64,000 nucleotides of DNA from Clostridia bacterium (GCA_017541305.1 JAFXZJ010000033.1:25978-89977); one strand, 5' to 3'; counted from the first letter of the stretch, positions 1 through 64,000 are shown. The notes: a model not told the origin generated them from the letters alone. Program-made: numbers and translations.

Positions 1-1854
<1,854 letters not shown>

Positions 1855-1855
<1 letters not shown>

Positions 1856-2319
1856 TGTGCGATAAAACCCTGACAGTTACGGTCGATTCCGAAAAGGATA
1901 TGCACGCGCTGGGCGTGAAGGTTGGGGAGAGGCTCTTTCCGGGAGCCTTTACGGCTTTTTTCGGCGGCTTGGGCGCAGGCAAGACCACTATGACAAAGGG
2001 CATTGCGCAGGCTCTCGGGATCGAAGGCATATTGAGCCCCACGTTTACTATCGTGCGGCATCACGAGGGAAAACTCAAGCTCGATCATTTCGACGCTTAC
2101 CGCATCGAGGATCCTGACGAGCTGTATGCAGTCGGCTATGAGGACTATCTTTCCTCGGGCGGGGTCGTGGTGATGGAGTGGTGCGAGAACGTACCCGAAG
2201 CGCTTCCCGATAAAAGGCTGGAAATACATATAGAAGGCTCCGGGACCGATCCGCGCAGGATCGAATTCCGGGCCGTTGGCGAAGAATATGCTTCTATTCT
2301 GGAGGAACTGCAAAAATGA
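1855..2319 (+). CDS. tsaE: tRNA t6A37 biosynthesis ATPase TsaE
   Basis: P-loop GGLGAGKTTMTKG and small size. ATG at 1855 overlaps the tgt stop (TGATG). The listed start at 1852 is a TTG one codon upstream. Confidence 0.85.
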
Positions 2320-2993
2320 CGATACTCGGTATCTCTACTTCCTCAAAATATGCTTCCGCGGCGGTGGTGAAAAACGGCGCGGTCGTTTCCTTTCACAGCG
2401 AAAACGGACAGCAAACAGGCCGATCCCATTCCGAAATGCTGATGGAGCTTATCGGAATGGCGCTGGCTGACGCCGAAGCGGATAAAAAAGAGATCGGCGC
2501 GATAGCCGTGGATATAGGCCCGGGCTCCTTTACGGGCGTTCGCATAGGCGTTTCATGCGCCAACGCGATGGCTTTTGCGCTGAGTATTCCGGTGATACCC
2601 GTTTGCTCGCTTACCGCAATGTGCCTTGGCGACGATATCTTTATCAGCGAGATCGAAGCGCCCGATGATACCGGATCGCTTCCTGTGATACACGCCGCGC
2701 TGATAGACTGCCGAAACGGAAACTGCTATGGAGCAGCATATGATTCGGAAATGAACGAAGTGATCGCGCCCTGCGCCGCAGTGACGGCGGAGCTTACTGC
2801 ACGGCTTCCCGAAGGCGCCGTTATGATCTCGGGCGACGCCGCCGAGGGCACGAAAAAGGACGCGCATTCCTATCCCAATGCTAAACAGGTGCTGAACGCG
2901 GCTTTAAGGCTCGGTATCCCCGCCGTCAAACAGGCGGTACCGATGTACCTTCGTCCCTCGCAGGCGGAACGAATGAAAAAAGCCGACAGCTGA
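2316..2993 (+). CDS. tsaB: tRNA t6A37 biosynthesis protein TsaB (YeaZ family)
   Basis: GPGSFTGVRIG motif. ATGA overlap with tsaE. Typical tsaE-tsaB order. Confidence 0.85.
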   Translation: MTILGISTSSKYASAAVVKNGAVVSFHSENGQQTGRSHSEMLMELIGMALADAEADKKEIGAIAVDIGPGSFTGVRIGVSCANAMAFALSIPVIPVCSLTAMCLGDDIFISEIEAPDDTGSLPVIHAALIDCRNGNCYGAAYDSEMNEVIAPCAAVTAELTARLPEGAVMISGDAAEGTKKDAHSYPNAKQVLNAALRLGIPAVKQAVPMYLRPSQAERMKKADS

Positions 2994-3257
2994 TCAGCTC
3001 TTTGCGGCGGAAAGCGCCTTGTATTTTAGATAGGTCGCATAGCCTCCTCTTATATGACGTTCTTCTTTGTTTATCTCGAGTATTTCCGCAACCTCATGCG
3101 CCAAGGCCTTATCCAGCTGCCTGAGCCTTGAGGTCATATCCTTATGCACTGTGGATTTTGAAACTCCGAATTCTTTGGCGGCCCTTCTGACGGTCGCCTT
3201 TGTTTCTATTATGAAAGAAGCGACGTCCATCACACGAGTTTCGATATAAGCTTCCAT
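2994..3257 (-). CDS. spoIIID: stage III sporulation protein D (small HTH regulator)
   Basis: 87 aa starting MEAYIETRV. HTH segment TVRRAAKEFGVSKSTVHKDM and conserved tail HIRGGYATYLKY. ATG at 3257 chosen over the upstream ORF-track start. Confidence 0.85.
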   Translation of the reverse strand: MEAYIETRVMDVASFIIETKATVRRAAKEFGVSKSTVHKDMTSRLRQLDKALAHEVAEILEINKEERHIRGGYATYLKYKALSAAKS

Positions 3258-3287
3258 ATGATACTGCCTTTCGATTGTTCTTCTGTA

Positions 3288-3316
3288 AGTATATGCCGCA
3301 GTTGCGATCGTTATAC
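3288..3316 (-). promoter_or_regulatory. candidate sigma-E-type sporulation promoter upstream of spoIIID
   Basis: On the minus strand, GTATAAC, a 14-nt spacer, then CATATACT. This resembles the Bacillus sigma-E consensus (xHATAxx-14-CATACAHT). Spacing was counted by hand. Confidence 0.3.
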
Positions 3317-3375
3317 TATGCGGGCAATGTATTGAAAATGACGCGAAAAACAAAAATTATATTGCTTATCATATG

Positions 3376-3404
3376 TTGCCTTTGCCTTCAAAAAGAGGTA
3401 TAAT
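3376..3404 (+). promoter_or_regulatory. sigma-70-like promoter for the VanW-family gene
   Basis: TTGCCT, 17-nt spacer, TATAAT. Confidence 0.4.
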
Positions 3405-3436
3405 GATATTTGGATTTTAATGCATGGAGGTCAGCT

Positions 3437-5122
3437 GTGACTGAACACAGTGCTGAATATAAAAGAATAATGTCAGCAAGAAAAGACAAGGAGCAGAAAA
3501 GGGAACGCGTTATAGAGCGCATCATGCTTTATACCGGTATCGCTCTTGCGTCCTTGTGTGCGCTTTTGATAATCGTCGATCTGCTTATCAGGGCCGATCA
3601 TAACAAAGCTGTAAGGGATTATCACGATAACAACTGGTTCGAAGTAATGCTCGTTCCCGGCGGAAAGTCGATAACCGGAAAAGCCGACGGCGAAGAGTTC
3701 AGCTATGTTGACGACGGGCGTTATTTTGACGGGATCAGTATAGAGGGCGTTTCCATAGGCGGAATGACCTATGATGAGGCGCGCCGCGCGATGATCGACG
3801 TCGTGCAGGAAAAGCTCAACGATATAAGCATAGTCGTCACGGTTAACGAAGCAAGCCTTGCTTTGAGCGCGAGCGATTTCAATTTAACCGCCAACGTAAG
3901 TGAAATACTCGAAGAAGCGTATTCGCTTGGCCGTGAAAGCATAAACGATTATATCTCCAACTACAAAAAGCAAAAGGAACTTTTAGCGGCGCCTGTCGAC
4001 TATTCGATAGATTTCAAATGCGACCGTTCGGGTATCGAAAAGCGCGTGGCGGAGATCGCCGAATTCGTTAACAAGACTCCCGTGGAGCCCTATATCACCG
4101 TAAGTCAGCGTCCCTCGGCGAATAATGATTCCGCCGTCTCCAACGACGAGCCCATAATAAGGGATAACGATACGATAGTCGAAAAGATCTATGCCGATAA
4201 CGGCAAAGCGATCGCCTATATCTACTATAATCCCGGCAAGGAAGGCTTCGTGCTCAATCAGGAGGCAATGGTCGACCGAATCATGAACGCATTCGAATCC
4301 GAGGATTTCGACTGCGTGATTTCCGCCGAGCTTGAGAAGACAGAGCCTTCGAAGACCCCGTCTGACCTTAAAGGCACCATCAAAAAGATAACCAGCTACA
4401 CCTCTGAATTCGACCATGACGATAAGCATATGAACCGCTGCCGCAATATTCAAAAGGCCGCGGGCATACTGAACGGCTGCGTCGTCAAGCCCGGCAGGGA
4501 GATCAGCTTCAACGAATACGTCGGTCCCCGCACCGAAGCCGGCGGTTGGCTGCGCGCTCCCGGCATCACGGGCGGTAAGGAATATGAGGACAGCCCGGGC
4601 GGCGGCATCTGCCAGGTTTCCGGCACCCTTTACAACGCGCTGCTGCAGTGCGGTCCCAATAAGATCAAGATCACCAAGCGTCAGCATCACAGCTGGCCCA
4701 GCACCTACGTGCCCTTCGGCCTTGACGCAACGGTCGATACCAACGGGCCCGATCTTAAATGGAAGAACGTTTCCAATGACAGCCTTTACATATTCACCTA
4801 TGCTGACGTGAAGAAAGGCAAGATGTACGTCTACATTTACGGCGTGCCCGAGGAGGACGGCTCATATTACGAGACCTGGGCCGAGACGGTGGAGGAGAAG
4901 GAGCCCGAGGAGCCCAAGATCACCAAGGATCCGCTGCTTCCCAGCGGCTATGAGAAGACCCTGATAAAGGCAAGAAACGGCTATACCGCGAAAGCCTATC
5001 TCAAGCACTTCGATAAGGATGGGAATCTTATCGAAACCAAATATCTCTATACCGACACCTACTATCCCGTAAGGGGTGAGATCGCGGTCGGCACCGGTCC
5101 TTCCTCGCTTCCCAGAAGGTAA
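3437..5122 (+). CDS. VanW family protein with N-terminal membrane anchor
   Basis: TM segment IALASLCALLIIVDLLI. C-terminal VanW-like core GGWLRAPGITGGKEYEDSPGGGICQVSGTLYNALL. GTG at 3437 sits 6 nt after GGAGG; the ORF-track start is a TTG at 3410, so the start is uncertain. Confidence 0.8.
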   Translation: MTEHSAEYKRIMSARKDKEQKRERVIERIMLYTGIALASLCALLIIVDLLIRADHNKAVRDYHDNNWFEVMLVPGGKSITGKADGEEFSYVDDGRYFDGISIEGVSIGGMTYDEARRAMIDVVQEKLNDISIVVTVNEASLALSASDFNLTANVSEILEEAYSLGRESINDYISNYKKQKELLAAPVDYSIDFKCDRSGIEKRVAEIAEFVNKTPVEPYITVSQRPSANNDSAVSNDEPIIRDNDTIVEKIYADNGKAIAYIYYNPGKEGFVLNQEAMVDRIMNAFESEDFDCVISAELEKTEPSKTPSDLKGTIKKITSYTSEFDHDDKHMNRCRNIQKAAGILNGCVVKPGREISFNEYVGPRTEAGGWLRAPGITGGKEYEDSPGGGICQVSGTLYNALLQCGPNKIKITKRQHHSWPSTYVPFGLDATVDTNGPDLKWKNVSNDSLYIFTYADVKKGKMYVYIYGVPEEDGSYYETWAETVEEKEPEEPKITKDPLLPSGYEKTLIKARNGYTAKAYLKHFDKDGNLIETKYLYTDTYYPVRGEIAVGTGPSSLPRR

Positions 5123-5187
5123 ATCAGTTTATTATTCGGGCTTGCCCGATCAAAGATGAATAATATGAAAGGGATGTAAATTCAAAA

Positions 5188-6366
5188 ATGGATTACACAA
5201 AACTCATCGTTAAAGCTGTCCAGGACGTTCCGCCCTCCGGCATTCGCAAGTATTTTGACATCCTGACTGACAAGACCATAAGTCTTGGCGTTGGCGAACC
5301 CGATTTCCCCACCCCCGAAGCTATCAGGCAGGAAGCTCTCGAGCGTCTTTCTCACGGACGCATCCCGTATTCCTCCAACAGCGGTATGCCCGAGCTTCGC
5401 GAGCTTATAAGCAAGTACCTCGACGCGCGTTACGGCGTCCATTACGAAGCCAACGGCGAGATACTCGTTACCGTCGGCGCAAGCCAGGCGATCGACCTTG
5501 CCATCCGTGCCCTCATCACCAGGGGCGACGAGGTGATCATCCCCGAGCCTACCTACGTTGCTTATAATCCCGGAGTTATATTTGCGGGCGGTGTTCCCGT
5601 AAACGTCGTTACCACAGCCGACAACAAGTTCAAGCTCACCGCCGAAGCGCTCAAGGCGGCCATAACTCCCAGGACAAAGGCCCTGCTGCTTCCGTTCCCC
5701 AACAACCCCACCGGCGGTATCATGGAGAAGGAAGACCTTGAAGCTATTGCCGAAGTGCTCCGCGGCACCGATATCCTCGTTCTTGCCGATGAGATCTATT
5801 CCGAGCTCACCTACGGCGGCAAGCAGCACGTTTCCATCTGCTCCCTTCCCGATATGCGCGAACGCACCGTCGTGCTGAACGGCTTCTCCAAGGCGTTCTC
5901 CATGACCGGTTGGCGTCTTGGTTACGCTGCGGCTCCCCAGCCCATAATCGCCGCTATGACCAAGATCAATCAGCTCACCATGCTCTCCGCGCCCACTCCC
6001 GCGCAGTATGCCGGCATCGCCGCGCTGCGTCAGGGCTTTGAGACCGATTGGCGCGATATGAAGGCCATGATGAATGAGTATGACCGCCGCCGCCGCGTCA
6101 TAATCGACGGCTTTAACGAGCTCGGCATGACCTGCAACGAGCCCGAGGGCGCCTTCTACGTATTCCCCTCCATCGCGGTTTCCGGCCTTTCGTCCGAGGA
6201 GTTCTGTGACAGGCTTCTTGCCGAGCAGGACGTCTGCATGGTTCCCGGCACCGCCTTCGGTCCCAGCGGCGAAGGCTACGTAAGGTGCTGCTATGCCACC
6301 GATATCGAGGATATCCGCGAGGCTCTCAGGAGGACCAAGGTGTTCCTCGAATCCCTTAAGAAGTAA
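5188..6366 (+). CDS. class I/II pyridoxal-phosphate aminotransferase (aspartate/aromatic type)
   Basis: PLP-lysine motif GFSKAFSMTGWRLGY and NPTG motif. 392 aa. Strong C/T-ending codon bias. Confidence 0.88.
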   Translation: MDYTKLIVKAVQDVPPSGIRKYFDILTDKTISLGVGEPDFPTPEAIRQEALERLSHGRIPYSSNSGMPELRELISKYLDARYGVHYEANGEILVTVGASQAIDLAIRALITRGDEVIIPEPTYVAYNPGVIFAGGVPVNVVTTADNKFKLTAEALKAAITPRTKALLLPFPNNPTGGIMEKEDLEAIAEVLRGTDILVLADEIYSELTYGGKQHVSICSLPDMRERTVVLNGFSKAFSMTGWRLGYAAAPQPIIAAMTKINQLTMLSAPTPAQYAGIAALRQGFETDWRDMKAMMNEYDRRRRVIIDGFNELGMTCNEPEGAFYVFPSIAVSGLSSEEFCDRLLAEQDVCMVPGTAFGPSGEGYVRCCYATDIEDIREALRRTKVFLESLKK

Positions 6367-6469
6367 TAATGAACTAAACTTCCCTGCTTATCAAAAATAA
6401 CCCTTGACAAACAGGGGAGGGCTATATAAAATTAGCAGGTATATTTATCCCACAAAAGGAGTTGCTCAA

Positions 6470-8101
6470 ATGAAATCCAAAAAGACCATCGTGCGCATCA
6501 TTGCCGTTGTGATGCTTTCCGCCATGATCGCGGGCGTCGTCGGCTGCAATGCTTCGTACAACACGAACCCCAAGGTAATGAAGGTCGGAAGCGTAGATAT
6601 CGATTTCGCTCGCTTCGCTACACTTTATAACAACACCGATTCTTCTTCGAATCCCTATTATCAGTATCTGCAGTACGGCATGATCACCCGTGAGCAGTAT
6701 GCGAATTACATCATCGAAGACCTTACGAATTACGGCGTCCAGATGGATCAGATCAAGGTCCAGAACATCACTCTCGATGAGACCGAGGAGGCCGATCTTC
6801 AGAAGGAAGTCGACGATAATATCAAGGATTATGCTGTGAAGAATTACGGCTCCAAAGTCGATTCCTCCATCAAGGAAGCCGACGCCAAGGCCGAAGCCGC
6901 CATCGAGCTTCTCAAGCAGGATCTTAAGGACAACGGCAACAGCTTTGATAATTACCGCAAGAACGTCGAGGAATCCCTTCGCAATAACGCTCTTATCGAA
7001 AAGCTTCGCAAGACCGCTGTTGGCGAGATCACCGTCGGCAACGACGATCTCAAGAAGTACTTCGAGGATAACGCAAAGACGAGTACCGTTTCTTCCTTCA
7101 AGTCCGCTATGGACAGCTTTATAAACAACCAGTCCAAGTCCATCCCTCTTGCGATGCCCCATCCCGAAAAGGCCGTTGAGGACGATCCCGAGACCGAGGA
7201 TAAGGACGAAACCAAGGAAGCCAATCCTTACGGCGAGTTCTTCTCCGTTCAGCATGTTCTGATCAAGTTTGCCAGCGAAGCCAAGGACGATGACGCCAAG
7301 GATCTTCCCGACTATGCTTCCAAAGAAGAGGAATTCGTAGCAAAGGCCAACGCTTTTGAGGCAGAGCTGCCCAACCTTACCACTGAGCAGTTCCTCGATA
7401 AGTGCCATGACAAGAGCGTTTGCGAGGATCCCGGCATGCTCACTCCCGTTTATCAGTTCTTCGGATATCTGATGCAGGAAGAGCTCATCGATTCCTATTA
7501 TGAAGGATTCGGCTATGCGGCCATGAAGCTCAATTTCGGTGACGAGTGGCAGCCCAAGCCCGAGGAGAATACCGATAAGGAAGCGTCCAAGACCGAAGCC
7601 AAAGAATATCCGGTGGATTTCTTCACCCTTTCCGACGGCGGCAAGGTCGCCAAGGTCTTCACCACTGTTGGCGCTCATTACATCATTGTCAACCCCAACG
7701 ATGCGTTCTGCATGTATGATGAGGACGGTTACTTCATGCTTCCTCTCTATGACGGTGAGAACGTCATGACTGACGGTGAAGGCATCGTTACCGCTAACGG
7801 TCATATGACCCAGGAGCAGTTCGACGCCGTCAATTCCTTCATGGCTCTTATCACGGCAAAGGCCGAGGATGATAAGGCGGATGAGGATACCGAAGAACAG
7901 GCCGACGAAACGACCGAAGAGCCCGAAAACACCGAGGAGACCGAAGAGGTCATCGACCTTAAGGCCATCTATGATTATTTCCTCGGCATCAAGAAGGATT
8001 CCATGGAGTCTGAGAAATACGCTTCCATCTTCAATGAGTGGAAGGACAAGACCAATATCAGCGTGAACAGGAGCCTGCTTGCTCCCTTCTTCCAGGGCTG
8101 A
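6470..8101 (+). CDS. secreted lipoprotein with degenerate PrsA/parvulin-like region and acidic tails
   Basis: ATG at 6470 after AAAGGAG. Signal peptide plus lipobox (MIAGVVGC). Segments SVQHVLIKF and TTVGAHYIIV resemble the start and end of a parvulin fold. D/E/T-rich low-complexity stretches. Confidence 0.7.
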   Translation: MKSKKTIVRIIAVVMLSAMIAGVVGCNASYNTNPKVMKVGSVDIDFARFATLYNNTDSSSNPYYQYLQYGMITREQYANYIIEDLTNYGVQMDQIKVQNITLDETEEADLQKEVDDNIKDYAVKNYGSKVDSSIKEADAKAEAAIELLKQDLKDNGNSFDNYRKNVEESLRNNALIEKLRKTAVGEITVGNDDLKKYFEDNAKTSTVSSFKSAMDSFINNQSKSIPLAMPHPEKAVEDDPETEDKDETKEANPYGEFFSVQHVLIKFASEAKDDDAKDLPDYASKEEEFVAKANAFEAELPNLTTEQFLDKCHDKSVCEDPGMLTPVYQFFGYLMQEELIDSYYEGFGYAAMKLNFGDEWQPKPEENTDKEASKTEAKEYPVDFFTLSDGGKVAKVFTTVGAHYIIVNPNDAFCMYDEDGYFMLPLYDGENVMTDGEGIVTANGHMTQEQFDAVNSFMALITAKAEDDKADEDTEEQADETTEEPENTEETEEVIDLKAIYDYFLGIKKDSMESEKYASIFNEWKDKTNISVNRSLLAPFFQG

Positions 8102-8118
8102 TAATCAAATCGCACACG

Positions 8119-8145
8119 ACCCGCCGCGAACGCGGCGGGTTTTTA
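8119..8145 (+). terminator. rho-independent terminator
   Basis: GC-rich hairpin CCCGCCGCG/CGCGGCGGG followed by TTTTT. Confidence 0.7.
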
Positions 8146-8154
8146 AATTCATGC

Positions 8155-8193
8155 TTGACAAACTGTTCGAAGTGTATTATGATTACTAATACA
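8155..8193 (+). promoter_or_regulatory. promoter with overlapping palindromic operator (YtrA/GntR type)
   Basis: TTGACA (8155-8160), 17-nt spacer, TATGAT (8178-8183). Inverted repeat TGTATTA-N7-TAATACA (8173-8193) covers the -10 box and fits the GT..AC GntR operator pattern. Confidence 0.55.
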
Positions 8194-8218
8194 GTAATAT
8201 AAGGAGGTGGGATAATAA

Positions 8219-8611
8219 TTGTTTACGATCGACAAGATGTCCAGAACGCCGATCTACGAGCAGTTGATTGCCCAATTCGAATCCCGCATCTTGAGCGGCG
8301 ATATCAAACCGAACGGCTTGCTTCCTTCGGTGAGGTACCTGTCTCAAACCCTTAATATCAACCCCAATACACTGCAGCGCGCTTACACCGAGATAGAGCG
8401 CAGAGGGCTGTGCTACAGCGTTCCCGGCAGCGGCAGGTATTTAACGGGCGACGCATTGGAAAGGCTGAGGCAGGATTCGCTTATACAAACGGGCGAGCTT
8501 CGTGAGGTTTTGCAGTCGCTAAAGCAGAAGGGCTTCGGCCGGGATATGATACTCGGCGTAGTGGATGAGATATATACAAATAAAGATGAAAGGACGGATA
8601 TCTCCGAATGA
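8219..8611 (+). CDS. GntR family transcriptional regulator, short YtrA-like subtype
   Basis: 130 aa. N-terminal winged HTH (PIYEQLIAQFESRILSGDIKPNGLLPSVRYLSQTLNINPNTLQRAY). TTG start 11 nt after AAGGAGG. Overlaps the next gene (ATGA). Confidence 0.85.
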   Translation: MFTIDKMSRTPIYEQLIAQFESRILSGDIKPNGLLPSVRYLSQTLNINPNTLQRAYTEIERRGLCYSVPGSGRYLTGDALERLRQDSLIQTGELREVLQSLKQKGFGRDMILGVVDEIYTNKDERTDISE

Positions 8612-9522
8612 TCAAGGTAACCGATCTGACAATGAAATTCGGCAGTTTCAAAGCGCTCGACAAGCTTAACTGCTCTATTCCCGACGGCTGTATCTATGGC
8701 ATGGTCGGCTCCAACGGCGCGGGCAAATCGACCCTTATGCGTCTTATAAGCGGCATATATAAGCCCAACGAGGGAAGCATACTGATCGATGGGAAGAACG
8801 TTTATGATAACGTTGACGTCAAAAACCGCATCGTGTTCGTGCCCGATGAGCTGTTCTTCCTGTCGGGAGCGAATCTTTTGAGAATGGCAAAGCTTTATTC
8901 AAACATTTACAGGAACTTCTCTTATGACAGATTCAAAGAGCTCATTAACGTGTTCAAGCTCGATCCCAACAAGAATATAGCCACCTTCTCAAAGGGAATG
9001 AGGCGTCAGGCGGCAACGATACTGTCGCTTGCCTGCAGAGCGGATTACATACTCTTTGACGAGACCTTCGACGGGCTGGATCCCGTAATGAGGAATCTGG
9101 TTAAGAATCTGCTGTATGACGACGTACTCGAGCGCAGGGCGACTGCCGTTATAACAAGCCATTCTCTGCGAGAGCTTGAAGACACATGCGATCAGCTTGC
9201 GCTGCTGCACAAGGGCGGGATCATATTCGAGAGCGAGATCGACAATCTCAAGACCTCGCTGTTCAAGGTCCAGGTTGCTTTCGGCGACGAATATGACAGA
9301 CGAAAGTTCGAAGGCTTCGACGTGCTCTCGTTCAGCAAGCAAGGCAGCGTATCTTCGCTTATAGTACGAGGCGACAGGGAGGAGACCGCGGCCAGGATAA
9401 ACGCGATGCAGCCGATACTCTTTGAAATGCTTCCTCTTTCGCTCGAGGAGGTATTCGTATTCGAAATGGATGCGCTGGGTTATGAGTTCTCCGACGTACT
9501 CAAGGAGGAGGTGTTACAATGA
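8608..9522 (+). CDS. ABC transporter ATP-binding protein
   Basis: Walker A GSNGAGKST, signature-like FSKGMRRQ, Walker B ILFDETFDGLD. Confidence 0.9.
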   Translation: MIKVTDLTMKFGSFKALDKLNCSIPDGCIYGMVGSNGAGKSTLMRLISGIYKPNEGSILIDGKNVYDNVDVKNRIVFVPDELFFLSGANLLRMAKLYSNIYRNFSYDRFKELINVFKLDPNKNIATFSKGMRRQAATILSLACRADYILFDETFDGLDPVMRNLVKNLLYDDVLERRATAVITSHSLRELEDTCDQLALLHKGGIIFESEIDNLKTSLFKVQVAFGDEYDRRKFEGFDVLSFSKQGSVSSLIVRGDREETAARINAMQPILFEMLPLSLEEVFVFEMDALGYEFSDVLKEEVLQ

Positions 9523-11591
9523 GCCGCATTATTCATAAGGGCTATTTCAAAGAGATGTTCCGCCAGCTGATGGTGATCGGGATCGTTTCCGCGGGCATAT
9601 TGATGATAGGTAATCTCACGTCCATTCTCCAGCATCTCATACAAAATGCGGTGATGCTTATGCCCTCGGCGGAGGAGATGGCCTCGCCATTAAAGATCTA
9701 TGTCTATGTTGCGGGTGTTATACTCACATTCGCTGCGTTCGGCTGGCTAAACAAACGTGCCCGCTGTGATTTCTATCACAGCATACCCGTTTCAAGAACA
9801 CAGATGTTCTTCTCCACGGTGCTTGCCGAGGTCTGCTGGATGTTCATTGGCATTTTAGCGTATTCGCTCGTCTTCGTGATAAGGAGCATAGCTTTCGGGG
9901 CTCCCTTTAACTATTTCCTCTTCTTGTGTGTTGTAGTGAATATGCTTATTGCCTCGGTCGAGGTAACGGCGGCGGTCTCACTCGCCTGCGCAATATCGGG
10001 CAACAGGTTCGTCAACATAGTCGCGGCAGTCGTGATCCTATTCATGCCAAGGCTTCTGCTGTCCTGCCTTTCGTGGTTCAGCATAATAAACGATCCTCAG
10101 CTCGTGCCCGGCGCAATGTCGATATTCTTCGATCCCAGCTATAATATCATAGCTGTTCCCTATGCATTCAACGCCATGTATAACGTGCCGGTTAACTATG
10201 CCAACGGATGGGCGATGCTCTACACATGCGCCTATACTGCGGGTCTTATCGCGCTTGGTTGGCTTGCATTTAAAAAGCGCAGATCCGAAATGGCGGGGCA
10301 GGCCACTACTCATCCCGTAATCCAGGCTGTCATCAGGATATCGCTCGGAATACCGCTCCTGCTTGTGGTTTCCCTGCTCCTAATTGAAACCGAGATGGAA
10401 GGCTTTGCATTATTCATCGCTCCGGTGCTGGTCATAATCTCGTTTGTGATCTACTCACTTTATGAGCTAATATCAACAAAAAGCGCCCTTAAGATGGCAA
10501 AGGCAATGCCTCTGTTCCTCGTGTGCATAGCGGTATCCGCAGCATATGTGTTTTTACCCAAGCTCATCGGATCCGGCGACAGGAACGCTAAGCTTACCGC
10601 CGATGATATCGTCGGTTATACGTGCCTGAACTATTCCGAGGGCGATTATTTTGAAACCATGCTGCTGGGTTCGGGCTTCGATTCCACCTATGCGGACGTG
10701 ATGCTGCCCGAATACACGTTTACCGATGCACAGAGCCGCGAGATAATAGCCGGCGCTTATCACCGCGAATCGGGTTATCCGATGACCGTGAGGATCAAGA
10801 GAAATTCGGGACACGATATCACCAGGATACTTCATTTCACGGACATCGAGGAACGCACACTTGAGATGCTTCGTGACGAAAACGAAGATTATAAAGCCGA
10901 GGCGCACAGCTTCCCGAAGGGCAGCAGATTCTATTCCTGCAGCGATCTTTCAAGAAGCAGTTCGGCTGAGCTTGCAAAGGTATTCGAAGAGGAGTTCAAC
11001 GCTCTTTCGGACGCCGAGAAGGACGTAATAACCAACAGCCTTTTAAATTACGAAGGTGTTGGCCCCAATATCACGCTGGCAGGCTGTATCGGAGCAAAGA
11101 ATTACCGAAATGATTTCGATCTGACCGAGCTTACGCCCAAAAGCCTCAGCATGTATCTTAAAAAGGTAAACGAGAATTCGGGCAAAAAGGCGCTGAATAC
11201 GCTTGGTGAGATCGAAAACTGGTTCAATAACGGCGGTGAAATGCGTGAATTCAGCATAAATATCTCCGGTAAAGCCGAGGGCTACATAAACTCGTGGAAT
11301 ATGGTTTATTCCGATTTCTACGATTATTCCACTAAGCCCGAGGAATACACCAAAACTCCCGCTCAAACCGATCCGGACTATCTTGAGATCGTATCCATGC
11401 TCGCAAACGCGCCTCTTACGGACGACGTCAACGATTACGTTTACGTTACCGTATCCGGAGACATGATCAACGTAATGGGATTGCTCCAAGGCAATATCGG
11501 CTCGGCAGACGGTTTCAGCATGGCAGTCAAGCTTACGCCCGAACAGATTTCTGAGCTTAACCGACTGATACCGAGGTTGAGCAGATGGTAA
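9519..11591 (+). CDS. large polytopic membrane protein with ~330-aa C-terminal soluble domain (putative permease partner of the ABC ATPase)
   Basis: Overlaps the ATPase stop (ATGA). The N-terminal ~350 aa contain many hydrophobic helices. I recognise no motif in the C-terminal half. Confidence 0.75.
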   Translation: MSRIIHKGYFKEMFRQLMVIGIVSAGILMIGNLTSILQHLIQNAVMLMPSAEEMASPLKIYVYVAGVILTFAAFGWLNKRARCDFYHSIPVSRTQMFFSTVLAEVCWMFIGILAYSLVFVIRSIAFGAPFNYFLFLCVVVNMLIASVEVTAAVSLACAISGNRFVNIVAAVVILFMPRLLLSCLSWFSIINDPQLVPGAMSIFFDPSYNIIAVPYAFNAMYNVPVNYANGWAMLYTCAYTAGLIALGWLAFKKRRSEMAGQATTHPVIQAVIRISLGIPLLLVVSLLLIETEMEGFALFIAPVLVIISFVIYSLYELISTKSALKMAKAMPLFLVCIAVSAAYVFLPKLIGSGDRNAKLTADDIVGYTCLNYSEGDYFETMLLGSGFDSTYADVMLPEYTFTDAQSREIIAGAYHRESGYPMTVRIKRNSGHDITRILHFTDIEERTLEMLRDENEDYKAEAHSFPKGSRFYSCSDLSRSSSAELAKVFEEEFNALSDAEKDVITNSLLNYEGVGPNITLAGCIGAKNYRNDFDLTELTPKSLSMYLKKVNENSGKKALNTLGEIENWFNNGGEMREFSINISGKAEGYINSWNMVYSDFYDYSTKPEEYTKTPAQTDPDYLEIVSMLANAPLTDDVNDYVYVTVSGDMINVMGLLQGNIGSADGFSMAVKLTPEQISELNRLIPRLSRW

Positions 11592-11598
11592 ATCAACA

Positions 11599-11629
11599 GA
11601 GCCCCGCATCATCGCGGGGCTCCGTTTTC
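11599..11629. terminator. stem-loop terminator between convergent genes
   Basis: GAGCCCCGC/GCGGGGCTC hairpin followed by CGTTTT. Confidence 0.7.
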
Positions 11630-11636
11630 TAATGCG

Positions 11637-12371
11637 TCATATTATGCCGACGGCCTCTCCCAATACCTTGCCGATGGAATCGTGAATGACAAGATCGGCC
11701 ATGCTGTCATATGGGGTTGTGGATTTGTTTATAAGCACAAGCTTGTCGCCCCGGTAATACTCGATCAATCCGGCTGCGGGGTAGACCTGGAGGGAAGTAC
11801 CTCCGACAATAAGCATATCGGCGCGCATGATATGGGTTGCGGCGCCGTTAAGCGTTTCATAATCGAGCCCCTCCTCGTAAAGCACAACGTCAGGCTTAAC
11901 TATACCGCCGCATTTGGTGCAATGAGGCACGCCATCAGATGATGCGATAAATGCGTCGTCATAGAATGTGTGACAGCGCATACAGTAATTGCGCTTAATA
12001 GAGCCGTGCAGCTCATACACGTTCTTGCTGCCCGCCATCGTGTGAAGACCGTCGATGTTCTGAGTGCAGACGGCTGTCAGCTTGCCGAGACGCTCCAGAT
12101 CCGCAAGCGCGTAATGCGCGTTATTGGGCTTGGCGTCGCCGTTCATAAGCAGATCGCGGTAATACTTGAAGAAAACGTCCGTATGACGGTCGAAGAACGA
12201 GCGTGAAAGCAGCGTCTCGGGCGGGTAACCGTAATCGCGTATCGCCTTGAAAATGCCGTTCTCACTTCTGAAATCGGGGATACCGCTTTCGGTGGAGACT
12301 CCGGCGCCTCCAAGGAAAACTATGCGCCCGCTTTCCTTTATCATTTGTTTGAGTTTATCTATATCGGTCAT
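11637..12371 (-). CDS. cobB: NAD-dependent protein deacylase (Sir2/CobB family)
   Basis: GAGVSTESGIPDFRS, QNIDGLH, catalytic His in YELHGS, zinc ribbon CMRC...CTKCGG. Confidence 0.9.
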   Translation of the reverse strand: MTDIDKLKQMIKESGRIVFLGGAGVSTESGIPDFRSENGIFKAIRDYGYPPETLLSRSFFDRHTDVFFKYYRDLLMNGDAKPNNAHYALADLERLGKLTAVCTQNIDGLHTMAGSKNVYELHGSIKRNYCMRCHTFYDDAFIASSDGVPHCTKCGGIVKPDVVLYEEGLDYETLNGAATHIMRADMLIVGGTSLQVYPAAGLIEYYRGDKLVLINKSTTPYDSMADLVIHDSIGKVLGEAVGII

Positions 12372-12515
12372 GCCGCACCTCCTTTGTTTTATATATTAAT
12401 TATATTATACATAAAATACGTTCGGTGTCAATCTTTTTGAAATTATTTATTGTGGCTGTTGAAAAAGAGTCTCCGATATGGTAGTATTATGTCAACAAAT
12501 CAGGAGGTAATGATT

Positions 12516-13919
12516 ATGTCCCAATATGATTATGATATAGCTGTGCTGGGCGGCGGTCCCGGCGGTTACGTTGCGGCGATAAGGGCTGCGCAGCTTGGCA
12601 AAAAGGTTGCTCTTATTGAGGCGCGCGAGCTCGGCGGCACCTGCCTAAACCGCGGCTGCATCCCCACAAAGGCGCTGCTGCATGGAGCCGAGGTCTACGA
12701 ACAGACCGTCAACGCTTCCGTATTCGGCGTTAACGCGGCGGACATAAGCTATGATTATTCGAAAATGGCGGCTTATAAGCAGGCGACGGTCGACAAGCTC
12801 GTTTCCGGCATAGGTATGCTCGAAAAAGCGCACGGCGTGACCGTTATAAACGGTTTCGGACGACTGACCGACTCCCATACGCTTGACGTCGCACGATCGA
12901 ACGACGAGCATGTTTTTGTCTCTTTTGATAAGCTGATACTCGCGACTGGTTCTTCACCTGCCCGTCCTCCTATTGAGGGCATCGAAGGCCGAAATATCGT
13001 GACCTCCGACGACATACTTTCCATGACCGAGCTTCCCGAAAGCTTCGTTATAATCGGCGGCGGCGTAATAGGTATCGAATTCGCGACCCTCTTTGCCACG
13101 CTCGGCAAGCCCGTTACCGTCATCGAAATGATGCCCTCGATATTGCCGGGCGCCGATACGGATATCGTCCGCACGTGCATGCGCGTGCTCAAGAAAAAGA
13201 AGGTAACGATAGTCAACAACGCCAAGGTCACTAAGCTTGAGGGCGGCGATACCGTAACGGTCAGCTATGAGCTTAACGGCAAGATAAAGACCGCAGAGGG
13301 CGCTTGCTGCGTCGTTTCCGTCGGCAGAAAGGCGGAGACCCGCGGTATAGGCCTTGAGGAGATAGGCGTTGAGTTCAACCGCAGCTTCATTACGATCGAC
13401 GATCACTGCCGCACCAATATAGATAACATCTATGCAATAGGCGATATCACGGGCAAGATACAGCTTGCTCACGTAGCCTCCGCTCAGGGCCTCGTTGCTG
13501 CCGCCAACGCCGCCGGAGAGGACGAGGTGATGGATTACAGCGTCGTACCATCCTGCATCTATACAAGCCCCGAGATCGCGTTTGTCGGTGTTTCCGAGGA
13601 TAAGGCCAAGGCGCAGGGGATCGAGTATAAGCTTGGCACATTTAACGTTGCAGGCAACGGCAGGGCGATGGTCATGGGTGAGAACCTTGGCATAGTGAAG
13701 CTTATCTCCGATATGGACGGCAAGCTTATAGGCGCACAGCTCATGTGCCCCAGAGCGACAGACATGATCGCAGAGCTTGCGGCTGTGATGAAGCTTGGCG
13801 GCTCGGTCAAGGATATAGCCGATACCATACATCCGCATCCCACCGTTTCCGAGTGCGTGATGGAAGCGGCGCATGACTGGGAAGGGCTTTGCTGTCACGG
13901 AATACCCAAAAAGAAATAA
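12516..13919 (+). CDS. lpd: dihydrolipoyl dehydrogenase
   Basis: FAD motif GGGPGGYVAAIRAAQLG, redox disulfide CLNRGCIPTK, C-terminal HPHPTVSE. ATG at 12516 sits 8 nt after AGGAGG; the ORF-track start at 12450 is an over-extension. Confidence 0.9.
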   Translation: MSQYDYDIAVLGGGPGGYVAAIRAAQLGKKVALIEARELGGTCLNRGCIPTKALLHGAEVYEQTVNASVFGVNAADISYDYSKMAAYKQATVDKLVSGIGMLEKAHGVTVINGFGRLTDSHTLDVARSNDEHVFVSFDKLILATGSSPARPPIEGIEGRNIVTSDDILSMTELPESFVIIGGGVIGIEFATLFATLGKPVTVIEMMPSILPGADTDIVRTCMRVLKKKKVTIVNNAKVTKLEGGDTVTVSYELNGKIKTAEGACCVVSVGRKAETRGIGLEEIGVEFNRSFITIDDHCRTNIDNIYAIGDITGKIQLAHVASAQGLVAAANAAGEDEVMDYSVVPSCIYTSPEIAFVGVSEDKAKAQGIEYKLGTFNVAGNGRAMVMGENLGIVKLISDMDGKLIGAQLMCPRATDMIAELAAVMKLGGSVKDIADTIHPHPTVSECVMEAAHDWEGLCCHGIPKKK

Positions 13920-13935
13920 GCATATAATAAGAATT

Positions 13936-13970
13936 GCCCGGGAATTAACATGATTCCCGGGCGGTTTTTT
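13936..13970 (+). terminator. rho-independent terminator
   Basis: 10-bp stem GCCCGGGAAT/ATTCCCGGGC followed by GGTTTTTT. Confidence 0.7.
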
Positions 13971-14541
13971 ATGTGACAGGATCGTTTTCAGCCAGATGCT
14001 TTGCCGTTATCAGATCGGAAACGAAATCGTTCGTAAGCTCTTCCCGGCGCAGCAGCGCCGCCGGATGATAAGTCGGAAGCACGAGGAACGCTCCGAGCTT
14101 TTTCACCTGACCGCGCTGACGCGAGATCTGAATATCCCTGTCATAAACATATCTTGCCGAAATGCGGCCGAGGCATACTATGACCTTGGGGCGAACGAGC
14201 GCGATCTGTGCGCGAAGATAGGGAAGGCATGCGTCCGCTTCGTCGGGGAAGGGGTCTCGATTCTGCGGAGGACGGCATTTTACAACGTTGCAGATATAGA
14301 TGCTTTTGCGGTCAAGGCCGGCTTCCTCAAGCAAATAGTTGAAAAGCCTTCCCGCGGCGCCGACGAACGGGACGCCCTGTTCGTCCTCTTCGCGTCCGGG
14401 ACCTTCGCCGATGAACATTATGTCGGCATGCGGATCGCCGTCGGAGATGACGATATTCGTGCGAGTTTCACAAAGCCTGCATTTGGTGCAGACCTTAAGA
14501 TCGGCATAGAGCGTATTCCAATCGAATCTTAAAACAGCCAT
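13969..14541 (-). CDS. uracil-DNA glycosylase, family 4 (Fe-S type)
   Basis: Cys cluster CTKCRLC, motif [27 protein letters not shown]. Start ATG overlaps the alr stop (TAATG). Confidence 0.88.
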
Positions 14542-15704
14542 TATCTGTTGAGATAGAAAGTGTGGGCGCGCCTTGAGATATCGCAGGTGACCTCATAGTT
14601 GATGGTGTTGACCATGATCGAAACTTCTTCGGCGGAAATGCCGCCCTTACCAAATATGACGACCTCATCCCCGCGCTTGACGTCCGAGCCGGTAACGTCG
14701 CACATGCACATATCCATGCAAACGCGGCCTATCTGGGGGAAGCGCTGACCGTTGATAGTCATGATAGCTTGGTTTGTGAGGCGCCTGGGGAAACCGTCGG
14801 CATAGCCGATTGAGATAACGGCCACCTTCATGTCATGCTCGGCCTTAAATAGCCTGCCATAGCTTATAGTGGAGCCCGCGGGGATATCGCGCACCAGCGC
14901 AACTCGGGATTTGAGCGTCATTACGGGCTTTAACGGACCTTCCTGCGGCTGAGAATTGGGGTACATGCCGTAAAGTATGATACCTTCACGCACATAATCG
15001 AAATGCAGCTCCGGATATTCCATTATGGCAGCGGAATTGGAAACGTGGCATTTTTCTATATGTATGCCGCGGGCGATAAGGCCGTTGCGCACGTCGCAGT
15101 AGTTTTTGTACTGAGCCTTGGTATAATCAAGCTGCTCGGGCACGTCGGCAACGGCGAAATGAGTATAGAGGCCCACAACGTTAAGATGCGGCAGATTGTA
15201 GATATGTTCAGCATCGTCTATCGCCTTGTCGATCACCTTGCGTCCGCCGATATGACCGTGCGCATAGAGGCCGATACGGCCCATGCCTGTATCGATCTTG
15301 ATATGCACCTTGATGCGCACGTGAGCGTCCTCAGCGGCCTTGTTGAGCTCGTCGGCATGCGTGACGTCAACGACGGTCTGCTCGAGATCGTAATACGATA
15401 GCTCCTTGACGAAGAGCGCGGGGGTATAGCCGAGTATGAGTATGGGGATAGTTATCCCGTTTTCGCGGAGCTCGAGCGCTTCCTCGATACAGGCGACGGC
15501 AAACATATCCGCGCCGTTATCCTGAAGATACTTGCCGCATTCAACGGCGCCGTGACCGTAGGCGTCGCCCTTGATGACGCAGATAACGGGCTTGCCGGAT
15601 ATCTTTTTGGCGTATTCGAGATTGGATTTCATGGCGGCCAGGTCGATCTCGGCCCAGGTGCGATAGCGAAGGTTGTTTTGGAAGGTGACGTTATGAACGA
15701 ACAT
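14541..15704 (-). CDS. alr: alanine racemase
   Basis: PLP-lysine motif VIKGDAYGHG. 387 aa. C-terminal beta-domain motif YGRLF. Confidence 0.9.
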   Translation of the reverse strand: MFVHNVTFQNNLRYRTWAEIDLAAMKSNLEYAKKISGKPVICVIKGDAYGHGAVECGKYLQDNGADMFAVACIEEALELRENGITIPILILGYTPALFVKELSYYDLEQTVVDVTHADELNKAAEDAHVRIKVHIKIDTGMGRIGLYAHGHIGGRKVIDKAIDDAEHIYNLPHLNVVGLYTHFAVADVPEQLDYTKAQYKNYCDVRNGLIARGIHIEKCHVSNSAAIMEYPELHFDYVREGIILYGMYPNSQPQEGPLKPVMTLKSRVALVRDIPAGSTISYGRLFKAEHDMKVAVISIGYADGFPRRLTNQAIMTINGQRFPQIGRVCMDMCMCDVTGSDVKRGDEVVIFGKGGISAEEVSIMVNTINYEVTCDISRRAHTFYLNR

Positions 15705-15717
15705 TTTGATGCCTCTC

Positions 15718-16791
15718 TTATTCTATATAGGATCTGTCAACGTATTTGCTTGTGAAAAGATGCAGGAGCGCGCCGTAATCGGGTATGAAGCGGACTATAT
15801 CGCCCACATTAAGGTCCTGCCTGCAATCGGTAAGATTGACGATCAGATGATCGGAGCTTGCGCCGATGATCTCGATATCGGGATCAAGCGGAGTAAGCCC
15901 GTCGATCGTCACGTCCTGGCGGCCTATCCCGAGTATCGCGCGTTTCATTATGCCACGGTCAGGGTATTCAAGATACTCGCCGAAAGCGTTGGGACCGGAC
16001 TTGCCGATGGGCTTTGAGGGTTTATCCTTCAGCTCGACTATTTCGGCCTCAAGAACAAAGCAATCGGTATTAAGACCCTCCACTGGCTTGCCGGTCGCCG
16101 TGTCGTTGCCGAGTACGAAGCTTTCGCCAAGGCGAAGATGGTTTATGCCCTTTGGAACGCTGTGATCCATCAGCATGCCCATCGTGGATGAATTGCCTCC
16201 GGAAATAACGGGGATGGGGGAGTGGAGCTCCTTCCTCAGCTTATCGGCAATGGCAACAAGCCCTCCCAGATTGTTTTCGTCGGGAAGTATGCCGCCGTAG
16301 CAGGTGAGGTTCACGCCTATACCGTAAAGCTCGAGATTCCCGGCGTCGTTTACGAATCTTGCCGTATCGAGTATCGTTTCGCTGTCGGTGTTTAATATGC
16401 CCTCGCGAAGATCGCCCATGTCGATCATGAGAATGATCTTGTGGATCGTACCGAGCTTTTTTGCCGCTTCGTTGAGCATCTTTAACGTTTCAAGCTCGCT
16501 CTGCATAGAGATATCGGCACAGCGCACGATCTTTTCCGCTTCGGACTGCATGCCTATCCTCAGAAGGAGCTTGGGCTTATCGGTCTTCATACCGGCAAGA
16601 TTCTGCGTGCGCGAATCGGCAAGCATATCAGCGGAGCTCTCATTTATCAGCTCCACGATACGTTCATCGGCGCAGAAGACCTTTGTGACGATAGCCGTCA
16701 TAATGCCCTGCTCATGACAAAGCGAAGTCAGAAAGTTAAGATTTTCTTTAAGTTTTTTTAAGTTTACGGATATCCTTGGATACATATTCAC
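15718..16791 (-). CDS. orr: alanine-racemase-fold PLP enzyme, probable ornithine racemase
   Basis: TIM-barrel racemase N-terminal pattern. 357 aa. Sits at the distal end of the ornithine aminomutase cluster, as orr does in described clusters. Confidence 0.75.
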   Translation of the reverse strand: MNMYPRISVNLKKLKENLNFLTSLCHEQGIMTAIVTKVFCADERIVELINESSADMLADSRTQNLAGMKTDKPKLLLRIGMQSEAEKIVRCADISMQSELETLKMLNEAAKKLGTIHKIILMIDMGDLREGILNTDSETILDTARFVNDAGNLELYGIGVNLTCYGGILPDENNLGGLVAIADKLRKELHSPIPVISGGNSSTMGMLMDHSVPKGINHLRLGESFVLGNDTATGKPVEGLNTDCFVLEAEIVELKDKPSKPIGKSGPNAFGEYLEYPDRGIMKRAILGIGRQDVTIDGLTPLDPDIEIIGASSDHLIVNLTDCRQDLNVGDIVRFIPDYGALLHLFTSKYVDRSYIE

Positions 16792-16798
16792 TCCTGAT

Positions 16799-18163
16799 CT
16801 ATTCGATCCCGAGACTTTGCTTCATGAGAAGAAGCGCGGCTTCGGGGAACTGTTTTGAAAGCACGCCGAGCGAAGCCATTATATAGTGATCGTCATACAG
16901 CAGCCTGAGTATTGAAGGTTTCGGGAAAAGCATCATGCCGTTTTCGTTGCTGTCGGCGATCCTGCGCATAATGTTCTCTCTGTCGGGAAGCCTCGTAAGC
17001 GCGCCGCCGGTAGCGACGAGATATTTGAGTATTGAAAGGTCTTTGCCCTCGGCAATGGTCTGGCGTCCTCGGGGCGTATATATGTATCTGAGTGCGCCGG
17101 CGTGTCGTGCGACGGATACGAGCCCGGCTTCCAGGCATAGGCGCTGAGTAAGCTTAAACTGTTCCTCGGTATCCGGAATGGGCTTGTAATGCTTCATTAC
17201 TTCCTCGATATCTAGGCCGAGCTCCTTTTGAAGCTTTTCTTCGCCGATAATGTTTATCACGTTGCGCGCGTTGACAAACATGCCCAGGTCGCCTTCGACC
17301 GTGCGCTTTGCAAAGGGTTCGGGCGTGGTCTGGATGGTTGCGATCTCATCGGAACCCGCAGTTACGGAATGCACGTCGGTGGTCGCTCCGCCTATATCTA
17401 TCACGGCCAGGTCGCCCAAATAGGAATAGAGCAGCTGCGCGGATTCCATGACGGCGCCGGGCGTGGGGATGATATTTCCCTTGACCATATCACGCACGTG
17501 CTCCATGCCCGCGGCTCTAACTATATGCTCCTCGAAAACCTTGTGTATGATCTTTCTTGCCGGCTCGATATTGAGCAGATCGAGCTTGGGGTATACGTTT
17601 TCCGTAATATAAACGGGTATTCCGGCGTCCTTGAAAAGGTTTTCGATTATATGATGATTCTGAATATTCCCGGCATAGATCACGGGAGCTTTGATGCCGG
17701 AGGCCAAAATCTTTTTTGCGTTCTCAACGGCCGTTTCGCGCTCGCCGTAATCGGTGCCGCCCGCAAGAAGTATAAGGTTGGGGTCGATCGCCTTAACGTC
17801 CTCGATATCGTAATCGGACATTATTCCGGCTGTGGCGTGCTTTATTATCGCGCCTGCGCCAAGCGCGGCGGCACGCGCCGCCTTGACGGTCATATCGTAA
17901 ACAAGGCCGTGAACCGTCATTCGAAGGCCGCCCGCCGCGCTGGATGTGGCGAACGCTATGCCGTAATCAAGATCATTTGAGCCAAGGTTTTTTGCAAGAT
18001 CATCCTTTGCCGCAGATAAGCCAATGCGCACGTCGCCCTCCAGAACCGAGGTCGGCGCCTGACCCTGACCGATAAAACGCGGCGAATCGGTGTCAATGCC
18101 CGAAAAAGCATTGACCAAAGTCGTTGTGGATCCTATTTCGTAAACGAGTACATCAACAAACAT
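16799..18163 (-). CDS. GlmL/MutL-family protein (putative aminomutase reactivase/chaperone)
   Basis: N-terminal EIGSTTT and internal DIGGATTD motifs of the actin/Hsp70-like fold. Located immediately downstream of oraE. Confidence 0.7.
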   Translation of the reverse strand: MFVDVLVYEIGSTTTLVNAFSGIDTDSPRFIGQGQAPTSVLEGDVRIGLSAAKDDLAKNLGSNDLDYGIAFATSSAAGGLRMTVHGLVYDMTVKAARAAALGAGAIIKHATAGIMSDYDIEDVKAIDPNLILLAGGTDYGERETAVENAKKILASGIKAPVIYAGNIQNHHIIENLFKDAGIPVYITENVYPKLDLLNIEPARKIIHKVFEEHIVRAAGMEHVRDMVKGNIIPTPGAVMESAQLLYSYLGDLAVIDIGGATTDVHSVTAGSDEIATIQTTPEPFAKRTVEGDLGMFVNARNVINIIGEEKLQKELGLDIEEVMKHYKPIPDTEEQFKLTQRLCLEAGLVSVARHAGALRYIYTPRGRQTIAEGKDLSILKYLVATGGALTRLPDRENIMRRIADSNENGMMLFPKPSILRLLYDDHYIMASLGVLSKQFPEAALLLMKQSLGIE

Positions 18164-18230
18164 AAATCACTCTCACAAACGGGAACCGCCGTATAAACAG
18201 CGGCTCCCGCGTTAAATTCAGAGCAGGTAA

Positions 18231-20456
18231 TTACATCTTACCTTCCTTTTCCATTTCCCATCTCTTCTTAACAAGGAAGGTGGCGTTATGCACGCCGTGG
18301 CTGCCGCGGCCGAAGCCTTCGTCGGCGCCGGCTTTCCTTGCAAGCTCGGGAGTTACCTGGGTGCCGCCCGCGATGAATATGATCTTATCGCGTATGCCCA
18401 TCTCACGGCAAAGCTGATCGATCTTGGCGATATTCTTATAGTGGATATCGTCGTGGCTGATGATAGTCGAAGCCATGATAGCGTCGGCGTGAGTTTCGAT
18501 AGCCGCATTGACTAGCTTCTCGGGCGGGCAGGAGGTGCCGAGGTAAACGACCTCCATACCGTACTTCTCGATACCGCCGTGCTTTATATCGATTATCTCA
18601 CGAAGGCCGACGGAATGCTCATCCTCGCCGACGGTCGCGGCAACGATCTTCATGGGCCTGCGCTCGATATCCGCACGGATCTCCGCATCGGAGAGCACGT
18701 CGGGCTCCTTGGGTATCACAAGCGAATCAACGTCAATCTCAAAGGGCACCTTGCCCTTGACCTCGATACGGGTGCCGTCCTGGGGATGCATGATCTCCTT
18801 GGAAATGACCTCGCACTCGGTCAGGTTCATGCGCTTGGCGCATTCGAGGGCCGCAGCTTCGGCGATCTGTTTGGGAGCGGGGAAGAACATGGTGAGCATG
18901 ACGGTGCCGTCGGCAAGCCACTCCATCTCGGGACGGATCTTTTTGCCGCCGGGAGTGAATTCCTTTGTCTCGGCCATACGGACGTTGACGTTGTCGTTAT
19001 CGTCCAGCTCGTCGATATAGATAATCTTATCGGGGCATTCAAGCGTGCAGCCGCCTATGAGCGCCGCGGGATCGGCGGGATCGCCGCCGTACTGCTCGAC
19101 GTTGTTATAGCCGTAATGAGCGGTAACGGGAGCCATATAAGCTTTGTCGCGCTTCACGATGGTGCCGGCGCCTATGCCGCCGTTGATCTTACGTGCGATG
19201 CCGTCGCCATTGCGCTCGGGATAGATGCCGGAGTCAACGAAGAAGCCTTCCTCGACCGATGCGAAATAGCCGCCCAGCTCGAGCATCTCCTCCATGAACA
19301 TAACGGCCCTTTCCTTGAGCTCGCGGGCTTTCTCGCGAAGGTATCCGTCCTTCTTGAGCTCGACCATTTCCATCAGGCCGTCCATGCCGATCAGCGCCTG
19401 CTTTGCGGTGTCACAAGCCTCGATATTGTAGATATGCCAGGGCACGTTGCGGCCTTCGTCGGGCGTGATGGTGGACTGGATATCAGCGCTCGTCAGCTTG
19501 GAAATTACCATATTGAGCACGTGCGTCACGGTCGCCTCGCGCGTGGAGGATTCGATGTATTTGGTGTTCATCTGAGCCCTCATGCGGTACTCGTGGAAGA
19601 GATCGCGCAGCGCCACAGCATAGGGAAGATCCATGTGGATACAGGGCGCGGGAGTGGCGGTGGGAGGAACGGTGGAAAGGCAGATGTTCTTTTTGGGAAC
19701 GCCGACCCTTGCGGAGAATATGGCGTTTATGCCGTGCTGTACCATCAGCTCGGGCATTACCTTCCATGCTTCACGCGCAGTGGCGTTCGCGTTATGCGCG
19801 CCGTCGATCTGCGCCATGCCCGCCCACGCGATAAGCTTTTTGGACTCGCACGCGTCGACGAAGGAGCGGATCATATTGATATTGCGGTAAATGACGTTGT
19901 ACTGCGGATCCTGGTGTACGCCGTTGACGCCTTCCTCGGCGAACATTACGGCGATATCGGGACCGGCAACGCCGGAAACATAACTGTGGTAATTGATGGG
20001 CCTGCCGACCTCATCCTCGATCATATCGAGCGCTTTGCGCTGTGCCCTGACCTGTTTGCGCGTGATGGGAACGCCGCCCATGCCCTGAGGAGTGCCCTCG
20101 ATAAGGCCGTCAAAATGGCTCTGACCCGCGGTGCGGATGACCATGATATGATCTGCGCCGTGGTGTGCGGCCATGCGCATACGGCGGATATCGTCCTCAA
20201 AGCGGCCGGATGCTATCTCCGTCGTGATAACGGGAGCGGGCTGCGGATCGATATCTCCGAAATAATGAGCGGGAGGCAGGGGAACGGAACGCTTCAAGGG
20301 CTCCGTCGCATCCTGATACACGAAAGGCCCCATGTGCAGATTGGGAACGGGCTTGCGCCACGTCCAGCCCCTGCGGCGGGGACGGTACTTATCGAGATCC
20401 TTAAGTATCTCGGCTACGTTGATGGGTGCATCGGGAGTAAGTTTATAGTCGCTCAT
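18231..20456 (-). CDS. oraE: D-ornithine 4,5-aminomutase, large (beta/E) subunit
   Basis: 741 aa. C-terminal B12-binding DxHxxG motif (GEDEHSVGL). Start overlaps the oraS stop. Confidence 0.88.
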   Translation of the reverse strand: MSDYKLTPDAPINVAEILKDLDKYRPRRRGWTWRKPVPNLHMGPFVYQDATEPLKRSVPLPPAHYFGDIDPQPAPVITTEIASGRFEDDIRRMRMAAHHGADHIMVIRTAGQSHFDGLIEGTPQGMGGVPITRKQVRAQRKALDMIEDEVGRPINYHSYVSGVAGPDIAVMFAEEGVNGVHQDPQYNVIYRNINMIRSFVDACESKKLIAWAGMAQIDGAHNANATAREAWKVMPELMVQHGINAIFSARVGVPKKNICLSTVPPTATPAPCIHMDLPYAVALRDLFHEYRMRAQMNTKYIESSTREATVTHVLNMVISKLTSADIQSTITPDEGRNVPWHIYNIEACDTAKQALIGMDGLMEMVELKKDGYLREKARELKERAVMFMEEMLELGGYFASVEEGFFVDSGIYPERNGDGIARKINGGIGAGTIVKRDKAYMAPVTAHYGYNNVEQYGGDPADPAALIGGCTLECPDKIIYIDELDDNDNVNVRMAETKEFTPGGKKIRPEMEWLADGTVMLTMFFPAPKQIAEAAALECAKRMNLTECEVISKEIMHPQDGTRIEVKGKVPFEIDVDSLVIPKEPDVLSDAEIRADIERRPMKIVAATVGEDEHSVGLREIIDIKHGGIEKYGMEVVYLGTSCPPEKLVNAAIETHADAIMASTIISHDDIHYKNIAKIDQLCREMGIRDKIIFIAGGTQVTPELARKAGADEGFGRGSHGVHNATFLVKKRWEMEKEGKM

Positions 20457-20821
20457 TATTCATTACCTCCCTTGAAAAGATCGGCTGCCTCATCCCAGAG
20501 ATTGCCGTTGACGAGTTCAAGACCTGCAGGACGGATATCCATTCCCTTGGCCTTGGCAAGACGGTAAACGACGTTGCCCGCGCCGTAGCACATAAGCGAA
20601 CGCTCCACACAGCCCTCGACGATGGCCTTGGCCTCGATGGAGGAGAAGCCCATCCTCAAAAGGACGGAACGCTCGATTGCGGGGGAAGTGTACTCCTTGC
20701 CCATTTCAAGCAGGGGATCGACAAGCTTGTTGGCAAGCTCCCAGAAACGGGCTTCAAGCTGCTCGTCGGTCAAGTCCTTAAGATGTTCATGGCGATTTGA
20801 AAAATCGTCCTCGCGTTTCAT
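20456..20821 (-). CDS. oraS: D-ornithine 4,5-aminomutase, small (alpha/S) subunit
   Basis: 121 aa. One-base overlap with oraE. Position and size match oraS. Confidence 0.8.
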   Translation of the reverse strand: MKREDDFSNRHEHLKDLTDEQLEARFWELANKLVDPLLEMGKEYTSPAIERSVLLRMGFSSIEAKAIVEGCVERSLMCYGAGNVVYRLAKAKGMDIRPAGLELVNGNLWDEAADLFKGGNE

Positions 20822-20852
20822 AAATAAGATCCTCCGTGTGTGTATTTGTGGT

Positions 20853-22247
20853 TTACAGCGCCGCTACGGCGTTCCTTACGAATTCCTCGGAGGAATTCGT
20901 TTCCTCCATGAGGAACTTGATATCCTCATCGGTGAGCTCGTCCTTGTGAGTGCCGACGGCTCTCTTGATGCGGCTCCTGCGCATATGGTCAAGATCAAGA
21001 TCGGTGACCTGAATGAGCGAGGGATGCGCGGGAAGTATTATGCTCTTGCCGGGGACTTCGTCCTTGGGATCGCCGAATCGGATATCTATGCCGTTTTGAC
21101 GAGCGAAGGAAAGCTGTGGATTGATGTGCTTGCCTGCGCCGGTGTATTCGGTCTCCTGCACGACGATGCACTGATCGCGGTCAAGATCCTGAGCAAGACG
21201 GAATGCAGCGGCGAGCGAGGTGTTGCCTGCGGGACCCTTTTCAAGACCCTCAAGGGAAGCAAGACATTCGGTGATGAAGAACACGCTGCCCTGAGTGACG
21301 GTCACGTATCTGTCCATATAGCGCAGTGGCCTTGCGGCGGAACGGGGCACGTCGGAATGGTCGGGATTGACGGAATAGGGCACGCCGAAGCCCGTATGAC
21401 CGGTGGTGAAGCTCTTCTTGTTGAACTGAGCGTCGCTAGCCATATGCAGACCGGAAAGATTGACGGAAGCGGCTATTACCTTGGCATTGCAGCCGGCCTT
21501 GCGAAGGCCCCTTGCGGTGCCGGTAAGGTTGCCGCCGCCCGCGTTGGTGCAAACGACAACGTCGGGATCTTTGCCGATCTTGGCGCGGAACTGCTCGGCG
21601 ATCTCATAGCCCAAGGTCTCGACGCCTGCGATGCCGAAGGGAGTGTAGAGCGAAGCGTTGAAATAACCCGTCTCCTCAAGAAGCTGGAGCACCGTGGAGA
21701 ACAGCTCGGGACCGACGGTCAGCTGCACCACTTCGGCGCCCAAAGCTTCGCACTTGCGCGCTTTTTCGATTATCTCGGGCTGACCTACGCCCTTGGAATC
21801 GTAGCATTCCTGAACGACGATGCATTTAAGCCCCGCCATAGCCGCACAGCAGGCAACGGCGGCGCCGTAATTGCCGCTGGTAGCAGTGACGACGCCCTTA
21901 TAGCCAAGCTTCTTGGCCTGGTAAACGCTTGTGCAGGCGCGCCTTGCCTTGAAGGAGCCGGAGGGGTTCGAGGCTTCGTCCTTTATGAAAATGCGGGCGC
22001 CCTTGCCTTCGGGAGCGCATTTTCTGGCTAACTCGGTGAGATTTTTAAGCTCGATCAGGGGAGTGTTGCCAATGGAGAAAAGGGACTGAACGCGTCTGAT
22101 CTCGTCGATGGTATAGCCGGTGGCTTCCATCATAGCCTCGTAATCAAAGCCGATGCCGGGCTTTTCGAACTTTTCGAAGTCCATGCCGACGGCATTCTTG
22201 ATTATCTCGTTTTTACGGGCCATTATCGCATCATAGCTGTTATCCAT
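20853..22247 (-). CDS. ortB: 2-amino-4-ketopentanoate thiolase, beta subunit (PLP, Trp-synthase-beta fold)
   Basis: PLP-lysine motif SGSFKARRA. 464 aa. One-base overlap with ortA. Confidence 0.85.
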   Translation of the reverse strand: MDNSYDAIMARKNEIIKNAVGMDFEKFEKPGIGFDYEAMMEATGYTIDEIRRVQSLFSIGNTPLIELKNLTELARKCAPEGKGARIFIKDEASNPSGSFKARRACTSVYQAKKLGYKGVVTATSGNYGAAVACCAAMAGLKCIVVQECYDSKGVGQPEIIEKARKCEALGAEVVQLTVGPELFSTVLQLLEETGYFNASLYTPFGIAGVETLGYEIAEQFRAKIGKDPDVVVCTNAGGGNLTGTARGLRKAGCNAKVIAASVNLSGLHMASDAQFNKKSFTTGHTGFGVPYSVNPDHSDVPRSAARPLRYMDRYVTVTQGSVFFITECLASLEGLEKGPAGNTSLAAAFRLAQDLDRDQCIVVQETEYTGAGKHINPQLSFARQNGIDIRFGDPKDEVPGKSIILPAHPSLIQVTDLDLDHMRRSRIKRAVGTHKDELTDEDIKFLMEETNSSEEFVRNAVAAL

Positions 22248-22546
22248 CAGTCTTCACCTCCAAAGGTAATTTTGCGGACCATATTGCCGATCTCGAGCAC
22301 CTCGGGTACGAAGAAGCCGAAGTTGTGCTCGAAATAGGGGTTGACTTTGACGACCTCGCCCTTGGTATGTCGGCCCGTCCTGGTAACTACCTCGGCAGTA
22401 TCGCCGATCTCGGCGTCCTCAAGAAGCCAGCCCTTGACCCACATCTCGAGGGGATTGACCTTTGTATCGTCGGGAAGGGCGGAGGAGCGCTCCTCGGGAG
22501 GGAGCACGATGTTATGGATCTGGACCCAATCGCCTTTTTTTGCCAT
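22247..22546 (-). CDS. ortA: 2-amino-4-ketopentanoate thiolase, alpha subunit
   Basis: 99 aa. Immediately upstream of and overlapping ortB. Confidence 0.8.
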   Translation of the reverse strand: MAKKGDWVQIHNIVLPPEERSSALPDDTKVNPLEMWVKGWLLEDAEIGDTAEVVTRTGRHTKGEVVKVNPYFEHNFGFFVPEVLEIGNMVRKITFGGED

Positions 22547-22603
22547 ATAATACCTCCAAAAAATGTACTTAAGGAAGCCCGTTTTCAGGGCTTCCCATGC
22601 GGT

Positions 22604-23650
22604 TTACTTTTCTATATAGTCACGGAAGTCGCCCATGATGGCATGGGGAACGGGAAGATCGATCATGGTCTTAAGACCGGGCTTTGCGTTGATGACGTGG
22701 GGGATCATGTTAACGCACATGGCTATGGTGCCAAGGCCTCCTTCGACCTCGGGCATATTGGAAACGTGGATGGCGGGAGTGCCCTCGATCACGACGTAAT
22801 CGCCGGTGTGGGTGCCTTCCATTTCAGGCTCGATCTGCTGGGGATGGATGAGATCGATCTTCATTTTGCCGTCGACGTAAGCCTGAGCGGTCATATTAAC
22901 GCCGGCTACGTTGCCTGCGGCGGCAAAGCCGTAGGGAGCCTGACGGTCGACCTTGGTGACGATGGGAGCCATCTGCTTCTCGAACTTTTCTATCTTCCAG
23001 CCGAGAGCTTCGGCGATCATGCCTGCGCTCTCCTCAAAGCCAACGTGGCCTGCCAGAGTGCCGTCCTCAACGCCCTTGTTGAACTCTTCGACGGTGATGC
23101 CGATGCCCTGCTCCTTCATAACGGCGGGGCCGAAGGGGGAGAGGGAGTTGACACGCTTGCACATGACGGATTCGACGTCGATCATGCAGCCGGAAAGGCA
23201 GATCGCAAGAAGGTCCATCATAAGACCGGGATTGATGCCGGTGCCGAGAACGGATACGCCGTTCTCCTTGGCGATGCGGTCAAGCTCGGCAGCCAGCTCG
23301 GGATGCTGAGCCTTGGGATAAGCCATTTCCTCGGCGGTGGTGACAACGTTGATGCCGTTCTCAAGGACGAACTTGAGTTTGGGGAATACGGCGGGAACGA
23401 AGGAATCGGTGGCAACGATAGCTACATCGGCAGCGCCCTTATAGATGACGGTGTTGATATCGTTTGAAATAAGAACGTCCTTGCGGTCGCCCTTTTCGAT
23501 ACCGAGACGGTCGAATATGCTCATGCCGTTGAGCTTGTCCCACATATCGCATACGCCGGTGATCTCGACGCCCTTTTTGCCCAAGAGCATCCTTGCGATA
23601 CCGGAACCCATTGCGCCAAAGCCCCAAATGGCTACTCTAACATTTTCCAT
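22604..23650 (-). CDS. ord: 2,4-diaminopentanoate dehydrogenase
   Basis: Rossmann motif VAIWGFGAMGSG. ATG at 23650 follows GGAGGT; the ORF-track TTG at 23701 is an over-extension. First gene of the cluster. Confidence 0.8.
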   Translation of the reverse strand: MENVRVAIWGFGAMGSGIARMLLGKKGVEITGVCDMWDKLNGMSIFDRLGIEKGDRKDVLISNDINTVIYKGAADVAIVATDSFVPAVFPKLKFVLENGINVVTTAEEMAYPKAQHPELAAELDRIAKENGVSVLGTGINPGLMMDLLAICLSGCMIDVESVMCKRVNSLSPFGPAVMKEQGIGITVEEFNKGVEDGTLAGHVGFEESAGMIAEALGWKIEKFEKQMAPIVTKVDRQAPYGFAAAGNVAGVNMTAQAYVDGKMKIDLIHPQQIEPEMEGTHTGDYVVIEGTPAIHVSNMPEVEGGLGTIAMCVNMIPHVINAKPGLKTMIDLPVPHAIMGDFRDYIEK

Positions 23651-23707
23651 AATAACCTCCGTGTAAAATAATGCATGTTTAATTGATATGGTTTCCCACA
23701 AATACTG

Positions 23708-23736
23708 ATTATATCATATAAGAGGTATTCTCGTAA
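23708..23736 (-). promoter_or_regulatory. sigma-70-like promoter of the ornithine cluster
   Basis: Minus strand: TTACGA, 17-nt spacer, TATAAT with extended TG (TGATATAAT). Confidence 0.5.
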
Positions 23737-23818
23737 CCCCCTATTTCCCGTTATAAAGATTATATTTTTTACAAAGCGTTCGGGTCTTGAGAATGCTCGT
23801 TTTTGTTTTCAAAAACTG

Positions 23819-23846
23819 TTGCAAACGGCCTCGTATTCTGTATAAT
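23819..23846 (+). promoter_or_regulatory. sigma-70-like promoter of the dockerin-protease gene
   Basis: TTGCAA, 16-nt spacer, TATAAT. Confidence 0.5.
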
Positions 23847-23884
23847 ATAAATATCCAAATCGCTTTACGAAATAGGAGGCGCAA

Positions 23885-26284
23885 ATGAAAAGAAAGCTTT
23901 TTGCACTTGTACTCGCTTCGGTAATGCTCTTATCCGCGGTTCCCGCATTTCCCGCTTCAGCCGAGGTCGTTCCCGATGAATTGGGCAACGGCAGGCTGGT
24001 GCTGGATATGGATCCCGAAGGCGGCTATCAGGGCGATTACGTGCTTATCTACAATCCTTCGACAGGTTATTCGAACATGTCCACGGGCAACATGACGGGC
24101 CTGATCGAAACTTCGATCGACCCATATGCCAAGGGGGAGACCGCTGTATCCGATCCCGACGAGCTTTACAGGATCGACGTTGACGGCCTTATTGCCGCCA
24201 AGAACGCCGAAGCCGAGAAACCCGAGCCTCCCGCAGGCGAAAAGGCTTCTTACAACGTCGGCGATACAAAGAGCTTTTCCATCAGCAATTACAGCCCGGG
24301 TCCTTCCACGCTGACCTTCAAATGCGTTGCAAAGGGCGATCATTGCTACGTTTGGACTCCCGCACAGGATCTTACGAATTATTATGCCTTGGACGGGATC
24401 GATCCAACCTACCCTCAGCTTGCCTGCGATGAGTTCGAATCCAAATTCGAACAGATGCGCAGTTCCTTTGGCGAGCACGACAACGGTTCGCAGGGGGACG
24501 GGCGAGTCAACCTGATGTATTATAACATTGACGACGGCTTCCAGCCCGGATCCAGCACGGGATACGTTGCGGGTTATTTCAGCAGCATGGATTATTACAG
24601 CAACGGCCTGCCCATGATCCATATCGACACCTATCCCTGCGTTTATTACGTCAATACTCAGGGAGAGGAGATATACCGCCTGAGCAATTCTTTCAGCGTA
24701 TTCTGCCATGAATACCAGCATCTTATCAATTACTCAATAACCGGCGGTATGGATACCTGGCTCAACGAGGCGATGAGCGCTGCGGCGGAGGAGATATGCT
24801 ATCCGGGCTCGAGCGTCGTTTCGAGGATACAGAGCTGGGAGAACTACTACTATTCCGAAAATAACGATTGGCTCAATCCTCCTCACGAATTCGAATACAC
24901 CCCCGAATATGAACTGCATAACGGTTATTCTATGTACAGCTGGAGCAACAGCCTGTCATACGTGCTGCCGCTTTATTCTCAGGTGTGCTTATTCAGCCAA
25001 TACCTGTTCACGCATTACGGCAACGGGGTATTCAGGCAGATAACCGAGGCTTATTCCTCTGACGGCGCGGTTGGTGCGATAGGTTCCGTCACCGGCATGA
25101 ACACCTCGGAGCTCGTTAAGAATTTCAGGATCGCCGTTACCGCCAACGATCACGACTGCGAGGGCGGTCTGTACGGTTTCCTGCCGCAGGAAGGCTTCGA
25201 TCCCGAACAGTATCACGGCCTTGCTAACCCCTATCAGATACTCGGCCCCGTCGTTTATACGCATAACGTCTGCTCCTTAGAGGCCGGCGGCGCCATCACG
25301 GTCAAACCCATCGGCGGCTCGTACACGCCTCCCTCCGACGCGGCCTCCGGCCTTGTTTATATCGGTATCACAAGGAATATTGACACCGAGCCTATCGCGA
25401 TCGAGGGAATGACGCTCACTCCCGCACAAAGCGAGACCTACGTGGGTATGCAGACTTCCTTCCGCGTGGTAAGCGAGCCCGTCAACGCCAACGATTTTGA
25501 CGTGACGTGGACCATCTCCGATCCCGAAATTGCAAGCATCTCGGGCTCCGGCAGGACCGCTTACGCAACGGGACTTAACGCGGGCACAGCCGTTGTCACC
25601 GCAAACGCGGTCGACAGGACCACCGGCGCGTCCTTCACGGCGTCATCCGAACTGACGGTCAAAAGGATGCCCACGCTTGACGAAGCGCTTAACGTGCAGA
25701 ACGGCACGCTGACGTTCACGACGTCCGAAACAACTTATCCGTGGGCAGTCGATACCGATTATAACGGAAGGATCTGCGCCAATTCTACCAATGCAAAGGT
25801 TTCGGATTCTTCGTCTACCGTCCAGACAACTGTAAGGATGCAGGCGGGGGAGACGTTCACTTTCGATTGGTCCGTCAGCAGTGAAAGCAACTATGATAAG
25901 CTCACTTTCTATGCCAATAACGTTGAGGTCGCGAATATTTCGGGCGAAGTGAGCTTTACCACCTACACCTATACCGCTTCATCGGCGGGCAGCTTCACGT
26001 TCAAGTGGACTTATAAGAAGGATTATTCCGTCAACAGCGGCAGGGATACGGCCTGGCTGGACAACGTTTGTTACAGCGGAGATCCTGGACTTGATATCCT
26101 TATGGGCGACGTCAATTTCGATGGTGAGGTCAATTCCGAGGACGCCCTTCTGACGCTTCGCGCGGCGCTTGGCATAATCGAATTCACCGATGAACAGATG
26201 CTCAGAGGCGATATGAACGGCGACGGCGAGGTGCGTTCCGACGATGCGCTGATAATACTAAGGATATCGCTCGGAATACTGTAA
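23885..26284 (+). CDS. secreted multidomain zinc metalloprotease (gluzincin-like) with Ig-like domain, beta-sandwich domain and C-terminal type I dockerin
   Basis: Signal peptide MKRKLFALVLASVMLLSAVPAFPASA. HEYQH followed 18 aa later by NEAMS, giving thermolysin-like HExxH...NEAxS spacing. Big_2-like segment (VTWTISDPEIASISGSGRTAYATGLNAGTAVVTA). Two dockerin calcium-binding repeats: GDVNFDGEVNSEDA and GDMNGDGEVRSDDA. Confidence 0.8.
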   Translation: MKRKLFALVLASVMLLSAVPAFPASAEVVPDELGNGRLVLDMDPEGGYQGDYVLIYNPSTGYSNMSTGNMTGLIETSIDPYAKGETAVSDPDELYRIDVDGLIAAKNAEAEKPEPPAGEKASYNVGDTKSFSISNYSPGPSTLTFKCVAKGDHCYVWTPAQDLTNYYALDGIDPTYPQLACDEFESKFEQMRSSFGEHDNGSQGDGRVNLMYYNIDDGFQPGSSTGYVAGYFSSMDYYSNGLPMIHIDTYPCVYYVNTQGEEIYRLSNSFSVFCHEYQHLINYSITGGMDTWLNEAMSAAAEEICYPGSSVVSRIQSWENYYYSENNDWLNPPHEFEYTPEYELHNGYSMYSWSNSLSYVLPLYSQVCLFSQYLFTHYGNGVFRQITEAYSSDGAVGAIGSVTGMNTSELVKNFRIAVTANDHDCEGGLYGFLPQEGFDPEQYHGLANPYQILGPVVYTHNVCSLEAGGAITVKPIGGSYTPPSDAASGLVYIGITRNIDTEPIAIEGMTLTPAQSETYVGMQTSFRVVSEPVNANDFDVTWTISDPEIASISGSGRTAYATGLNAGTAVVTANAVDRTTGASFTASSELTVKRMPTLDEALNVQNGTLTFTTSETTYPWAVDTDYNGRICANSTNAKVSDSSSTVQTTVRMQAGETFTFDWSVSSESNYDKLTFYANNVEVANISGEVSFTTYTYTASSAGSFTFKWTYKKDYSVNSGRDTAWLDNVCYSGDPGLDILMGDVNFDGEVNSEDALLTLRAALGIIEFTDEQMLRGDMNGDGEVRSDDALIILRISLGIL

Positions 26285-26294
26285 AGCGCAAATC

Positions 26295-26328
26295 AAAAGC
26301 CCCGCAGGTAATGATCTGCGGGGCTTTT
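26295..26328. terminator. bidirectional terminator
   Basis: AAAA-GCCCCGCAG/CTGCGGGGC-TTTT between convergent genes. Confidence 0.75.
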
Positions 26329-26340
26329 GTAATGTGCGGT

Positions 26341-26973
26341 TTATGCCCAAACGTCGGTGCTTTTGGGGATGCGGATGCCAAGCAGTATGCCCGAGAATTC
26401 CCACAGGAACCATTGCTGAGTCGAGGGCTTATAGCGAAGATCGAGGAAGCGCTCGGAATCCGCTCCGGAGGAGCGTATAAAGAGTCTGAGATAACCGTCG
26501 CCGAAATTATCCCTGCTGTGAGCAAACTCCTTCACGATGACGGTATAAGGCGTCGTGGGGGTATAATCGTTATCGGGCGAGGTGCCCTCGAAATAAGAAC
26601 GGGGCACGTAATCAACGCCGTCCATGAAGCGGTCGTTTATGAAATTCTTCTCCATTTGAGAGAGAGGACGGGGGCCTTTTAAGTAGTTGAGCATTGCGTA
26701 GCAGGCTTCCTCGTCCTTGGGAAACTCGCAGAGCGCAAGCACCGTAAGCGCAGCGGTATAATAAGGATCCTTAAGATCGGCGCCGGGAAGCGCTTTGAGC
26801 TGCTCGAGATTTTCGGGAAGACGATCGAAAACAACGGTCTTGGAGCCTTTGTTGTTTCTGGCGTTGTTCACGGCGGTCGTAATGCCCTGATTCACCGCCT
26901 GATTCACCTCTTTATGGACGTTGGTCTTTATGGTATGTTTAACGTTCCTTATCAGATTATCCAATATGCTCAT
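26341..26973 (-). CDS. hypothetical protein (210 aa)
   Basis: GGAGG 7 nt upstream of the ATG, plus its own near-consensus promoter. No motif I can assign. N-terminal N/V/T/K-rich helix-like segment. Confidence 0.75.
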   Translation of the reverse strand: MSILDNLIRNVKHTIKTNVHKEVNQAVNQGITTAVNNARNNKGSKTVVFDRLPENLEQLKALPGADLKDPYYTAALTVLALCEFPKDEEACYAMLNYLKGPRPLSQMEKNFINDRFMDGVDYVPRSYFEGTSPDNDYTPTTPYTVIVKEFAHSRDNFGDGYLRLFIRSSGADSERFLDLRYKPSTQQWFLWEFSGILLGIRIPKSTDVWA

Positions 26974-27003
26974 ATTTGTTCCTCCGATTCCGTATGATGG
27001 AAT

Positions 27004-27032
27004 ATTATATCATCTTTTAAGCGGCAAGTCAA
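27004..27032 (-). promoter_or_regulatory. near-consensus sigma-70 promoter
   Basis: Minus strand: TTGACT, 17-nt spacer, TATAAT. Confidence 0.55.
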
Positions 27033-27068
27033 ACCCGTTTAGCAGATATTGGTATAGATGAAATCAAT

Positions 27069-27908
27069 TCATGGATCCCCGGCGTTCCGTAAACCGCCCT
27101 GAAGCTCGCTCAGCCATTCGGGATCGTATTTTACATCGGCCTCATCATTCGCAGGCAGAAGACCGATATCCCCAAAAAGTGCCTGGCAGGCAGGGGAGAG
27201 CAGGTATTCGATAAACCCTTCAGCATAGCGGCGTTTTGTGCCGTCGATACTCCTTGTCATGCTTATAAACTGTATTCGACGAGCCTCATCCGCCAAAGGC
27301 ACGACTTCGAAATAAGGCGCCTTTCCAAGCAGCTGCGCGCGCATAAGATCTCCTGCGCCGCGAATATCGGTGATGCAGGAATGCGATTTTCCTTTCTTGA
27401 AATCTTCGAAGCTTCCGGCTTCGGCTTTCAATGAATCAATATCTTTATCGGCAGCGTAAGCGGGATCGTACACAAGCACCGAACCCGTACCGCAGTAAGG
27501 ACGCTTTGAACCGGACAAAAGGCTTTCTTCGATCCTGCCGTCGGCAAAACTTATAATATCGGGAAGCACGCCCGTTTTTATGCGCTCTTCGGCGTCCTGA
27601 GGCGAATATGAAACCACATCGAAATGAATGCCGATAAAGTTCGAAGCGTATTGCTTTGTCCGTGCGGACAGCCATGCGCCGAGACTGCCGGAATACGGCT
27701 TGAAATCGACTATATGCCATACCGTTATGACGCCCACGGAGGGTTCGCGTTCGTGCATCATCCATTCTTTGTACGGATCGCCGTTCAGCCTGTTTTCAAA
27801 ATACTTGGGCGAGAAAAACAAATAGACCCCTGCCAAAAGGAGCAGCAGTATCCCGACGCCCGCTCTTTTTAACGGAGATCTGTTTTTGAATTTGCCGTTT
27901 GCTTTCAT
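27069..27908 (-). CDS. membrane-anchored hypothetical protein, possibly solute-binding-protein-like
   Basis: N-terminal TM helix GVGILLLLLAGVYLFF. Segments ITVWH and GVLPDIISFA recall type-2 periplasmic-binding folds. No clear SD sequence. Lies 27 nt downstream of the recombinase gene. Confidence 0.6.
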   Translation of the reverse strand: MKANGKFKNRSPLKRAGVGILLLLLAGVYLFFSPKYFENRLNGDPYKEWMMHEREPSVGVITVWHIVDFKPYSGSLGAWLSARTKQYASNFIGIHFDVVSYSPQDAEERIKTGVLPDIISFADGRIEESLLSGSKRPYCGTGSVLVYDPAYAADKDIDSLKAEAGSFEDFKKGKSHSCITDIRGAGDLMRAQLLGKAPYFEVVPLADEARRIQFISMTRSIDGTKRRYAEGFIEYLLSPACQALFGDIGLLPANDEADVKYDPEWLSELQGGLRNAGDP

Positions 27909-27935
27909 ACGGAATAGTATGCACGCAAGCTCTGA

Positions 27936-29000
27936 TTATTCCTCGGGCTCCCTGTCATCACGCAGCTTTATCACCTCGGCAGCAAAGCGCCTGCGGTCCT
28001 CGCTCATCGCCGCGTAATGCTTTCTGGTCGTATTAACGTCCTTGTGTCCGAGCACGTCTGCAACAAGATAGATATCGCCCGTCTCGCGGTAAAGCATAGT
28101 GCCGTAAGTGCTGCGGAGTTTATGAGGGGAAATCTTTTTGAGAGGAGCGGCGATCTGAGCATATTTCTTTACCAGCACCTCCAAAGAACGCACGCTCATG
28201 CGCTTCTTCTGCATAGAGAGAAAGAGCGCCTTCTCGTGACCCTCGCAGGGGATGATGCTTTTGCGGTAGACCATGTATTCCGCAAGCGCACTGCGCACGT
28301 CGGAACCGAATACCAGCATTTCCTCGTTGCCGCCTTTGCGGGTGATCCTCACCTCGTTGGAATCGAAATTAAGGTCGTCCGTGTCGATGCCCACAAGCTC
28401 GCTTATACGCATGCCTGTGCCAAGGAATAATGTAATAATAGCTGTATCTCGTATCACGTTTTGGTTGTGATACTGTTTTTGCTTCTCGGAAAGCCCTTCG
28501 CCGCTTTCCACGGCTGAAAGAAGGCGCGATACTTCATCCGGCTCGAGACGGATTATGGGCTTTTCGTGAAGCTTGGGAGTATCGACAAGGGCGGGGGCGT
28601 TGTTTTTTATGCGCTCTTTTTTATACAAATACTTGAATAAAGCGCGTATCGCGGAAAGCTTTCGCGCTTTGGCCCGTTCGCCGTTCATCTTGAGCTCGGA
28701 AGCGTCGTCATCCTGATAAAGCGACACGTATTCGAGAAAGCATTCGATCGTTACGGAATCGATCTTTTCAAGCTCGGCGTATCCGATCTCGCGCATCGTT
28801 TTCAAACCGCTGCAGATATCCGTATCGAGCAGATAAGTAAAGAATGTTTTCAGATCGACCGCATAACCGTAGCGCGTCATTATGCCGGTGGTAAGCTCGA
28901 TACCGCGGAAGAAATCCGTGCAGCATTTGGGCAGCTCCGAAACGAGCTCACGCAGCTTAAAAGTGTATTTTTGGGTCTTTTCAACGGAATATTCGCTCAT
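27936..29000 (-). CDS. tyrosine site-specific recombinase, XerS/XerC-like (354 aa)
   Basis: Catalytic residues in GMRISEL (Arg), HKLRST (His-x-x-Arg) and LGHKDVNTTRKHY (His, Tyr). AAGGAGG 8 nt upstream of the ATG. Confidence 0.88.
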   Translation of the reverse strand: MSEYSVEKTQKYTFKLRELVSELPKCCTDFFRGIELTTGIMTRYGYAVDLKTFFTYLLDTDICSGLKTMREIGYAELEKIDSVTIECFLEYVSLYQDDDASELKMNGERAKARKLSAIRALFKYLYKKERIKNNAPALVDTPKLHEKPIIRLEPDEVSRLLSAVESGEGLSEKQKQYHNQNVIRDTAIITLFLGTGMRISELVGIDTDDLNFDSNEVRITRKGGNEEMLVFGSDVRSALAEYMVYRKSIIPCEGHEKALFLSMQKKRMSVRSLEVLVKKYAQIAAPLKKISPHKLRSTYGTMLYRETGDIYLVADVLGHKDVNTTRKHYAAMSEDRRRFAAEVIKLRDDREPEE

Positions 29001-29034
29001 AGGGGAAGCCTCCTTGATTTGACCATATTATAAC

Positions 29035-29072
29035 ACAACATTGCGTTAAAGACAAGTTTAACGCAATGTTGT
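29035..29072. repeat. perfect 16-bp inverted repeat with 6-bp asymmetric spacer
   Basis: ACAACATTGCGTTAAA-GACAAG-TTTAACGCAATGTTGT, read directly. On the minus strand it overlaps a TTGTCT-17-TGtTATAAT promoter of the recombinase gene. No U-tract follows it. Confidence 0.9.
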
Positions 29073-29093
29073 AAAGGCATTTTCTTAAATATA

Positions 29094-29573
29094 TTATGAA
29101 ACGGGCTCTTCCGGAGCGTTTTCGGCATCAAGCTGCTTTTTCAGCTTTTTGATCTCGGAGCGCGCAAGCTGATCGCAGCGATTGTTTAATTCGTTATCCG
29201 CGTGGCCTTTGACGTGATGCCATGTAACTTTATGCGTTCGCGTAAGCTTTAGCATCCGTTCCCAGAGATCCTTGTTCTCAACCGGTTTTTTATCGGATTT
29301 TTTCCAATCGTTCCTTAACCAATTGAATATCCATCCGTTACTGTACGTATTGCACAGATATGAGCTGTCCGTATAAAGCTCAACTTCACAAGGCTCACGC
29401 AGTGCTTCAAGCGCTTTGATCGCCGCAGTGATCTCCATACGGTTATTTGTGGTTTCAAGTTCGCCGCCGGAGATCTCTTTTTTTACGTTCTTGTAGATCA
29501 ACACGGCTGCCCAGCCGCCTATGCCGGGATTCACCGAGCATGCGCCGTCGGTGTAAACGGTTACCTTCTTCAT
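29094..29573 (-). CDS. rnhA: ribonuclease HI
   Basis: Catalytic residues in YTDGAC, NNRMEITA, YTDSSY and GHADNELNNRCDQLA. Confidence 0.9.
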   Translation of the reverse strand: MKKVTVYTDGACSVNPGIGGWAAVLIYKNVKKEISGGELETTNNRMEITAAIKALEALREPCEVELYTDSSYLCNTYSNGWIFNWLRNDWKKSDKKPVENKDLWERMLKLTRTHKVTWHHVKGHADNELNNRCDQLARSEIKKLKKQLDAENAPEEPVS

Positions 29574-30319
29574 GCTTCGATCGATTCGTCAACGGTGAAC
29601 AGCGGCAATCCGTCGGATACCTCCCAATCGCCGTAAACGCCGCAATGCGCCGCGCCGACTTCGATATGAAGCATCGCTATGCCCACGTCGATCTCCCCAT
29701 AACCAAAGTTTTTTGAAATATTTGCAACTTGAATCTGCCTATCGTTTAATATATCAAATTCCCATGGCTGCGCGTTCATCGCGGACGGCGCAAGCCTGCC
29801 GCAGTTTATAGCGCTCTGCTGCCAATCGGGCAGCTTTTTAAAAGCGTTGTCATCAAGCCCCGTGAGGTTAGATACGGTCTTCCTCATACGCTTCTTCGCA
29901 GGCGTTTCTTCAAAGTGGCCGATGGCGATCGCGCAGCGAACTTTTTCCTTATCGTTATTGAATTTTATGCAGGAATTAACTACCGATCTGTTATATCCCA
30001 TGCCAAGCCAGCAGGTTCCAAGGCCCATCGAAGCGCATTCGAGCGCGAACGATTCGCCCACCATGCCGACCATGTAATCAAGCTCTTTATGGCTGCATAT
30101 GATCGCGGCGAATGTATCCGTACCGGAGATCGATCGGCCTATCAGAGGGCTCAAAGCGCCCTCCTTTTTGCCTACGACGATCCTAACTTCATCGGTGCTG
30201 AAATATTTTGCGGCTTCCTTCAGTCTCTTGAGCTCTCTGCTGTCGGCACCCGAAACGTATTTCCTTATAGATACTCTGCTCTTGATGGCGCTGTACCATC
30301 TCTCCATTGTGTTGTCCAT
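29570..30319 (-). CDS. nitroreductase family protein
   Basis: N-terminal RVSIRKY motif typical of nitroreductase folds. 249 aa. Its stop overlaps the rnhA start by 4 nt. Confidence 0.8.
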   Translation of the reverse strand: MDNTMERWYSAIKSRVSIRKYVSGADSRELKRLKEAAKYFSTDEVRIVVGKKEGALSPLIGRSISGTDTFAAIICSHKELDYMVGMVGESFALECASMGLGTCWLGMGYNRSVVNSCIKFNNDKEKVRCAIAIGHFEETPAKKRMRKTVSNLTGLDDNAFKKLPDWQQSAINCGRLAPSAMNAQPWEFDILNDRQIQVANISKNFGYGEIDVGIAMLHIEVGAAHCGVYGDWEVSDGLPLFTVDESIEA

Positions 30320-30330
30320 ACTCTCCCCCG

Positions 30331-33155
<2,825 letters not shown>

Positions 33156-33159
<4 letters not shown>

Positions 33160-35177
33160 TTTCTGGTCCTTTGTTTAGCTTTTTTCCTGCTGCCAACCGT
33201 GCCGGGCGCGGGCTTTTGAGAACCGTCCGTCTCCTTGCCCTGCAGCCTGTAAAGCTCGTCGCGCAGTTTTGCCGCTTGCTCGAACTCAAGCTCGAGTGCC
33301 GCCTGCTTCATCTGCTCGGTGATTATCGCTATACGCTCCTCAAGCTCGGCGGAAGGCACGGTGGACGCGTTCTTGGCTTTGGAGCTGATCTCTATCACGT
33401 CATGCACGGCCTTTTTTATGCTCTGAGGAGTGATGCCGTGCTCTTCGTTGTATTTCATCTGTATCTCGCGGCGGCGGTTCGTCTCGGTGATAGCGCGGTC
33501 CATGGAATCTGTTATGGAATCCGCATACATTATCACCCTGCCGTCAACGTTTCGAGCCGCCCTGCCCACCGTCTGCACGAGCGACGTGGTGGATCTGAGG
33601 AAGCCCTCTTTATCGGCGTCGAGTATAGCCACAAGGCCTACCTCGGGAAGATCGAGGCCTTCTCTTAAAAGATTGATACCGACGAGCACGTCGAATTCGC
33701 CCAGGCGCAGATCGCGTATTATTTCCATTCGCTCGATCGTTTCGACGTCGGAATGCATATAGCGCACCTTCACGCCGAAGCCTTCAAGGTATTCAGTGAG
33801 CATTTCGGCCATGCGTTTTGTGAGAGTGGTGACAAGCGTGCGATAGCCCTTCTGAGCGGTCAGGCGTATCTCGCCAAGCAGATCGTCCACCTGGCCTTCA
33901 ACGGGCCTTATCTCAATATAAGGATCCACAAGCCCAGTGGGCCTTATGATCTGTTCCGCTACCTGAGAAGCCCTTGAGAGCTCGTATTCGGCGGGAGTGG
34001 CGCTGACGCATATGAGCTGGCCTATGCGCTGTTCGAATTCATCAAACGTCAGCGGGCGGTTATCATAGGCCGAAGGAATGCGGAAGCCGTATTCCACAAG
34101 CTCCGTCTTCCTTGAAAGATCGCCCCGGTACATAGCCCTTATCTGAGGCAGCGTGACGTGGGATTCGTCGATTATGGTAAGGAAACCCTTGGGGAAATAA
34201 TCGATCAGTGTGAAAGGAGGCTGCCCGGGCTTTCTGCCGTCGAAATAGCGGGAATAGTTCTCTATGCCCTGGCAATAGCCTATTTCGCGCATCATCTCCA
34301 TATCGAAAGTGGTGCGCTGCTCTATCCTTTGAGCCTCAAGCAGCTTGTTCTGCGCCTTGAACTCGTCAACGCGCTTCATCATGTCCTGCTTTATTTCCTC
34401 AAGCGCGGCTTCGGTCTTTTCCTGATCGGCGGCATAATGCGTCGCGGGGAATATTATGACGTGAGCAAGCGTCCTTACCGGAACGCCGTTCACAACGGTT
34501 ATCTCGGATATGTTCTCTATCTCGTCGCCAAAGAGCTCGATGCGGTAGGCGCGCTCCTTCTCGTTCATCGGAAACACTTCGATAACGTCGCCCTTGACGC
34601 GAAATGTGCCGCGTGAGAAATCAAGCTCGTTCCGCTGATACTGCATCTCAACAAGCTTTCGAAGGAAAGCGTCTCGGTCGATCTGCATTCCTATGCGAAG
34701 CGATATGCTCATGCGCAGGTATTCTTCGGGATCGCCGAGAGCGTAAATGCACGAAACCGACGCGACTATTATAACGTCCTTCCGTTCGTTAAGAGCACAG
34801 GTGGCGCTGTGACGAAGGCGATCGATCTCCTCGTTTATGGAGGAATCCTTCTCTATGTACGTATCGGTCGAAGGAATGTAGGCCTCGGGCTGATAGTAAT
34901 CATAGTAGCTGACGAAATACTCTACGGCAGAATCGGGAAAGAACTCCTTAAGCTCGGAGCAGAGCTGTGCCGCAAGAGTCTTGTTGTGTGCGATAACAAG
35001 CGTGGGCCTCTGCACCTTTTCGATAACCTTTGCCATAGTAAACGTCTTGCCCGAGCCGGTAACGCCCAAAAGCACCTGCAGCCGGTCGCCTCTTTCAACG
35101 CCCTCCGCAAGTTTCTCTATCGCCTGAGGCTGATCGCCCGTCGGTTCAAACGGCGATACCGTTTTGAATACGTCCAT
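33156..35177 (-). CDS. uvrB: excinuclease ABC subunit B
   Basis: [12 protein letters not shown] and C-terminal UVR motif. ATG at 35177 has better SD spacing (9 nt after AGGAG) than the listed ATG at 35183. Stop overlaps the uvrA start. Confidence 0.97.
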
Positions 35178-35325
35178 TATCATTTGCTCCTATATGATCT
35201 CATTTTACATTATACCACTGAAACGCTTCGAATAAAAGGATTATTTTGCTTTTAAGGCATAATAAAGAACGGAGCCTCCTTATCAGGAAGCCCCGACGGC
35301 AATGCCTATTATGCTTTGATCGTGA

Positions 35326-36156
35326 TCAGGCTTTCTTTGCGATCGTCTTTTCGCCATAGCGAACGAGCATGACGATAGCCGGGCAAAGTATCAGGTTGAC
35401 GGCCAGCTCAAATATAAAGTTGAAGCCGACAAGACCGACGATCATGAAAGTGCCCACGTCGGTGTTCCCCGCCATTTCGCGAATGGTGGGCATGAAGAAT
35501 ACAAGACAGCCGAGAAGGAACACGCCGGTGTTCACAACGGGGCAAATTATCGCGGAAGCGAACACCGCGGAGGATACGTTGATCTTTACCTTCTTCACAA
35601 GCACGAATACAAGGAGCAAAATGCCGAGAACGAGCAGTATGCTGCCGATTATTATAAAGAAAGTGGAAGCGCTTGCGGCGGACTTCATGGTCTCGTCCGC
35701 GATCCTCTCAATGGGCTTGCCGCTGTTTATGATGCCGAAATAAAGGCATGCGCCGCCGCCCAGGATAAGCAATACGTTGCTGATTATCATAGCAAGCCTG
35801 CCGCTGGTCTCCTTGCGGGAGAAGAGCTTGTAAACAAGGCCCGCAAGCGTGCCGGCAAGAACGCCCTTCAAAATAACGGTAACGATCGTGCCGAAGGGAT
35901 TCACCGCAAGAAAGAACGAAGCGTCGCCGGAAAGAAGCACTACTACGCCGAATACGAAGCCGAGCCACGCGCCCGCACCGACACCGTAAAGCGCGGCGCC
36001 TACGACGATTGGCATAAGAACGAGCGAAATGGAGAATGTGCCGAATTTGATGAACGAGCCCACCAGCTGAAGCACCACTACGATGGCGGTCAGAAGGCCG
36101 AGACCTACAAGGGTCTTGGTGTAGTTAGCGGTCTTGGAACGATTGGAAGTGCCCAT
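35326..36156 (-). CDS. polytopic membrane protein, ECF-transporter S-component-like
   Basis: 276 aa, almost entirely hydrophobic helices. The N-terminal pattern resembles ECF S components. The substrate cannot be told. No riboswitch-sized leader. Confidence 0.55.
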   Translation of the reverse strand: MGTSNRSKTANYTKTLVGLGLLTAIVVVLQLVGSFIKFGTFSISLVLMPIVVGAALYGVGAGAWLGFVFGVVVLLSGDASFFLAVNPFGTIVTVILKGVLAGTLAGLVYKLFSRKETSGRLAMIISNVLLILGGGACLYFGIINSGKPIERIADETMKSAASASTFFIIIGSILLVLGILLLVFVLVKKVKINVSSAVFASAIICPVVNTGVFLLGCLVFFMPTIREMAGNTDVGTFMIVGLVGFNFIFELAVNLILCPAIVMLVRYGEKTIAKKA

Positions 36157-36248
36157 TTGGATCCTCCTGAATGAATATGATTGGCTTTATATGCCATTGC
36201 GAATTATACACAAAAAACGTTGCGGTGTAAAGCACCTAATCAAATATA

Positions 36249-36914
36249 TTAGATAGGCTCGACCGTCACTTTAAGTATGCCGTCCGAAGCATTGTATTCC
36301 AGCTCGATCATGCGCGCTCCACATATTACGCTTGCCTTTTTAGCGCCGCCGGATAAGAGCATAACAAGTTTTTCATCAAGCGATTTCCGCAGTTCGGCCG
36401 AGTCCCTGTCAAGCGTAAGCGCGGATATGATATCGGAAAGCTCGCCGGCAAGCGCTGAGCAATCATACGAGATCTCGGCTTCCGGCTGCTCGGTCCTGTC
36501 CACTATGAATATGCTTTCGGTCACGTCCGGCGTTGTTATGACTGCATACCTTCCCGCATCTGCGTTTCTGACGATACGCAGGCAGGTTTCACCGGAGCTC
36601 AGATAAGCGATCACGGTAACGTCGGCGCCGTCCGTCGGGCTTTTAAAGAACAGCGAAGCGCTGTCCGCGCCTTCGTTTATCTCACCGTTAAACCGTTTGT
36701 AAAGGCTTTCTATCAGCTCGGAGCAGGGCGACACGGTCGGTGCGGGAGTTTCCGTCGTCTGCGGCGCGGAAGTATCCTTCACCCTGTTCTTTCCAAGCAC
36801 GGCGCTGATCAATATGAATGCGGAAACGGCTATAACGCATACGATGGGAATAACTGCTTTCTCGATGCGTATGCGCTTTTCGACCTTTTCTTTTTCACCG
36901 GGCGTCCTCGGCAT
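36249..36914 (-). CDS. hypothetical membrane-anchored protein (221 aa)
   Basis: Single N-terminal TM helix (VIPIVCVIAVSAFILISAVL) followed by a Thr/Pro linker. No assignable motif. Confidence 0.6.
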   Translation of the reverse strand: MPRTPGEKEKVEKRIRIEKAVIPIVCVIAVSAFILISAVLGKNRVKDTSAPQTTETPAPTVSPCSELIESLYKRFNGEINEGADSASLFFKSPTDGADVTVIAYLSSGETCLRIVRNADAGRYAVITTPDVTESIFIVDRTEQPEAEISYDCSALAGELSDIISALTLDRDSAELRKSLDEKLVMLLSGGAKKASVICGARMIELEYNASDGILKVTVEPI

Positions 36915-36968
36915 ATTTCACCTCTTAGAAAGGGCGCGCTTCGATCGAAACGCGCCCCGGGCATGTGT

Positions 36969-39374
36969 TTACACCATAACAACGTTGACTATGTTCTTTA
37001 TGGCTATGAACTTTTTGAGGGTCTTTCCCTCGATCCACGGAGAGAGTTCCGGGTTGTTGAGCACCAGCTCCTGCAGATCCTCCTTAGAGATATCGGCGGG
37101 AACGGTCATCCTGGTGCGGAGCCTGCCGTTGACCTGGATGCCCAGTTCCTGCTCGTTCTTAACGAGCGCGGCCTCGTCCCATACGGGCCACTTGGCCTCA
37201 TAGAGCGGTTCAAAGCCCAGTATCTCGTTCATCTCCTCGGCGATATGCGGCGCGAACGGATCGAGCAGTATGAGAAGCGTGCGCATCTCGTCGCGCGTGA
37301 TGCTCCCGTTGGCGTACACGTCGTTGACGAAGCTCATCATACCGGCGATGGCGGTGTTGAACTTCATGCGCTCGGTATCCTCCGTCACCTTCTTGATGCA
37401 GGTATGGAGCGCGCAGCGCATTTCGGGACGTTCTCCCTCCCCCTTCACCATGTCGAGCATACGCCAGACGCGGTCGAGGAAGCGGCGGCAGCCCATAACG
37501 CCGGTGGTGCTCCACGGAATTGTCTGCTCGAACGCGCCGATGAACATCTCGTACATTCGTACGGTATCGGCTCCGAGGTCGCGGCAGAGGTCGTCGGGAT
37601 TTATCACGTTGCCGAAGGACTTGCTCATCTTGCGGCCGTCCTCGGCAAGTATCATGCCGTGGCTCGTGCGCTTCAAATAGGGCTCGGGACAGCTTACTAC
37701 GCCTATATCATAAAGGAACTTATGCCAGAACCTTGAATACAGCAGATGCAGGGTCGTATGCTCCATTCCGCCATTATACCAATCGACGGGCATCCAGTAA
37801 TCGAGCGCCTCCTTGGAGGCCAGGGCCTTGTCGTTATGCGGATCGCAGTAACGCAGGAAGTACCAGCTGGAGCCGGCCCAGTTGGGCATGGTGTCTATCT
37901 CGCGCTCGGCGGGCGCGCCGCACTTGGGGCAGGTGGTGTGTATCCAATCCGTTGCCCTTGCCAGAGCGGAAGAGCCGTCGTCGGCGGGCTTGTAATTGTC
38001 TATCTCGGGCAGTGTGAGCGGCAGCTGATCCTCGGGAATGGGCACCCAGCCGCAATGCTCGCAGTAAACGAGGGGTATGGGCTCGCCCCAGTAACGCTGA
38101 CGGGAGAAAAGCCAGTCGCGCAGCTTGAAATTGGTCTTCTTGTGACCAATACCCTTGTTCTCGAGGAATTCGACTATCGCCTTCTTGGCTTCCTCGACCT
38201 GCATTCCGTTGAGGAATCCGGAATTTACCATCACGCCGGTCTCGCAGTCGGTAAAGGCTTCCTTCTCAATATCGCCGCCCGCTACGACCTCGATTACGGG
38301 CAGACCGAATTTCCTTGCGAATTCCCAGTCCCTCGTATCATGTCCGGGAACGGCCATGATAGCGCCGGTGCCGTATCCCATCAGAACGTAGTCCGATATC
38401 CACACGGGTATGGGCTCGTCCGTACAGGGGTTTATCGCATAAACGCCCTTCAAAGGCACGCCGGTCTTTTCCTTGGCAAGCTCGCTGCGCTCAAAATCGC
38501 TCTTATGGGCGGCCTGCTCGCGATAAGCCAAAACTTCGTCCATATTCTCGATACGGTTTTTGAGCGTGTCTACGAGCGGATGCTCGGGAGCAACGACCAT
38601 GTAAGTCGCGCCGAACATCGTGTCGGGACGGGTGGTGTAGATCTTGAGTCCCTCGGGATAGCCGTCGATCCTGAAAGTGACCTCCGCGCCGGTGGAGCGG
38701 CCTATCCAGTTTCGCTGAGTGGTCTTGATACGCTCGGCAAAATCGATCTTGTCAAGATCGTCGATAAGCCTGTCGGCATAGGCGGTTATCTTGAGCATCC
38801 ACTGGCTCCTTACCATGCGAACGACGGGCGCGCCGCAGCGCTCGCAGGTGCCGTCGATGACCTCTTCGTTTGCAAGGCCAACCTTGCAGGAGGTACAGAA
38901 ATTGATGGGAAGCTCGGCCTTATACGCCAGCCCTTTTTCGAACAGCTTGAGGAATATCCACTGAGTCCATTTATAATAATCGGGATCGGATGTGTAAATC
39001 TCCCTCGACCAGTCAAAGCTGAGCCCCAGCATCTTCATCTGGCGGCGGAACACCTCGATATTGCGCTCGGTGACCTTTTTGGGATGCTCGCCGGTTTTTA
39101 TGGCGTAATTCTCGGTGGGAAGGCCGAAGCTGTCATATCCTATCGGGAAGAGCACGTTATAACCCTCAAGGCGTTTTTTCCTTGCGATAACGTCAAGCGC
39201 GGTATAGGGACGCGGATGCCCGACGTGCAGGCCCGCGCCGCTGGGGAACGGGAACTCGATCAGCGCATAGTATTTGGGCAAGGTATAATCGTTCTTTGCC
39301 TCAAAACAATGCGCGTCGTTCCATTTTGCCTGCCATTTCTTTTCAATGGCGATATGGTCGTATCTGTCAGCCAT
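36969..39374 (-). CDS. leuS: leucine--tRNA ligase
   Basis: HIGH-type HVGH, KMSKS, editing-domain TTRPDT and GHDTRD. ATG at 39374 after AAGGAG; the ORF-track start at 39443 lies inside the T-box leader. Confidence 0.97.
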   Translation of the reverse strand: MADRYDHIAIEKKWQAKWNDAHCFEAKNDYTLPKYYALIEFPFPSGAGLHVGHPRPYTALDVIARKKRLEGYNVLFPIGYDSFGLPTENYAIKTGEHPKKVTERNIEVFRRQMKMLGLSFDWSREIYTSDPDYYKWTQWIFLKLFEKGLAYKAELPINFCTSCKVGLANEEVIDGTCERCGAPVVRMVRSQWMLKITAYADRLIDDLDKIDFAERIKTTQRNWIGRSTGAEVTFRIDGYPEGLKIYTTRPDTMFGATYMVVAPEHPLVDTLKNRIENMDEVLAYREQAAHKSDFERSELAKEKTGVPLKGVYAINPCTDEPIPVWISDYVLMGYGTGAIMAVPGHDTRDWEFARKFGLPVIEVVAGGDIEKEAFTDCETGVMVNSGFLNGMQVEEAKKAIVEFLENKGIGHKKTNFKLRDWLFSRQRYWGEPIPLVYCEHCGWVPIPEDQLPLTLPEIDNYKPADDGSSALARATDWIHTTCPKCGAPAEREIDTMPNWAGSSWYFLRYCDPHNDKALASKEALDYWMPVDWYNGGMEHTTLHLLYSRFWHKFLYDIGVVSCPEPYLKRTSHGMILAEDGRKMSKSFGNVINPDDLCRDLGADTVRMYEMFIGAFEQTIPWSTTGVMGCRRFLDRVWRMLDMVKGEGERPEMRCALHTCIKKVTEDTERMKFNTAIAGMMSFVNDVYANGSITRDEMRTLLILLDPFAPHIAEEMNEILGFEPLYEAKWPVWDEAALVKNEQELGIQVNGRLRTRMTVPADISKEDLQELVLNNPELSPWIEGKTLKKFIAIKNIVNVVMV

Positions 39375-39387
39375 ATAGATCTCCTTA

Positions 39388-39631
39388 TAAAATAAAACTT
39401 CGCCCCCAAAAGGAGACGAAGATAAATCACTCCGCGGTACCACTCCGGTTGGCGATAAACGCCCGCTCGAATCCGGTTAACGCCCGGAACACGCCCTTCC
39501 TACGTGCATAATGCTTTCTCGGTCGGGAGCTCAGCGGCGAGCTTCGATGCTTTTCCCTTGCCGCCTCACAGCACCGACGGCTCTCTTTGAATGGGTGAAA
39601 CATCTACTTTTCCGCATCACAGCCTTTGACT
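39388..39631 (-). promoter_or_regulatory. T-box leader (Leu) controlling leuS
   Basis: Minus strand shows the T-box sequence AACCGGAGTGGTACCGCGGAG (39433-39446 core). Stem I elements are present: GUGAUG GA-motif, AGUA, AGAGAG bulge and GGUGCUGUGAG distal loop. CUC (39539-39541) lies just 5' of a purine and the closing helix GCGG/CCGC. Terminator hairpin CTTCGTCTCC/GGGGGCGAAG (39398-39421) is followed by TTTTATTTTA. Confidence 0.85.
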
Positions 39632-39637
39632 TTTGCT

Positions 39638-39666
39638 ATTTTACAGCTAAAAGCCTCCCGTGTCAA
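39638..39666 (-). promoter_or_regulatory. sigma-70-like promoter of the leuS T-box leader
   Basis: Minus strand: TTGACA, 17-nt spacer, TAAAAT. Begins 10 nt after the spoVT stop codon. Confidence 0.6.
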
Positions 39667-39675
39667 GCATAAAAT

Positions 39676-40230
39676 TCACGATTCCATCTGCTTTCCCATA
39701 AAACCCGCTGCGGTCTCGCACACCTTTTCCTCGGTTTCACCGAATACGTTCCCCTCGTCCTTTGACAGCAGCACCACAGCGCCTATCGCGTCTCCCGATG
39801 ATATTATGGGAATTATGATCTGCGAATAATACTTTTCGCCGTCGTCCTCCGCCGTCACCCTTACAAGCGCTTTTCCCTCCGAGGCGTTGGCGCAGACCTT
39901 CAGACGCTTTTTCATAACGGCTTCGATCTCTTCATGAACCGGCTTGTCGATGAGCTCGCGCTTGCCTGAGCCGGATACGGCAATAAAGCTGTCCCTGTCG
40001 CAGATCGCAGCCGTGCCTCCGACGGATTGATGCAAAGATTCTACGTATTCCCTTGCAAAATCCGCAAGCTCCCCTATCATCGAATACTTTTTCAGTATCA
40101 CTCCGCCCTCGCGGTCGACGAATATCTCAAGAGGATCTCCCTCCCTTATCCTTAAAGTACGCCTGATCTCCTTGGGTATCACCACTCTGCCAAGCTCATC
40201 TATCCTTCTGACTATTCCGGTTGCTTTCAT
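39676..40230 (-). CDS. spoVT: stage V sporulation protein T (AbrB-type N-domain plus GAF-like C-domain)
   Basis: MKATGIVRRIDELGRVVIPKEIRRTLRIREGDPLEIF swapped-hairpin domain. About 180 aa. ATG at 40230 sits 6 nt after AAGGAG; the listed ATG at 40236 abuts the SD. Confidence 0.85.
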   Translation of the reverse strand: MKATGIVRRIDELGRVVIPKEIRRTLRIREGDPLEIFVDREGGVILKKYSMIGELADFAREYVESLHQSVGGTAAICDRDSFIAVSGSGKRELIDKPVHEEIEAVMKKRLKVCANASEGKALVRVTAEDDGEKYYSQIIIPIISSGDAIGAVVLLSKDEGNVFGETEEKVCETAAGFMGKQMES

Positions 40231-40259
40231 ATGCATCTCCTTGAAAAAGTTTCTTTTGC

Positions 40260-40288
40260 TATTATCGGCAGAAAGTCCCGTTTTATAC
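40260..40288 (-). promoter_or_regulatory. candidate forespore (sigma-G/F-like) promoter of spoVT
   Basis: Minus strand: GTATA, 17-nt spacer, GATAATA, resembling the Bacillus sigma-G/F consensus. Hand-identified. Confidence 0.3.
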
Positions 40289-40316
40289 CGTCAGGGAAAC
40301 TTTACAAAAGTTTTAC

Positions 40317-40369
40317 TTGACATATATATCCGACGCGTCTATAATTGTGCTTAGTCAATAAGCACAATT
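40317..40369 (+). promoter_or_regulatory. consensus promoter with overlapping palindromic operator (YtrA/GntR type)
   Basis: TTGACA (40317-40322), 17-nt spacer, TATAAT (40340-40345). Perfect 11-bp inverted repeat AATTGTGCTTA-N5-TAAGCACAATT (40343-40369) spans the -10 box and start region. Confidence 0.6.
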
Positions 40370-40385
40370 ATTGCAGGAGGCGCAA

Positions 40386-41240
40386 ATGAACATACTTGAA
40401 GTTGAGGGGCTTCGCAAGGAATACCCCGAATTCACGCTCGACAACGTATCCTTCAGCCTTGAGCCCGGCTACATAATGGGGTTCATAGGCCGTAACGGTG
40501 CGGGCAAGACCACCACAATGAAGGCAATGCTGAACCTTATTGGAAAGGACGGCGGCAGGGTGATGATCGACGGGCTCGATTATTCTAAGAACGAGATCGA
40601 GTGCAAAAAGAAGATAGGTTTCATCATGGGTGAATTCGATTACTATAAGCAATCGAAGCTCAAGACGATCGCATGCGTCGTAAAGCGTATGTATGAGGAC
40701 TGGGATGAGGAAGCCTATAAAGGCTACATGAAGCATTTCGGACTGTCGGAGGAGAAGAAGGTCAAGGAGCTATCCGCGGGCATGCGTGTTAAATTCGGTC
40801 TGGCGCTGGCGCTTTCGCATAACGCCAAGCTGCTTATTCTGGACGAACCCACGAGCGGGCTCGATCCGGTCTCGAGGGACGATCTTCTTGACGTGCTGCG
40901 CGGAGTGATCGAAGACGGCACAAGGAGCATACTCTATTCCACGCACATCATATCCGATCTTGAGAAATGCGCCGACTACATAACCTATATCCACGACGGG
41001 CGCATACTGCTCTCGACAGACGTTGTCAGTTTCAAGGAAAAGTACCTGCTTGTATCCGGCGACATGGACGATCTTGCGCGTTATTCAGATATTATTATAG
41101 GTCACAAGGATCACGCTTTCGGCTTCACCGGACTTATCCTTGCCGAGAACAAGGATCGGATCGGAAGCATGAAGACCGCTCCGGCCGATCTCGAATCCAT
41201 AATGATCTATACCGAACAGGAGGCGAGCCTCAATGCGTAA
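40386..41240 (+). CDS. ABC transporter ATP-binding protein
   Basis: Walker A GRNGAGKTT, signature LSAGMRVK, Walker B LLILDEPTSGLD. ATG at 40386 after AGGAGG. Confidence 0.9.
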   Translation: MNILEVEGLRKEYPEFTLDNVSFSLEPGYIMGFIGRNGAGKTTTMKAMLNLIGKDGGRVMIDGLDYSKNEIECKKKIGFIMGEFDYYKQSKLKTIACVVKRMYEDWDEEAYKGYMKHFGLSEEKKVKELSAGMRVKFGLALALSHNAKLLILDEPTSGLDPVSRDDLLDVLRGVIEDGTRSILYSTHIISDLEKCADYITYIHDGRILLSTDVVSFKEKYLLVSGDMDDLARYSDIIIGHKDHAFGFTGLILAENKDRIGSMKTAPADLESIMIYTEQEASLNA

Positions 41241-41913
41241 TCTGCTTTACAAGGAATTCAAGCTCTGCACAACTCCCACCGTATTCATTTTCATGGCGTT
41301 CGTGCTGATGCTTTTGATACCCAACTACATGTATCTCATCCCCGCGTTCTTCCTCTGCAACGCGATCTTTCAGGCATTCCAGCAGGGCGATACCAATAAC
41401 GATCTTTCGTTCACTATGCTCCTGCCCGTAAGCAAGAAGCAGGCGGTCATGGCAAAGTATCTTTACGCTGCGATAATACAGCTTGTGATGCTTTTGCTCT
41501 ATATACCGATGATCCTTTTGAACAACGCCGTCACCCCTCAGCCCAATGAAATGCTCGACGCATGCCCCACCCTTTTGGGAGGCGTTTTGACGGTCTTTGC
41601 GCTGTTCAATCTGATATTCTTCCCCACGTATTACAAAAGGGACTGCAAGCCCGGCAAAGGCTTCCTTATCGCCACGATAGTCATTTTCGTTTGGATTTTT
41701 ACGTTTGAGGGATTCTTCATAGTGTCAAAGGCGTTTGCCGATCAGGTTTGGATATTTAACTGGATCCAGAATAATATCGACTGCATACCGGCAAATTCGG
41801 CGAGTATGACGGCTCAGCTCACGGCGATACTCATAGGGCTGATCATCTATGCGCTTCTGACATTCATATCATTCAAAAAATCCGTCTCAAACCTCGATAA
41901 GGTGAATCTGTGA
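41233..41913 (+). CDS. ABC-2 type transporter permease
   Basis: 226 aa with about 6 hydrophobic helices. Overlaps the ATPase gene by 8 nt. Confidence 0.75.
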   Translation: MRNLLYKEFKLCTTPTVFIFMAFVLMLLIPNYMYLIPAFFLCNAIFQAFQQGDTNNDLSFTMLLPVSKKQAVMAKYLYAAIIQLVMLLLYIPMILLNNAVTPQPNEMLDACPTLLGGVLTVFALFNLIFFPTYYKRDCKPGKGFLIATIVIFVWIFTFEGFFIVSKAFADQVWIFNWIQNNIDCIPANSASMTAQLTAILIGLIIYALLTFISFKKSVSNLDKVNL

Positions 41914-42287
41914 CAGGCCTTACGATAATTCCAAACAGTCCCGTTCCCGCCTATCGGCAGATCTTTGACGGTATCGCCTCAGGTATAATCTCGGGCAGGA
42001 TCGCGGGCGGCACTCCCCTGCCCCCGATCCGCACCGTGGCGAAGGAGCTGGGCGTCAGCGTTATTACCGTGCGCAGCGCATGGGATGCTTTGGAGGCTGA
42101 CGGTCTGATAGTCACAAGGGCGGGAAGCGGCTGCTATGCTGCTGAGCTGACGAGCTTCGAGCTTGAACGTATGCGCCTGAAGGCGTTGGAAAAGCCGCTC
42201 AGAGAGCTTATAAGCTCGGCCAAGCAGCTTGGGATGAGCGTGGATGAATTGATGGAAACAGTAAAAAAGGGCTGTATAGCCCAATAA
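41910..42287 (+). CDS. GntR family transcriptional regulator, short YtrA-like subtype
   Basis: 125 aa. PAYRQIFDGIASGIISGRIAGGTPLPPIRTVAKELGVSVITVRSAW winged HTH. GTG start overlaps the permease stop (GTGA). Confidence 0.85.
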   Translation: MTGLTIIPNSPVPAYRQIFDGIASGIISGRIAGGTPLPPIRTVAKELGVSVITVRSAWDALEADGLIVTRAGSGCYAAELTSFELERMRLKALEKPLRELISSAKQLGMSVDELMETVKKGCIAQ

Positions 42288-42288
42288 A

Positions 42289-42336
42289 CAAAAACCGGGC
42301 GTTGGGAGGATGCTTCCTCCCAACGCCCGGTTTTTT
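42289..42336. terminator. bidirectional terminator
   Basis: 16-bp perfect stem CCGGGCGTTGGGAGGA/TCCTCCCAACGCCCGG flanked by an A-run and a T-run, between convergent genes. Confidence 0.8.
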
Positions 42337-42341
42337 GGTTT

Positions 42342-45300
42342 TCAGAATGAAAAGCTTATCTGATCGGTATCGGGCAGCTCGTCGAAGCAGCCGAGAGCCG
42401 ACAGTTTTTCCATTATCGCGGTATTCGCTTTTGTGCGGATAGCGAAATCCTCCTTTGAAGAATACTCGCCGTCCTTCGCGCCGTTCTCGATCTGCACGGC
42501 AACGTTTTCGCCAAGGCCCGCAACGGATGTAAAAGGCGGTCTTATTTTGCCGTCCTCTATCACAAACGTTTTTGCCCTGGACTTGTAGATATCCACAGGC
42601 AGGAGTTCAAATCCGCGAAGATTCATTTCCGCTACGACTTCGAGTATGATTATCGCGTCCTTCTCCTTCTGATCCGGTTTATCCTTGGACTTGAGCAGCT
42701 TCAGATTGGCCATTACCGCATCAAGGCCTCCGTAGCAAAGCTGAATATCGAACGTGTCCGCTCTGACGGTGAAATAGACCGAATAGAATTCGAGAGGATA
42801 ATGCACCTTGTAGTATGCCACGCGAAAGCTCATCATGACGTAAGCCGCCGCGTGTGCCCGCGGGAACATGTATTTTATCTTTTTACAGCTGTCGATGAAC
42901 CATTCCGGCACGTTTATCTTTCGCATGGCCTCCTCCATCTCTTCCTTGAGGCCCCTGCCTTTACGAACCGACTCCATCGTTTTGAACGAAAGGGACGGAT
43001 CGCCGCCGACCGATATCAGGTAGTTCATGATATCGTCGCGGGTGCAGATCACTTCCATGAGGGTAGCCACGCCTTTTTCAACAAGCACCTGCGCGTTATT
43101 GTTCCACACGTCGGTGCCGTGCGAAAGGCCGGAGATCCTTACAAGCTCCTCCATCGTGGTCGGACGCGTCTCAACAAGCATGCCGCGAACGAACTGAGTG
43201 CCGAATTCGGGGATCGCAAGCGAGCCCACGTCGCATCCCAGCGGCTCAAGGCTGACCTTAAGCGCTCTATCCGTCGAATAGATCGACATTGTTTCGGGAT
43301 CGTCCAGCGGTATCGAGCGCGGATCGAGGCCCGTTATATCGTGCAGCATACGCAGCACTGTGGGATCGTCGTGTCCGAGTATGTCGAGCTTGACCAGCTT
43401 GTCATCCAGTGCGTGGAAATCGAAGTGGGTAGTCACGGAGCCTGCGTCGTTCTTATCCGCGGGATGCTGTACGGGGCAGAAATCGAATATCTCATAATCC
43501 TCGGGAACTATGACGATACCGCCGGGATGCTGGCCGGAAGTCTTTTTAACGCCCAAACAGCCCTGTACAAGCCGGTTTATCTCCGCTTCGGACTTGTTGA
43601 GTCCCAGATCCTCGCAGTAGTGCTTGACGTATCCGTAAACCGTTTTATCCTGCACGCCCGATATTGTGCCCGCTCGGAATGCGTGACCCTTGCCGAACAT
43701 CTCCTCCGTGAAATGATGGGCAACAGGCTGATAATCGCCCGAGAAGTTCAGGTCGATATCGGGCGTCTTGTCGCCCTTGAAGCCCAGGAAGACCTCGAAC
43801 GGGATATCGTATCCCTCCTTCCTGAGCCTGGCTCCGCATACGGGACATTCCTTGTCGGGCAGGTCGATGCCGCAGCGGGAATGAGAATCGAGCACGAACT
43901 CGGAATATTTGCAGTTGGGGCAAAGGTAATGCGGCGGAAGCGCGTTGACCTCGGTAATGCCAAGCATCGTCGCGACGAAAGACGAGCCGACGGAACCTCG
44001 CGAGCCAACCAGATAACCGTCCGAAAGCGATTTCGAAACGAGCTTCTGAGCGACCATATAGAGCGATGAATAGCCGTTGCCGACTATGGATTTGAGCTCC
44101 TTATCAAGCCTCGCCTGCACTATTTCGGGCAGAGGATCGCCATAGCGCCTGTGCGCCTCGGTCATGGTCATATCCTGCAGTATCTCCTTGGCATTGGGAA
44201 GCTCGGGAGAATAGGTGAATTTTTCATCGAGGAAGGGATGCAGCTGTTCGCCGCAGCGGTCGGCGATGATATTGGGGTTGGTTATCACTATCTCTCGCGC
44301 TCTCTCTTCGCCGAGATATGAGAACTCCTCAAGCATTTCATCCGTAGTGCGGAAGAACAGCGGCGTCATACGAGTGGCGTCCTTAAAGCCCTGTGAATGG
44401 AGCAGTATCGAACGGAATATCGCGTCGTCGGGATCGAGGAAATGCACGTCGCAGGTGGCGACGGTCAGCTTTCCGAGCTCGTCTCCTATTTCGACCACGC
44501 GCCTGTTGTATCCGCGAAGATCTTCGATAGTCCAGTTATGCTCCTCGGATTCGGTCATGAACATATTGTTGTCCATCGGCTGTATCTCAAGGTAATCATA
44601 CCACGAGGCGATGCGCTTCTGCTCATCCTCGGGCTTGCCGCGGCTGATCGATCTGTACAGCTCGCCCGCTTCGCAGGCCGAGCCCAAAAGTATTCCGCTG
44701 CGGAGCATGTTGAGCAGGCTCCTGGGTATGCAGGGACGCTTGTGAAAATACTGGAGATGCGAATACGATACAAGCTTGTAAAGGTTCTTCAGGCCGGGAA
44801 GCGAGGCGGCCAAAAGAATTATATGGTAGCGCTGGAGCTTTTTGAAATCCGGCGAATAACGGTTCCAGTATGATACGATCTCGTCGCCTCTTTCCTTAAG
44901 CTCCGCATGCGTATTCATAAAGAAATCCTTTATGAAACGGGCGTTTTCCACGGCGGGACGAACGGGCGCCGATTCGTATCTGCCGCTTATGGGACAGCAG
45001 CCGCTCTCCATGCTGTAATCCTTTATATCAAGATGCGCGTTCAGATCGAGCTTGTTTATATCGATGTATTCTTTGGGGAAGCTTTCCTCGTTGTCAAGCG
45101 CCGAGGCAAGCGCGTTCATCACGTTCTCATTGAATGCCGCGAAAACCGATCCCTCGGCAAACCTCATCAGCGATTTAACGGCTTCGTTCAGATCGGGGGC
45201 GTCCTCGCGCTCCGCTTCGTCAATGCCGCAATCCTCACGGGCCCATGCGGGAAGATTCGCCCCGGAATTCACGAGGGTGTAAAAACTGCCGACGGTATTT

Positions 45301-46613
45301 CCCGAAAAGTCGAATCTCTCGGCCGCGATATCAAAGACCGACGCGCCGGCGGGTGAATATGAAGCGGTTATCGCGAGCGCGGTATAATCGCTTTCATCCG
45401 GCTTATGGTCGGTCGAATCGTTTATAAGGTATCCCTCGCAGCCGAATATGACCTTGATATTGTTCTTTTTGGCGGCTCGCATGGCTTCGGGCAGGGAATG
45501 CACCACGCCGTGATCGGTTATGGCTATCGCCCTGTGCCCCCAACGCGCGGCAGTGGCTATGACCTCGTCCACCTTAGTGAGCGCGTCCATGGTCGATGAC
45601 TGCGTATGCAGATGAAGCTCAACTCTTTTTTCGCCTTCGGGCGCTGAATCCATTCGCTTTTCGCACTTGCGCCTTACTATATCGTTCGCAAGGAACACGT
45701 AGTCCCTTGAATAGGTATCGTATTCGTAATTTCCGCGAACAAGCACAAGATCGCCCGCTTTTATCACGTCGTTGAGCTTTTCCACCACCTCATCGGCTTT
45801 TTCGGCCTTGGGGAAGAGCTTGACCGTGAGCGAATTGGTCTTGTCAGAGAATATGAACTTGATAATGGTGCGCAGCTTGTTCCTTGTCTCCGTGACCTCC
45901 ATTGAAAGTATCGAGCCAAGCGCGCAAGCGTTCCCGGTCTCCTCGCCAAAGGAGCTCATGGGAGTTATCTCGGCCCTTGAGATATCCTTGCCATAGACGA
46001 TATCCGCATTGTCGGAAACGGTCTTAGCGGGCTTTGACTTGACGTGCGCTTCCGGCCTGGGTTCCGTGCGGCGAGTAAAGCCGAGCCTTGAAGAATATCC
46101 CGACATATCGACGGGCTTGAATTCCTTCAGACAGTCGTCTTCGACTACCCTTACCGCAAAATTCCACCCCCAAAGCTTTGCGGCCTCGGCGCGGAAGGAG
46201 TTTACAAGCTCCTTTGTCAGCGCGTGCTTGACTATCGGCATAGCTTTGATGGTAAACTCCATGCCCCCTTCCTCGTTCACATAGAGGCGTATGACCGAAT
46301 TTGCAAGGACGGGATAGATCTCGGGATCTAGCTGGCCCCAGCTCTTGATCACGAACGAGCATACCTCGTCGGGGAAGGACGAAAGCTCCGCGAGCGCGTC
46401 CCCGAAATCGAATTCGAAATCCACCCTTTCGGTATCCAGCTTATGACAAATAAGCCGCTTTACGGAATCTATCTCATAGGGAAGCAGCATTTCATCAACG
46501 TGTATGGCAACGTTAAACACGCCCGTCGCTTTTGAAACGGACGCGTTTTTTATTGAGAACGCCGCTCTTTTGAACAGCTCCTCGCCAAGAGCCAGTTGTT
46601 CCTTGCCGCTCAT
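42342..46613 (-). CDS. polC: DNA polymerase III alpha subunit, PolC type
   Basis: 1423 aa. PHP motif ELHLHTQSS, zinc finger CPNCKYSEF...CPVCG, conserved polymerase core. See the findings for the atypical exonuclease insert. Confidence 0.97.
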   Translation of the reverse strand: MSGKEQLALGEELFKRAAFSIKNASVSKATGVFNVAIHVDEMLLPYEIDSVKRLICHKLDTERVDFEFDFGDALAELSSFPDEVCSFVIKSWGQLDPEIYPVLANSVIRLYVNEEGGMEFTIKAMPIVKHALTKELVNSFRAEAAKLWGWNFAVRVVEDDCLKEFKPVDMSGYSSRLGFTRRTEPRPEAHVKSKPAKTVSDNADIVYGKDISRAEITPMSSFGEETGNACALGSILSMEVTETRNKLRTIIKFIFSDKTNSLTVKLFPKAEKADEVVEKLNDVIKAGDLVLVRGNYEYDTYSRDYVFLANDIVRRKCEKRMDSAPEGEKRVELHLHTQSSTMDALTKVDEVIATAARWGHRAIAITDHGVVHSLPEAMRAAKKNNIKVIFGCEGYLINDSTDHKPDESDYTALAITASYSPAGASVFDIAAERFDFSGNTVGSFYTLVNSGANLPAWAREDCGIDEAEREDAPDLNEAVKSLMRFAEGSVFAAFNENVMNALASALDNEESFPKEYIDINKLDLNAHLDIKDYSMESGCCPISGRYESAPVRPAVENARFIKDFFMNTHAELKERGDEIVSYWNRYSPDFKKLQRYHIILLAASLPGLKNLYKLVSYSHLQYFHKRPCIPRSLLNMLRSGILLGSACEAGELYRSISRGKPEDEQKRIASWYDYLEIQPMDNNMFMTESEEHNWTIEDLRGYNRRVVEIGDELGKLTVATCDVHFLDPDDAIFRSILLHSQGFKDATRMTPLFFRTTDEMLEEFSYLGEERAREIVITNPNIIADRCGEQLHPFLDEKFTYSPELPNAKEILQDMTMTEAHRRYGDPLPEIVQARLDKELKSIVGNGYSSLYMVAQKLVSKSLSDGYLVGSRGSVGSSFVATMLGITEVNALPPHYLCPNCKYSEFVLDSHSRCGIDLPDKECPVCGARLRKEGYDIPFEVFLGFKGDKTPDIDLNFSGDYQPVAHHFTEEMFGKGHAFRAGTISGVQDKTVYGYVKHYCEDLGLNKSEAEINRLVQGCLGVKKTSGQHPGGIVIVPEDYEIFDFCPVQHPADKNDAGSVTTHFDFHALDDKLVKLDILGHDDPTVLRMLHDITGLDPRSIPLDDPETMSIYSTDRALKVSLEPLGCDVGSLAIPEFGTQFVRGMLVETRPTTMEELVRISGLSHGTDVWNNNAQVLVEKGVATLMEVICTRDDIMNYLISVGGDPSLSFKTMESVRKGRGLKEEMEEAMRKINVPEWFIDSCKKIKYMFPRAHAAAYVMMSFRVAYYKVHYPLEFYSVYFTVRADTFDIQLCYGGLDAVMANLKLLKSKDKPDQKEKDAIIILEVVAEMNLRGFELLPVDIYKSRAKTFVIEDGKIRPPFTSVAGLGENVAVQIENGAKDGEYSSKEDFAIRTKANTAIMEKLSALGCFDELPDTDQISFSF

Positions 46614-47653
46614 TCGAGCTCCTTCCTGATATCCGCGATAAATCGGTCTATAACGCCGGGAAGCTTGTCCGAATACAGAAGCTCGCCCTTTTTGAATACT
46701 ACGGCGTTGATGCTGCCGAAGGCTATGCCGATATCGGCCTCCCTTGCCTCGCCGGGGCCGTTGACCGCACAGCCCATAACCGCGACCTTCAATGGCTTGT
46801 TCGCATTGGGCAGGGACGCTTCCACCTTTTCCACTATCGATTTAAGATCCACCCTCGTTCTGCCGCAGGTGGGACAGCTGACTATCTCGACTCCCTCACT
46901 CCTTGCGCCCGCCGCCGAAAGGATCCGCTTTGCGGCATAAACCTCCTGCACGGGATCGCCCGTCATGGAAACCCTTACGGTATCTCCTATGCCGTCCACG
47001 AGCAGCGAGCCGATTCCAATTGCCGATTTTACGAGCGCGGCTTCGCCCATGCCCGCCTCGGTAACGCCAAGAAGCAAAGGATAAGGCGACCTTTCGCGCG
47101 CCGTTCTGTATGCCTCGACGGTCTTTTTTACAGTGGAGGCCTTGAGCGAAAGCACTATATCGTAAAATCCGCAGCGCTCAAGTATAGCCGCGTGAGAAAG
47201 CGCGCTTTCAACCATTCCTTCCGCCGTAACGCCGTACTTTGCCAGAATGTCCTTTTCAAGCGAACCGCCGTTTACGCCTATCCTTATGGGTATCCCCCTG
47301 TCCTTGGCGCAGGCGACGAGCTCGCGCACCTTAGCTTCGGAGCCTATATTTCCGGGATTGATCCTGACCTTGTCGACGCCGTTTTCAATTGCGGCTATCG
47401 CAAGCCTGTGATCGAAATGGATATCGGCAACGAGCGGGATATGCGTAAGCGCCTTGATACGCGGTATTGCCGCGGCGCAGTCCTCGTCATAGACCGAAAA
47501 GCGCACTATCTCACACCCCGCCTCCTCAAGGCGGAGTATCTGTGCGGCTGTGGCCTCGGCGTCCCTCGTGTCCGTATTGGTCATGGACTGAATGGTGACG
47601 GGATGACCGCCGCCGATATAGATATCGCGTATTTTTATGGCTTTTGATCTCAT
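46610..47653 (-). CDS. ispG: 4-hydroxy-3-methylbut-2-en-1-yl diphosphate synthase
   Basis: Fe-S ligand motifs SCPTCGR and GCAVNGPGE. Stop overlaps the polC start (ATGA). Confidence 0.93.
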   Translation of the reverse strand: MRSKAIKIRDIYIGGGHPVTIQSMTNTDTRDAEATAAQILRLEEAGCEIVRFSVYDEDCAAAIPRIKALTHIPLVADIHFDHRLAIAAIENGVDKVRINPGNIGSEAKVRELVACAKDRGIPIRIGVNGGSLEKDILAKYGVTAEGMVESALSHAAILERCGFYDIVLSLKASTVKKTVEAYRTARERSPYPLLLGVTEAGMGEAALVKSAIGIGSLLVDGIGDTVRVSMTGDPVQEVYAAKRILSAAGARSEGVEIVSCPTCGRTRVDLKSIVEKVEASLPNANKPLKVAVMGCAVNGPGEAREADIGIAFGSINAVVFKKGELLYSDKLPGVIDRFIADIRKELE

Positions 47654-47663
47654 ATCACACCTG

Positions 47664-48776
47664 TCAGAAATTGAATACTCCGTCGATCAGGCCCCTTATA
47701 TCGCCTATGGTCGCATAGATCATCAGCGCGATCAAAAGGCCGAAGCCTATAACGCTTAAAGCGTTCTGAATCTTCCTCGGGACCGGCTTGCGGAAAATCA
47801 GCTCTATAAAATCAAAGAGAAGATGACCGCCGTCCAGCGGGAGCAAAGGAAGCAGATTCATTATGCCAAGGCTCATAGATACGATTATCATTACGAGCAG
47901 AATGTATCTGAAGCCGCGCGAAGCCATGCTCATCGTGATCGCCACTGTGCCCACTATGCCCGTAACGTCGCCCTGATTGAAGCCGTTGCGGATGCCGTTA
48001 ATAAGGGCTTCGAACGTTGCTTTGACTATATACACAAGGAATTCGCCCGCCTGACCGAAGGCCTCGAAAAAGCCTACGGGTGCGTCGACTTGACGCAGGC
48101 CCATGGTGATGCCCAGCACGTTCTTTTGCTTTGCTTCGTTATAGATATTCGAAACGAAAAGCTCCTTGAGCTCGCCTTCGCGAAGCACCGTTATGCTTAC
48201 ACCGTCGGCGGATGCGTCGTCGATAGCCTTGGAGATTATCTCGGTCTTCTCATCGAAGGTGTGGGGAACGTCGGATACGTCGTGCCCGTCGACCGATACG
48301 ATAACGTCATAGAGCTCCATGCCGCAGTCCTGTGCACGGCTCTCTTCGGCGAAACCGTTTATGACCACGCCGTAATCGCCGTTGTCATAGGTGACGATCT
48401 TCTGATCGCCGAAGCACACAAGCATCACGACGGCAAGCACGTAAGCCAGTACGAAGTTCATGAACGGACCGGCAAAAACGACTATCAGCCTTTTCCACGG
48501 CTTTTGTGAATTGAAGGGTATCGCATCCTCTCCGCCGGGGAGCTCCTTCGGATCGTCATCCTCGCCGTAAAAGCGGCACGCGCCGCCAAGCGGTATGGCG
48601 CGCAGAGCATAATTTATACCCTTTTTCTTGAACTGGAAAAGCGCAGGGCCGAAGCCGAGTGAAAAATCGAGTATCCTGAACCCAAGCAGCCTGCCGGCAG
48701 TGTAATGCCCAAGCTCATGTACGAATATCATGATCGCAAGCACCAGCAGCGCGATCAGAAAATATAGAACTTCCAT
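47664..48776 (-). CDS. rseP: RIP metalloprotease RseP/RasP (M50 site-2 protease)
   Basis: HELGHY zinc motif, central PDZ-like region, NLLPLLPLDGGH motif. Confidence 0.9.
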   Translation of the reverse strand: MEVLYFLIALLVLAIMIFVHELGHYTAGRLLGFRILDFSLGFGPALFQFKKKGINYALRAIPLGGACRFYGEDDDPKELPGGEDAIPFNSQKPWKRLIVVFAGPFMNFVLAYVLAVVMLVCFGDQKIVTYDNGDYGVVINGFAEESRAQDCGMELYDVIVSVDGHDVSDVPHTFDEKTEIISKAIDDASADGVSITVLREGELKELFVSNIYNEAKQKNVLGITMGLRQVDAPVGFFEAFGQAGEFLVYIVKATFEALINGIRNGFNQGDVTGIVGTVAITMSMASRGFRYILLVMIIVSMSLGIMNLLPLLPLDGGHLLFDFIELIFRKPVPRKIQNALSVIGFGLLIALMIYATIGDIRGLIDGVFNF

Positions 48777-49925
48777 TTATAACCTCTTGGATCTGTATTC
48801 GCGGGCAAGCCTTCGGGCCTGCGCGTCACAGTAAAGCAGCTCATCCATGCTGCCGATATTCATTTTATCGATATTTGTCAATGCGTATTCAACGCAGTCG
48901 GCGATCTCGGTGAATTTAAGCTCGCCGCTGATAAAGCGTTCGACCGCCGCCTCGTTGCCTGAATTATATGCGACCGGCTTAGATCCCCCGCAGGACAGTG
49001 CATAGTAAGCCATGGGCAGCGCGCGGAATCTTGCGGTATCGGGTTCATAGAACGTAAGCCCCGAAAGCGAAGCAAGATCCAACGGTTTTACAGGACATTC
49101 GATCCTGTCGGGATAGGTAAGCGCATATTGTATCGCAAGCCGCATATCGGGCACGGAAAGCTGTGCGATAACGGAATTATCAGTGAATTCCACCATCGAA
49201 TGCACTATCGACTGCGGATGTATCAGAACGGATATGTCGGAAGGCCCGGCGTCGAAAAGGAACGCCGCCTCCATCACCTCAAGTCCCTTATTGAAAAGTG
49301 TAGCGGAATCGATGGTTATTTTTCGTCCCATGCTCCAATTTGGATGCTTCATTGCCATTTCGGGCGTAACGGACCCAAGCTCGCTCTCGGGCAGATCGCG
49401 GAACGCGCCTCCCGAAGCGGTGAGTATGAGCCTTTTAACGTCGCGTCTTTTGCCGGATGCGAGCGACTGAAATATCGCGCTCTGCTCGCTGTCAACGGGC
49501 AGTATGCGTCCGCCGCCGGATCTCATGGCCTTCCTGACGAGCTCTCCCGCACAGACTACGCTCTCCTTGTTGGCGAGCGCAACTGTCTTTCCGGCCTGCA
49601 GAGCGCTTATCAGCGGGAAAACTCCGTTGAAGCCCGATACGCCGTTGACGACGGCGTCTATTTCATCCCGGGCGGCAATATCCCAAACGGCTTTGCCGGA
49701 TATGACTTCGGCGCCGGGAAATGCCTCCCTTACGATCTCGTAAGCCCGCTGATCGAATACGCCCACGATACGGGGCGCGAACTGCTTTATCTGCGATATG
49801 CCCAGCTCATAGTTTGCACTGAATACCAGCGCGTAAACCGAAAACTCATCGGTATGCGCAGAGCATACCGAGAGCGTCTGTCTTCCTATTGAACCTGTCG
49901 AGCCGAAAACGGCCAGTCTTTTCAT
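48777..49925 (-). CDS. dxr: 1-deoxy-D-xylulose 5-phosphate reductoisomerase
   Basis: GSTGSIG NADPH motif, LANKES, NWSMG. Confidence 0.93.
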   Translation of the reverse strand: MKRLAVFGSTGSIGRQTLSVCSAHTDEFSVYALVFSANYELGISQIKQFAPRIVGVFDQRAYEIVREAFPGAEVISGKAVWDIAARDEIDAVVNGVSGFNGVFPLISALQAGKTVALANKESVVCAGELVRKAMRSGGGRILPVDSEQSAIFQSLASGKRRDVKRLILTASGGAFRDLPESELGSVTPEMAMKHPNWSMGRKITIDSATLFNKGLEVMEAAFLFDAGPSDISVLIHPQSIVHSMVEFTDNSVIAQLSVPDMRLAIQYALTYPDRIECPVKPLDLASLSGLTFYEPDTARFRALPMAYYALSCGGSKPVAYNSGNEAAVERFISGELKFTEIADCVEYALTNIDKMNIGSMDELLYCDAQARRLAREYRSKRL

Positions 49926-49933
49926 ATGAAAAC

Positions 49934-50755
49934 CTATTTAATGAAGTAATGGAACGCAGCGGCGACTATAGGCGCAAACATCATCGCGCTGTCGAGTCTG
50001 TCGACCACGCCGCCGTGCTTGGGAAGCAGAGTGCCGAAATCCTTGATACCCGACCAACGCTTGAAGGTCGAAGCAAAAAGGTCGCCGAACTGACCTATGA
50101 ATCCGCCGATCAGGCCCAGGCCGACAAGCCAAGCCCAGTGCACGTCAAGCCCCCAGAGCTTCTGAAGGAACCAGACGAGCAGGCCGCCTATGGGGCCTCC
50201 GACAAGACCGGCAATATAGCCTTCTACCGTCTTGTTGGGGCTTATAGTCGGACACAGCTTATGCCTGCCGAACTTCCTTCCGAAGAGATAGGCGTTGTTA
50301 TCGGCAAGGCAGGGCGCGGCGAATACGAGCAGCAGCGCAGTCCTCGAAACGTCGGCACGACCGAATCCGAAAAAGCCGAAGCAAAGCAGCAGCGCGAGCG
50401 GATAGATCATAACGAACAGACTTGCCACGGCGTCCTCGCTCGTGCGTTTTCCGTTCAGGATCCTCTCTATTGCGATATAGAGGAAGCATAGGGCATAAAG
50501 CGCGGGAAGCAGCTGAACGAAGCCGTAAGCCTCGTTAAGATACAGCATCACGTACTGCAGCCCTGCCATGGCAAACAGAGGCGGAAGACAAATCTTGATC
50601 CCCTTATGACGGAACATGCGGCTCATTTCGATTACCGCAAGCACCGATATGAGCGTCAGCGCTCCTACCTGGAACCAGCCGCCAAGCCATACTATCAGTA
50701 CGAGCAGGGCTATAAGGCCTATCGCAACGAGCGTTCTTACCGCAAGCTCGCTCAT
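49934..50755 (-). CDS. cdsA: phosphatidate cytidylyltransferase
   Basis: Polytopic membrane protein with C-terminal signature SxFKRxxGxKDxGxxxPGHGGxxDRxD (STFKRWSGIKDFGTLLPKHGGVVDRLD). Confidence 0.88.
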   Translation of the reverse strand: MSELAVRTLVAIGLIALLVLIVWLGGWFQVGALTLISVLAVIEMSRMFRHKGIKICLPPLFAMAGLQYVMLYLNEAYGFVQLLPALYALCFLYIAIERILNGKRTSEDAVASLFVMIYPLALLLCFGFFGFGRADVSRTALLLVFAAPCLADNNAYLFGRKFGRHKLCPTISPNKTVEGYIAGLVGGPIGGLLVWFLQKLWGLDVHWAWLVGLGLIGGFIGQFGDLFASTFKRWSGIKDFGTLLPKHGGVVDRLDSAMMFAPIVAAAFHYFIK

Positions 50756-50756
50756 A

Positions 50757-51503
50757 TCATTCGACCACCTTTCCGAAACGCCTGGTGCGCTTCATGAATT
50801 CGATCAGGCATCTTCTGTATTCTTCGGGATCGAAATCCGGCCATAGAACGTTTGTGAAAACAAATTCGGCATATGCCGCCTGCCAGAGCATGAAGTTTGA
50901 CAGTCTCTGCTCCCCTGCCGTCCTTATCACAAGATCCAGCTCGGGCAGCCCGGCAGTATAGAGATTATCCGAAATGAGCTTCTCGTCTATCTTTTCGGGA
51001 TCGACGCCGGAGGCGGAAACGTTTTTCACCGCCCTTAAGATCTCGCTCCTGCCGCCGTAATTCAGCGCGATGCAGAAGCGAAGGCCGTCATTGTCCTTGG
51101 TCCTCTCCATGGCTTTGTTCATGGCGTTTTTGACTTTTTCGGGCATGGGAGAAAGATCGCCGAGCACTATTATCTTCACCTTGTTTGCGTTAAGCTCGTC
51201 GATCTCCTTCTCGAAATATTCCGTGAGCAGTGAGAAAAGCGCATTGATCTCCTGCATCGGCCTCTTCCAGTTTTCGGTTGAGAACGCGTAAACGGAAAGC
51301 GCTTTTATGCCAAGTCTGTGTGATTCGCGCACGATCACGTGCAGCGCCTCCATTCCCGCCCTGTGGCCAACGGGGCGCGGCATAAGACGCTTTGTCGCCC
51401 ATCTGCCGTTGCCGTCCATAATAATGCCGACGTGCTGCGGGAGCGTGCCCTTCAGGCCGAAATCGGCCATTTCCTTATCGGAATAGCGATCATAGATCTT
51501 CAT
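50757..51503 (-). CDS. uppS: isoprenyl transferase (undecaprenyl diphosphate synthase)
   Basis: HVGIIMDGNGRWA and RTAGEQRLSNFMLWQ motifs. ATG at 51503; the listed upstream start is a TTG extension. Confidence 0.9.
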   Translation of the reverse strand: MKIYDRYSDKEMADFGLKGTLPQHVGIIMDGNGRWATKRLMPRPVGHRAGMEALHVIVRESHRLGIKALSVYAFSTENWKRPMQEINALFSLLTEYFEKEIDELNANKVKIIVLGDLSPMPEKVKNAMNKAMERTKDNDGLRFCIALNYGGRSEILRAVKNVSASGVDPEKIDEKLISDNLYTAGLPELDLVIRTAGEQRLSNFMLWQAAYAEFVFTNVLWPDFDPEEYRRCLIEFMKRTRRFGKVVE

Positions 51504-51729
51504 AAGCAAAAGCTTCTCCTGAACCTTGAGTGGAAACCGTCGTTTTAAAAACCGAGTACGCAAGGTAAACGGTATTTTCCGATTCGACCAAGCGTACCCG
51601 TATTACTCGTTTGTCGTCCCCGTCGGGCACGCCCTTTTTTGAGCGCACCTCACAGGAAACGGTCTTGTAGCCCTCGGCGCGGAGGATATCCTCGGCAGCC
51701 GAGAGCGCAAATCCGCGGACGTCCGTCAA
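51490..51729 (-). CDS. possible small protein (79 aa) between frr and uppS
   Basis: Open frame with high GC3 in its first ~45 codons. TTG start overlaps the frr stop (TTGA) and its stop overlaps the uppS start. No ATG and a weak SD. Alternating pattern vaguely PASTA-like. Low confidence. Confidence 0.3.
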
Positions 51730-52280
51730 AACTCCATGATCTCCTTTTCTTTCTCGGAAGCGATACGGTCGATCTCCTTGATGGAGGAATCGGTTATGTC
51801 CTGAGCCTCTTCCTCATAGAGCTTCTGATCGTCCTCGGTGATCTCGCCGTCCTTCTTCTGCTTTTTAAGCGTCTCATTCGCGTCGCGGCGGATGGAACGT
51901 ACGGCAACCTTGGATTCCTCGGCCTTCTTTTTGATGGTCTTTACCAGATCGCGGCGGCGCTCCTCGGTCAGCTCGGGGAATACGAGCCTTATGAGCTTGC
52001 CGTCATTGGTGGGGTTGATACCCAGATCGGACTTCTGGATCGCCTTTTCAACGTTGGGTATCATCTTGGGATCCCAAAGGTTGATGACGAGAAGCCTGGG
52101 CTCCGGAGAGGAGATATTACCCATCTGGTTGATGGGAGTCGGGCTGCCGTAATAATCGACAAGGATCCTCTCAAGAAGCTGGGGGTTTGCACGACCGGCC
52201 CTGAGGCCGCCCAGATCGCGCTTCAAAACGGCGATGGTTTTATTCATTTTATCCTGTGCAGTTTCAATAACGTCACTCAT
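51726..52280 (-). CDS. frr: ribosome recycling factor
   Basis: 184 aa. Full-length resemblance to Frr ([15 protein letters not shown]). Confidence 0.95.
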
Positions 52281-52313
52281 ACAAATACCTCCTTCAGTTT
52301 TGTTTACCGATTT

Positions 52314-52342
52314 ATTTTATTAGATAGAAGTCCTCTTGTCAA
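52314..52342 (-). promoter_or_regulatory. sigma-70-like promoter upstream of frr
   Basis: Minus strand: TTGACA, 17-nt spacer, TAAAAT. Confidence 0.5.
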
Positions 52343-52385
52343 CAAAATATTTGCACTGCGAGAACAAATTTACATATTCTTTACA

Positions 52386-53087
52386 TCAGGAGATCACAGT
52401 TCCCACGTTTTCACCCTCACAGGCGCGAACAAATGCGGAGTCGTCCTCCATAGAGAACACGACTATGCGCATATTCGTATCGCGGCAAAGGGTTATCGCG
52501 GTGAGATCGGTGGCTCTGAGCTGACGTTCGATGACTTCGTCATACGTTAAAGTATCGTATTTTACAGCGGCGGGGTCCTTCTTGGGATCCGCGGAATACA
52601 CGCCGTCGATGTTCTTGGCAAGCAGCAGCGCGTCGGCGTGGATCTGTGCCGCGCGCAGCGCCGCGGCGGTATCGGTGGAAAAGAACGGAAGCCCCGAGCC
52701 GCAGGCGAATATGACCACCTCGCCGTTGTCGAGCGCGGAATTGGCAAGCCTTGCGGAATAGGTGTCCATGAAGAGCTCGATCTCAACAGCCGAAAGCACC
52801 CTCACGGGAACGCCTGCATCTATAAGGCCCTGTTCAAGGCTCATTGCGTTTATGGCAGTTGCAAGCATGCCTATCGCATCCGCCCTGTTCCTGTCCATGG
52901 AGCCGGAATCGCGCCCGCGCATGATGTTGCCGCCCCCGCACACGACGCCAACCTGAACGCCCGCGTCATAAAGCGACTTGATGTGCTTTGCCGCCTCGGC
53001 AACCTTTGCGGGATCGACGGGAGCCTTGTCGCTGCCGAGCACTTCGCCGCTCATCTTCAAAAGAACACGCTTGTATTTGAGTTCCAT
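52386..53087 (-). CDS. pyrH: UMP kinase
   Basis: YKRVLLKMSGE N-terminus, GGGNIMRG and TTDTAAALRA-like motifs. Confidence 0.95.
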   Translation of the reverse strand: MELKYKRVLLKMSGEVLGSDKAPVDPAKVAEAAKHIKSLYDAGVQVGVVCGGGNIMRGRDSGSMDRNRADAIGMLATAINAMSLEQGLIDAGVPVRVLSAVEIELFMDTYSARLANSALDNGEVVIFACGSGLPFFSTDTAAALRAAQIHADALLLAKNIDGVYSADPKKDPAAVKYDTLTYDEVIERQLRATDLTAITLCRDTNMRIVVFSMEDDSAFVRACEGENVGTVIS

Positions 53088-53314
53088 ATTGAACCTCCGA
53101 ATCGTTATTTCGGCTATTATACCACAAATCCTTATGGATTGGAACAGCTTTTGTCAACTCGTCAAAAAACCGGCTCATTCAAAATATATCGGTCAAAACG
53201 GTTCGATTTTTTAATTCTTCTCTTTACAAATAAATGTGATTATGTTATTATGTTAATTGGTGTGTATATGCGCCTGAATTTGAAACTATAACCGTTAGGG
53301 GGATAAACCGAATT

Positions 53315-55390
53315 ATGAAGAATTACACTGCTGACGCTATTCGCAACGTCTGTGTCCTGGGTCACGGCGGCGAAGGCAAGACCACCCTCACCGAGGCTAT
53401 GCTCTTTAATGCCGGCCTGCTCGATCGTATGGGCCGCGTTGAGGATGGCACCACCACCACCGACTATGACGCCGAAGAGACCAAGAGGCATATTTCCATT
53501 GCTACCGCTCTTGCTCCCTTTGAGTGGAAGAACACCAAGGTCAATCTGATCGACGCCCCCGGCTTCTTCGATTTCTACGGCGAAGTTTACGAGGCTATGG
53601 CCCTTGCCGATTCCGCCATCATTCTCTGCAGCGCCGTTTCCGGTCCCGTCGTTGGCACCGAAAAGGCCATGACCATGTGCAAGAAGGCCGAGATGCCCCG
53701 CATGCTCGTCATCAACCAGATGGACAAGGAAAACGCCAACTTTGAAAAGACCATGGAGGCCATTACCGAAAAGTTCGGCATTTCCGTCGCTCCCATTCAG
53801 CTCCCCATCGTTGAGAAGGGCGCCTTCGTAGGTTACGTTGATCTTGTCAATATGACCGCCAAGATGTTCGACGGCAAGAACGAGAAGGAAGTTCCCGTTC
53901 CCGCCAACCTCCAGGCCGAGGCCGAGAAGCTCCGTGAATCCCTCATGGAAGCCGCCGCCGAAACCGACGAAGAGCTCATGATGACCTATCTCGACGAGAT
54001 GGAGCTTTCCCATGACGATCTCGTCAAGGGCATCAACATCGGCGTTCTTTCCGGTATGCTCACTCCCGTCGCATGCTGTTGCGCCGCTCCCAATATCGGC
54101 GTCACCACTCTGATGGACAACATCGTCAAGCTCATGCCCACTGCGAATATGTGCAAGGCCCGTCCCGCTGTCAACGCCAAGACCGGCGAACCCTTCGAGG
54201 TAAAGATGGGCGGTAAGCTTGCCGCGCAGGTTATGAAGACCGTTGCCGACCCCTTTGTCGGTAAGATCTCCATATTCAAGGTTTACAGCGGCTCGATTTC
54301 CGCCGAGGTATCCCCCTATAACGCCAATGCCGAGAAGACCGAGAAGAGCGGCAACGTGTTCATGATGCGCGGCTCCAAGACCATCCCCGTCGACGCGATC
54401 GTTGAAGGCGATATCGGCGCCATGGCCAAGCTGCAGTTCACCAACACCGGCGACACCCTTACCGACGCCGCCGATCCCGTGAAGTTCGCTCCCATCGATT
54501 TCCCCCAGCCCTGCATCAGCCTTGCCGTCACCGCCAAGAAGTCCGGTGAAGAAGATAAGGTATTCGCCGGCCTCAACCGTCTTACCGAGGAAGATCCCAC
54601 CATGCGCATCGAGCGCAATGCAGAGACTGGCGACGTGCTCATCTGCGGCCTCGGTGAAATGCATATCGACGTCATCTGCGCAAAGCTCCGCAACAAGTTC
54701 AAGGTAGAAGCGGCTCTCTCCGATCCCCGCATCCCCTACCGTGAGACCATCCGTGCCACCGCTTCCGCCGAAGGTAAGCATAAGAAGCAGTCCGGCGGCG
54801 CAGGTCAGTTCGGTGTTGTACAGATCAAGTTCGAGCCGCTCGCCGAGGGCGATTTCGAATTCGTTGACGCTATCGTAGGCGGCGTTGTTCCCAACCAGTT
54901 CATCCCCGCTGTTGAAAAGGGTCTTGTCGAGGCCATGAAAAAGGGCGTTCTTGCCGGCTATCCCATGATCGGCGTCAAGGCCACCCTGTATGACGGCAAG
55001 TACCATCCCGTTGATTCCAAGGAAGTCGCGTTCAAGTCCGCAGCCCGCCTCTCTTACAAGGCCGCCTGCGCCAAGGCTTCCCCTGTGCTCATCGAGCCGA
55101 TCTACCGCTATGACATCCAGGTCCCCATGGATTACATGGGCGATATCATGGGCGATATCAGCCGCCGCCGCGGCCGTCTTATCGGCTCCAATCCTCTTTC
55201 CGACGGTCAGACCGAAGTCATCGCCGAAGCTCCTCTTTCCGAGATGTTCAAGTATGCGACCGACCTTCGTTCCATGACTCAGGGCCGCGGTTCCTTCCGC
55301 AGTGAGTTCGTCCGCTATGAGGACGTTCCCGCCAACGTCGCTCAGAAGATCATCGAGAGCGCGAAGAAGGAAGAGGACGAAGAAGAGTAA
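53315..55390 (+). CDS. elongation factor G paralog (EF-G2-like) with atypical G-domain motifs
   Basis: 691 aa, collinear with EF-G domains I-V. G1 GHGGEGKTT, G3 DAPGFF, G4 NQMD. Strong C/T-ending codon bias. Confidence 0.9.
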   Translation: MKNYTADAIRNVCVLGHGGEGKTTLTEAMLFNAGLLDRMGRVEDGTTTTDYDAEETKRHISIATALAPFEWKNTKVNLIDAPGFFDFYGEVYEAMALADSAIILCSAVSGPVVGTEKAMTMCKKAEMPRMLVINQMDKENANFEKTMEAITEKFGISVAPIQLPIVEKGAFVGYVDLVNMTAKMFDGKNEKEVPVPANLQAEAEKLRESLMEAAAETDEELMMTYLDEMELSHDDLVKGINIGVLSGMLTPVACCCAAPNIGVTTLMDNIVKLMPTANMCKARPAVNAKTGEPFEVKMGGKLAAQVMKTVADPFVGKISIFKVYSGSISAEVSPYNANAEKTEKSGNVFMMRGSKTIPVDAIVEGDIGAMAKLQFTNTGDTLTDAADPVKFAPIDFPQPCISLAVTAKKSGEEDKVFAGLNRLTEEDPTMRIERNAETGDVLICGLGEMHIDVICAKLRNKFKVEAALSDPRIPYRETIRATASAEGKHKKQSGGAGQFGVVQIKFEPLAEGDFEFVDAIVGGVVPNQFIPAVEKGLVEAMKKGVLAGYPMIGVKATLYDGKYHPVDSKEVAFKSAARLSYKAACAKASPVLIEPIYRYDIQVPMDYMGDIMGDISRRRGRLIGSNPLSDGQTEVIAEAPLSEMFKYATDLRSMTQGRGSFRSEFVRYEDVPANVAQKIIESAKKEEDEEE

Positions 55391-55407
55391 TCCTTATACG
55401 GTATTTG

Positions 55408-55436
55408 AAAGGGCAGCCCGATCCGGGCTGCCCTTT
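55408..55436. terminator. bidirectional terminator
   Basis: AAA-GGGCAGCCCG/CGGGCTGCCC-TTT between convergent genes. Confidence 0.7.
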
Positions 55437-55468
55437 GATCATATCCGATTCAGATTGATCTGTATTTT

Positions 55469-56665
55469 TTAAGTATCTTCCTGCGATACGAATTCCCTGT
55501 CGAAGTCTATGACTGCAAAGTAACGGCCGTCTGTCTTTTTCGAGAGCGCTTCATTCACCGCTTTGGAGATGTCTTCAAACGACTTTTCGCACTTATAAGG
55601 CACAACCACGTCGAATATGAGGTTCGTATGCGTTGGACCCGTAACTACTCTGAAATCGTGAAGCTTGAGATCTGATGAAACGGATGACAGTATCTCGGTC
55701 ATTTCGGCCTTGAGCCTTATCACGTTCTCATCGTTCGACTGGACCGGATCCATGTGCACTACCGCTTCGCAGTTGAATCTATGCTTCAATTCGCGTTCGA
55801 TATTGTCTATCATGTCGTGAAGCTCCAGCACGTTGCCTTCGGAAGGCACTTCGGCGTGCAGGCTCATAATCATGCGTCCCGGGCCGTAATCATGCACCAT
55901 AAGATCGTGTATGCCCAACACGCCCTCGTGCGCGGTAACGACGGCCTCGATCTCGTCAACGAGTTCCTTTGTTGGAGGCTGACCCAGGAGCGGGCTTATG
56001 GTCTCTTTGGCCGCCGAGAATCCCGAATACAGCACGAAGAGAGATACTATTGCGCCGCCCCAACCGTCGACGTGCAGATCGCAGAACCTGCTTAAAAACA
56101 GCGTCAGCAGTGCGACGCCCGTTGCTATGCAATCGGTGAGAGAATCTGTCGCCGTGGCCTTCATGGCAACGGAATCGATCTTCTTTGCCGTGCGTCTGTT
56201 ATAAAAGAACATATAGGCTTTGACGAGTATCGAAGTTGTCAGTATGCCGACTCCCAGCCATGAGAACTCCGAGGGTTCCGGCTTGATGATCCTTTCGACC
56301 GAGGAAATCATGAGCTCCGCGCCCATGAGTATTATTACCATCGCGACAATAAGACCCGATATGTACTCGATCCTGCCGTGACCGTAAGGATGCTCGGGAT
56401 CGGGTTTTGCGCCCGCAAGCCTGAAGCCTATAAGCGTAACGACCGAGCTTCCCGCGTCGGAAAGGTTGTTGAAAGCGTCCGCCGTCACGGAAACCGACGA
56501 AGCGAGCGTTCCGGCTATAAATTTGCCTATGAACAGCAGTACGTTTAAGAAAATGCCCACAGCGCCGCACAAAACGCCGTATGCGCGCCTTACCGCTGGA
56601 TCGGCATATTCCTCATGTCTTTTTATGAACAGCTTTGAAAGCAGCGTGATCAAACCATACACCAC
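55469..56665 (-). CDS. cation diffusion facilitator family transporter
   Basis: Six N-terminal TM helices with AFNNLSD and DSLTD metal-site motifs, plus a C-terminal cytoplasmic domain. GTG start with a weak SD. Confidence 0.85.
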   Translation of the reverse strand: MVYGLITLLSKLFIKRHEEYADPAVRRAYGVLCGAVGIFLNVLLFIGKFIAGTLASSVSVTADAFNNLSDAGSSVVTLIGFRLAGAKPDPEHPYGHGRIEYISGLIVAMVIILMGAELMISSVERIIKPEPSEFSWLGVGILTTSILVKAYMFFYNRRTAKKIDSVAMKATATDSLTDCIATGVALLTLFLSRFCDLHVDGWGGAIVSLFVLYSGFSAAKETISPLLGQPPTKELVDEIEAVVTAHEGVLGIHDLMVHDYGPGRMIMSLHAEVPSEGNVLELHDMIDNIERELKHRFNCEAVVHMDPVQSNDENVIRLKAEMTEILSSVSSDLKLHDFRVVTGPTHTNLIFDVVVPYKCEKSFEDISKAVNEALSKKTDGRYFAVIDFDREFVSQEDT

Positions 56666-56773
56666 CTTGATCGGAATGCATTCATTATAAGCCTTTTCAT
56701 CGCTCTGTTCAAGTATATGAAAGCAGCAGAGAATATTCCATAGCTGCGCTTCACAATATATTTAAAAAAAGGC

Positions 56774-56802
56774 TTGCTTTTTTCTTCCGACAGTCGTATA
56801 AT
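56774..56802 (+). promoter_or_regulatory. sigma-70-like promoter of tRNA-Asn
   Basis: TTGCTT, 17-nt spacer, TATAAT, ending about 20 nt upstream of the tRNA 5' end. Confidence 0.5.
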
Positions 56803-56823
56803 ACCAATCGTTGAAAAGAACAT

Positions 56824-56899
56824 TCCTCCTTAGCTCAGTCGGTAGAGCATGCGGCTGTTAACCGCAGTGTCGTTGGTTCGAGTCCAACAGGGGGAGCCA
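56824..56899 (+). tRNA. tRNA-Asn (anticodon GUU), CCA encoded
   Basis: Hand-folded cloverleaf. Acceptor TCCTCCT/AGGGGGA, D stem GCTC/GAGC, anticodon stem TGCGG/CCGCA with loop CTGTTAA, T stem GTTGG/CCAAC with loop TTCGAGT. 76 nt. Confidence 0.95.
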
Positions 56900-56905
56900 T
56901 CGAAA

Positions 56906-56941
56906 ACGCCTCTTTTGTCTGTCGGCAAAGAGGCGTTTTTG
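56906..56941 (+). terminator. rho-independent terminator after tRNA-Asn
   Basis: 10-bp stem ACGCCTCTTT/AAAGAGGCGT followed by TTTTTG. Confidence 0.75.
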
Positions 56942-57020
56942 AATGATTTTGTACTGTCGCGCAAATGAGTAAAGCATCACGTCATTGCGCTGATCGGATT
57001 TATGAAAGAAGAGGAATCAA

Positions 57021-57548
57021 ATGATCCTATACCATACAGGCGATAAGGAGATCAGAAACCCCGATATTCATTACGGCAGAAAGAACGCAGACTTCGGATG
57101 GGGCTTTTACCTGACCCCCGATCGGGAATTTACTTATAGATGGGCTAAGGAAAACGCTGTTGTAAATGAATATGAACTCGATGAATCCGAGCTGAGTATT
57201 CATACTTTTACGCGTGACGCCGGCTGGTTTCAGTACATATTCGACAATCGAAGAAACAGGGATGGCTTGGCCGCAGACGTAATTGTTGGCCCAATAGCCA
57301 ACGATACGATCTTTGACACATTTGGCGTCATAAGCAGCGGATATTTGAAACCGGAGGACGCGGTAAAGCTGCTCATGATCGGACCGGAGTATACGCAGGT
57401 TGCCGTGAAGACTGAGAAGGCAATTAAACAGCTTCGTTTTATCCGATCGGAAAGGATCAAAAGGATCGCCGATGACGCATTGCGGATGGAACAGGAGGCT
57501 TATCAAGAATCATTCGCGCAGGTACTTGAAAGTATCATAGATCGGTGA
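57021..57548 (+). CDS. DUF3990-like protein
   Basis: N-terminus MILYHTGDKEI...DFGWGFYLT matches my recollection of the DUF3990 family signature. 175 aa. Confidence 0.7.
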   Translation: MILYHTGDKEIRNPDIHYGRKNADFGWGFYLTPDREFTYRWAKENAVVNEYELDESELSIHTFTRDAGWFQYIFDNRRNRDGLAADVIVGPIANDTIFDTFGVISSGYLKPEDAVKLLMIGPEYTQVAVKTEKAIKQLRFIRSERIKRIADDALRMEQEAYQESFAQVLESIIDR

Positions 57549-57603
57549 TCCGGGATAATCTTTCACAGAAAAACCGCCGGCTGAAAAGCAAGCGGTTTTT
57601 TCT

Positions 57604-58164
57604 TTATTTGGTTTCCGTTATAAGCCTTAACGCTTTCTCCATTATCCCGTCGGCGTCCGCTCCATCAATATCCAGACCGTCCGCCTTTATCAGCTCAACG
57701 GCCTTTATTCCGTAAAAGTTTTCAGCCAGTGCCTTTACGTAACCGAAACCGAATTCGAGCGGAACAAAGCTCCCGCCCGCAGTGGTCACGTAATAAAGCT
57801 TATTCGCCCTGCACAGCCCTATCGGAAATCCGTCCGGTGAATACTCGAAGGTCACGCCCAATACGTTGATCTGTTCAAAGAATTGCTTGAGCTTTGCGGG
57901 GAACGAAAGATCCCAATACGGCGCGGCGATAACTATGGCGTCGGCAGAGGCGAACAGACGGGCGTATTCAAAAAGATCGTCATCGAATATCTTTTTTGCT
58001 ATAAGCATATCCCTGCGTTTCAGAAAAGCTTCATCTGCTTCGGGAAAGCTTATGCTCTCAAGGCGAAGCTCGTGCGTTTTTTCGCCGAGCCTGGATATCA
58101 GCGCGTCGGCAAGGCGCTTCGTCCTGGAACCCTCCCTAACGCAGGCGTTAACATACAAGATCAT
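57604..58164 (-). CDS. flavodoxin-like fold NAD(P)H-dependent oxidoreductase
   Basis: MILYVNACVREGSRT N-terminus and APYWDLSFPAKLK motif typical of the FMN-dependent NAD(P)H oxidoreductase / azoreductase-like family. SD AAGGAG lies within the end of the upstream gene. Confidence 0.75.
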   Translation of the reverse strand: MILYVNACVREGSRTKRLADALISRLGEKTHELRLESISFPEADEAFLKRRDMLIAKKIFDDDLFEYARLFASADAIVIAAPYWDLSFPAKLKQFFEQINVLGVTFEYSPDGFPIGLCRANKLYYVTTAGGSFVPLEFGFGYVKALAENFYGIKAVELIKADGLDIDGADADGIMEKALRLITETK

Positions 58165-58177
58165 TTCGATACGCTCC

Positions 58178-59683
58178 TTAAAGGAATTCCACTATACCGC
58201 TGTCGATATGATAAACCGCTCCGCGGACCTTGACGTCTTCTCTTTTTTCCGTAATGAGTTTTTCGAAAATCCTTTTGACTCCATATCGCACGTTCTTTAC
58301 ACACGCGGCGTATTCGTCTCTTTCATCGCCTATCGCCTCGCGGATACCGTGTATGATGCTTCCGGCAAATCCCTCCGCATGGCCCTCCATGGCCGCGCCT
58401 ATCGCGCCGCATCGCGTATGCCCCATTAAGACAACGAGCTTAGTCCCCAGATGGTCCAACGCATATTCGATGCTGCCCAGCTGGGGCAGATCTATCAAGC
58501 TGCCTGCGGTGCGAATAACGAACAGTTCCCCTATCCCCGCCGAGAAAATGCTCTCGGGTATCACGCGTGAATCGGAACACGTTATAATGACCGCATAAGG
58601 ATGCTGACCTTCATTGGCGGCTTTCATACGCAGCGCGTTTGAAACGTCGCCCTGCTGTTTTTCGGAAACGCAATAGATGAGATTGCCTTCTTTAAGCTTG
58701 ACTTCGGGATCGTTTGCCGATTCAATAAGCGCTTCGGCAGCAGCTTCGATATCCTCGTAATCGAGCTCCTCTTCCTCCCTTGCACAGCATTCGAATTCAT
58801 CGACTATGTTCTCGATCAGCACCATGTCGACAAACAAAGGTCTCAGATCGAGCATCAAATCCGGAACGGTCGTTTCCGATCTGTAACCGCTCAGGATCAT
58901 TTCAAAGCATTTTTCAAGATAAAGGTTCCTCTCCGTTGGATCCTTTATCCCCCTGCCCCATCCTTCAAGGTGCGTCCACAGATTATCAAGATCGAACATA
59001 TACCAGCAATACATGCAGTTATCAAAGTCAAAAACGGTGATATCGCCGGTTTCCATATCTATATGATAATTACCGTCGCTGTAATCGAAGTGGACAAGGC
59101 CGAACACGCTTTCATCTGTCGGCAGCATGCGGAATCGCTCGAGCCTGTCAAAAATCGCCGCCTTCAGCTCGGCGTATTCATCGGGTATGAGCGACCCGAT
59201 ATAGTCTTTATTGTATTTTTCAAAATAGGACGGGCGTTTATGCTGCGGCTTATAGCGCTTCGACAGCTCATGGATCCTACCCAGCGTCTTTCCGACGTTA
59301 TAAAAATACTCGTCCAAAGGCGCGCCTTCCCGATAACGGTATCCGTTGTCGCAGAGCAAAATGCCCTTGGCGTATTCAAACAGGCTTATGGTCACGGTCT
59401 CGTTATCAAGCTCGATGCGTTCGACGAGCTTGCCGTTTACTGAAGGCAGCACGTCGGCGGCGGGGGCTGCGTTATGCGCAAGATAATGAACGAATTCCGT
59501 TTCCGCAAGATAGTCCTCATACGATCTGTCGGGCAGGCAGGATATTCGCAGGATGCGATCCTTTACTCCGTTAAGCGAACAAACATAAATACGGTTCCTT
59601 CCTCCCTCATGCCCAAGGACCTCGTTGATATCATATCCTTCAAGAGCATACAGCCGAACGGCATTTTTCAATACAGCTTCCAA
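58178..59683 (-). CDS. fusion protein: APH/choline-kinase-like phosphotransferase domain plus beta-class carbonic anhydrase domain
   Basis: Kinase catalytic loop HFDYSDGN (aa 198-205) and metal-binding DFD (219-221). Acidic linker (aa ~301-325). Beta-CA zinc/dyad motifs CSDSR (369-373) and HTRCG (422-426). Confidence 0.8.
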   Translation of the reverse strand: MEAVLKNAVRLYALEGYDINEVLGHEGGRNRIYVCSLNGVKDRILRISCLPDRSYEDYLAETEFVHYLAHNAAPAADVLPSVNGKLVERIELDNETVTISLFEYAKGILLCDNGYRYREGAPLDEYFYNVGKTLGRIHELSKRYKPQHKRPSYFEKYNKDYIGSLIPDEYAELKAAIFDRLERFRMLPTDESVFGLVHFDYSDGNYHIDMETGDITVFDFDNCMYCWYMFDLDNLWTHLEGWGRGIKDPTERNLYLEKCFEMILSGYRSETTVPDLMLDLRPLFVDMVLIENIVDEFECCAREEEELDYEDIEAAAEALIESANDPEVKLKEGNLIYCVSEKQQGDVSNALRMKAANEGQHPYAVIITCSDSRVIPESIFSAGIGELFVIRTAGSLIDLPQLGSIEYALDHLGTKLVVLMGHTRCGAIGAAMEGHAEGFAGSIIHGIREAIGDERDEYAACVKNVRYGVKRIFEKLITEKREDVKVRGAVYHIDSGIVEFL

Positions 59684-59698
59684 TACGTACCTCCCTGA

Positions 59699-60457
59699 TC
59701 ATTTCAAATCAAACAATGCAGTGATAAGTTCGACGGCATAATCCATCTTATCGGGTTTAGAAAACCTGTGATCGGCGTCTTCCACCGCTTCAAAGTCGAT
59801 ACCGTTTTTATCGGCAAAGGCCTTTACTGAATCGATCGGCACCACTTCGTCCTTCGTTCCGTGCAGTATAAAAATATCGGAAGCAAATGCCGAGAAATCC
59901 CTTTCGGCAATGCTTTCTTCCCGAAGAGAATCCAAAAAAACTTTGTCGATCCTCACCTTGCGGTCAAACCCCGCGAGCACGGGCTTATTCTTTGAAAGCA
60001 GCTTACGGTCGTCATCCGATATCACGGTGCGCTGCATCACGCCGTACATATCGACTGCAGGGCAGCGCAGCGCGATTTTCGAAAACCTTTCCCCCGCCTC
60101 CAAAATGTATCTAAGTATCAGATATCCGCTGAAGCTTGTCATATAAGCGAAGAGTTCCGGAGAAGAAAATGCGCTTCGTATGTATTCGGTCATTACGCTG
60201 AAATATTTGCTGCAGTCCTCCAAACGGAGCGCTTTTCGCACGTCTTCGCCGTGACAAGGTAAGTCGAACGTGATGACGCCGCATCCCTTGTTCTTTGAAA
60301 GCACGTGTTTTGCGAATTTTTCCGCAGCTTTATTGTCCTTGTGGCCGCTGAAACCGTGACCGCAAAGCACAACCTTGCGAATATCTGACAAATCATTGTA
60401 ATACAGCTTGCTTCTTATGCTGCATCCATCGGAATTGACGGTATAATACTTTTCCAT
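59699..60457 (-). CDS. alpha/beta hydrolase fold protein
   Basis: VLCGHGFSGHK, ILHGTKDEVVP and DADHRF segments fit the fold and the Asp/His of a triad. The nucleophile elbow is non-canonical (TSFSGY). ATG at 60457 after GGAAGGGGA. Confidence 0.7.
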   Translation of the reverse strand: MEKYYTVNSDGCSIRSKLYYNDLSDIRKVVLCGHGFSGHKDNKAAEKFAKHVLSKNKGCGVITFDLPCHGEDVRKALRLEDCSKYFSVMTEYIRSAFSSPELFAYMTSFSGYLILRYILEAGERFSKIALRCPAVDMYGVMQRTVISDDDRKLLSKNKPVLAGFDRKVRIDKVFLDSLREESIAERDFSAFASDIFILHGTKDEVVPIDSVKAFADKNGIDFEAVEDADHRFSKPDKMDYAVELITALFDLK

Positions 60458-60474
60458 TCGTTCCCCTTCCTTTA

Positions 60475-61245
60475 TCAAGCAAAAGCCAACTCCGCCTCAA
60501 GCACGTCGGCATATGCCTGTACGACGGGTCCAAGCCCGCAAAGCCAGGCCTTGATATCCCCCCTGTTCTTATACTCAAGCGGCGATCTTCTTATTTCAAG
60601 CGTCTTTTTCAATACGGCTTCGTCGGGGAACAGGCCTTTCTTAAGTGCCCACTCCCCCGCCTGCGTTTTGGATATCACGCGGTTGTGCCTGAGTGTAAAG
60701 AGGCATCTTGCGATATCGAGCAGCCAACCGCAGGAATAAAGGCTTTCATCGGTATTCACCGCGCAGCGGCGTATCCCTTCATAATGCGCCCGAACGGCGT
60801 CGACAAGCTCGGACCTTGACGGAGGAACAAACAGCGACCGATCCGCATTGCCGAGCAGAAGTATTCCGGATTCGGAAAGCTCATACCTTGAAAACGCGTC
60901 GAGCGCGAATCTGTTCGTGATCCTCTGACCGGAAGTGCCCCAATAGACGAGCCCGGTGTATTCGCCCTTCTTAAACTCGCTTAAGCTCACGATCACGCCC
61001 TCAAAAAGACCGAAATACGGCTCCGATGGATACTGCGCCGAGAGCTTCTGACGAAGCGATACGAGCTCCTTCGCCTCGTCGTGCGTGATCTTCCCTTCCG
61101 CAAAAACAATAACGTCTATATCGCTCCAACCTAAGCGGAAATCGTCAAGAGCAACGCTGCCGTAAAGCCACGCGCTGTGCACCCCGTTATCAAGCACCGA
61201 GTTGATTTTTCGCATCAGTATTCTTATCGAATCGTTTATATCCAT
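60475..61245 (-). CDS. nucleotidyltransferase, aminoglycoside-adenylyltransferase-like (NTase domain plus helical C-domain)
   Basis: Pol-beta-type NTase motif YGSVALDDFRLGWSDIDV (G-S...D-x-D). 256 aa, similar in size and layout to the ANT(3'')/ANT(9) family. Confidence 0.75.
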   Translation of the reverse strand: MDINDSIRILMRKINSVLDNGVHSAWLYGSVALDDFRLGWSDIDVIVFAEGKITHDEAKELVSLRQKLSAQYPSEPYFGLFEGVIVSLSEFKKGEYTGLVYWGTSGQRITNRFALDAFSRYELSESGILLLGNADRSLFVPPSRSELVDAVRAHYEGIRRCAVNTDESLYSCGWLLDIARCLFTLRHNRVISKTQAGEWALKKGLFPDEAVLKKTLEIRRSPLEYKNRGDIKAWLCGLGPVVQAYADVLEAELAFA

Positions 61246-61250
61246 GCCTC

Positions 61251-61808
61251 TTATCTTTTCAGCTTCGTCATCATGCAGTATTCGTCAAGCAGTGTTCCGT
61301 CCTTCAGGCGTATCGCATCGGGCTTGATCCCGGTGACCTCGAATCCCAAGCTTTCGTAAAGCGCTCTTGCCCGATCGTTGCCTTCTATAAATTCAAGCTC
61401 GAGCTGAAGTACGTTTTCGTTTTCATAAGCTATGCGAAAGAGCTCGTTCATAAGCCTTCTGCCTATGCCAAGGCCCCAAAATTCACGAAGCAGCGCGATC
61501 GCAAGGCTTGCGCGATGCCTTGTTTTTATGCGTTTGCCGCACGATATCTGGCAGTTGCCCGCAAGCCTGCCTTCAACGAAGCACAAAAGCATCGCATCGG
61601 TATCCGAGGAGTTTACGCCTTCGATGAAATGCTTTTCCGCGTCGGGCGATATACCCGTGCATTCCTCGGGGTATCGCATAAGAAAATGCGTCTCTCCCGC
61701 CGTCGTTCGCAGATAATCAAGCAGCGCGGGAACGTCCTCCTCGCCGGGATTCCGCACGAGTGCGCGCCTACCATCCTTAAGATCGAATTCGAATCCGCTG
61801 ACAAGCAT
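61251..61808 (-). CDS. GNAT family N-acetyltransferase
   Basis: Acetyl-CoA-binding motif REFWGLGIGRRLM (Q/RxxGxG/A). 185 aa. GGGAGG SD. Confidence 0.85.
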   Translation of the reverse strand: MLVSGFEFDLKDGRRALVRNPGEEDVPALLDYLRTTAGETHFLMRYPEECTGISPDAEKHFIEGVNSSDTDAMLLCFVEGRLAGNCQISCGKRIKTRHRASLAIALLREFWGLGIGRRLMNELFRIAYENENVLQLELEFIEGNDRARALYESLGFEVTGIKPDAIRLKDGTLLDEYCMMTKLKR

Positions 61809-61841
61809 ATATTTCCTCCCGACGAATTATTTTACTTTTCG

Positions 61842-61870
61842 ATTCTACCACATAAGAAGGCGCGGTTCAA
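61842..61870 (-). promoter_or_regulatory. sigma-70-like promoter of the five-gene minus-strand operon
   Basis: Minus strand: TTGAAC, 17-nt spacer, TAGAAT with extended TG (TGGTAGAAT). Confidence 0.5.
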
Positions 61871-61904
61871 TAACGATCTTTATATGCCGATCAATATTTT
61901 AATG

Positions 61905-61933
61905 TTGAAATACGGGTCCGATAACGCTATAAT
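61905..61933 (+). promoter_or_regulatory. sigma-70-like promoter of the divergent GNAT gene
   Basis: TTGAAA, 17-nt spacer, TATAAT. Confidence 0.55.
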
Positions 61934-61960
61934 CATAAAAAAAGAAAGGAACCGGTTCAA

Positions 61961-62428
61961 GTGCCGATACGTTTTGCAAAACATGAAGACCTTGAGCGGA
62001 TCAACGAGCTTCGCAGGCAGGTGAACGAACTGCACGTTGAAGGCGAGCCCGAGATATTCAAGCCCGGCTTCTCCGATGAGCTGCGCGACCATATCTATAA
62101 GGTATTCAACGATCCGCTTCAAAGGATAGCCATTTATGACAAGGAAGGCGTCATATGCGCGTTTGCCGTGCTTAACCACATCACCCGTCCGGAAAACCCA
62201 TTCATGTATAAGCGCGATTATCTGGATATAGACGAATTCTGCGTTGACGAATCCTTCAGGCGTATGGGTATTGCGGCTGAAATGATCTCTTTCATACGCG
62301 AATACGCAAAAACTTGGGGTTTTGAAAGGCTGGAGCTGAATATGTGGGAATTCAACAAGGACGCGCTTGCTTTCTATGAAGCTGTGGGATTCGAGACCTA
62401 CCGCAGATACATGGTGATGAAGCTCTGA
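61961..62428 (+). CDS. GNAT family N-acetyltransferase
   Basis: Motif ESFRRMGIAAEMI (RxxGxA). 155 aa. GTG start. Confidence 0.85.
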   Translation: MPIRFAKHEDLERINELRRQVNELHVEGEPEIFKPGFSDELRDHIYKVFNDPLQRIAIYDKEGVICAFAVLNHITRPENPFMYKRDYLDIDEFCVDESFRRMGIAAEMISFIREYAKTWGFERLELNMWEFNKDALAFYEAVGFETYRRYMVMKL

Positions 62429-62520
62429 CATGAGTGAAAATACGGCTATATAATGCTTTACATTATCCCGCATATAGTTTATAATCACATTGTAAAGATT
62501 TATATCGAAAGGATCTGTTT

Positions 62521-63345
62521 ATGGGTATAATACTGGGCATTGACGTCGGCGGTTCCACAACAAAGATCGTCGGTATGCGCGCTGACCGCACGCTCATTTC
62601 CACAATGATGGTCAAGGCATACGATCAGCTCACCTCCCTTTACGGAGCGCTAGGCAATTTCATGGATACAAACCGTCTGCCTCTGTCGGACGTTGAACGG
62701 ATTTATATAACGGGCGTCGGCAGCTCTTATCTCAACGGTGATATTTACGGCATACCCACTCATCGTGTGGAGGAATTCTCCGCAATAGGTAAAGGCGGTC
62801 TTTGGCTTTCCGGTCTTGAGCAGGCGATCGTGATAAGCATGGGCACCGGCACAGCCTTCGTGCAGGCGGATAATAACGGCTACACGCATATAGGCGGCAG
62901 CGGCGTTGGCGGCGGCACGCTTCTTGGGCTTGGCTGCAGGCTCACGAGTGCGGACGGATTCGACTCTCTTTGCAGACTTGCCGATTCGGGCAGTCTAAAA
63001 AACGTCGACCTCACCATCGGCGCGATCTCAAAACAGAACATATCCACTCTTAATTCCGAGATAACCGCGGCTAACTTCGCCAATCTAAACAGCCTGACGA
63101 CCGAAAACGATATTGCGCTCGGTCTTGTGAACATGGTTTTGCAGACGATATTCACGCTCGGCGTATTTGCGGCCCGGGCGACCTCCATCCCCGACGGTCC
63201 GATTATCCTCATAGGCTCGCTGACCGATCTTAAGCAGATCGACTCGACCCGCAAGGCCTTCTCCGCGCTCTATCCCAACAAGTTTATTCTTCCTCCCCAC
63301 GCGGCATTTGCAACCGCGATAGGCGCGGCGCTGCACGGATGCTGA
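62521..63345 (+). CDS. coaW: type II pantothenate kinase-like (BadF/BadG/BcrA/BcrD ATPase fold)
   Basis: N-terminal phosphate-1 motif GIDVGGSTTKIVG, and GGSGVGGGTLLGL. 274 aa, similar in size to staphylococcal CoaW. Confidence 0.7.
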   Translation: MGIILGIDVGGSTTKIVGMRADRTLISTMMVKAYDQLTSLYGALGNFMDTNRLPLSDVERIYITGVGSSYLNGDIYGIPTHRVEEFSAIGKGGLWLSGLEQAIVISMGTGTAFVQADNNGYTHIGGSGVGGGTLLGLGCRLTSADGFDSLCRLADSGSLKNVDLTIGAISKQNISTLNSEITAANFANLNSLTTENDIALGLVNMVLQTIFTLGVFAARATSIPDGPIILIGSLTDLKQIDSTRKAFSALYPNKFILPPHAAFATAIGAALHGC

Positions 63346-63444
63346 TAAAATATTTTTGAAATTTATAAAAAAACTCAATACCATGTACGCATTTACTCAT
63401 TTTTGTGCTATAATATCTACATATGGTATAGTTCGAGGTGAGAT

Positions 63445-64000
63445 ATGAAGAGAATCATCAAATACGGAATCACCGCCCTGCTGTGCGCCGCCGCTGTTTT
63501 TATGGCTGTCAAGTTTGTTAACAGCACCCTGGCTGACGGCATGGATAATTACGTAAACAATATAAATACCGAAGTCGAGGCGAAGCGCCGGGCCCTGCTT
63601 TCCGACGGCACATTCCGGGAGGGCATCAGGGTAAATGATATCCCCATCGGCGGAATGACCTATAACGAAGCAAAAAAGGCGCTTGAGCCCGTTGAGAAAG
63701 AACTTGTCGGAGACATCGGCTTCAAAGTGGAATACGGAGACAACAGATCCATCGATTTCGGCAGGGATTTTTTCTACGTATCCTATAATACCGACGAGAT
63801 ACTTCAAGAGGCGATCCTACTTGCCAACGACGGCGAGTTCGAAGCCCTTCGTCAGCAGATAGACGATCTTAAGAAGAACGGCAAGAATTACGAGATAGAC
63901 TGCAAGGTTTCCGCGGATATCAACAGGATAGCCTCCATCGTCAAGGAAGCGGGCGATTCCCTTAACGTCGATCCTGTCAACGCCTCCTTCAAACCCAATC
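63445..64000 (+). CDS. VanW family protein paralog, 3'-truncated by window edge
   Basis: ATG at 63445 after GAGGTG; frame stays open to the window end. N-terminal TM helix ITALLCAAAVFMAV. Segment GIRVNDIPIGGMTYNEAKKAL parallels GISIEGVSIGGMTYDEARRAM of the protein at 3437-5122. Not in the ORF track because no stop is reached. Confidence 0.75.
   Translation, partial: MKRIIKYGITALLCAAAVFMAVKFVNSTLADGMDNYVNNINTEVEAKRRALLSDGTFREGIRVNDIPIGGMTYNEAKKALEPVEKELVGDIGFKVEYGDNRSIDFGRDFFYVSYNTDEILQEAILLANDGEFEALRQQIDDLKKNGKNYEIDCKVSADINRIASIVKEAGDSLNVDPVNASFKPN

Follow-up and report, generated by a model that had tools for sequence, protein, structure and literature searches.

A Clostridia PolC retains a DnaQ-type exonuclease insert in which all five DEDDh residues are replaced

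The window, the whole 64,000-nucleotide stretch of Clostridia DNA that was analysed, carries on its minus strand a full-length polC gene with a block of conserved genes upstream. The polymerase active site and a C-terminal clamp-type motif are located within polC as follows:

46610..51563, minus strand: uppS, cdsA, dxr, rseP and ispG, conserved neighbours upstream of polC, assigned with Pfam
42342..46613, minus strand: polC, PolC-type DNA polymerase III alpha subunit of 1423 aa, full length and without frameshift
43365..43763, minus strand: polymerase active site, with PDIDLNF at 43743-43763 (D952, D954) and LDILGHDD at 43365-43388 (D1077)
42345..42362, minus strand: QISFSF, C-terminal, at the position of the PolC beta-clamp-binding motif

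The product is recognized by two PolC models, NF001688 (the NCBIfam PolC equivalog; 1487 bits against a cutoff of 873) and TIGR01405 (1346 bits against a cutoff of 1043), and its sequence is identical to that of MBR6109195.1, an independent record. The Pfam matches comprise PHP (332-673), DNA_pol3_alpha, finger and HHH_6, and together with alignment to 3f2b and 9qpc they give the domain order OB, PHP split by an insert, Pol3 core, finger and HhH. The polymerase aspartate triad (D-D-D) is found in 182 of the 183 PolCs compared, the window PolC among them, and the Zn-finger cysteines are intact. At the C-terminus, QISFSF occupies the same position as QITFF and QLSFF, which are published PolC motifs (supplement of PMC3919608). 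The order uppS-cdsA-dxr-rseP-ispG-polC is also seen in three other loci (L008, L009 and L012), and this neighbourhood marks the gene as the orthologous polC locus. The lineage is an uncultured one of rumen Clostridia, and the protein is probably its orthologous, polymerase-competent replicase.

Within this polymerase, the span 44829-45389 (aa ~409-595), which the original prediction had singled out as a decayed proofreading domain, belongs to the insert that splits the PHP domain. The insert comprises 203 residues between E393 and H597, flanked by the two parts of PHP:

45435..45629, minus strand: N-terminal part of the PHP domain, aa 329-393, with ligands H334, H336, D343, H368 and E393
44826..45434, minus strand: pseudo-exonuclease insert of predicted DnaQ fold within the PHP domain, aa 394-596, with 0/5 DEDDh residues and a pLDDT of 89-98 (AF2)
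45357..45386, minus strand: ExoI remnant YTALAITASY, aa 410-419, Asp replaced by A414 (45372-45374) and Glu by T416 (45366-45368)
45117..45143, minus strand: ExoII remnant FAAFNENVM, aa 491-499, His replaced by F494 and Asp by M499 (45117-45119)
44970..45035, minus strand: loop aa 527-548 (LDIKDYSMESGCCPISGRYESA), nearly invariant in the 32 closest relatives
44943..44960, minus strand: ExoIII remnant RPAVEN, aa 552-557, His replaced by R552 and Asp by N557
44244..44825, minus strand: C-terminal part of the PHP domain, aa 597-790, with ligands H597, C647, D722 and H724

The five DEDDh positions of the insert are occupied by A414, T416, M499, R552 and N557. Their register is given by three alignments: a phmmer comparison with full-length E. 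faecium PolC 9qpc, MAFFT alignments of 120 and then 183 PolCs, and an HMM trained solely on 34 canonical PolC exonuclease domains. All three return the same catalytic register. The changes read by eye in the original prediction, Asp to Ala414 and Glu to Thr416 in ExoI and His to Phe and Asp to Met499 in ExoII, are reproduced by these alignments and by the window translation, with the Phe at F494. The predicted lack of an H-x4-D in ExoIII is likewise borne out, R552 and N557 standing at the His and Asp positions. The profile HMM and the phmmer alignment to 9qpc place A/T/M/R/N, not DEDHD, at the catalytic columns, and the by-eye register is upheld.

The HMM of the 34 canonical domains detects the insert in a search of the whole window PolC at E 1.5e-8, and the profile of the dead inserts matches canonical exonuclease domains at about 1e-25. 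The NCBIfam DEDD models match the window PolC weakly (E 8e-7 to 1e-3, far under their cutoffs), and Pfam RNase_T (PF00929) has no match in it even at E<=1. On the PolC-derived profiles, the insert still appears homologous to canonical PolC exonuclease domains. In E. faecium PolC, the substitutions D431A and E433A, engineered at the same ExoI positions, yield an exonuclease-null enzyme (PMC12592400). The DnaQ-type 3'-5' exonuclease insert of the window PolC is confirmed, at the level of sequence, as a catalytically dead pseudo-enzyme. The likelihood that this state is an artefact is negligible. A wrong register is ruled out by the agreement of the three alignment methods, and a sequencing or assembly error by the identical protein in independent records and by the same state in 107 other 90%-identity clusters. 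A pseudogene is ruled out by the intact reading frame of 1423 aa and by strong purifying selection over the whole gene.

The dead insert keeps its size, with 188-210 aa in dead homologs versus 203-212 in canonical PolCs. AF2 models built from dead-only alignments reach a pLDDT of 91.4 for PHP with the insert and 89.4 for the insert alone. In a Foldseek search with the insert model, all of the top 50 PDB matches are DEDD exonucleases. The best is the exo domain of E. faecium PolC 9qpc (TMq 0.68), and further matches include E. coli epsilon 2ido (TMt 0.66) and T. maritima PolC exo 2p1j. The insert is predicted with high confidence to retain the DnaQ (RNase H-like) fold. Against the closest relative, dN/dS is 0.125 for the insert, 0.019 for the polymerase core and 0.17 for the N-terminal domain, and against more distant relatives the insert gives 0.2-0.35; all these values are approximate, as synonymous sites are near saturation (pS 0.6-0.7). 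Identity to the closest relative is 95% in the polymerase core where that of the insert is 73%. At equal core divergence, the insert shows roughly half the identity seen among canonical inserts and evolves about twice as fast. By these measures, the dead insert is under relaxed but real purifying selection. Homology, length, predicted fold, selection and the nine intact PHP ligands all agree with the earlier proposal of a domain that has decayed catalytically but has not been deleted.

Retention of an inactivated 3'-5' exonuclease domain is a feature of eukaryotic Pol alpha and Pol zeta. Many Pol I enzymes of Firmicutes and Actinobacteria, as well as actinobacterial PolA2/APEX, also keep the DnaQ-like fold with a disrupted DEDD site, presumably for structure or interactions (PMC12926913). 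All of these are A- or B-family enzymes, unlike the window PolC.

The extent of the inactivation was followed in 183 related PolCs. Dead inserts are present in 108 of them, 92 with 0/5 catalytic residues and 15 with 1/5, whereas canonical inserts are present in 74, every one with D-E-D-H-D at the catalytic columns, a uniformity that speaks against chance. In the one remaining PolC (P0094), the insert is deleted and a 23-residue linker is found. In a neighbour-joining tree of PHP and the polymerase core, the dead PolCs fall in adjacent groups, and a canonical group of 19 sequences adjoins them. The carriers are uncultured Clostridia and "Christensenellaceae"-type MAGs from gut and rumen. Since 108 of the 183 related PolCs are dead, the substitutions first noted in the window are lineage-wide and their origin is old, not an assembly error, as judged from this comparison of orthologs. 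The inactivation probably goes back to a single event, or a small number of them, early in the history of a large uncultured gut/rumen Clostridia clade, and would have been stable since. Locus and protein length are conserved in more than 100 clusters. P0172 and P0239, from another uncultured lineage, have a syntenic polC that lacks the polymerase aspartates and keeps the exonuclease.

The nine PHP ligand positions listed in the original prediction are all present on the window translation: H334, H336, D343, H368, E393, H597, C647, D722 and H724. The set HHDHEHCDH is complete (9/9) in all full-length dead, canonical (74/74) and deleted PolCs compared, and dead-clade PHP regions show no higher conservation than canonical ones. 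Because canonical clostridial PolCs are also 9/9, PHP integrity does not discriminate between the two proofreading routes that the original prediction had tentatively suggested, the PHP domain and a trans-acting exonuclease. The exonuclease insertion point is the loop bordering the PHP active-site groove, and the PHP of G. kaustophilus PolC, in which one ligand is mutated, is reported to be inactive (PMC5636811). The PolC PHP is often inactive in Bacilli, and Clostridia typically have three 'active' proofreaders (PMC12926913). Among the papers searched, none reports PHP exonuclease activity for any PolC, those of Clostridia included.

PHP-type proofreading was reportedly described for M. tuberculosis DnaE1 and Thermus Pol III alpha, by Rock et al. 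in 2015 and Stano et al. in 2006. These enzymes have the same nine PHP ligands as the window PolC and likewise no active DEDD exonuclease in cis (PMC5636811). The window enzyme differs from them in belonging to the PolC group and in carrying a whole dead DnaQ domain on the PHP loop beside the active site. With the canonical PolCs of Bacillota (B. subtilis, G. kaustophilus 3F2B, E. faecium 9QPC) it shares family and domain order, including a DnaQ-fold insert of ~200 aa splitting PHP, together with the polymerase triad, the Zn-finger cysteines, the C-terminal clamp-type motif and the position after ispG. In contrast to theirs, the window insert is devoid of any DEDDh residue, escapes detection by Pfam RNase_T and evolves ~2x faster. 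The PHP site is perfect (9/9), in contrast to that of many Bacilli PolCs (PMC12926913).

A close parallel in the loss of DnaQ proofreading is provided by PolCs without the Exo insertion. According to Timinskas et al. 2014 (PMC3919608), these are confined to lineages with both PolC and DnaE1, and their PHP stays 9/9. Those of Clostridia/Negativicutes, and P0094, share with the window PolC an intact HHDHEHCDH. However, the Exo-less proteins of that source are ~200 aa shorter (about 1190-1240 aa; 1191 and 1210 aa in Acidaminococcus), whereas the window PolC has 1423 aa and keeps its 203-aa insert. In the literature covered here, the insert of such PolCs is described as deleted, not as kept in a dead state; among the 2014 Exo-less cases, some may be retained-dead inserts that fell under the HMM threshold.

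Taken as a whole, the reading that we favour, with modest confidence, combines a dead insert kept for its structure with proofreading by PHP in cis. With all five metal-binding and general-base residues of the DEDDh site replaced, the DnaQ-type insert is a pseudo-enzyme that keeps its predicted fold, and these losses mean that errors must be corrected by another site or enzyme. In the polypeptide itself, no nuclease site other than the PHP trinuclear metal centre (HHDHEHCDH) is intact, which makes proofreading in cis by the PolC PHP domain the most likely mechanism, on the model of M. tuberculosis DnaE1 and Thermus Pol III alpha. A redundancy of PHP and DnaQ, ancestral in clostridial PolC, may have permitted the decay of DnaQ. 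The dead domain probably has a structural or DNA-guiding role; it would be kept as a structural part, placed as it is in the PHP loop that in DnaE1 lines the groove for single strands at the PHP nuclease site. A more specific form of this scheme is possible and put forward tentatively: a proofreader switch within a single polypeptide, in a clade that is large, abundant and as yet uncultured. DnaQ would be dead, PHP would be the sole proofreader in cis, and the dead DnaQ domain, owing to its place on the loop beside the PHP groove, would be retained to hold the frayed 3' end of the primer or steer it into the PHP site. If true, this would be the first natural PolC to proofread with PHP, and a living intermediate between DnaQ-dependent and PHP-dependent replicases.

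Correction might instead be supplied in trans, by a separate DnaQ-like exonuclease (epsilon-like or DinG-type) or by the PHP of a co-resident DnaE1, with the PolC PHP kept for structural or other reasons; we regard this as rather doubtful. B. subtilis PolC offers a precedent by correcting DnaE3 errors (cited in PMC12926913), stand-alone DnaQ homologs average more than three per bacterial proteome (PMC12926913), and clostridial DnaE1 combines a perfect PHP site with a conserved epsilon-binding surface (PMC3919608). The equal conservation of PHP 9/9 in canonical PolCs also means that it need not reflect a new role. However, no DnaQ-like gene was detected across the 64-kb window plus ~9 kb past its 3' end, which together amount to a few percent of a genome. 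It is very unlikely that PolC has ceased to be the bulk replicase, the chromosome being copied by DnaE1 with its own PHP proofreader and proofreading being dispensable in a reduced or specialised PolC. Such a role was raised by Timinskas et al. for PolC+DnaE1 Clostridia, on the grounds that PolCs without an exonuclease are restricted to these and that certain Clostridia possess only DnaE1 (PMC3919608), and the loss of polymerase aspartates in the polC of P0172 and P0239 indicates that PolC modules are expendable in some Clostridia. Yet constraint in the window PolC is strongest in the polymerase core (approximate dN/dS 0.019; 95% identity versus 73% for the insert), and nothing is lost from the enzyme's catalytic triad, Zn-finger cysteines, PHP site or C-terminal clamp-type motif. 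The conservation of polC locus and length in the >100 clusters also runs contrary to a reduced role.

The insert may also have gained a new non-catalytic function, such as binding of a replisome partner or of single-stranded DNA, in place of passive scaffolding. We consider this gain unlikely, and it is compatible with the favoured combination of a structurally retained dead insert and PHP proofreading in cis. It would account for purifying selection on an insert with a dead active site, and has a precedent in the clamp-binding motif on the vestigial exonuclease domains of actinobacterial PolA2 (PMC12926913). Also in its favour, the near-invariant loop aa 527-548, with the pattern KDYSMESGCxPIxGRYE, is predicted to be flexible (pLDDT 60-70 in both AF2 models) and has no counterpart in canonical PolC. 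However, only the near subclade has this loop, and the other dead PolCs lack it; over all dead inserts, conservation is limited to small or hydrophobic core residues. Across the clade, the nearly invariant positions of the insert are only A431, G438, A472, A478, F485 and L522, and their uniformly small or hydrophobic character argues against a new active site.

Textbooks present PolC as the bacterial replicase that carries its own DnaQ proofreader; it is also a target of antibiotics. In the window, its gene is a single 4272-nt ORF, and the exonuclease insert of the product splits the PHP domain:

42342..46613, minus strand: polC, 1423 aa, PolC-type DNA polymerase III alpha subunit
44826..45434, minus strand: DnaQ-fold exonuclease insert, aa 394-596
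44970-45035, minus strand: loop LDIKDYSMESGCCPISGRYESA (KDYSMESGCxPIxGRYE) within the insert, PolC aa 527-548

The protein scores 1487 bits against NF001688 (the NCBIfam PolC equivalog; cutoff 873) and 1346 bits against TIGR01405, contains the Pfam domains PHP (332-673, split), DNA_pol3_alpha, finger and HHH_6, and can be aligned over its full length with the PolC structures 3f2b and 9qpc. It retains D952, D954 and D1077 of the polymerase triad as well as the Zn-finger cysteines, and has QISFSF, a clamp-type motif, at its C-terminus. The gene stands after uppS-cdsA-dxr-rseP-ispG, an order shared by the polC loci of relatives. MBR6109195.1 ('MAG: Clostridia bacterium') is identical to the window PolC, and the species-level genomes closest to that of the window are rumen MAGs from sheep, goat and buffalo. 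Judged by its sequence, the protein has every characteristic of a PolC except the defining active exonuclease.

The original prediction held that the stretch 44829-45389 (aa ~409-595), which lies between the PHP ligands E393 and H597, is an exonuclease insert that has lost its catalytic residues. The DEDDh register was established in three independent alignments: phmmer against full-length E. faecium PolC, MAFFT with 120 and then 183 PolCs, and an HMM built from 34 canonical PolC exonuclease domains only. The last of these still detects the insert (E 1.5e-8) and places no D/E/D/H/D at the catalytic positions. All three give the same residues, which were confirmed by reading the window translation.

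Residues of the window PolC at the canonical positions of the three Exo motifs.
ExoI: canonical Asp, A414
ExoI: canonical Glu, T416
ExoII: canonical His, F494
ExoII: canonical Asp, M499
ExoIII: canonical His, R552
ExoIII: canonical Asp, N557

Because the alignments and the translation agree, the predicted register and residue numbers are correct: A414 and T416 in ExoI and F494 and M499 in ExoII stand as proposed, and the canonical H-x4-D of ExoIII is absent, its positions being occupied by R552 and N557. The loss of the DEDDh residues is confirmed. D-E-D-H-D occupies these columns in 74 of 74 canonical PolCs, and Pfam RNase_T does not match the window PolC even at E<=1. The double substitution D431A+E433A, at both ExoI positions, is the standard exonuclease-null mutant of E. 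faecium PolC (PMC12592400); the window PolC has Ala and Thr at these positions and lacks the other three residues as well.

The domain itself is retained. Several NCBIfam DEDD-exonuclease models match weakly at aa ~417-497, and an exhaustive search with a profile of 38 dead inserts (those with none or one of the five DEDDh residues) recovers the exonuclease domains of canonical PolCs at about 1e-25. The best 150 matches of this profile mix fragments, dead inserts and canonical exonuclease domains at similar scores, so that the search supports homology to the canonical domains at the sequence level and is no measure of clade size. Dead inserts are 188-210 residues long and canonical ones 203-212. 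AlphaFold2 predicts the PHP domain and insert from a dead-clade-only alignment with a mean pLDDT of 91.4 (94-98 over most of the insert), and the insert alone from 38 dead sequences with a pLDDT of 89.4; the loop at aa 527-548 has low model confidence (pLDDT 60-70). Compared with the PDB by Foldseek, the insert model finds DEDD-family nucleases in 50 of its 50 best matches, led by the E. faecium PolC exonuclease domain (TMq 0.68) and followed by the DinG exonuclease, DnaQ domains, E. coli epsilon (TMt 0.66), the T. maritima PolC exonuclease, RNase T and Orn. The insert belongs to the DEDDh superfamily structurally, not functionally. A word-index search with the insert alone (44826-45425, minus strand, as protein) returned 263 candidates, none significant; from the same database, the full-length query did retrieve proteins more than 99% identical to the whole PolC, and the empty result looks like a sensitivity gap of the word index for a fast-evolving segment rather than evidence.

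Against the closest relative (86% identity overall), the dN/dS of the insert is 0.125, compared with 0.019 for the polymerase core, 0.012 for the N-terminal PHP part and 0.17 for the N-terminal domain, with synonymous sites still close to saturation. Against relatives at 61-78% identity the insert gives 0.2-0.35, with synonymous sites saturated. At equal polymerase-core divergence, insert identity is 22-24% among dead PolCs versus 43-54% among canonical ones, about half as conserved. Because of these dN/dS values and the halved identity, constraint on the dead insert is relaxed, yet clearly present. The near-invariant insert residues clade-wide are only small or hydrophobic (A431, G438, A472, A478, F485, L522), a pattern that fits upkeep of the fold rather than a new catalytic site. 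The idea of a new active site in the insert is rejected, since members of the dead clade share no conserved polar residue. Homology, length, predicted fold and purifying selection all agree with the proposal of a domain that is catalytically decayed and not deleted.

The substitutions extend far beyond the window. Among the 120 best database homologs, 85 keep an insert of this kind but lack the catalytic residues, 34 are canonical and one (P0094) has the insert deleted. A second search started from a 'Christensenellaceae' MAG protein of 55% identity and brought the total to 183 PolCs, which comprise 108 dead, 74 canonical and 1 deleted. Within the dead group, 92 keep 0/5 DEDDh residues and 15 keep 1/5; the remaining one, the very divergent homolog P0093, is alignment-dependent (SVY-S in one alignment, DEDQS in another), and its partial retention is not relied on. 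In neighbour-joining trees of the PHP and polymerase core, one pure clade holds 84 of the 85 dead PolCs of the first set, whereas the larger set divides most of the dead PolCs between two adjacent groups, of 63 and 38, and leaves a few stragglers; 19 canonical PolCs form a group close by. The canonical sister group comprises PolCs of ~1316 aa such as P0389-P0399. The loss of the DEDDh residues is therefore ancient and lineage-wide, through one or a few events, the trees being compatible with either. An assembly error or a one-off is ruled out by the occurrence of the dead state in 85/120 and 108/183 homologs. More than 100 sequence clusters, drawn from metagenomes of gut and rumen, have the dead insert as a fixed state. 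Some are very abundant in public metagenome data; two of these clusters have 5171 and 2537 members. The names attached to these proteins are all of MAGs (Clostridia, Clostridiales, Eubacteriales and Christensenellaceae bacterium, Clostridium sp., Candidatus Pelethousia sp.), with no cultured member of the dead clade among them.

Two other forms of decay occur among the homologs. In P0094 (1241 aa; NSW92325.1, MAG Firmicutes bacterium), a 23-residue linker replaces the whole insert and the PHP pattern HHDHEHCDH is intact; it is placed among canonical Clostridia PolCs on the tree and therefore represents an independent loss by deletion. The opposite decay is seen in P0172 and P0239 (loci L012 4311-8285 and L013 67-3804), found with the dead-insert profile. 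Both keep ExoI (FDIETTG), ExoII (HNANFD) and ExoIII (HHRAxxDA). The polymerase Asp triad of P0172 is replaced by A, T and S in the alignment and its PHP ligands are also lost; in P0239 the PDIDLNF motif is replaced, as read by eye from the sequence. The gene of P0172 occupies the canonical cdsA-dxr-rseP-ispG-polC locus in an uncultured organism that is only distantly related, its IspG sharing 51% identity with that of the window, and is therefore a syntenic polC with the proofreader kept and the polymerase lost. Together with the deletions, P0172 and P0239 suggest an unusual lability of PolC modules in those Clostridia in which DnaE1 is also present.

The PHP site of the window PolC is complete, with all nine ligands that the original prediction had listed present in the alignment and the translation (H334, H336, D343, H368, E393, H597, C647, D722, H724), and HHDHEHCDH recurs without exception in the full-length PolCs compared, whether dead, canonical or deleted. 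D343 and D722 correspond to D23 and D226 of M. tuberculosis DnaE1, where mutations are inactivating. The PHP domains of M. tuberculosis DnaE1 and Thermus Pol III alpha proofread actively; in PolC, the DnaQ domain interrupts the very loop which in DnaE1 borders the groove to the PHP active site (PMC5636811). Clostridia with PolC and DnaE1 usually have three 'active' proofreaders (PolC PHP, DnaE1 PHP and PolC DnaQ), and the PHP site of PolC is frequently inactive among Bacilli (PMC12926913); exonuclease-less PolCs are confined to PolC+DnaE1 lineages (PMC3919608). In the preferred explanation, redundancy between PHP and DnaQ in an ancestral clostridial PolC would have let the DnaQ site decay, the PHP domain would now proofread in cis, and the dead domain would persist because it is built into the PHP domain, adjoining the PHP site. 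The dead site, the retained fold, the selection on it and its spread through the clade are established, and the proofreading role of the PHP site is what we infer from them; no report of PolC PHP exonuclease activity was found in the literature searched.

Proofreading in trans, by a separate exonuclease or by the PHP domain of DnaE1, is a possible alternative, and PHP conservation in dead PolCs does not discriminate against it because canonical PolCs keep the PHP site too. A scan of 54 window ORFs with the exonuclease HMM and 51 with Pfam, plus ~9 kb past the 3' end, found no DnaQ-like gene in the 64-kb window or this flank; the sole nuclease encountered is RNase HI (29094-29573), an enzyme without a proofreading role. 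The reading in which PolC has ceased to be the main replicase of the dead clade gains some plausibility from the mirror-image P0172 and P0239, but the very strong constraint on the polymerase core counts against it and weakens this option. It is also possible that the insert has acquired a binding function. The loop at aa 527-548 is near-invariant in the 32 closest relatives, has no counterpart in canonical PolCs and may be a lineage-specific interaction motif; it is missing from the more distant remainder of the dead clade. Cis proofreading by the PHP domain remains the preferred reading, and the dead clade makes it directly testable, offering a natural system for the long-open question of whether PolC PHP can proofread. 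The clade also bears on fidelity after loss of the canonical proofreader and on the reasons for keeping a dead domain.

Loss of the clostridial PolC exonuclease is already known in the form of deletions. Timinskas et al. (2014) put the PolCs that 'lack the Exo insertion' at 6%, all of them from Clostridia or Negativicutes; two examples, the Acidaminococcus PolCs of 1191 and 1210 aa (PHP 9/9), are true deletions (PMC3919608), which P0094 resembles. Some of the 'Exo-less' PolCs of 2014 might be retained-dead inserts under the HMM threshold. The latest complete-genome survey concludes that inactivation in Pol III alpha subunits hits the PHP site and never DnaQ; the window PolC reverses this rule, with DnaQ retained and dead and PHP intact. 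The principle is not new, because polymerases of the A and B families are well known to keep exonuclease domains that have become inactive (PMC12926913). No description of a retained-dead exonuclease in PolC was found in the literature searched, a gap that probably arises because the surveys include neither cultured members of the clade nor complete genomes from it. Throughout its clade, the dead insert departs clearly from the PolC architecture of textbooks, and annotators cannot take an active exonuclease for granted from the label 'PolC-type DNA polymerase III'.

The remaining genes of the window are ordinary housekeeping ones, including those for tRNA modification (queA, tgt, tsaB), DNA repair and related functions (UDG family 4, uvrAB, RNase HI), leuS, spoVT, an EF-G paralog, a dockerin-bearing protein and alanine racemases. 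The following were located:

15718-16791, minus strand: second alanine-racemase-like PLP protein
16799-18163, minus strand: 'MutL'-family (PF13941) mutase-associated protein, not mismatch-repair MutL
18231-20456, minus strand: D-ornithine/D-lysine aminomutase-type B12 enzyme
23885-26284, plus strand: secreted protein, 799 aa, Big_2 and C-terminal type I dockerin
27936-29000, minus strand: tyrosine recombinase/integrase
29094-29573, minus strand: RNase HI
30331-35183: uvrA and uvrB

The aminomutase cluster (15718-20456) suggests amino-acid fermentation. The dockerin protein is consistent with a cellulosome-type system in a rumen organism; the ORFs adjoining its gene (20622-22031 and 22325-23467) have no Pfam match. 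The integrase adjoins RNase HI and a nitroreductase, and this group lies upstream of uvrA and uvrB. Apart from the dead PolC insert, RNase HI is the window's sole nuclease with an RNase H fold. In a related strain, the region upstream of the homolog of window gene 62521-63345 (locus L010, 1-9900) differs from the window. That assembly carries an identical pantothenate-kinase-like protein, and the adjoining region contains genes for an integrase and an MCM-family helicase among numerous small ORFs; it resembles an integrated mobile element, which the window lacks.
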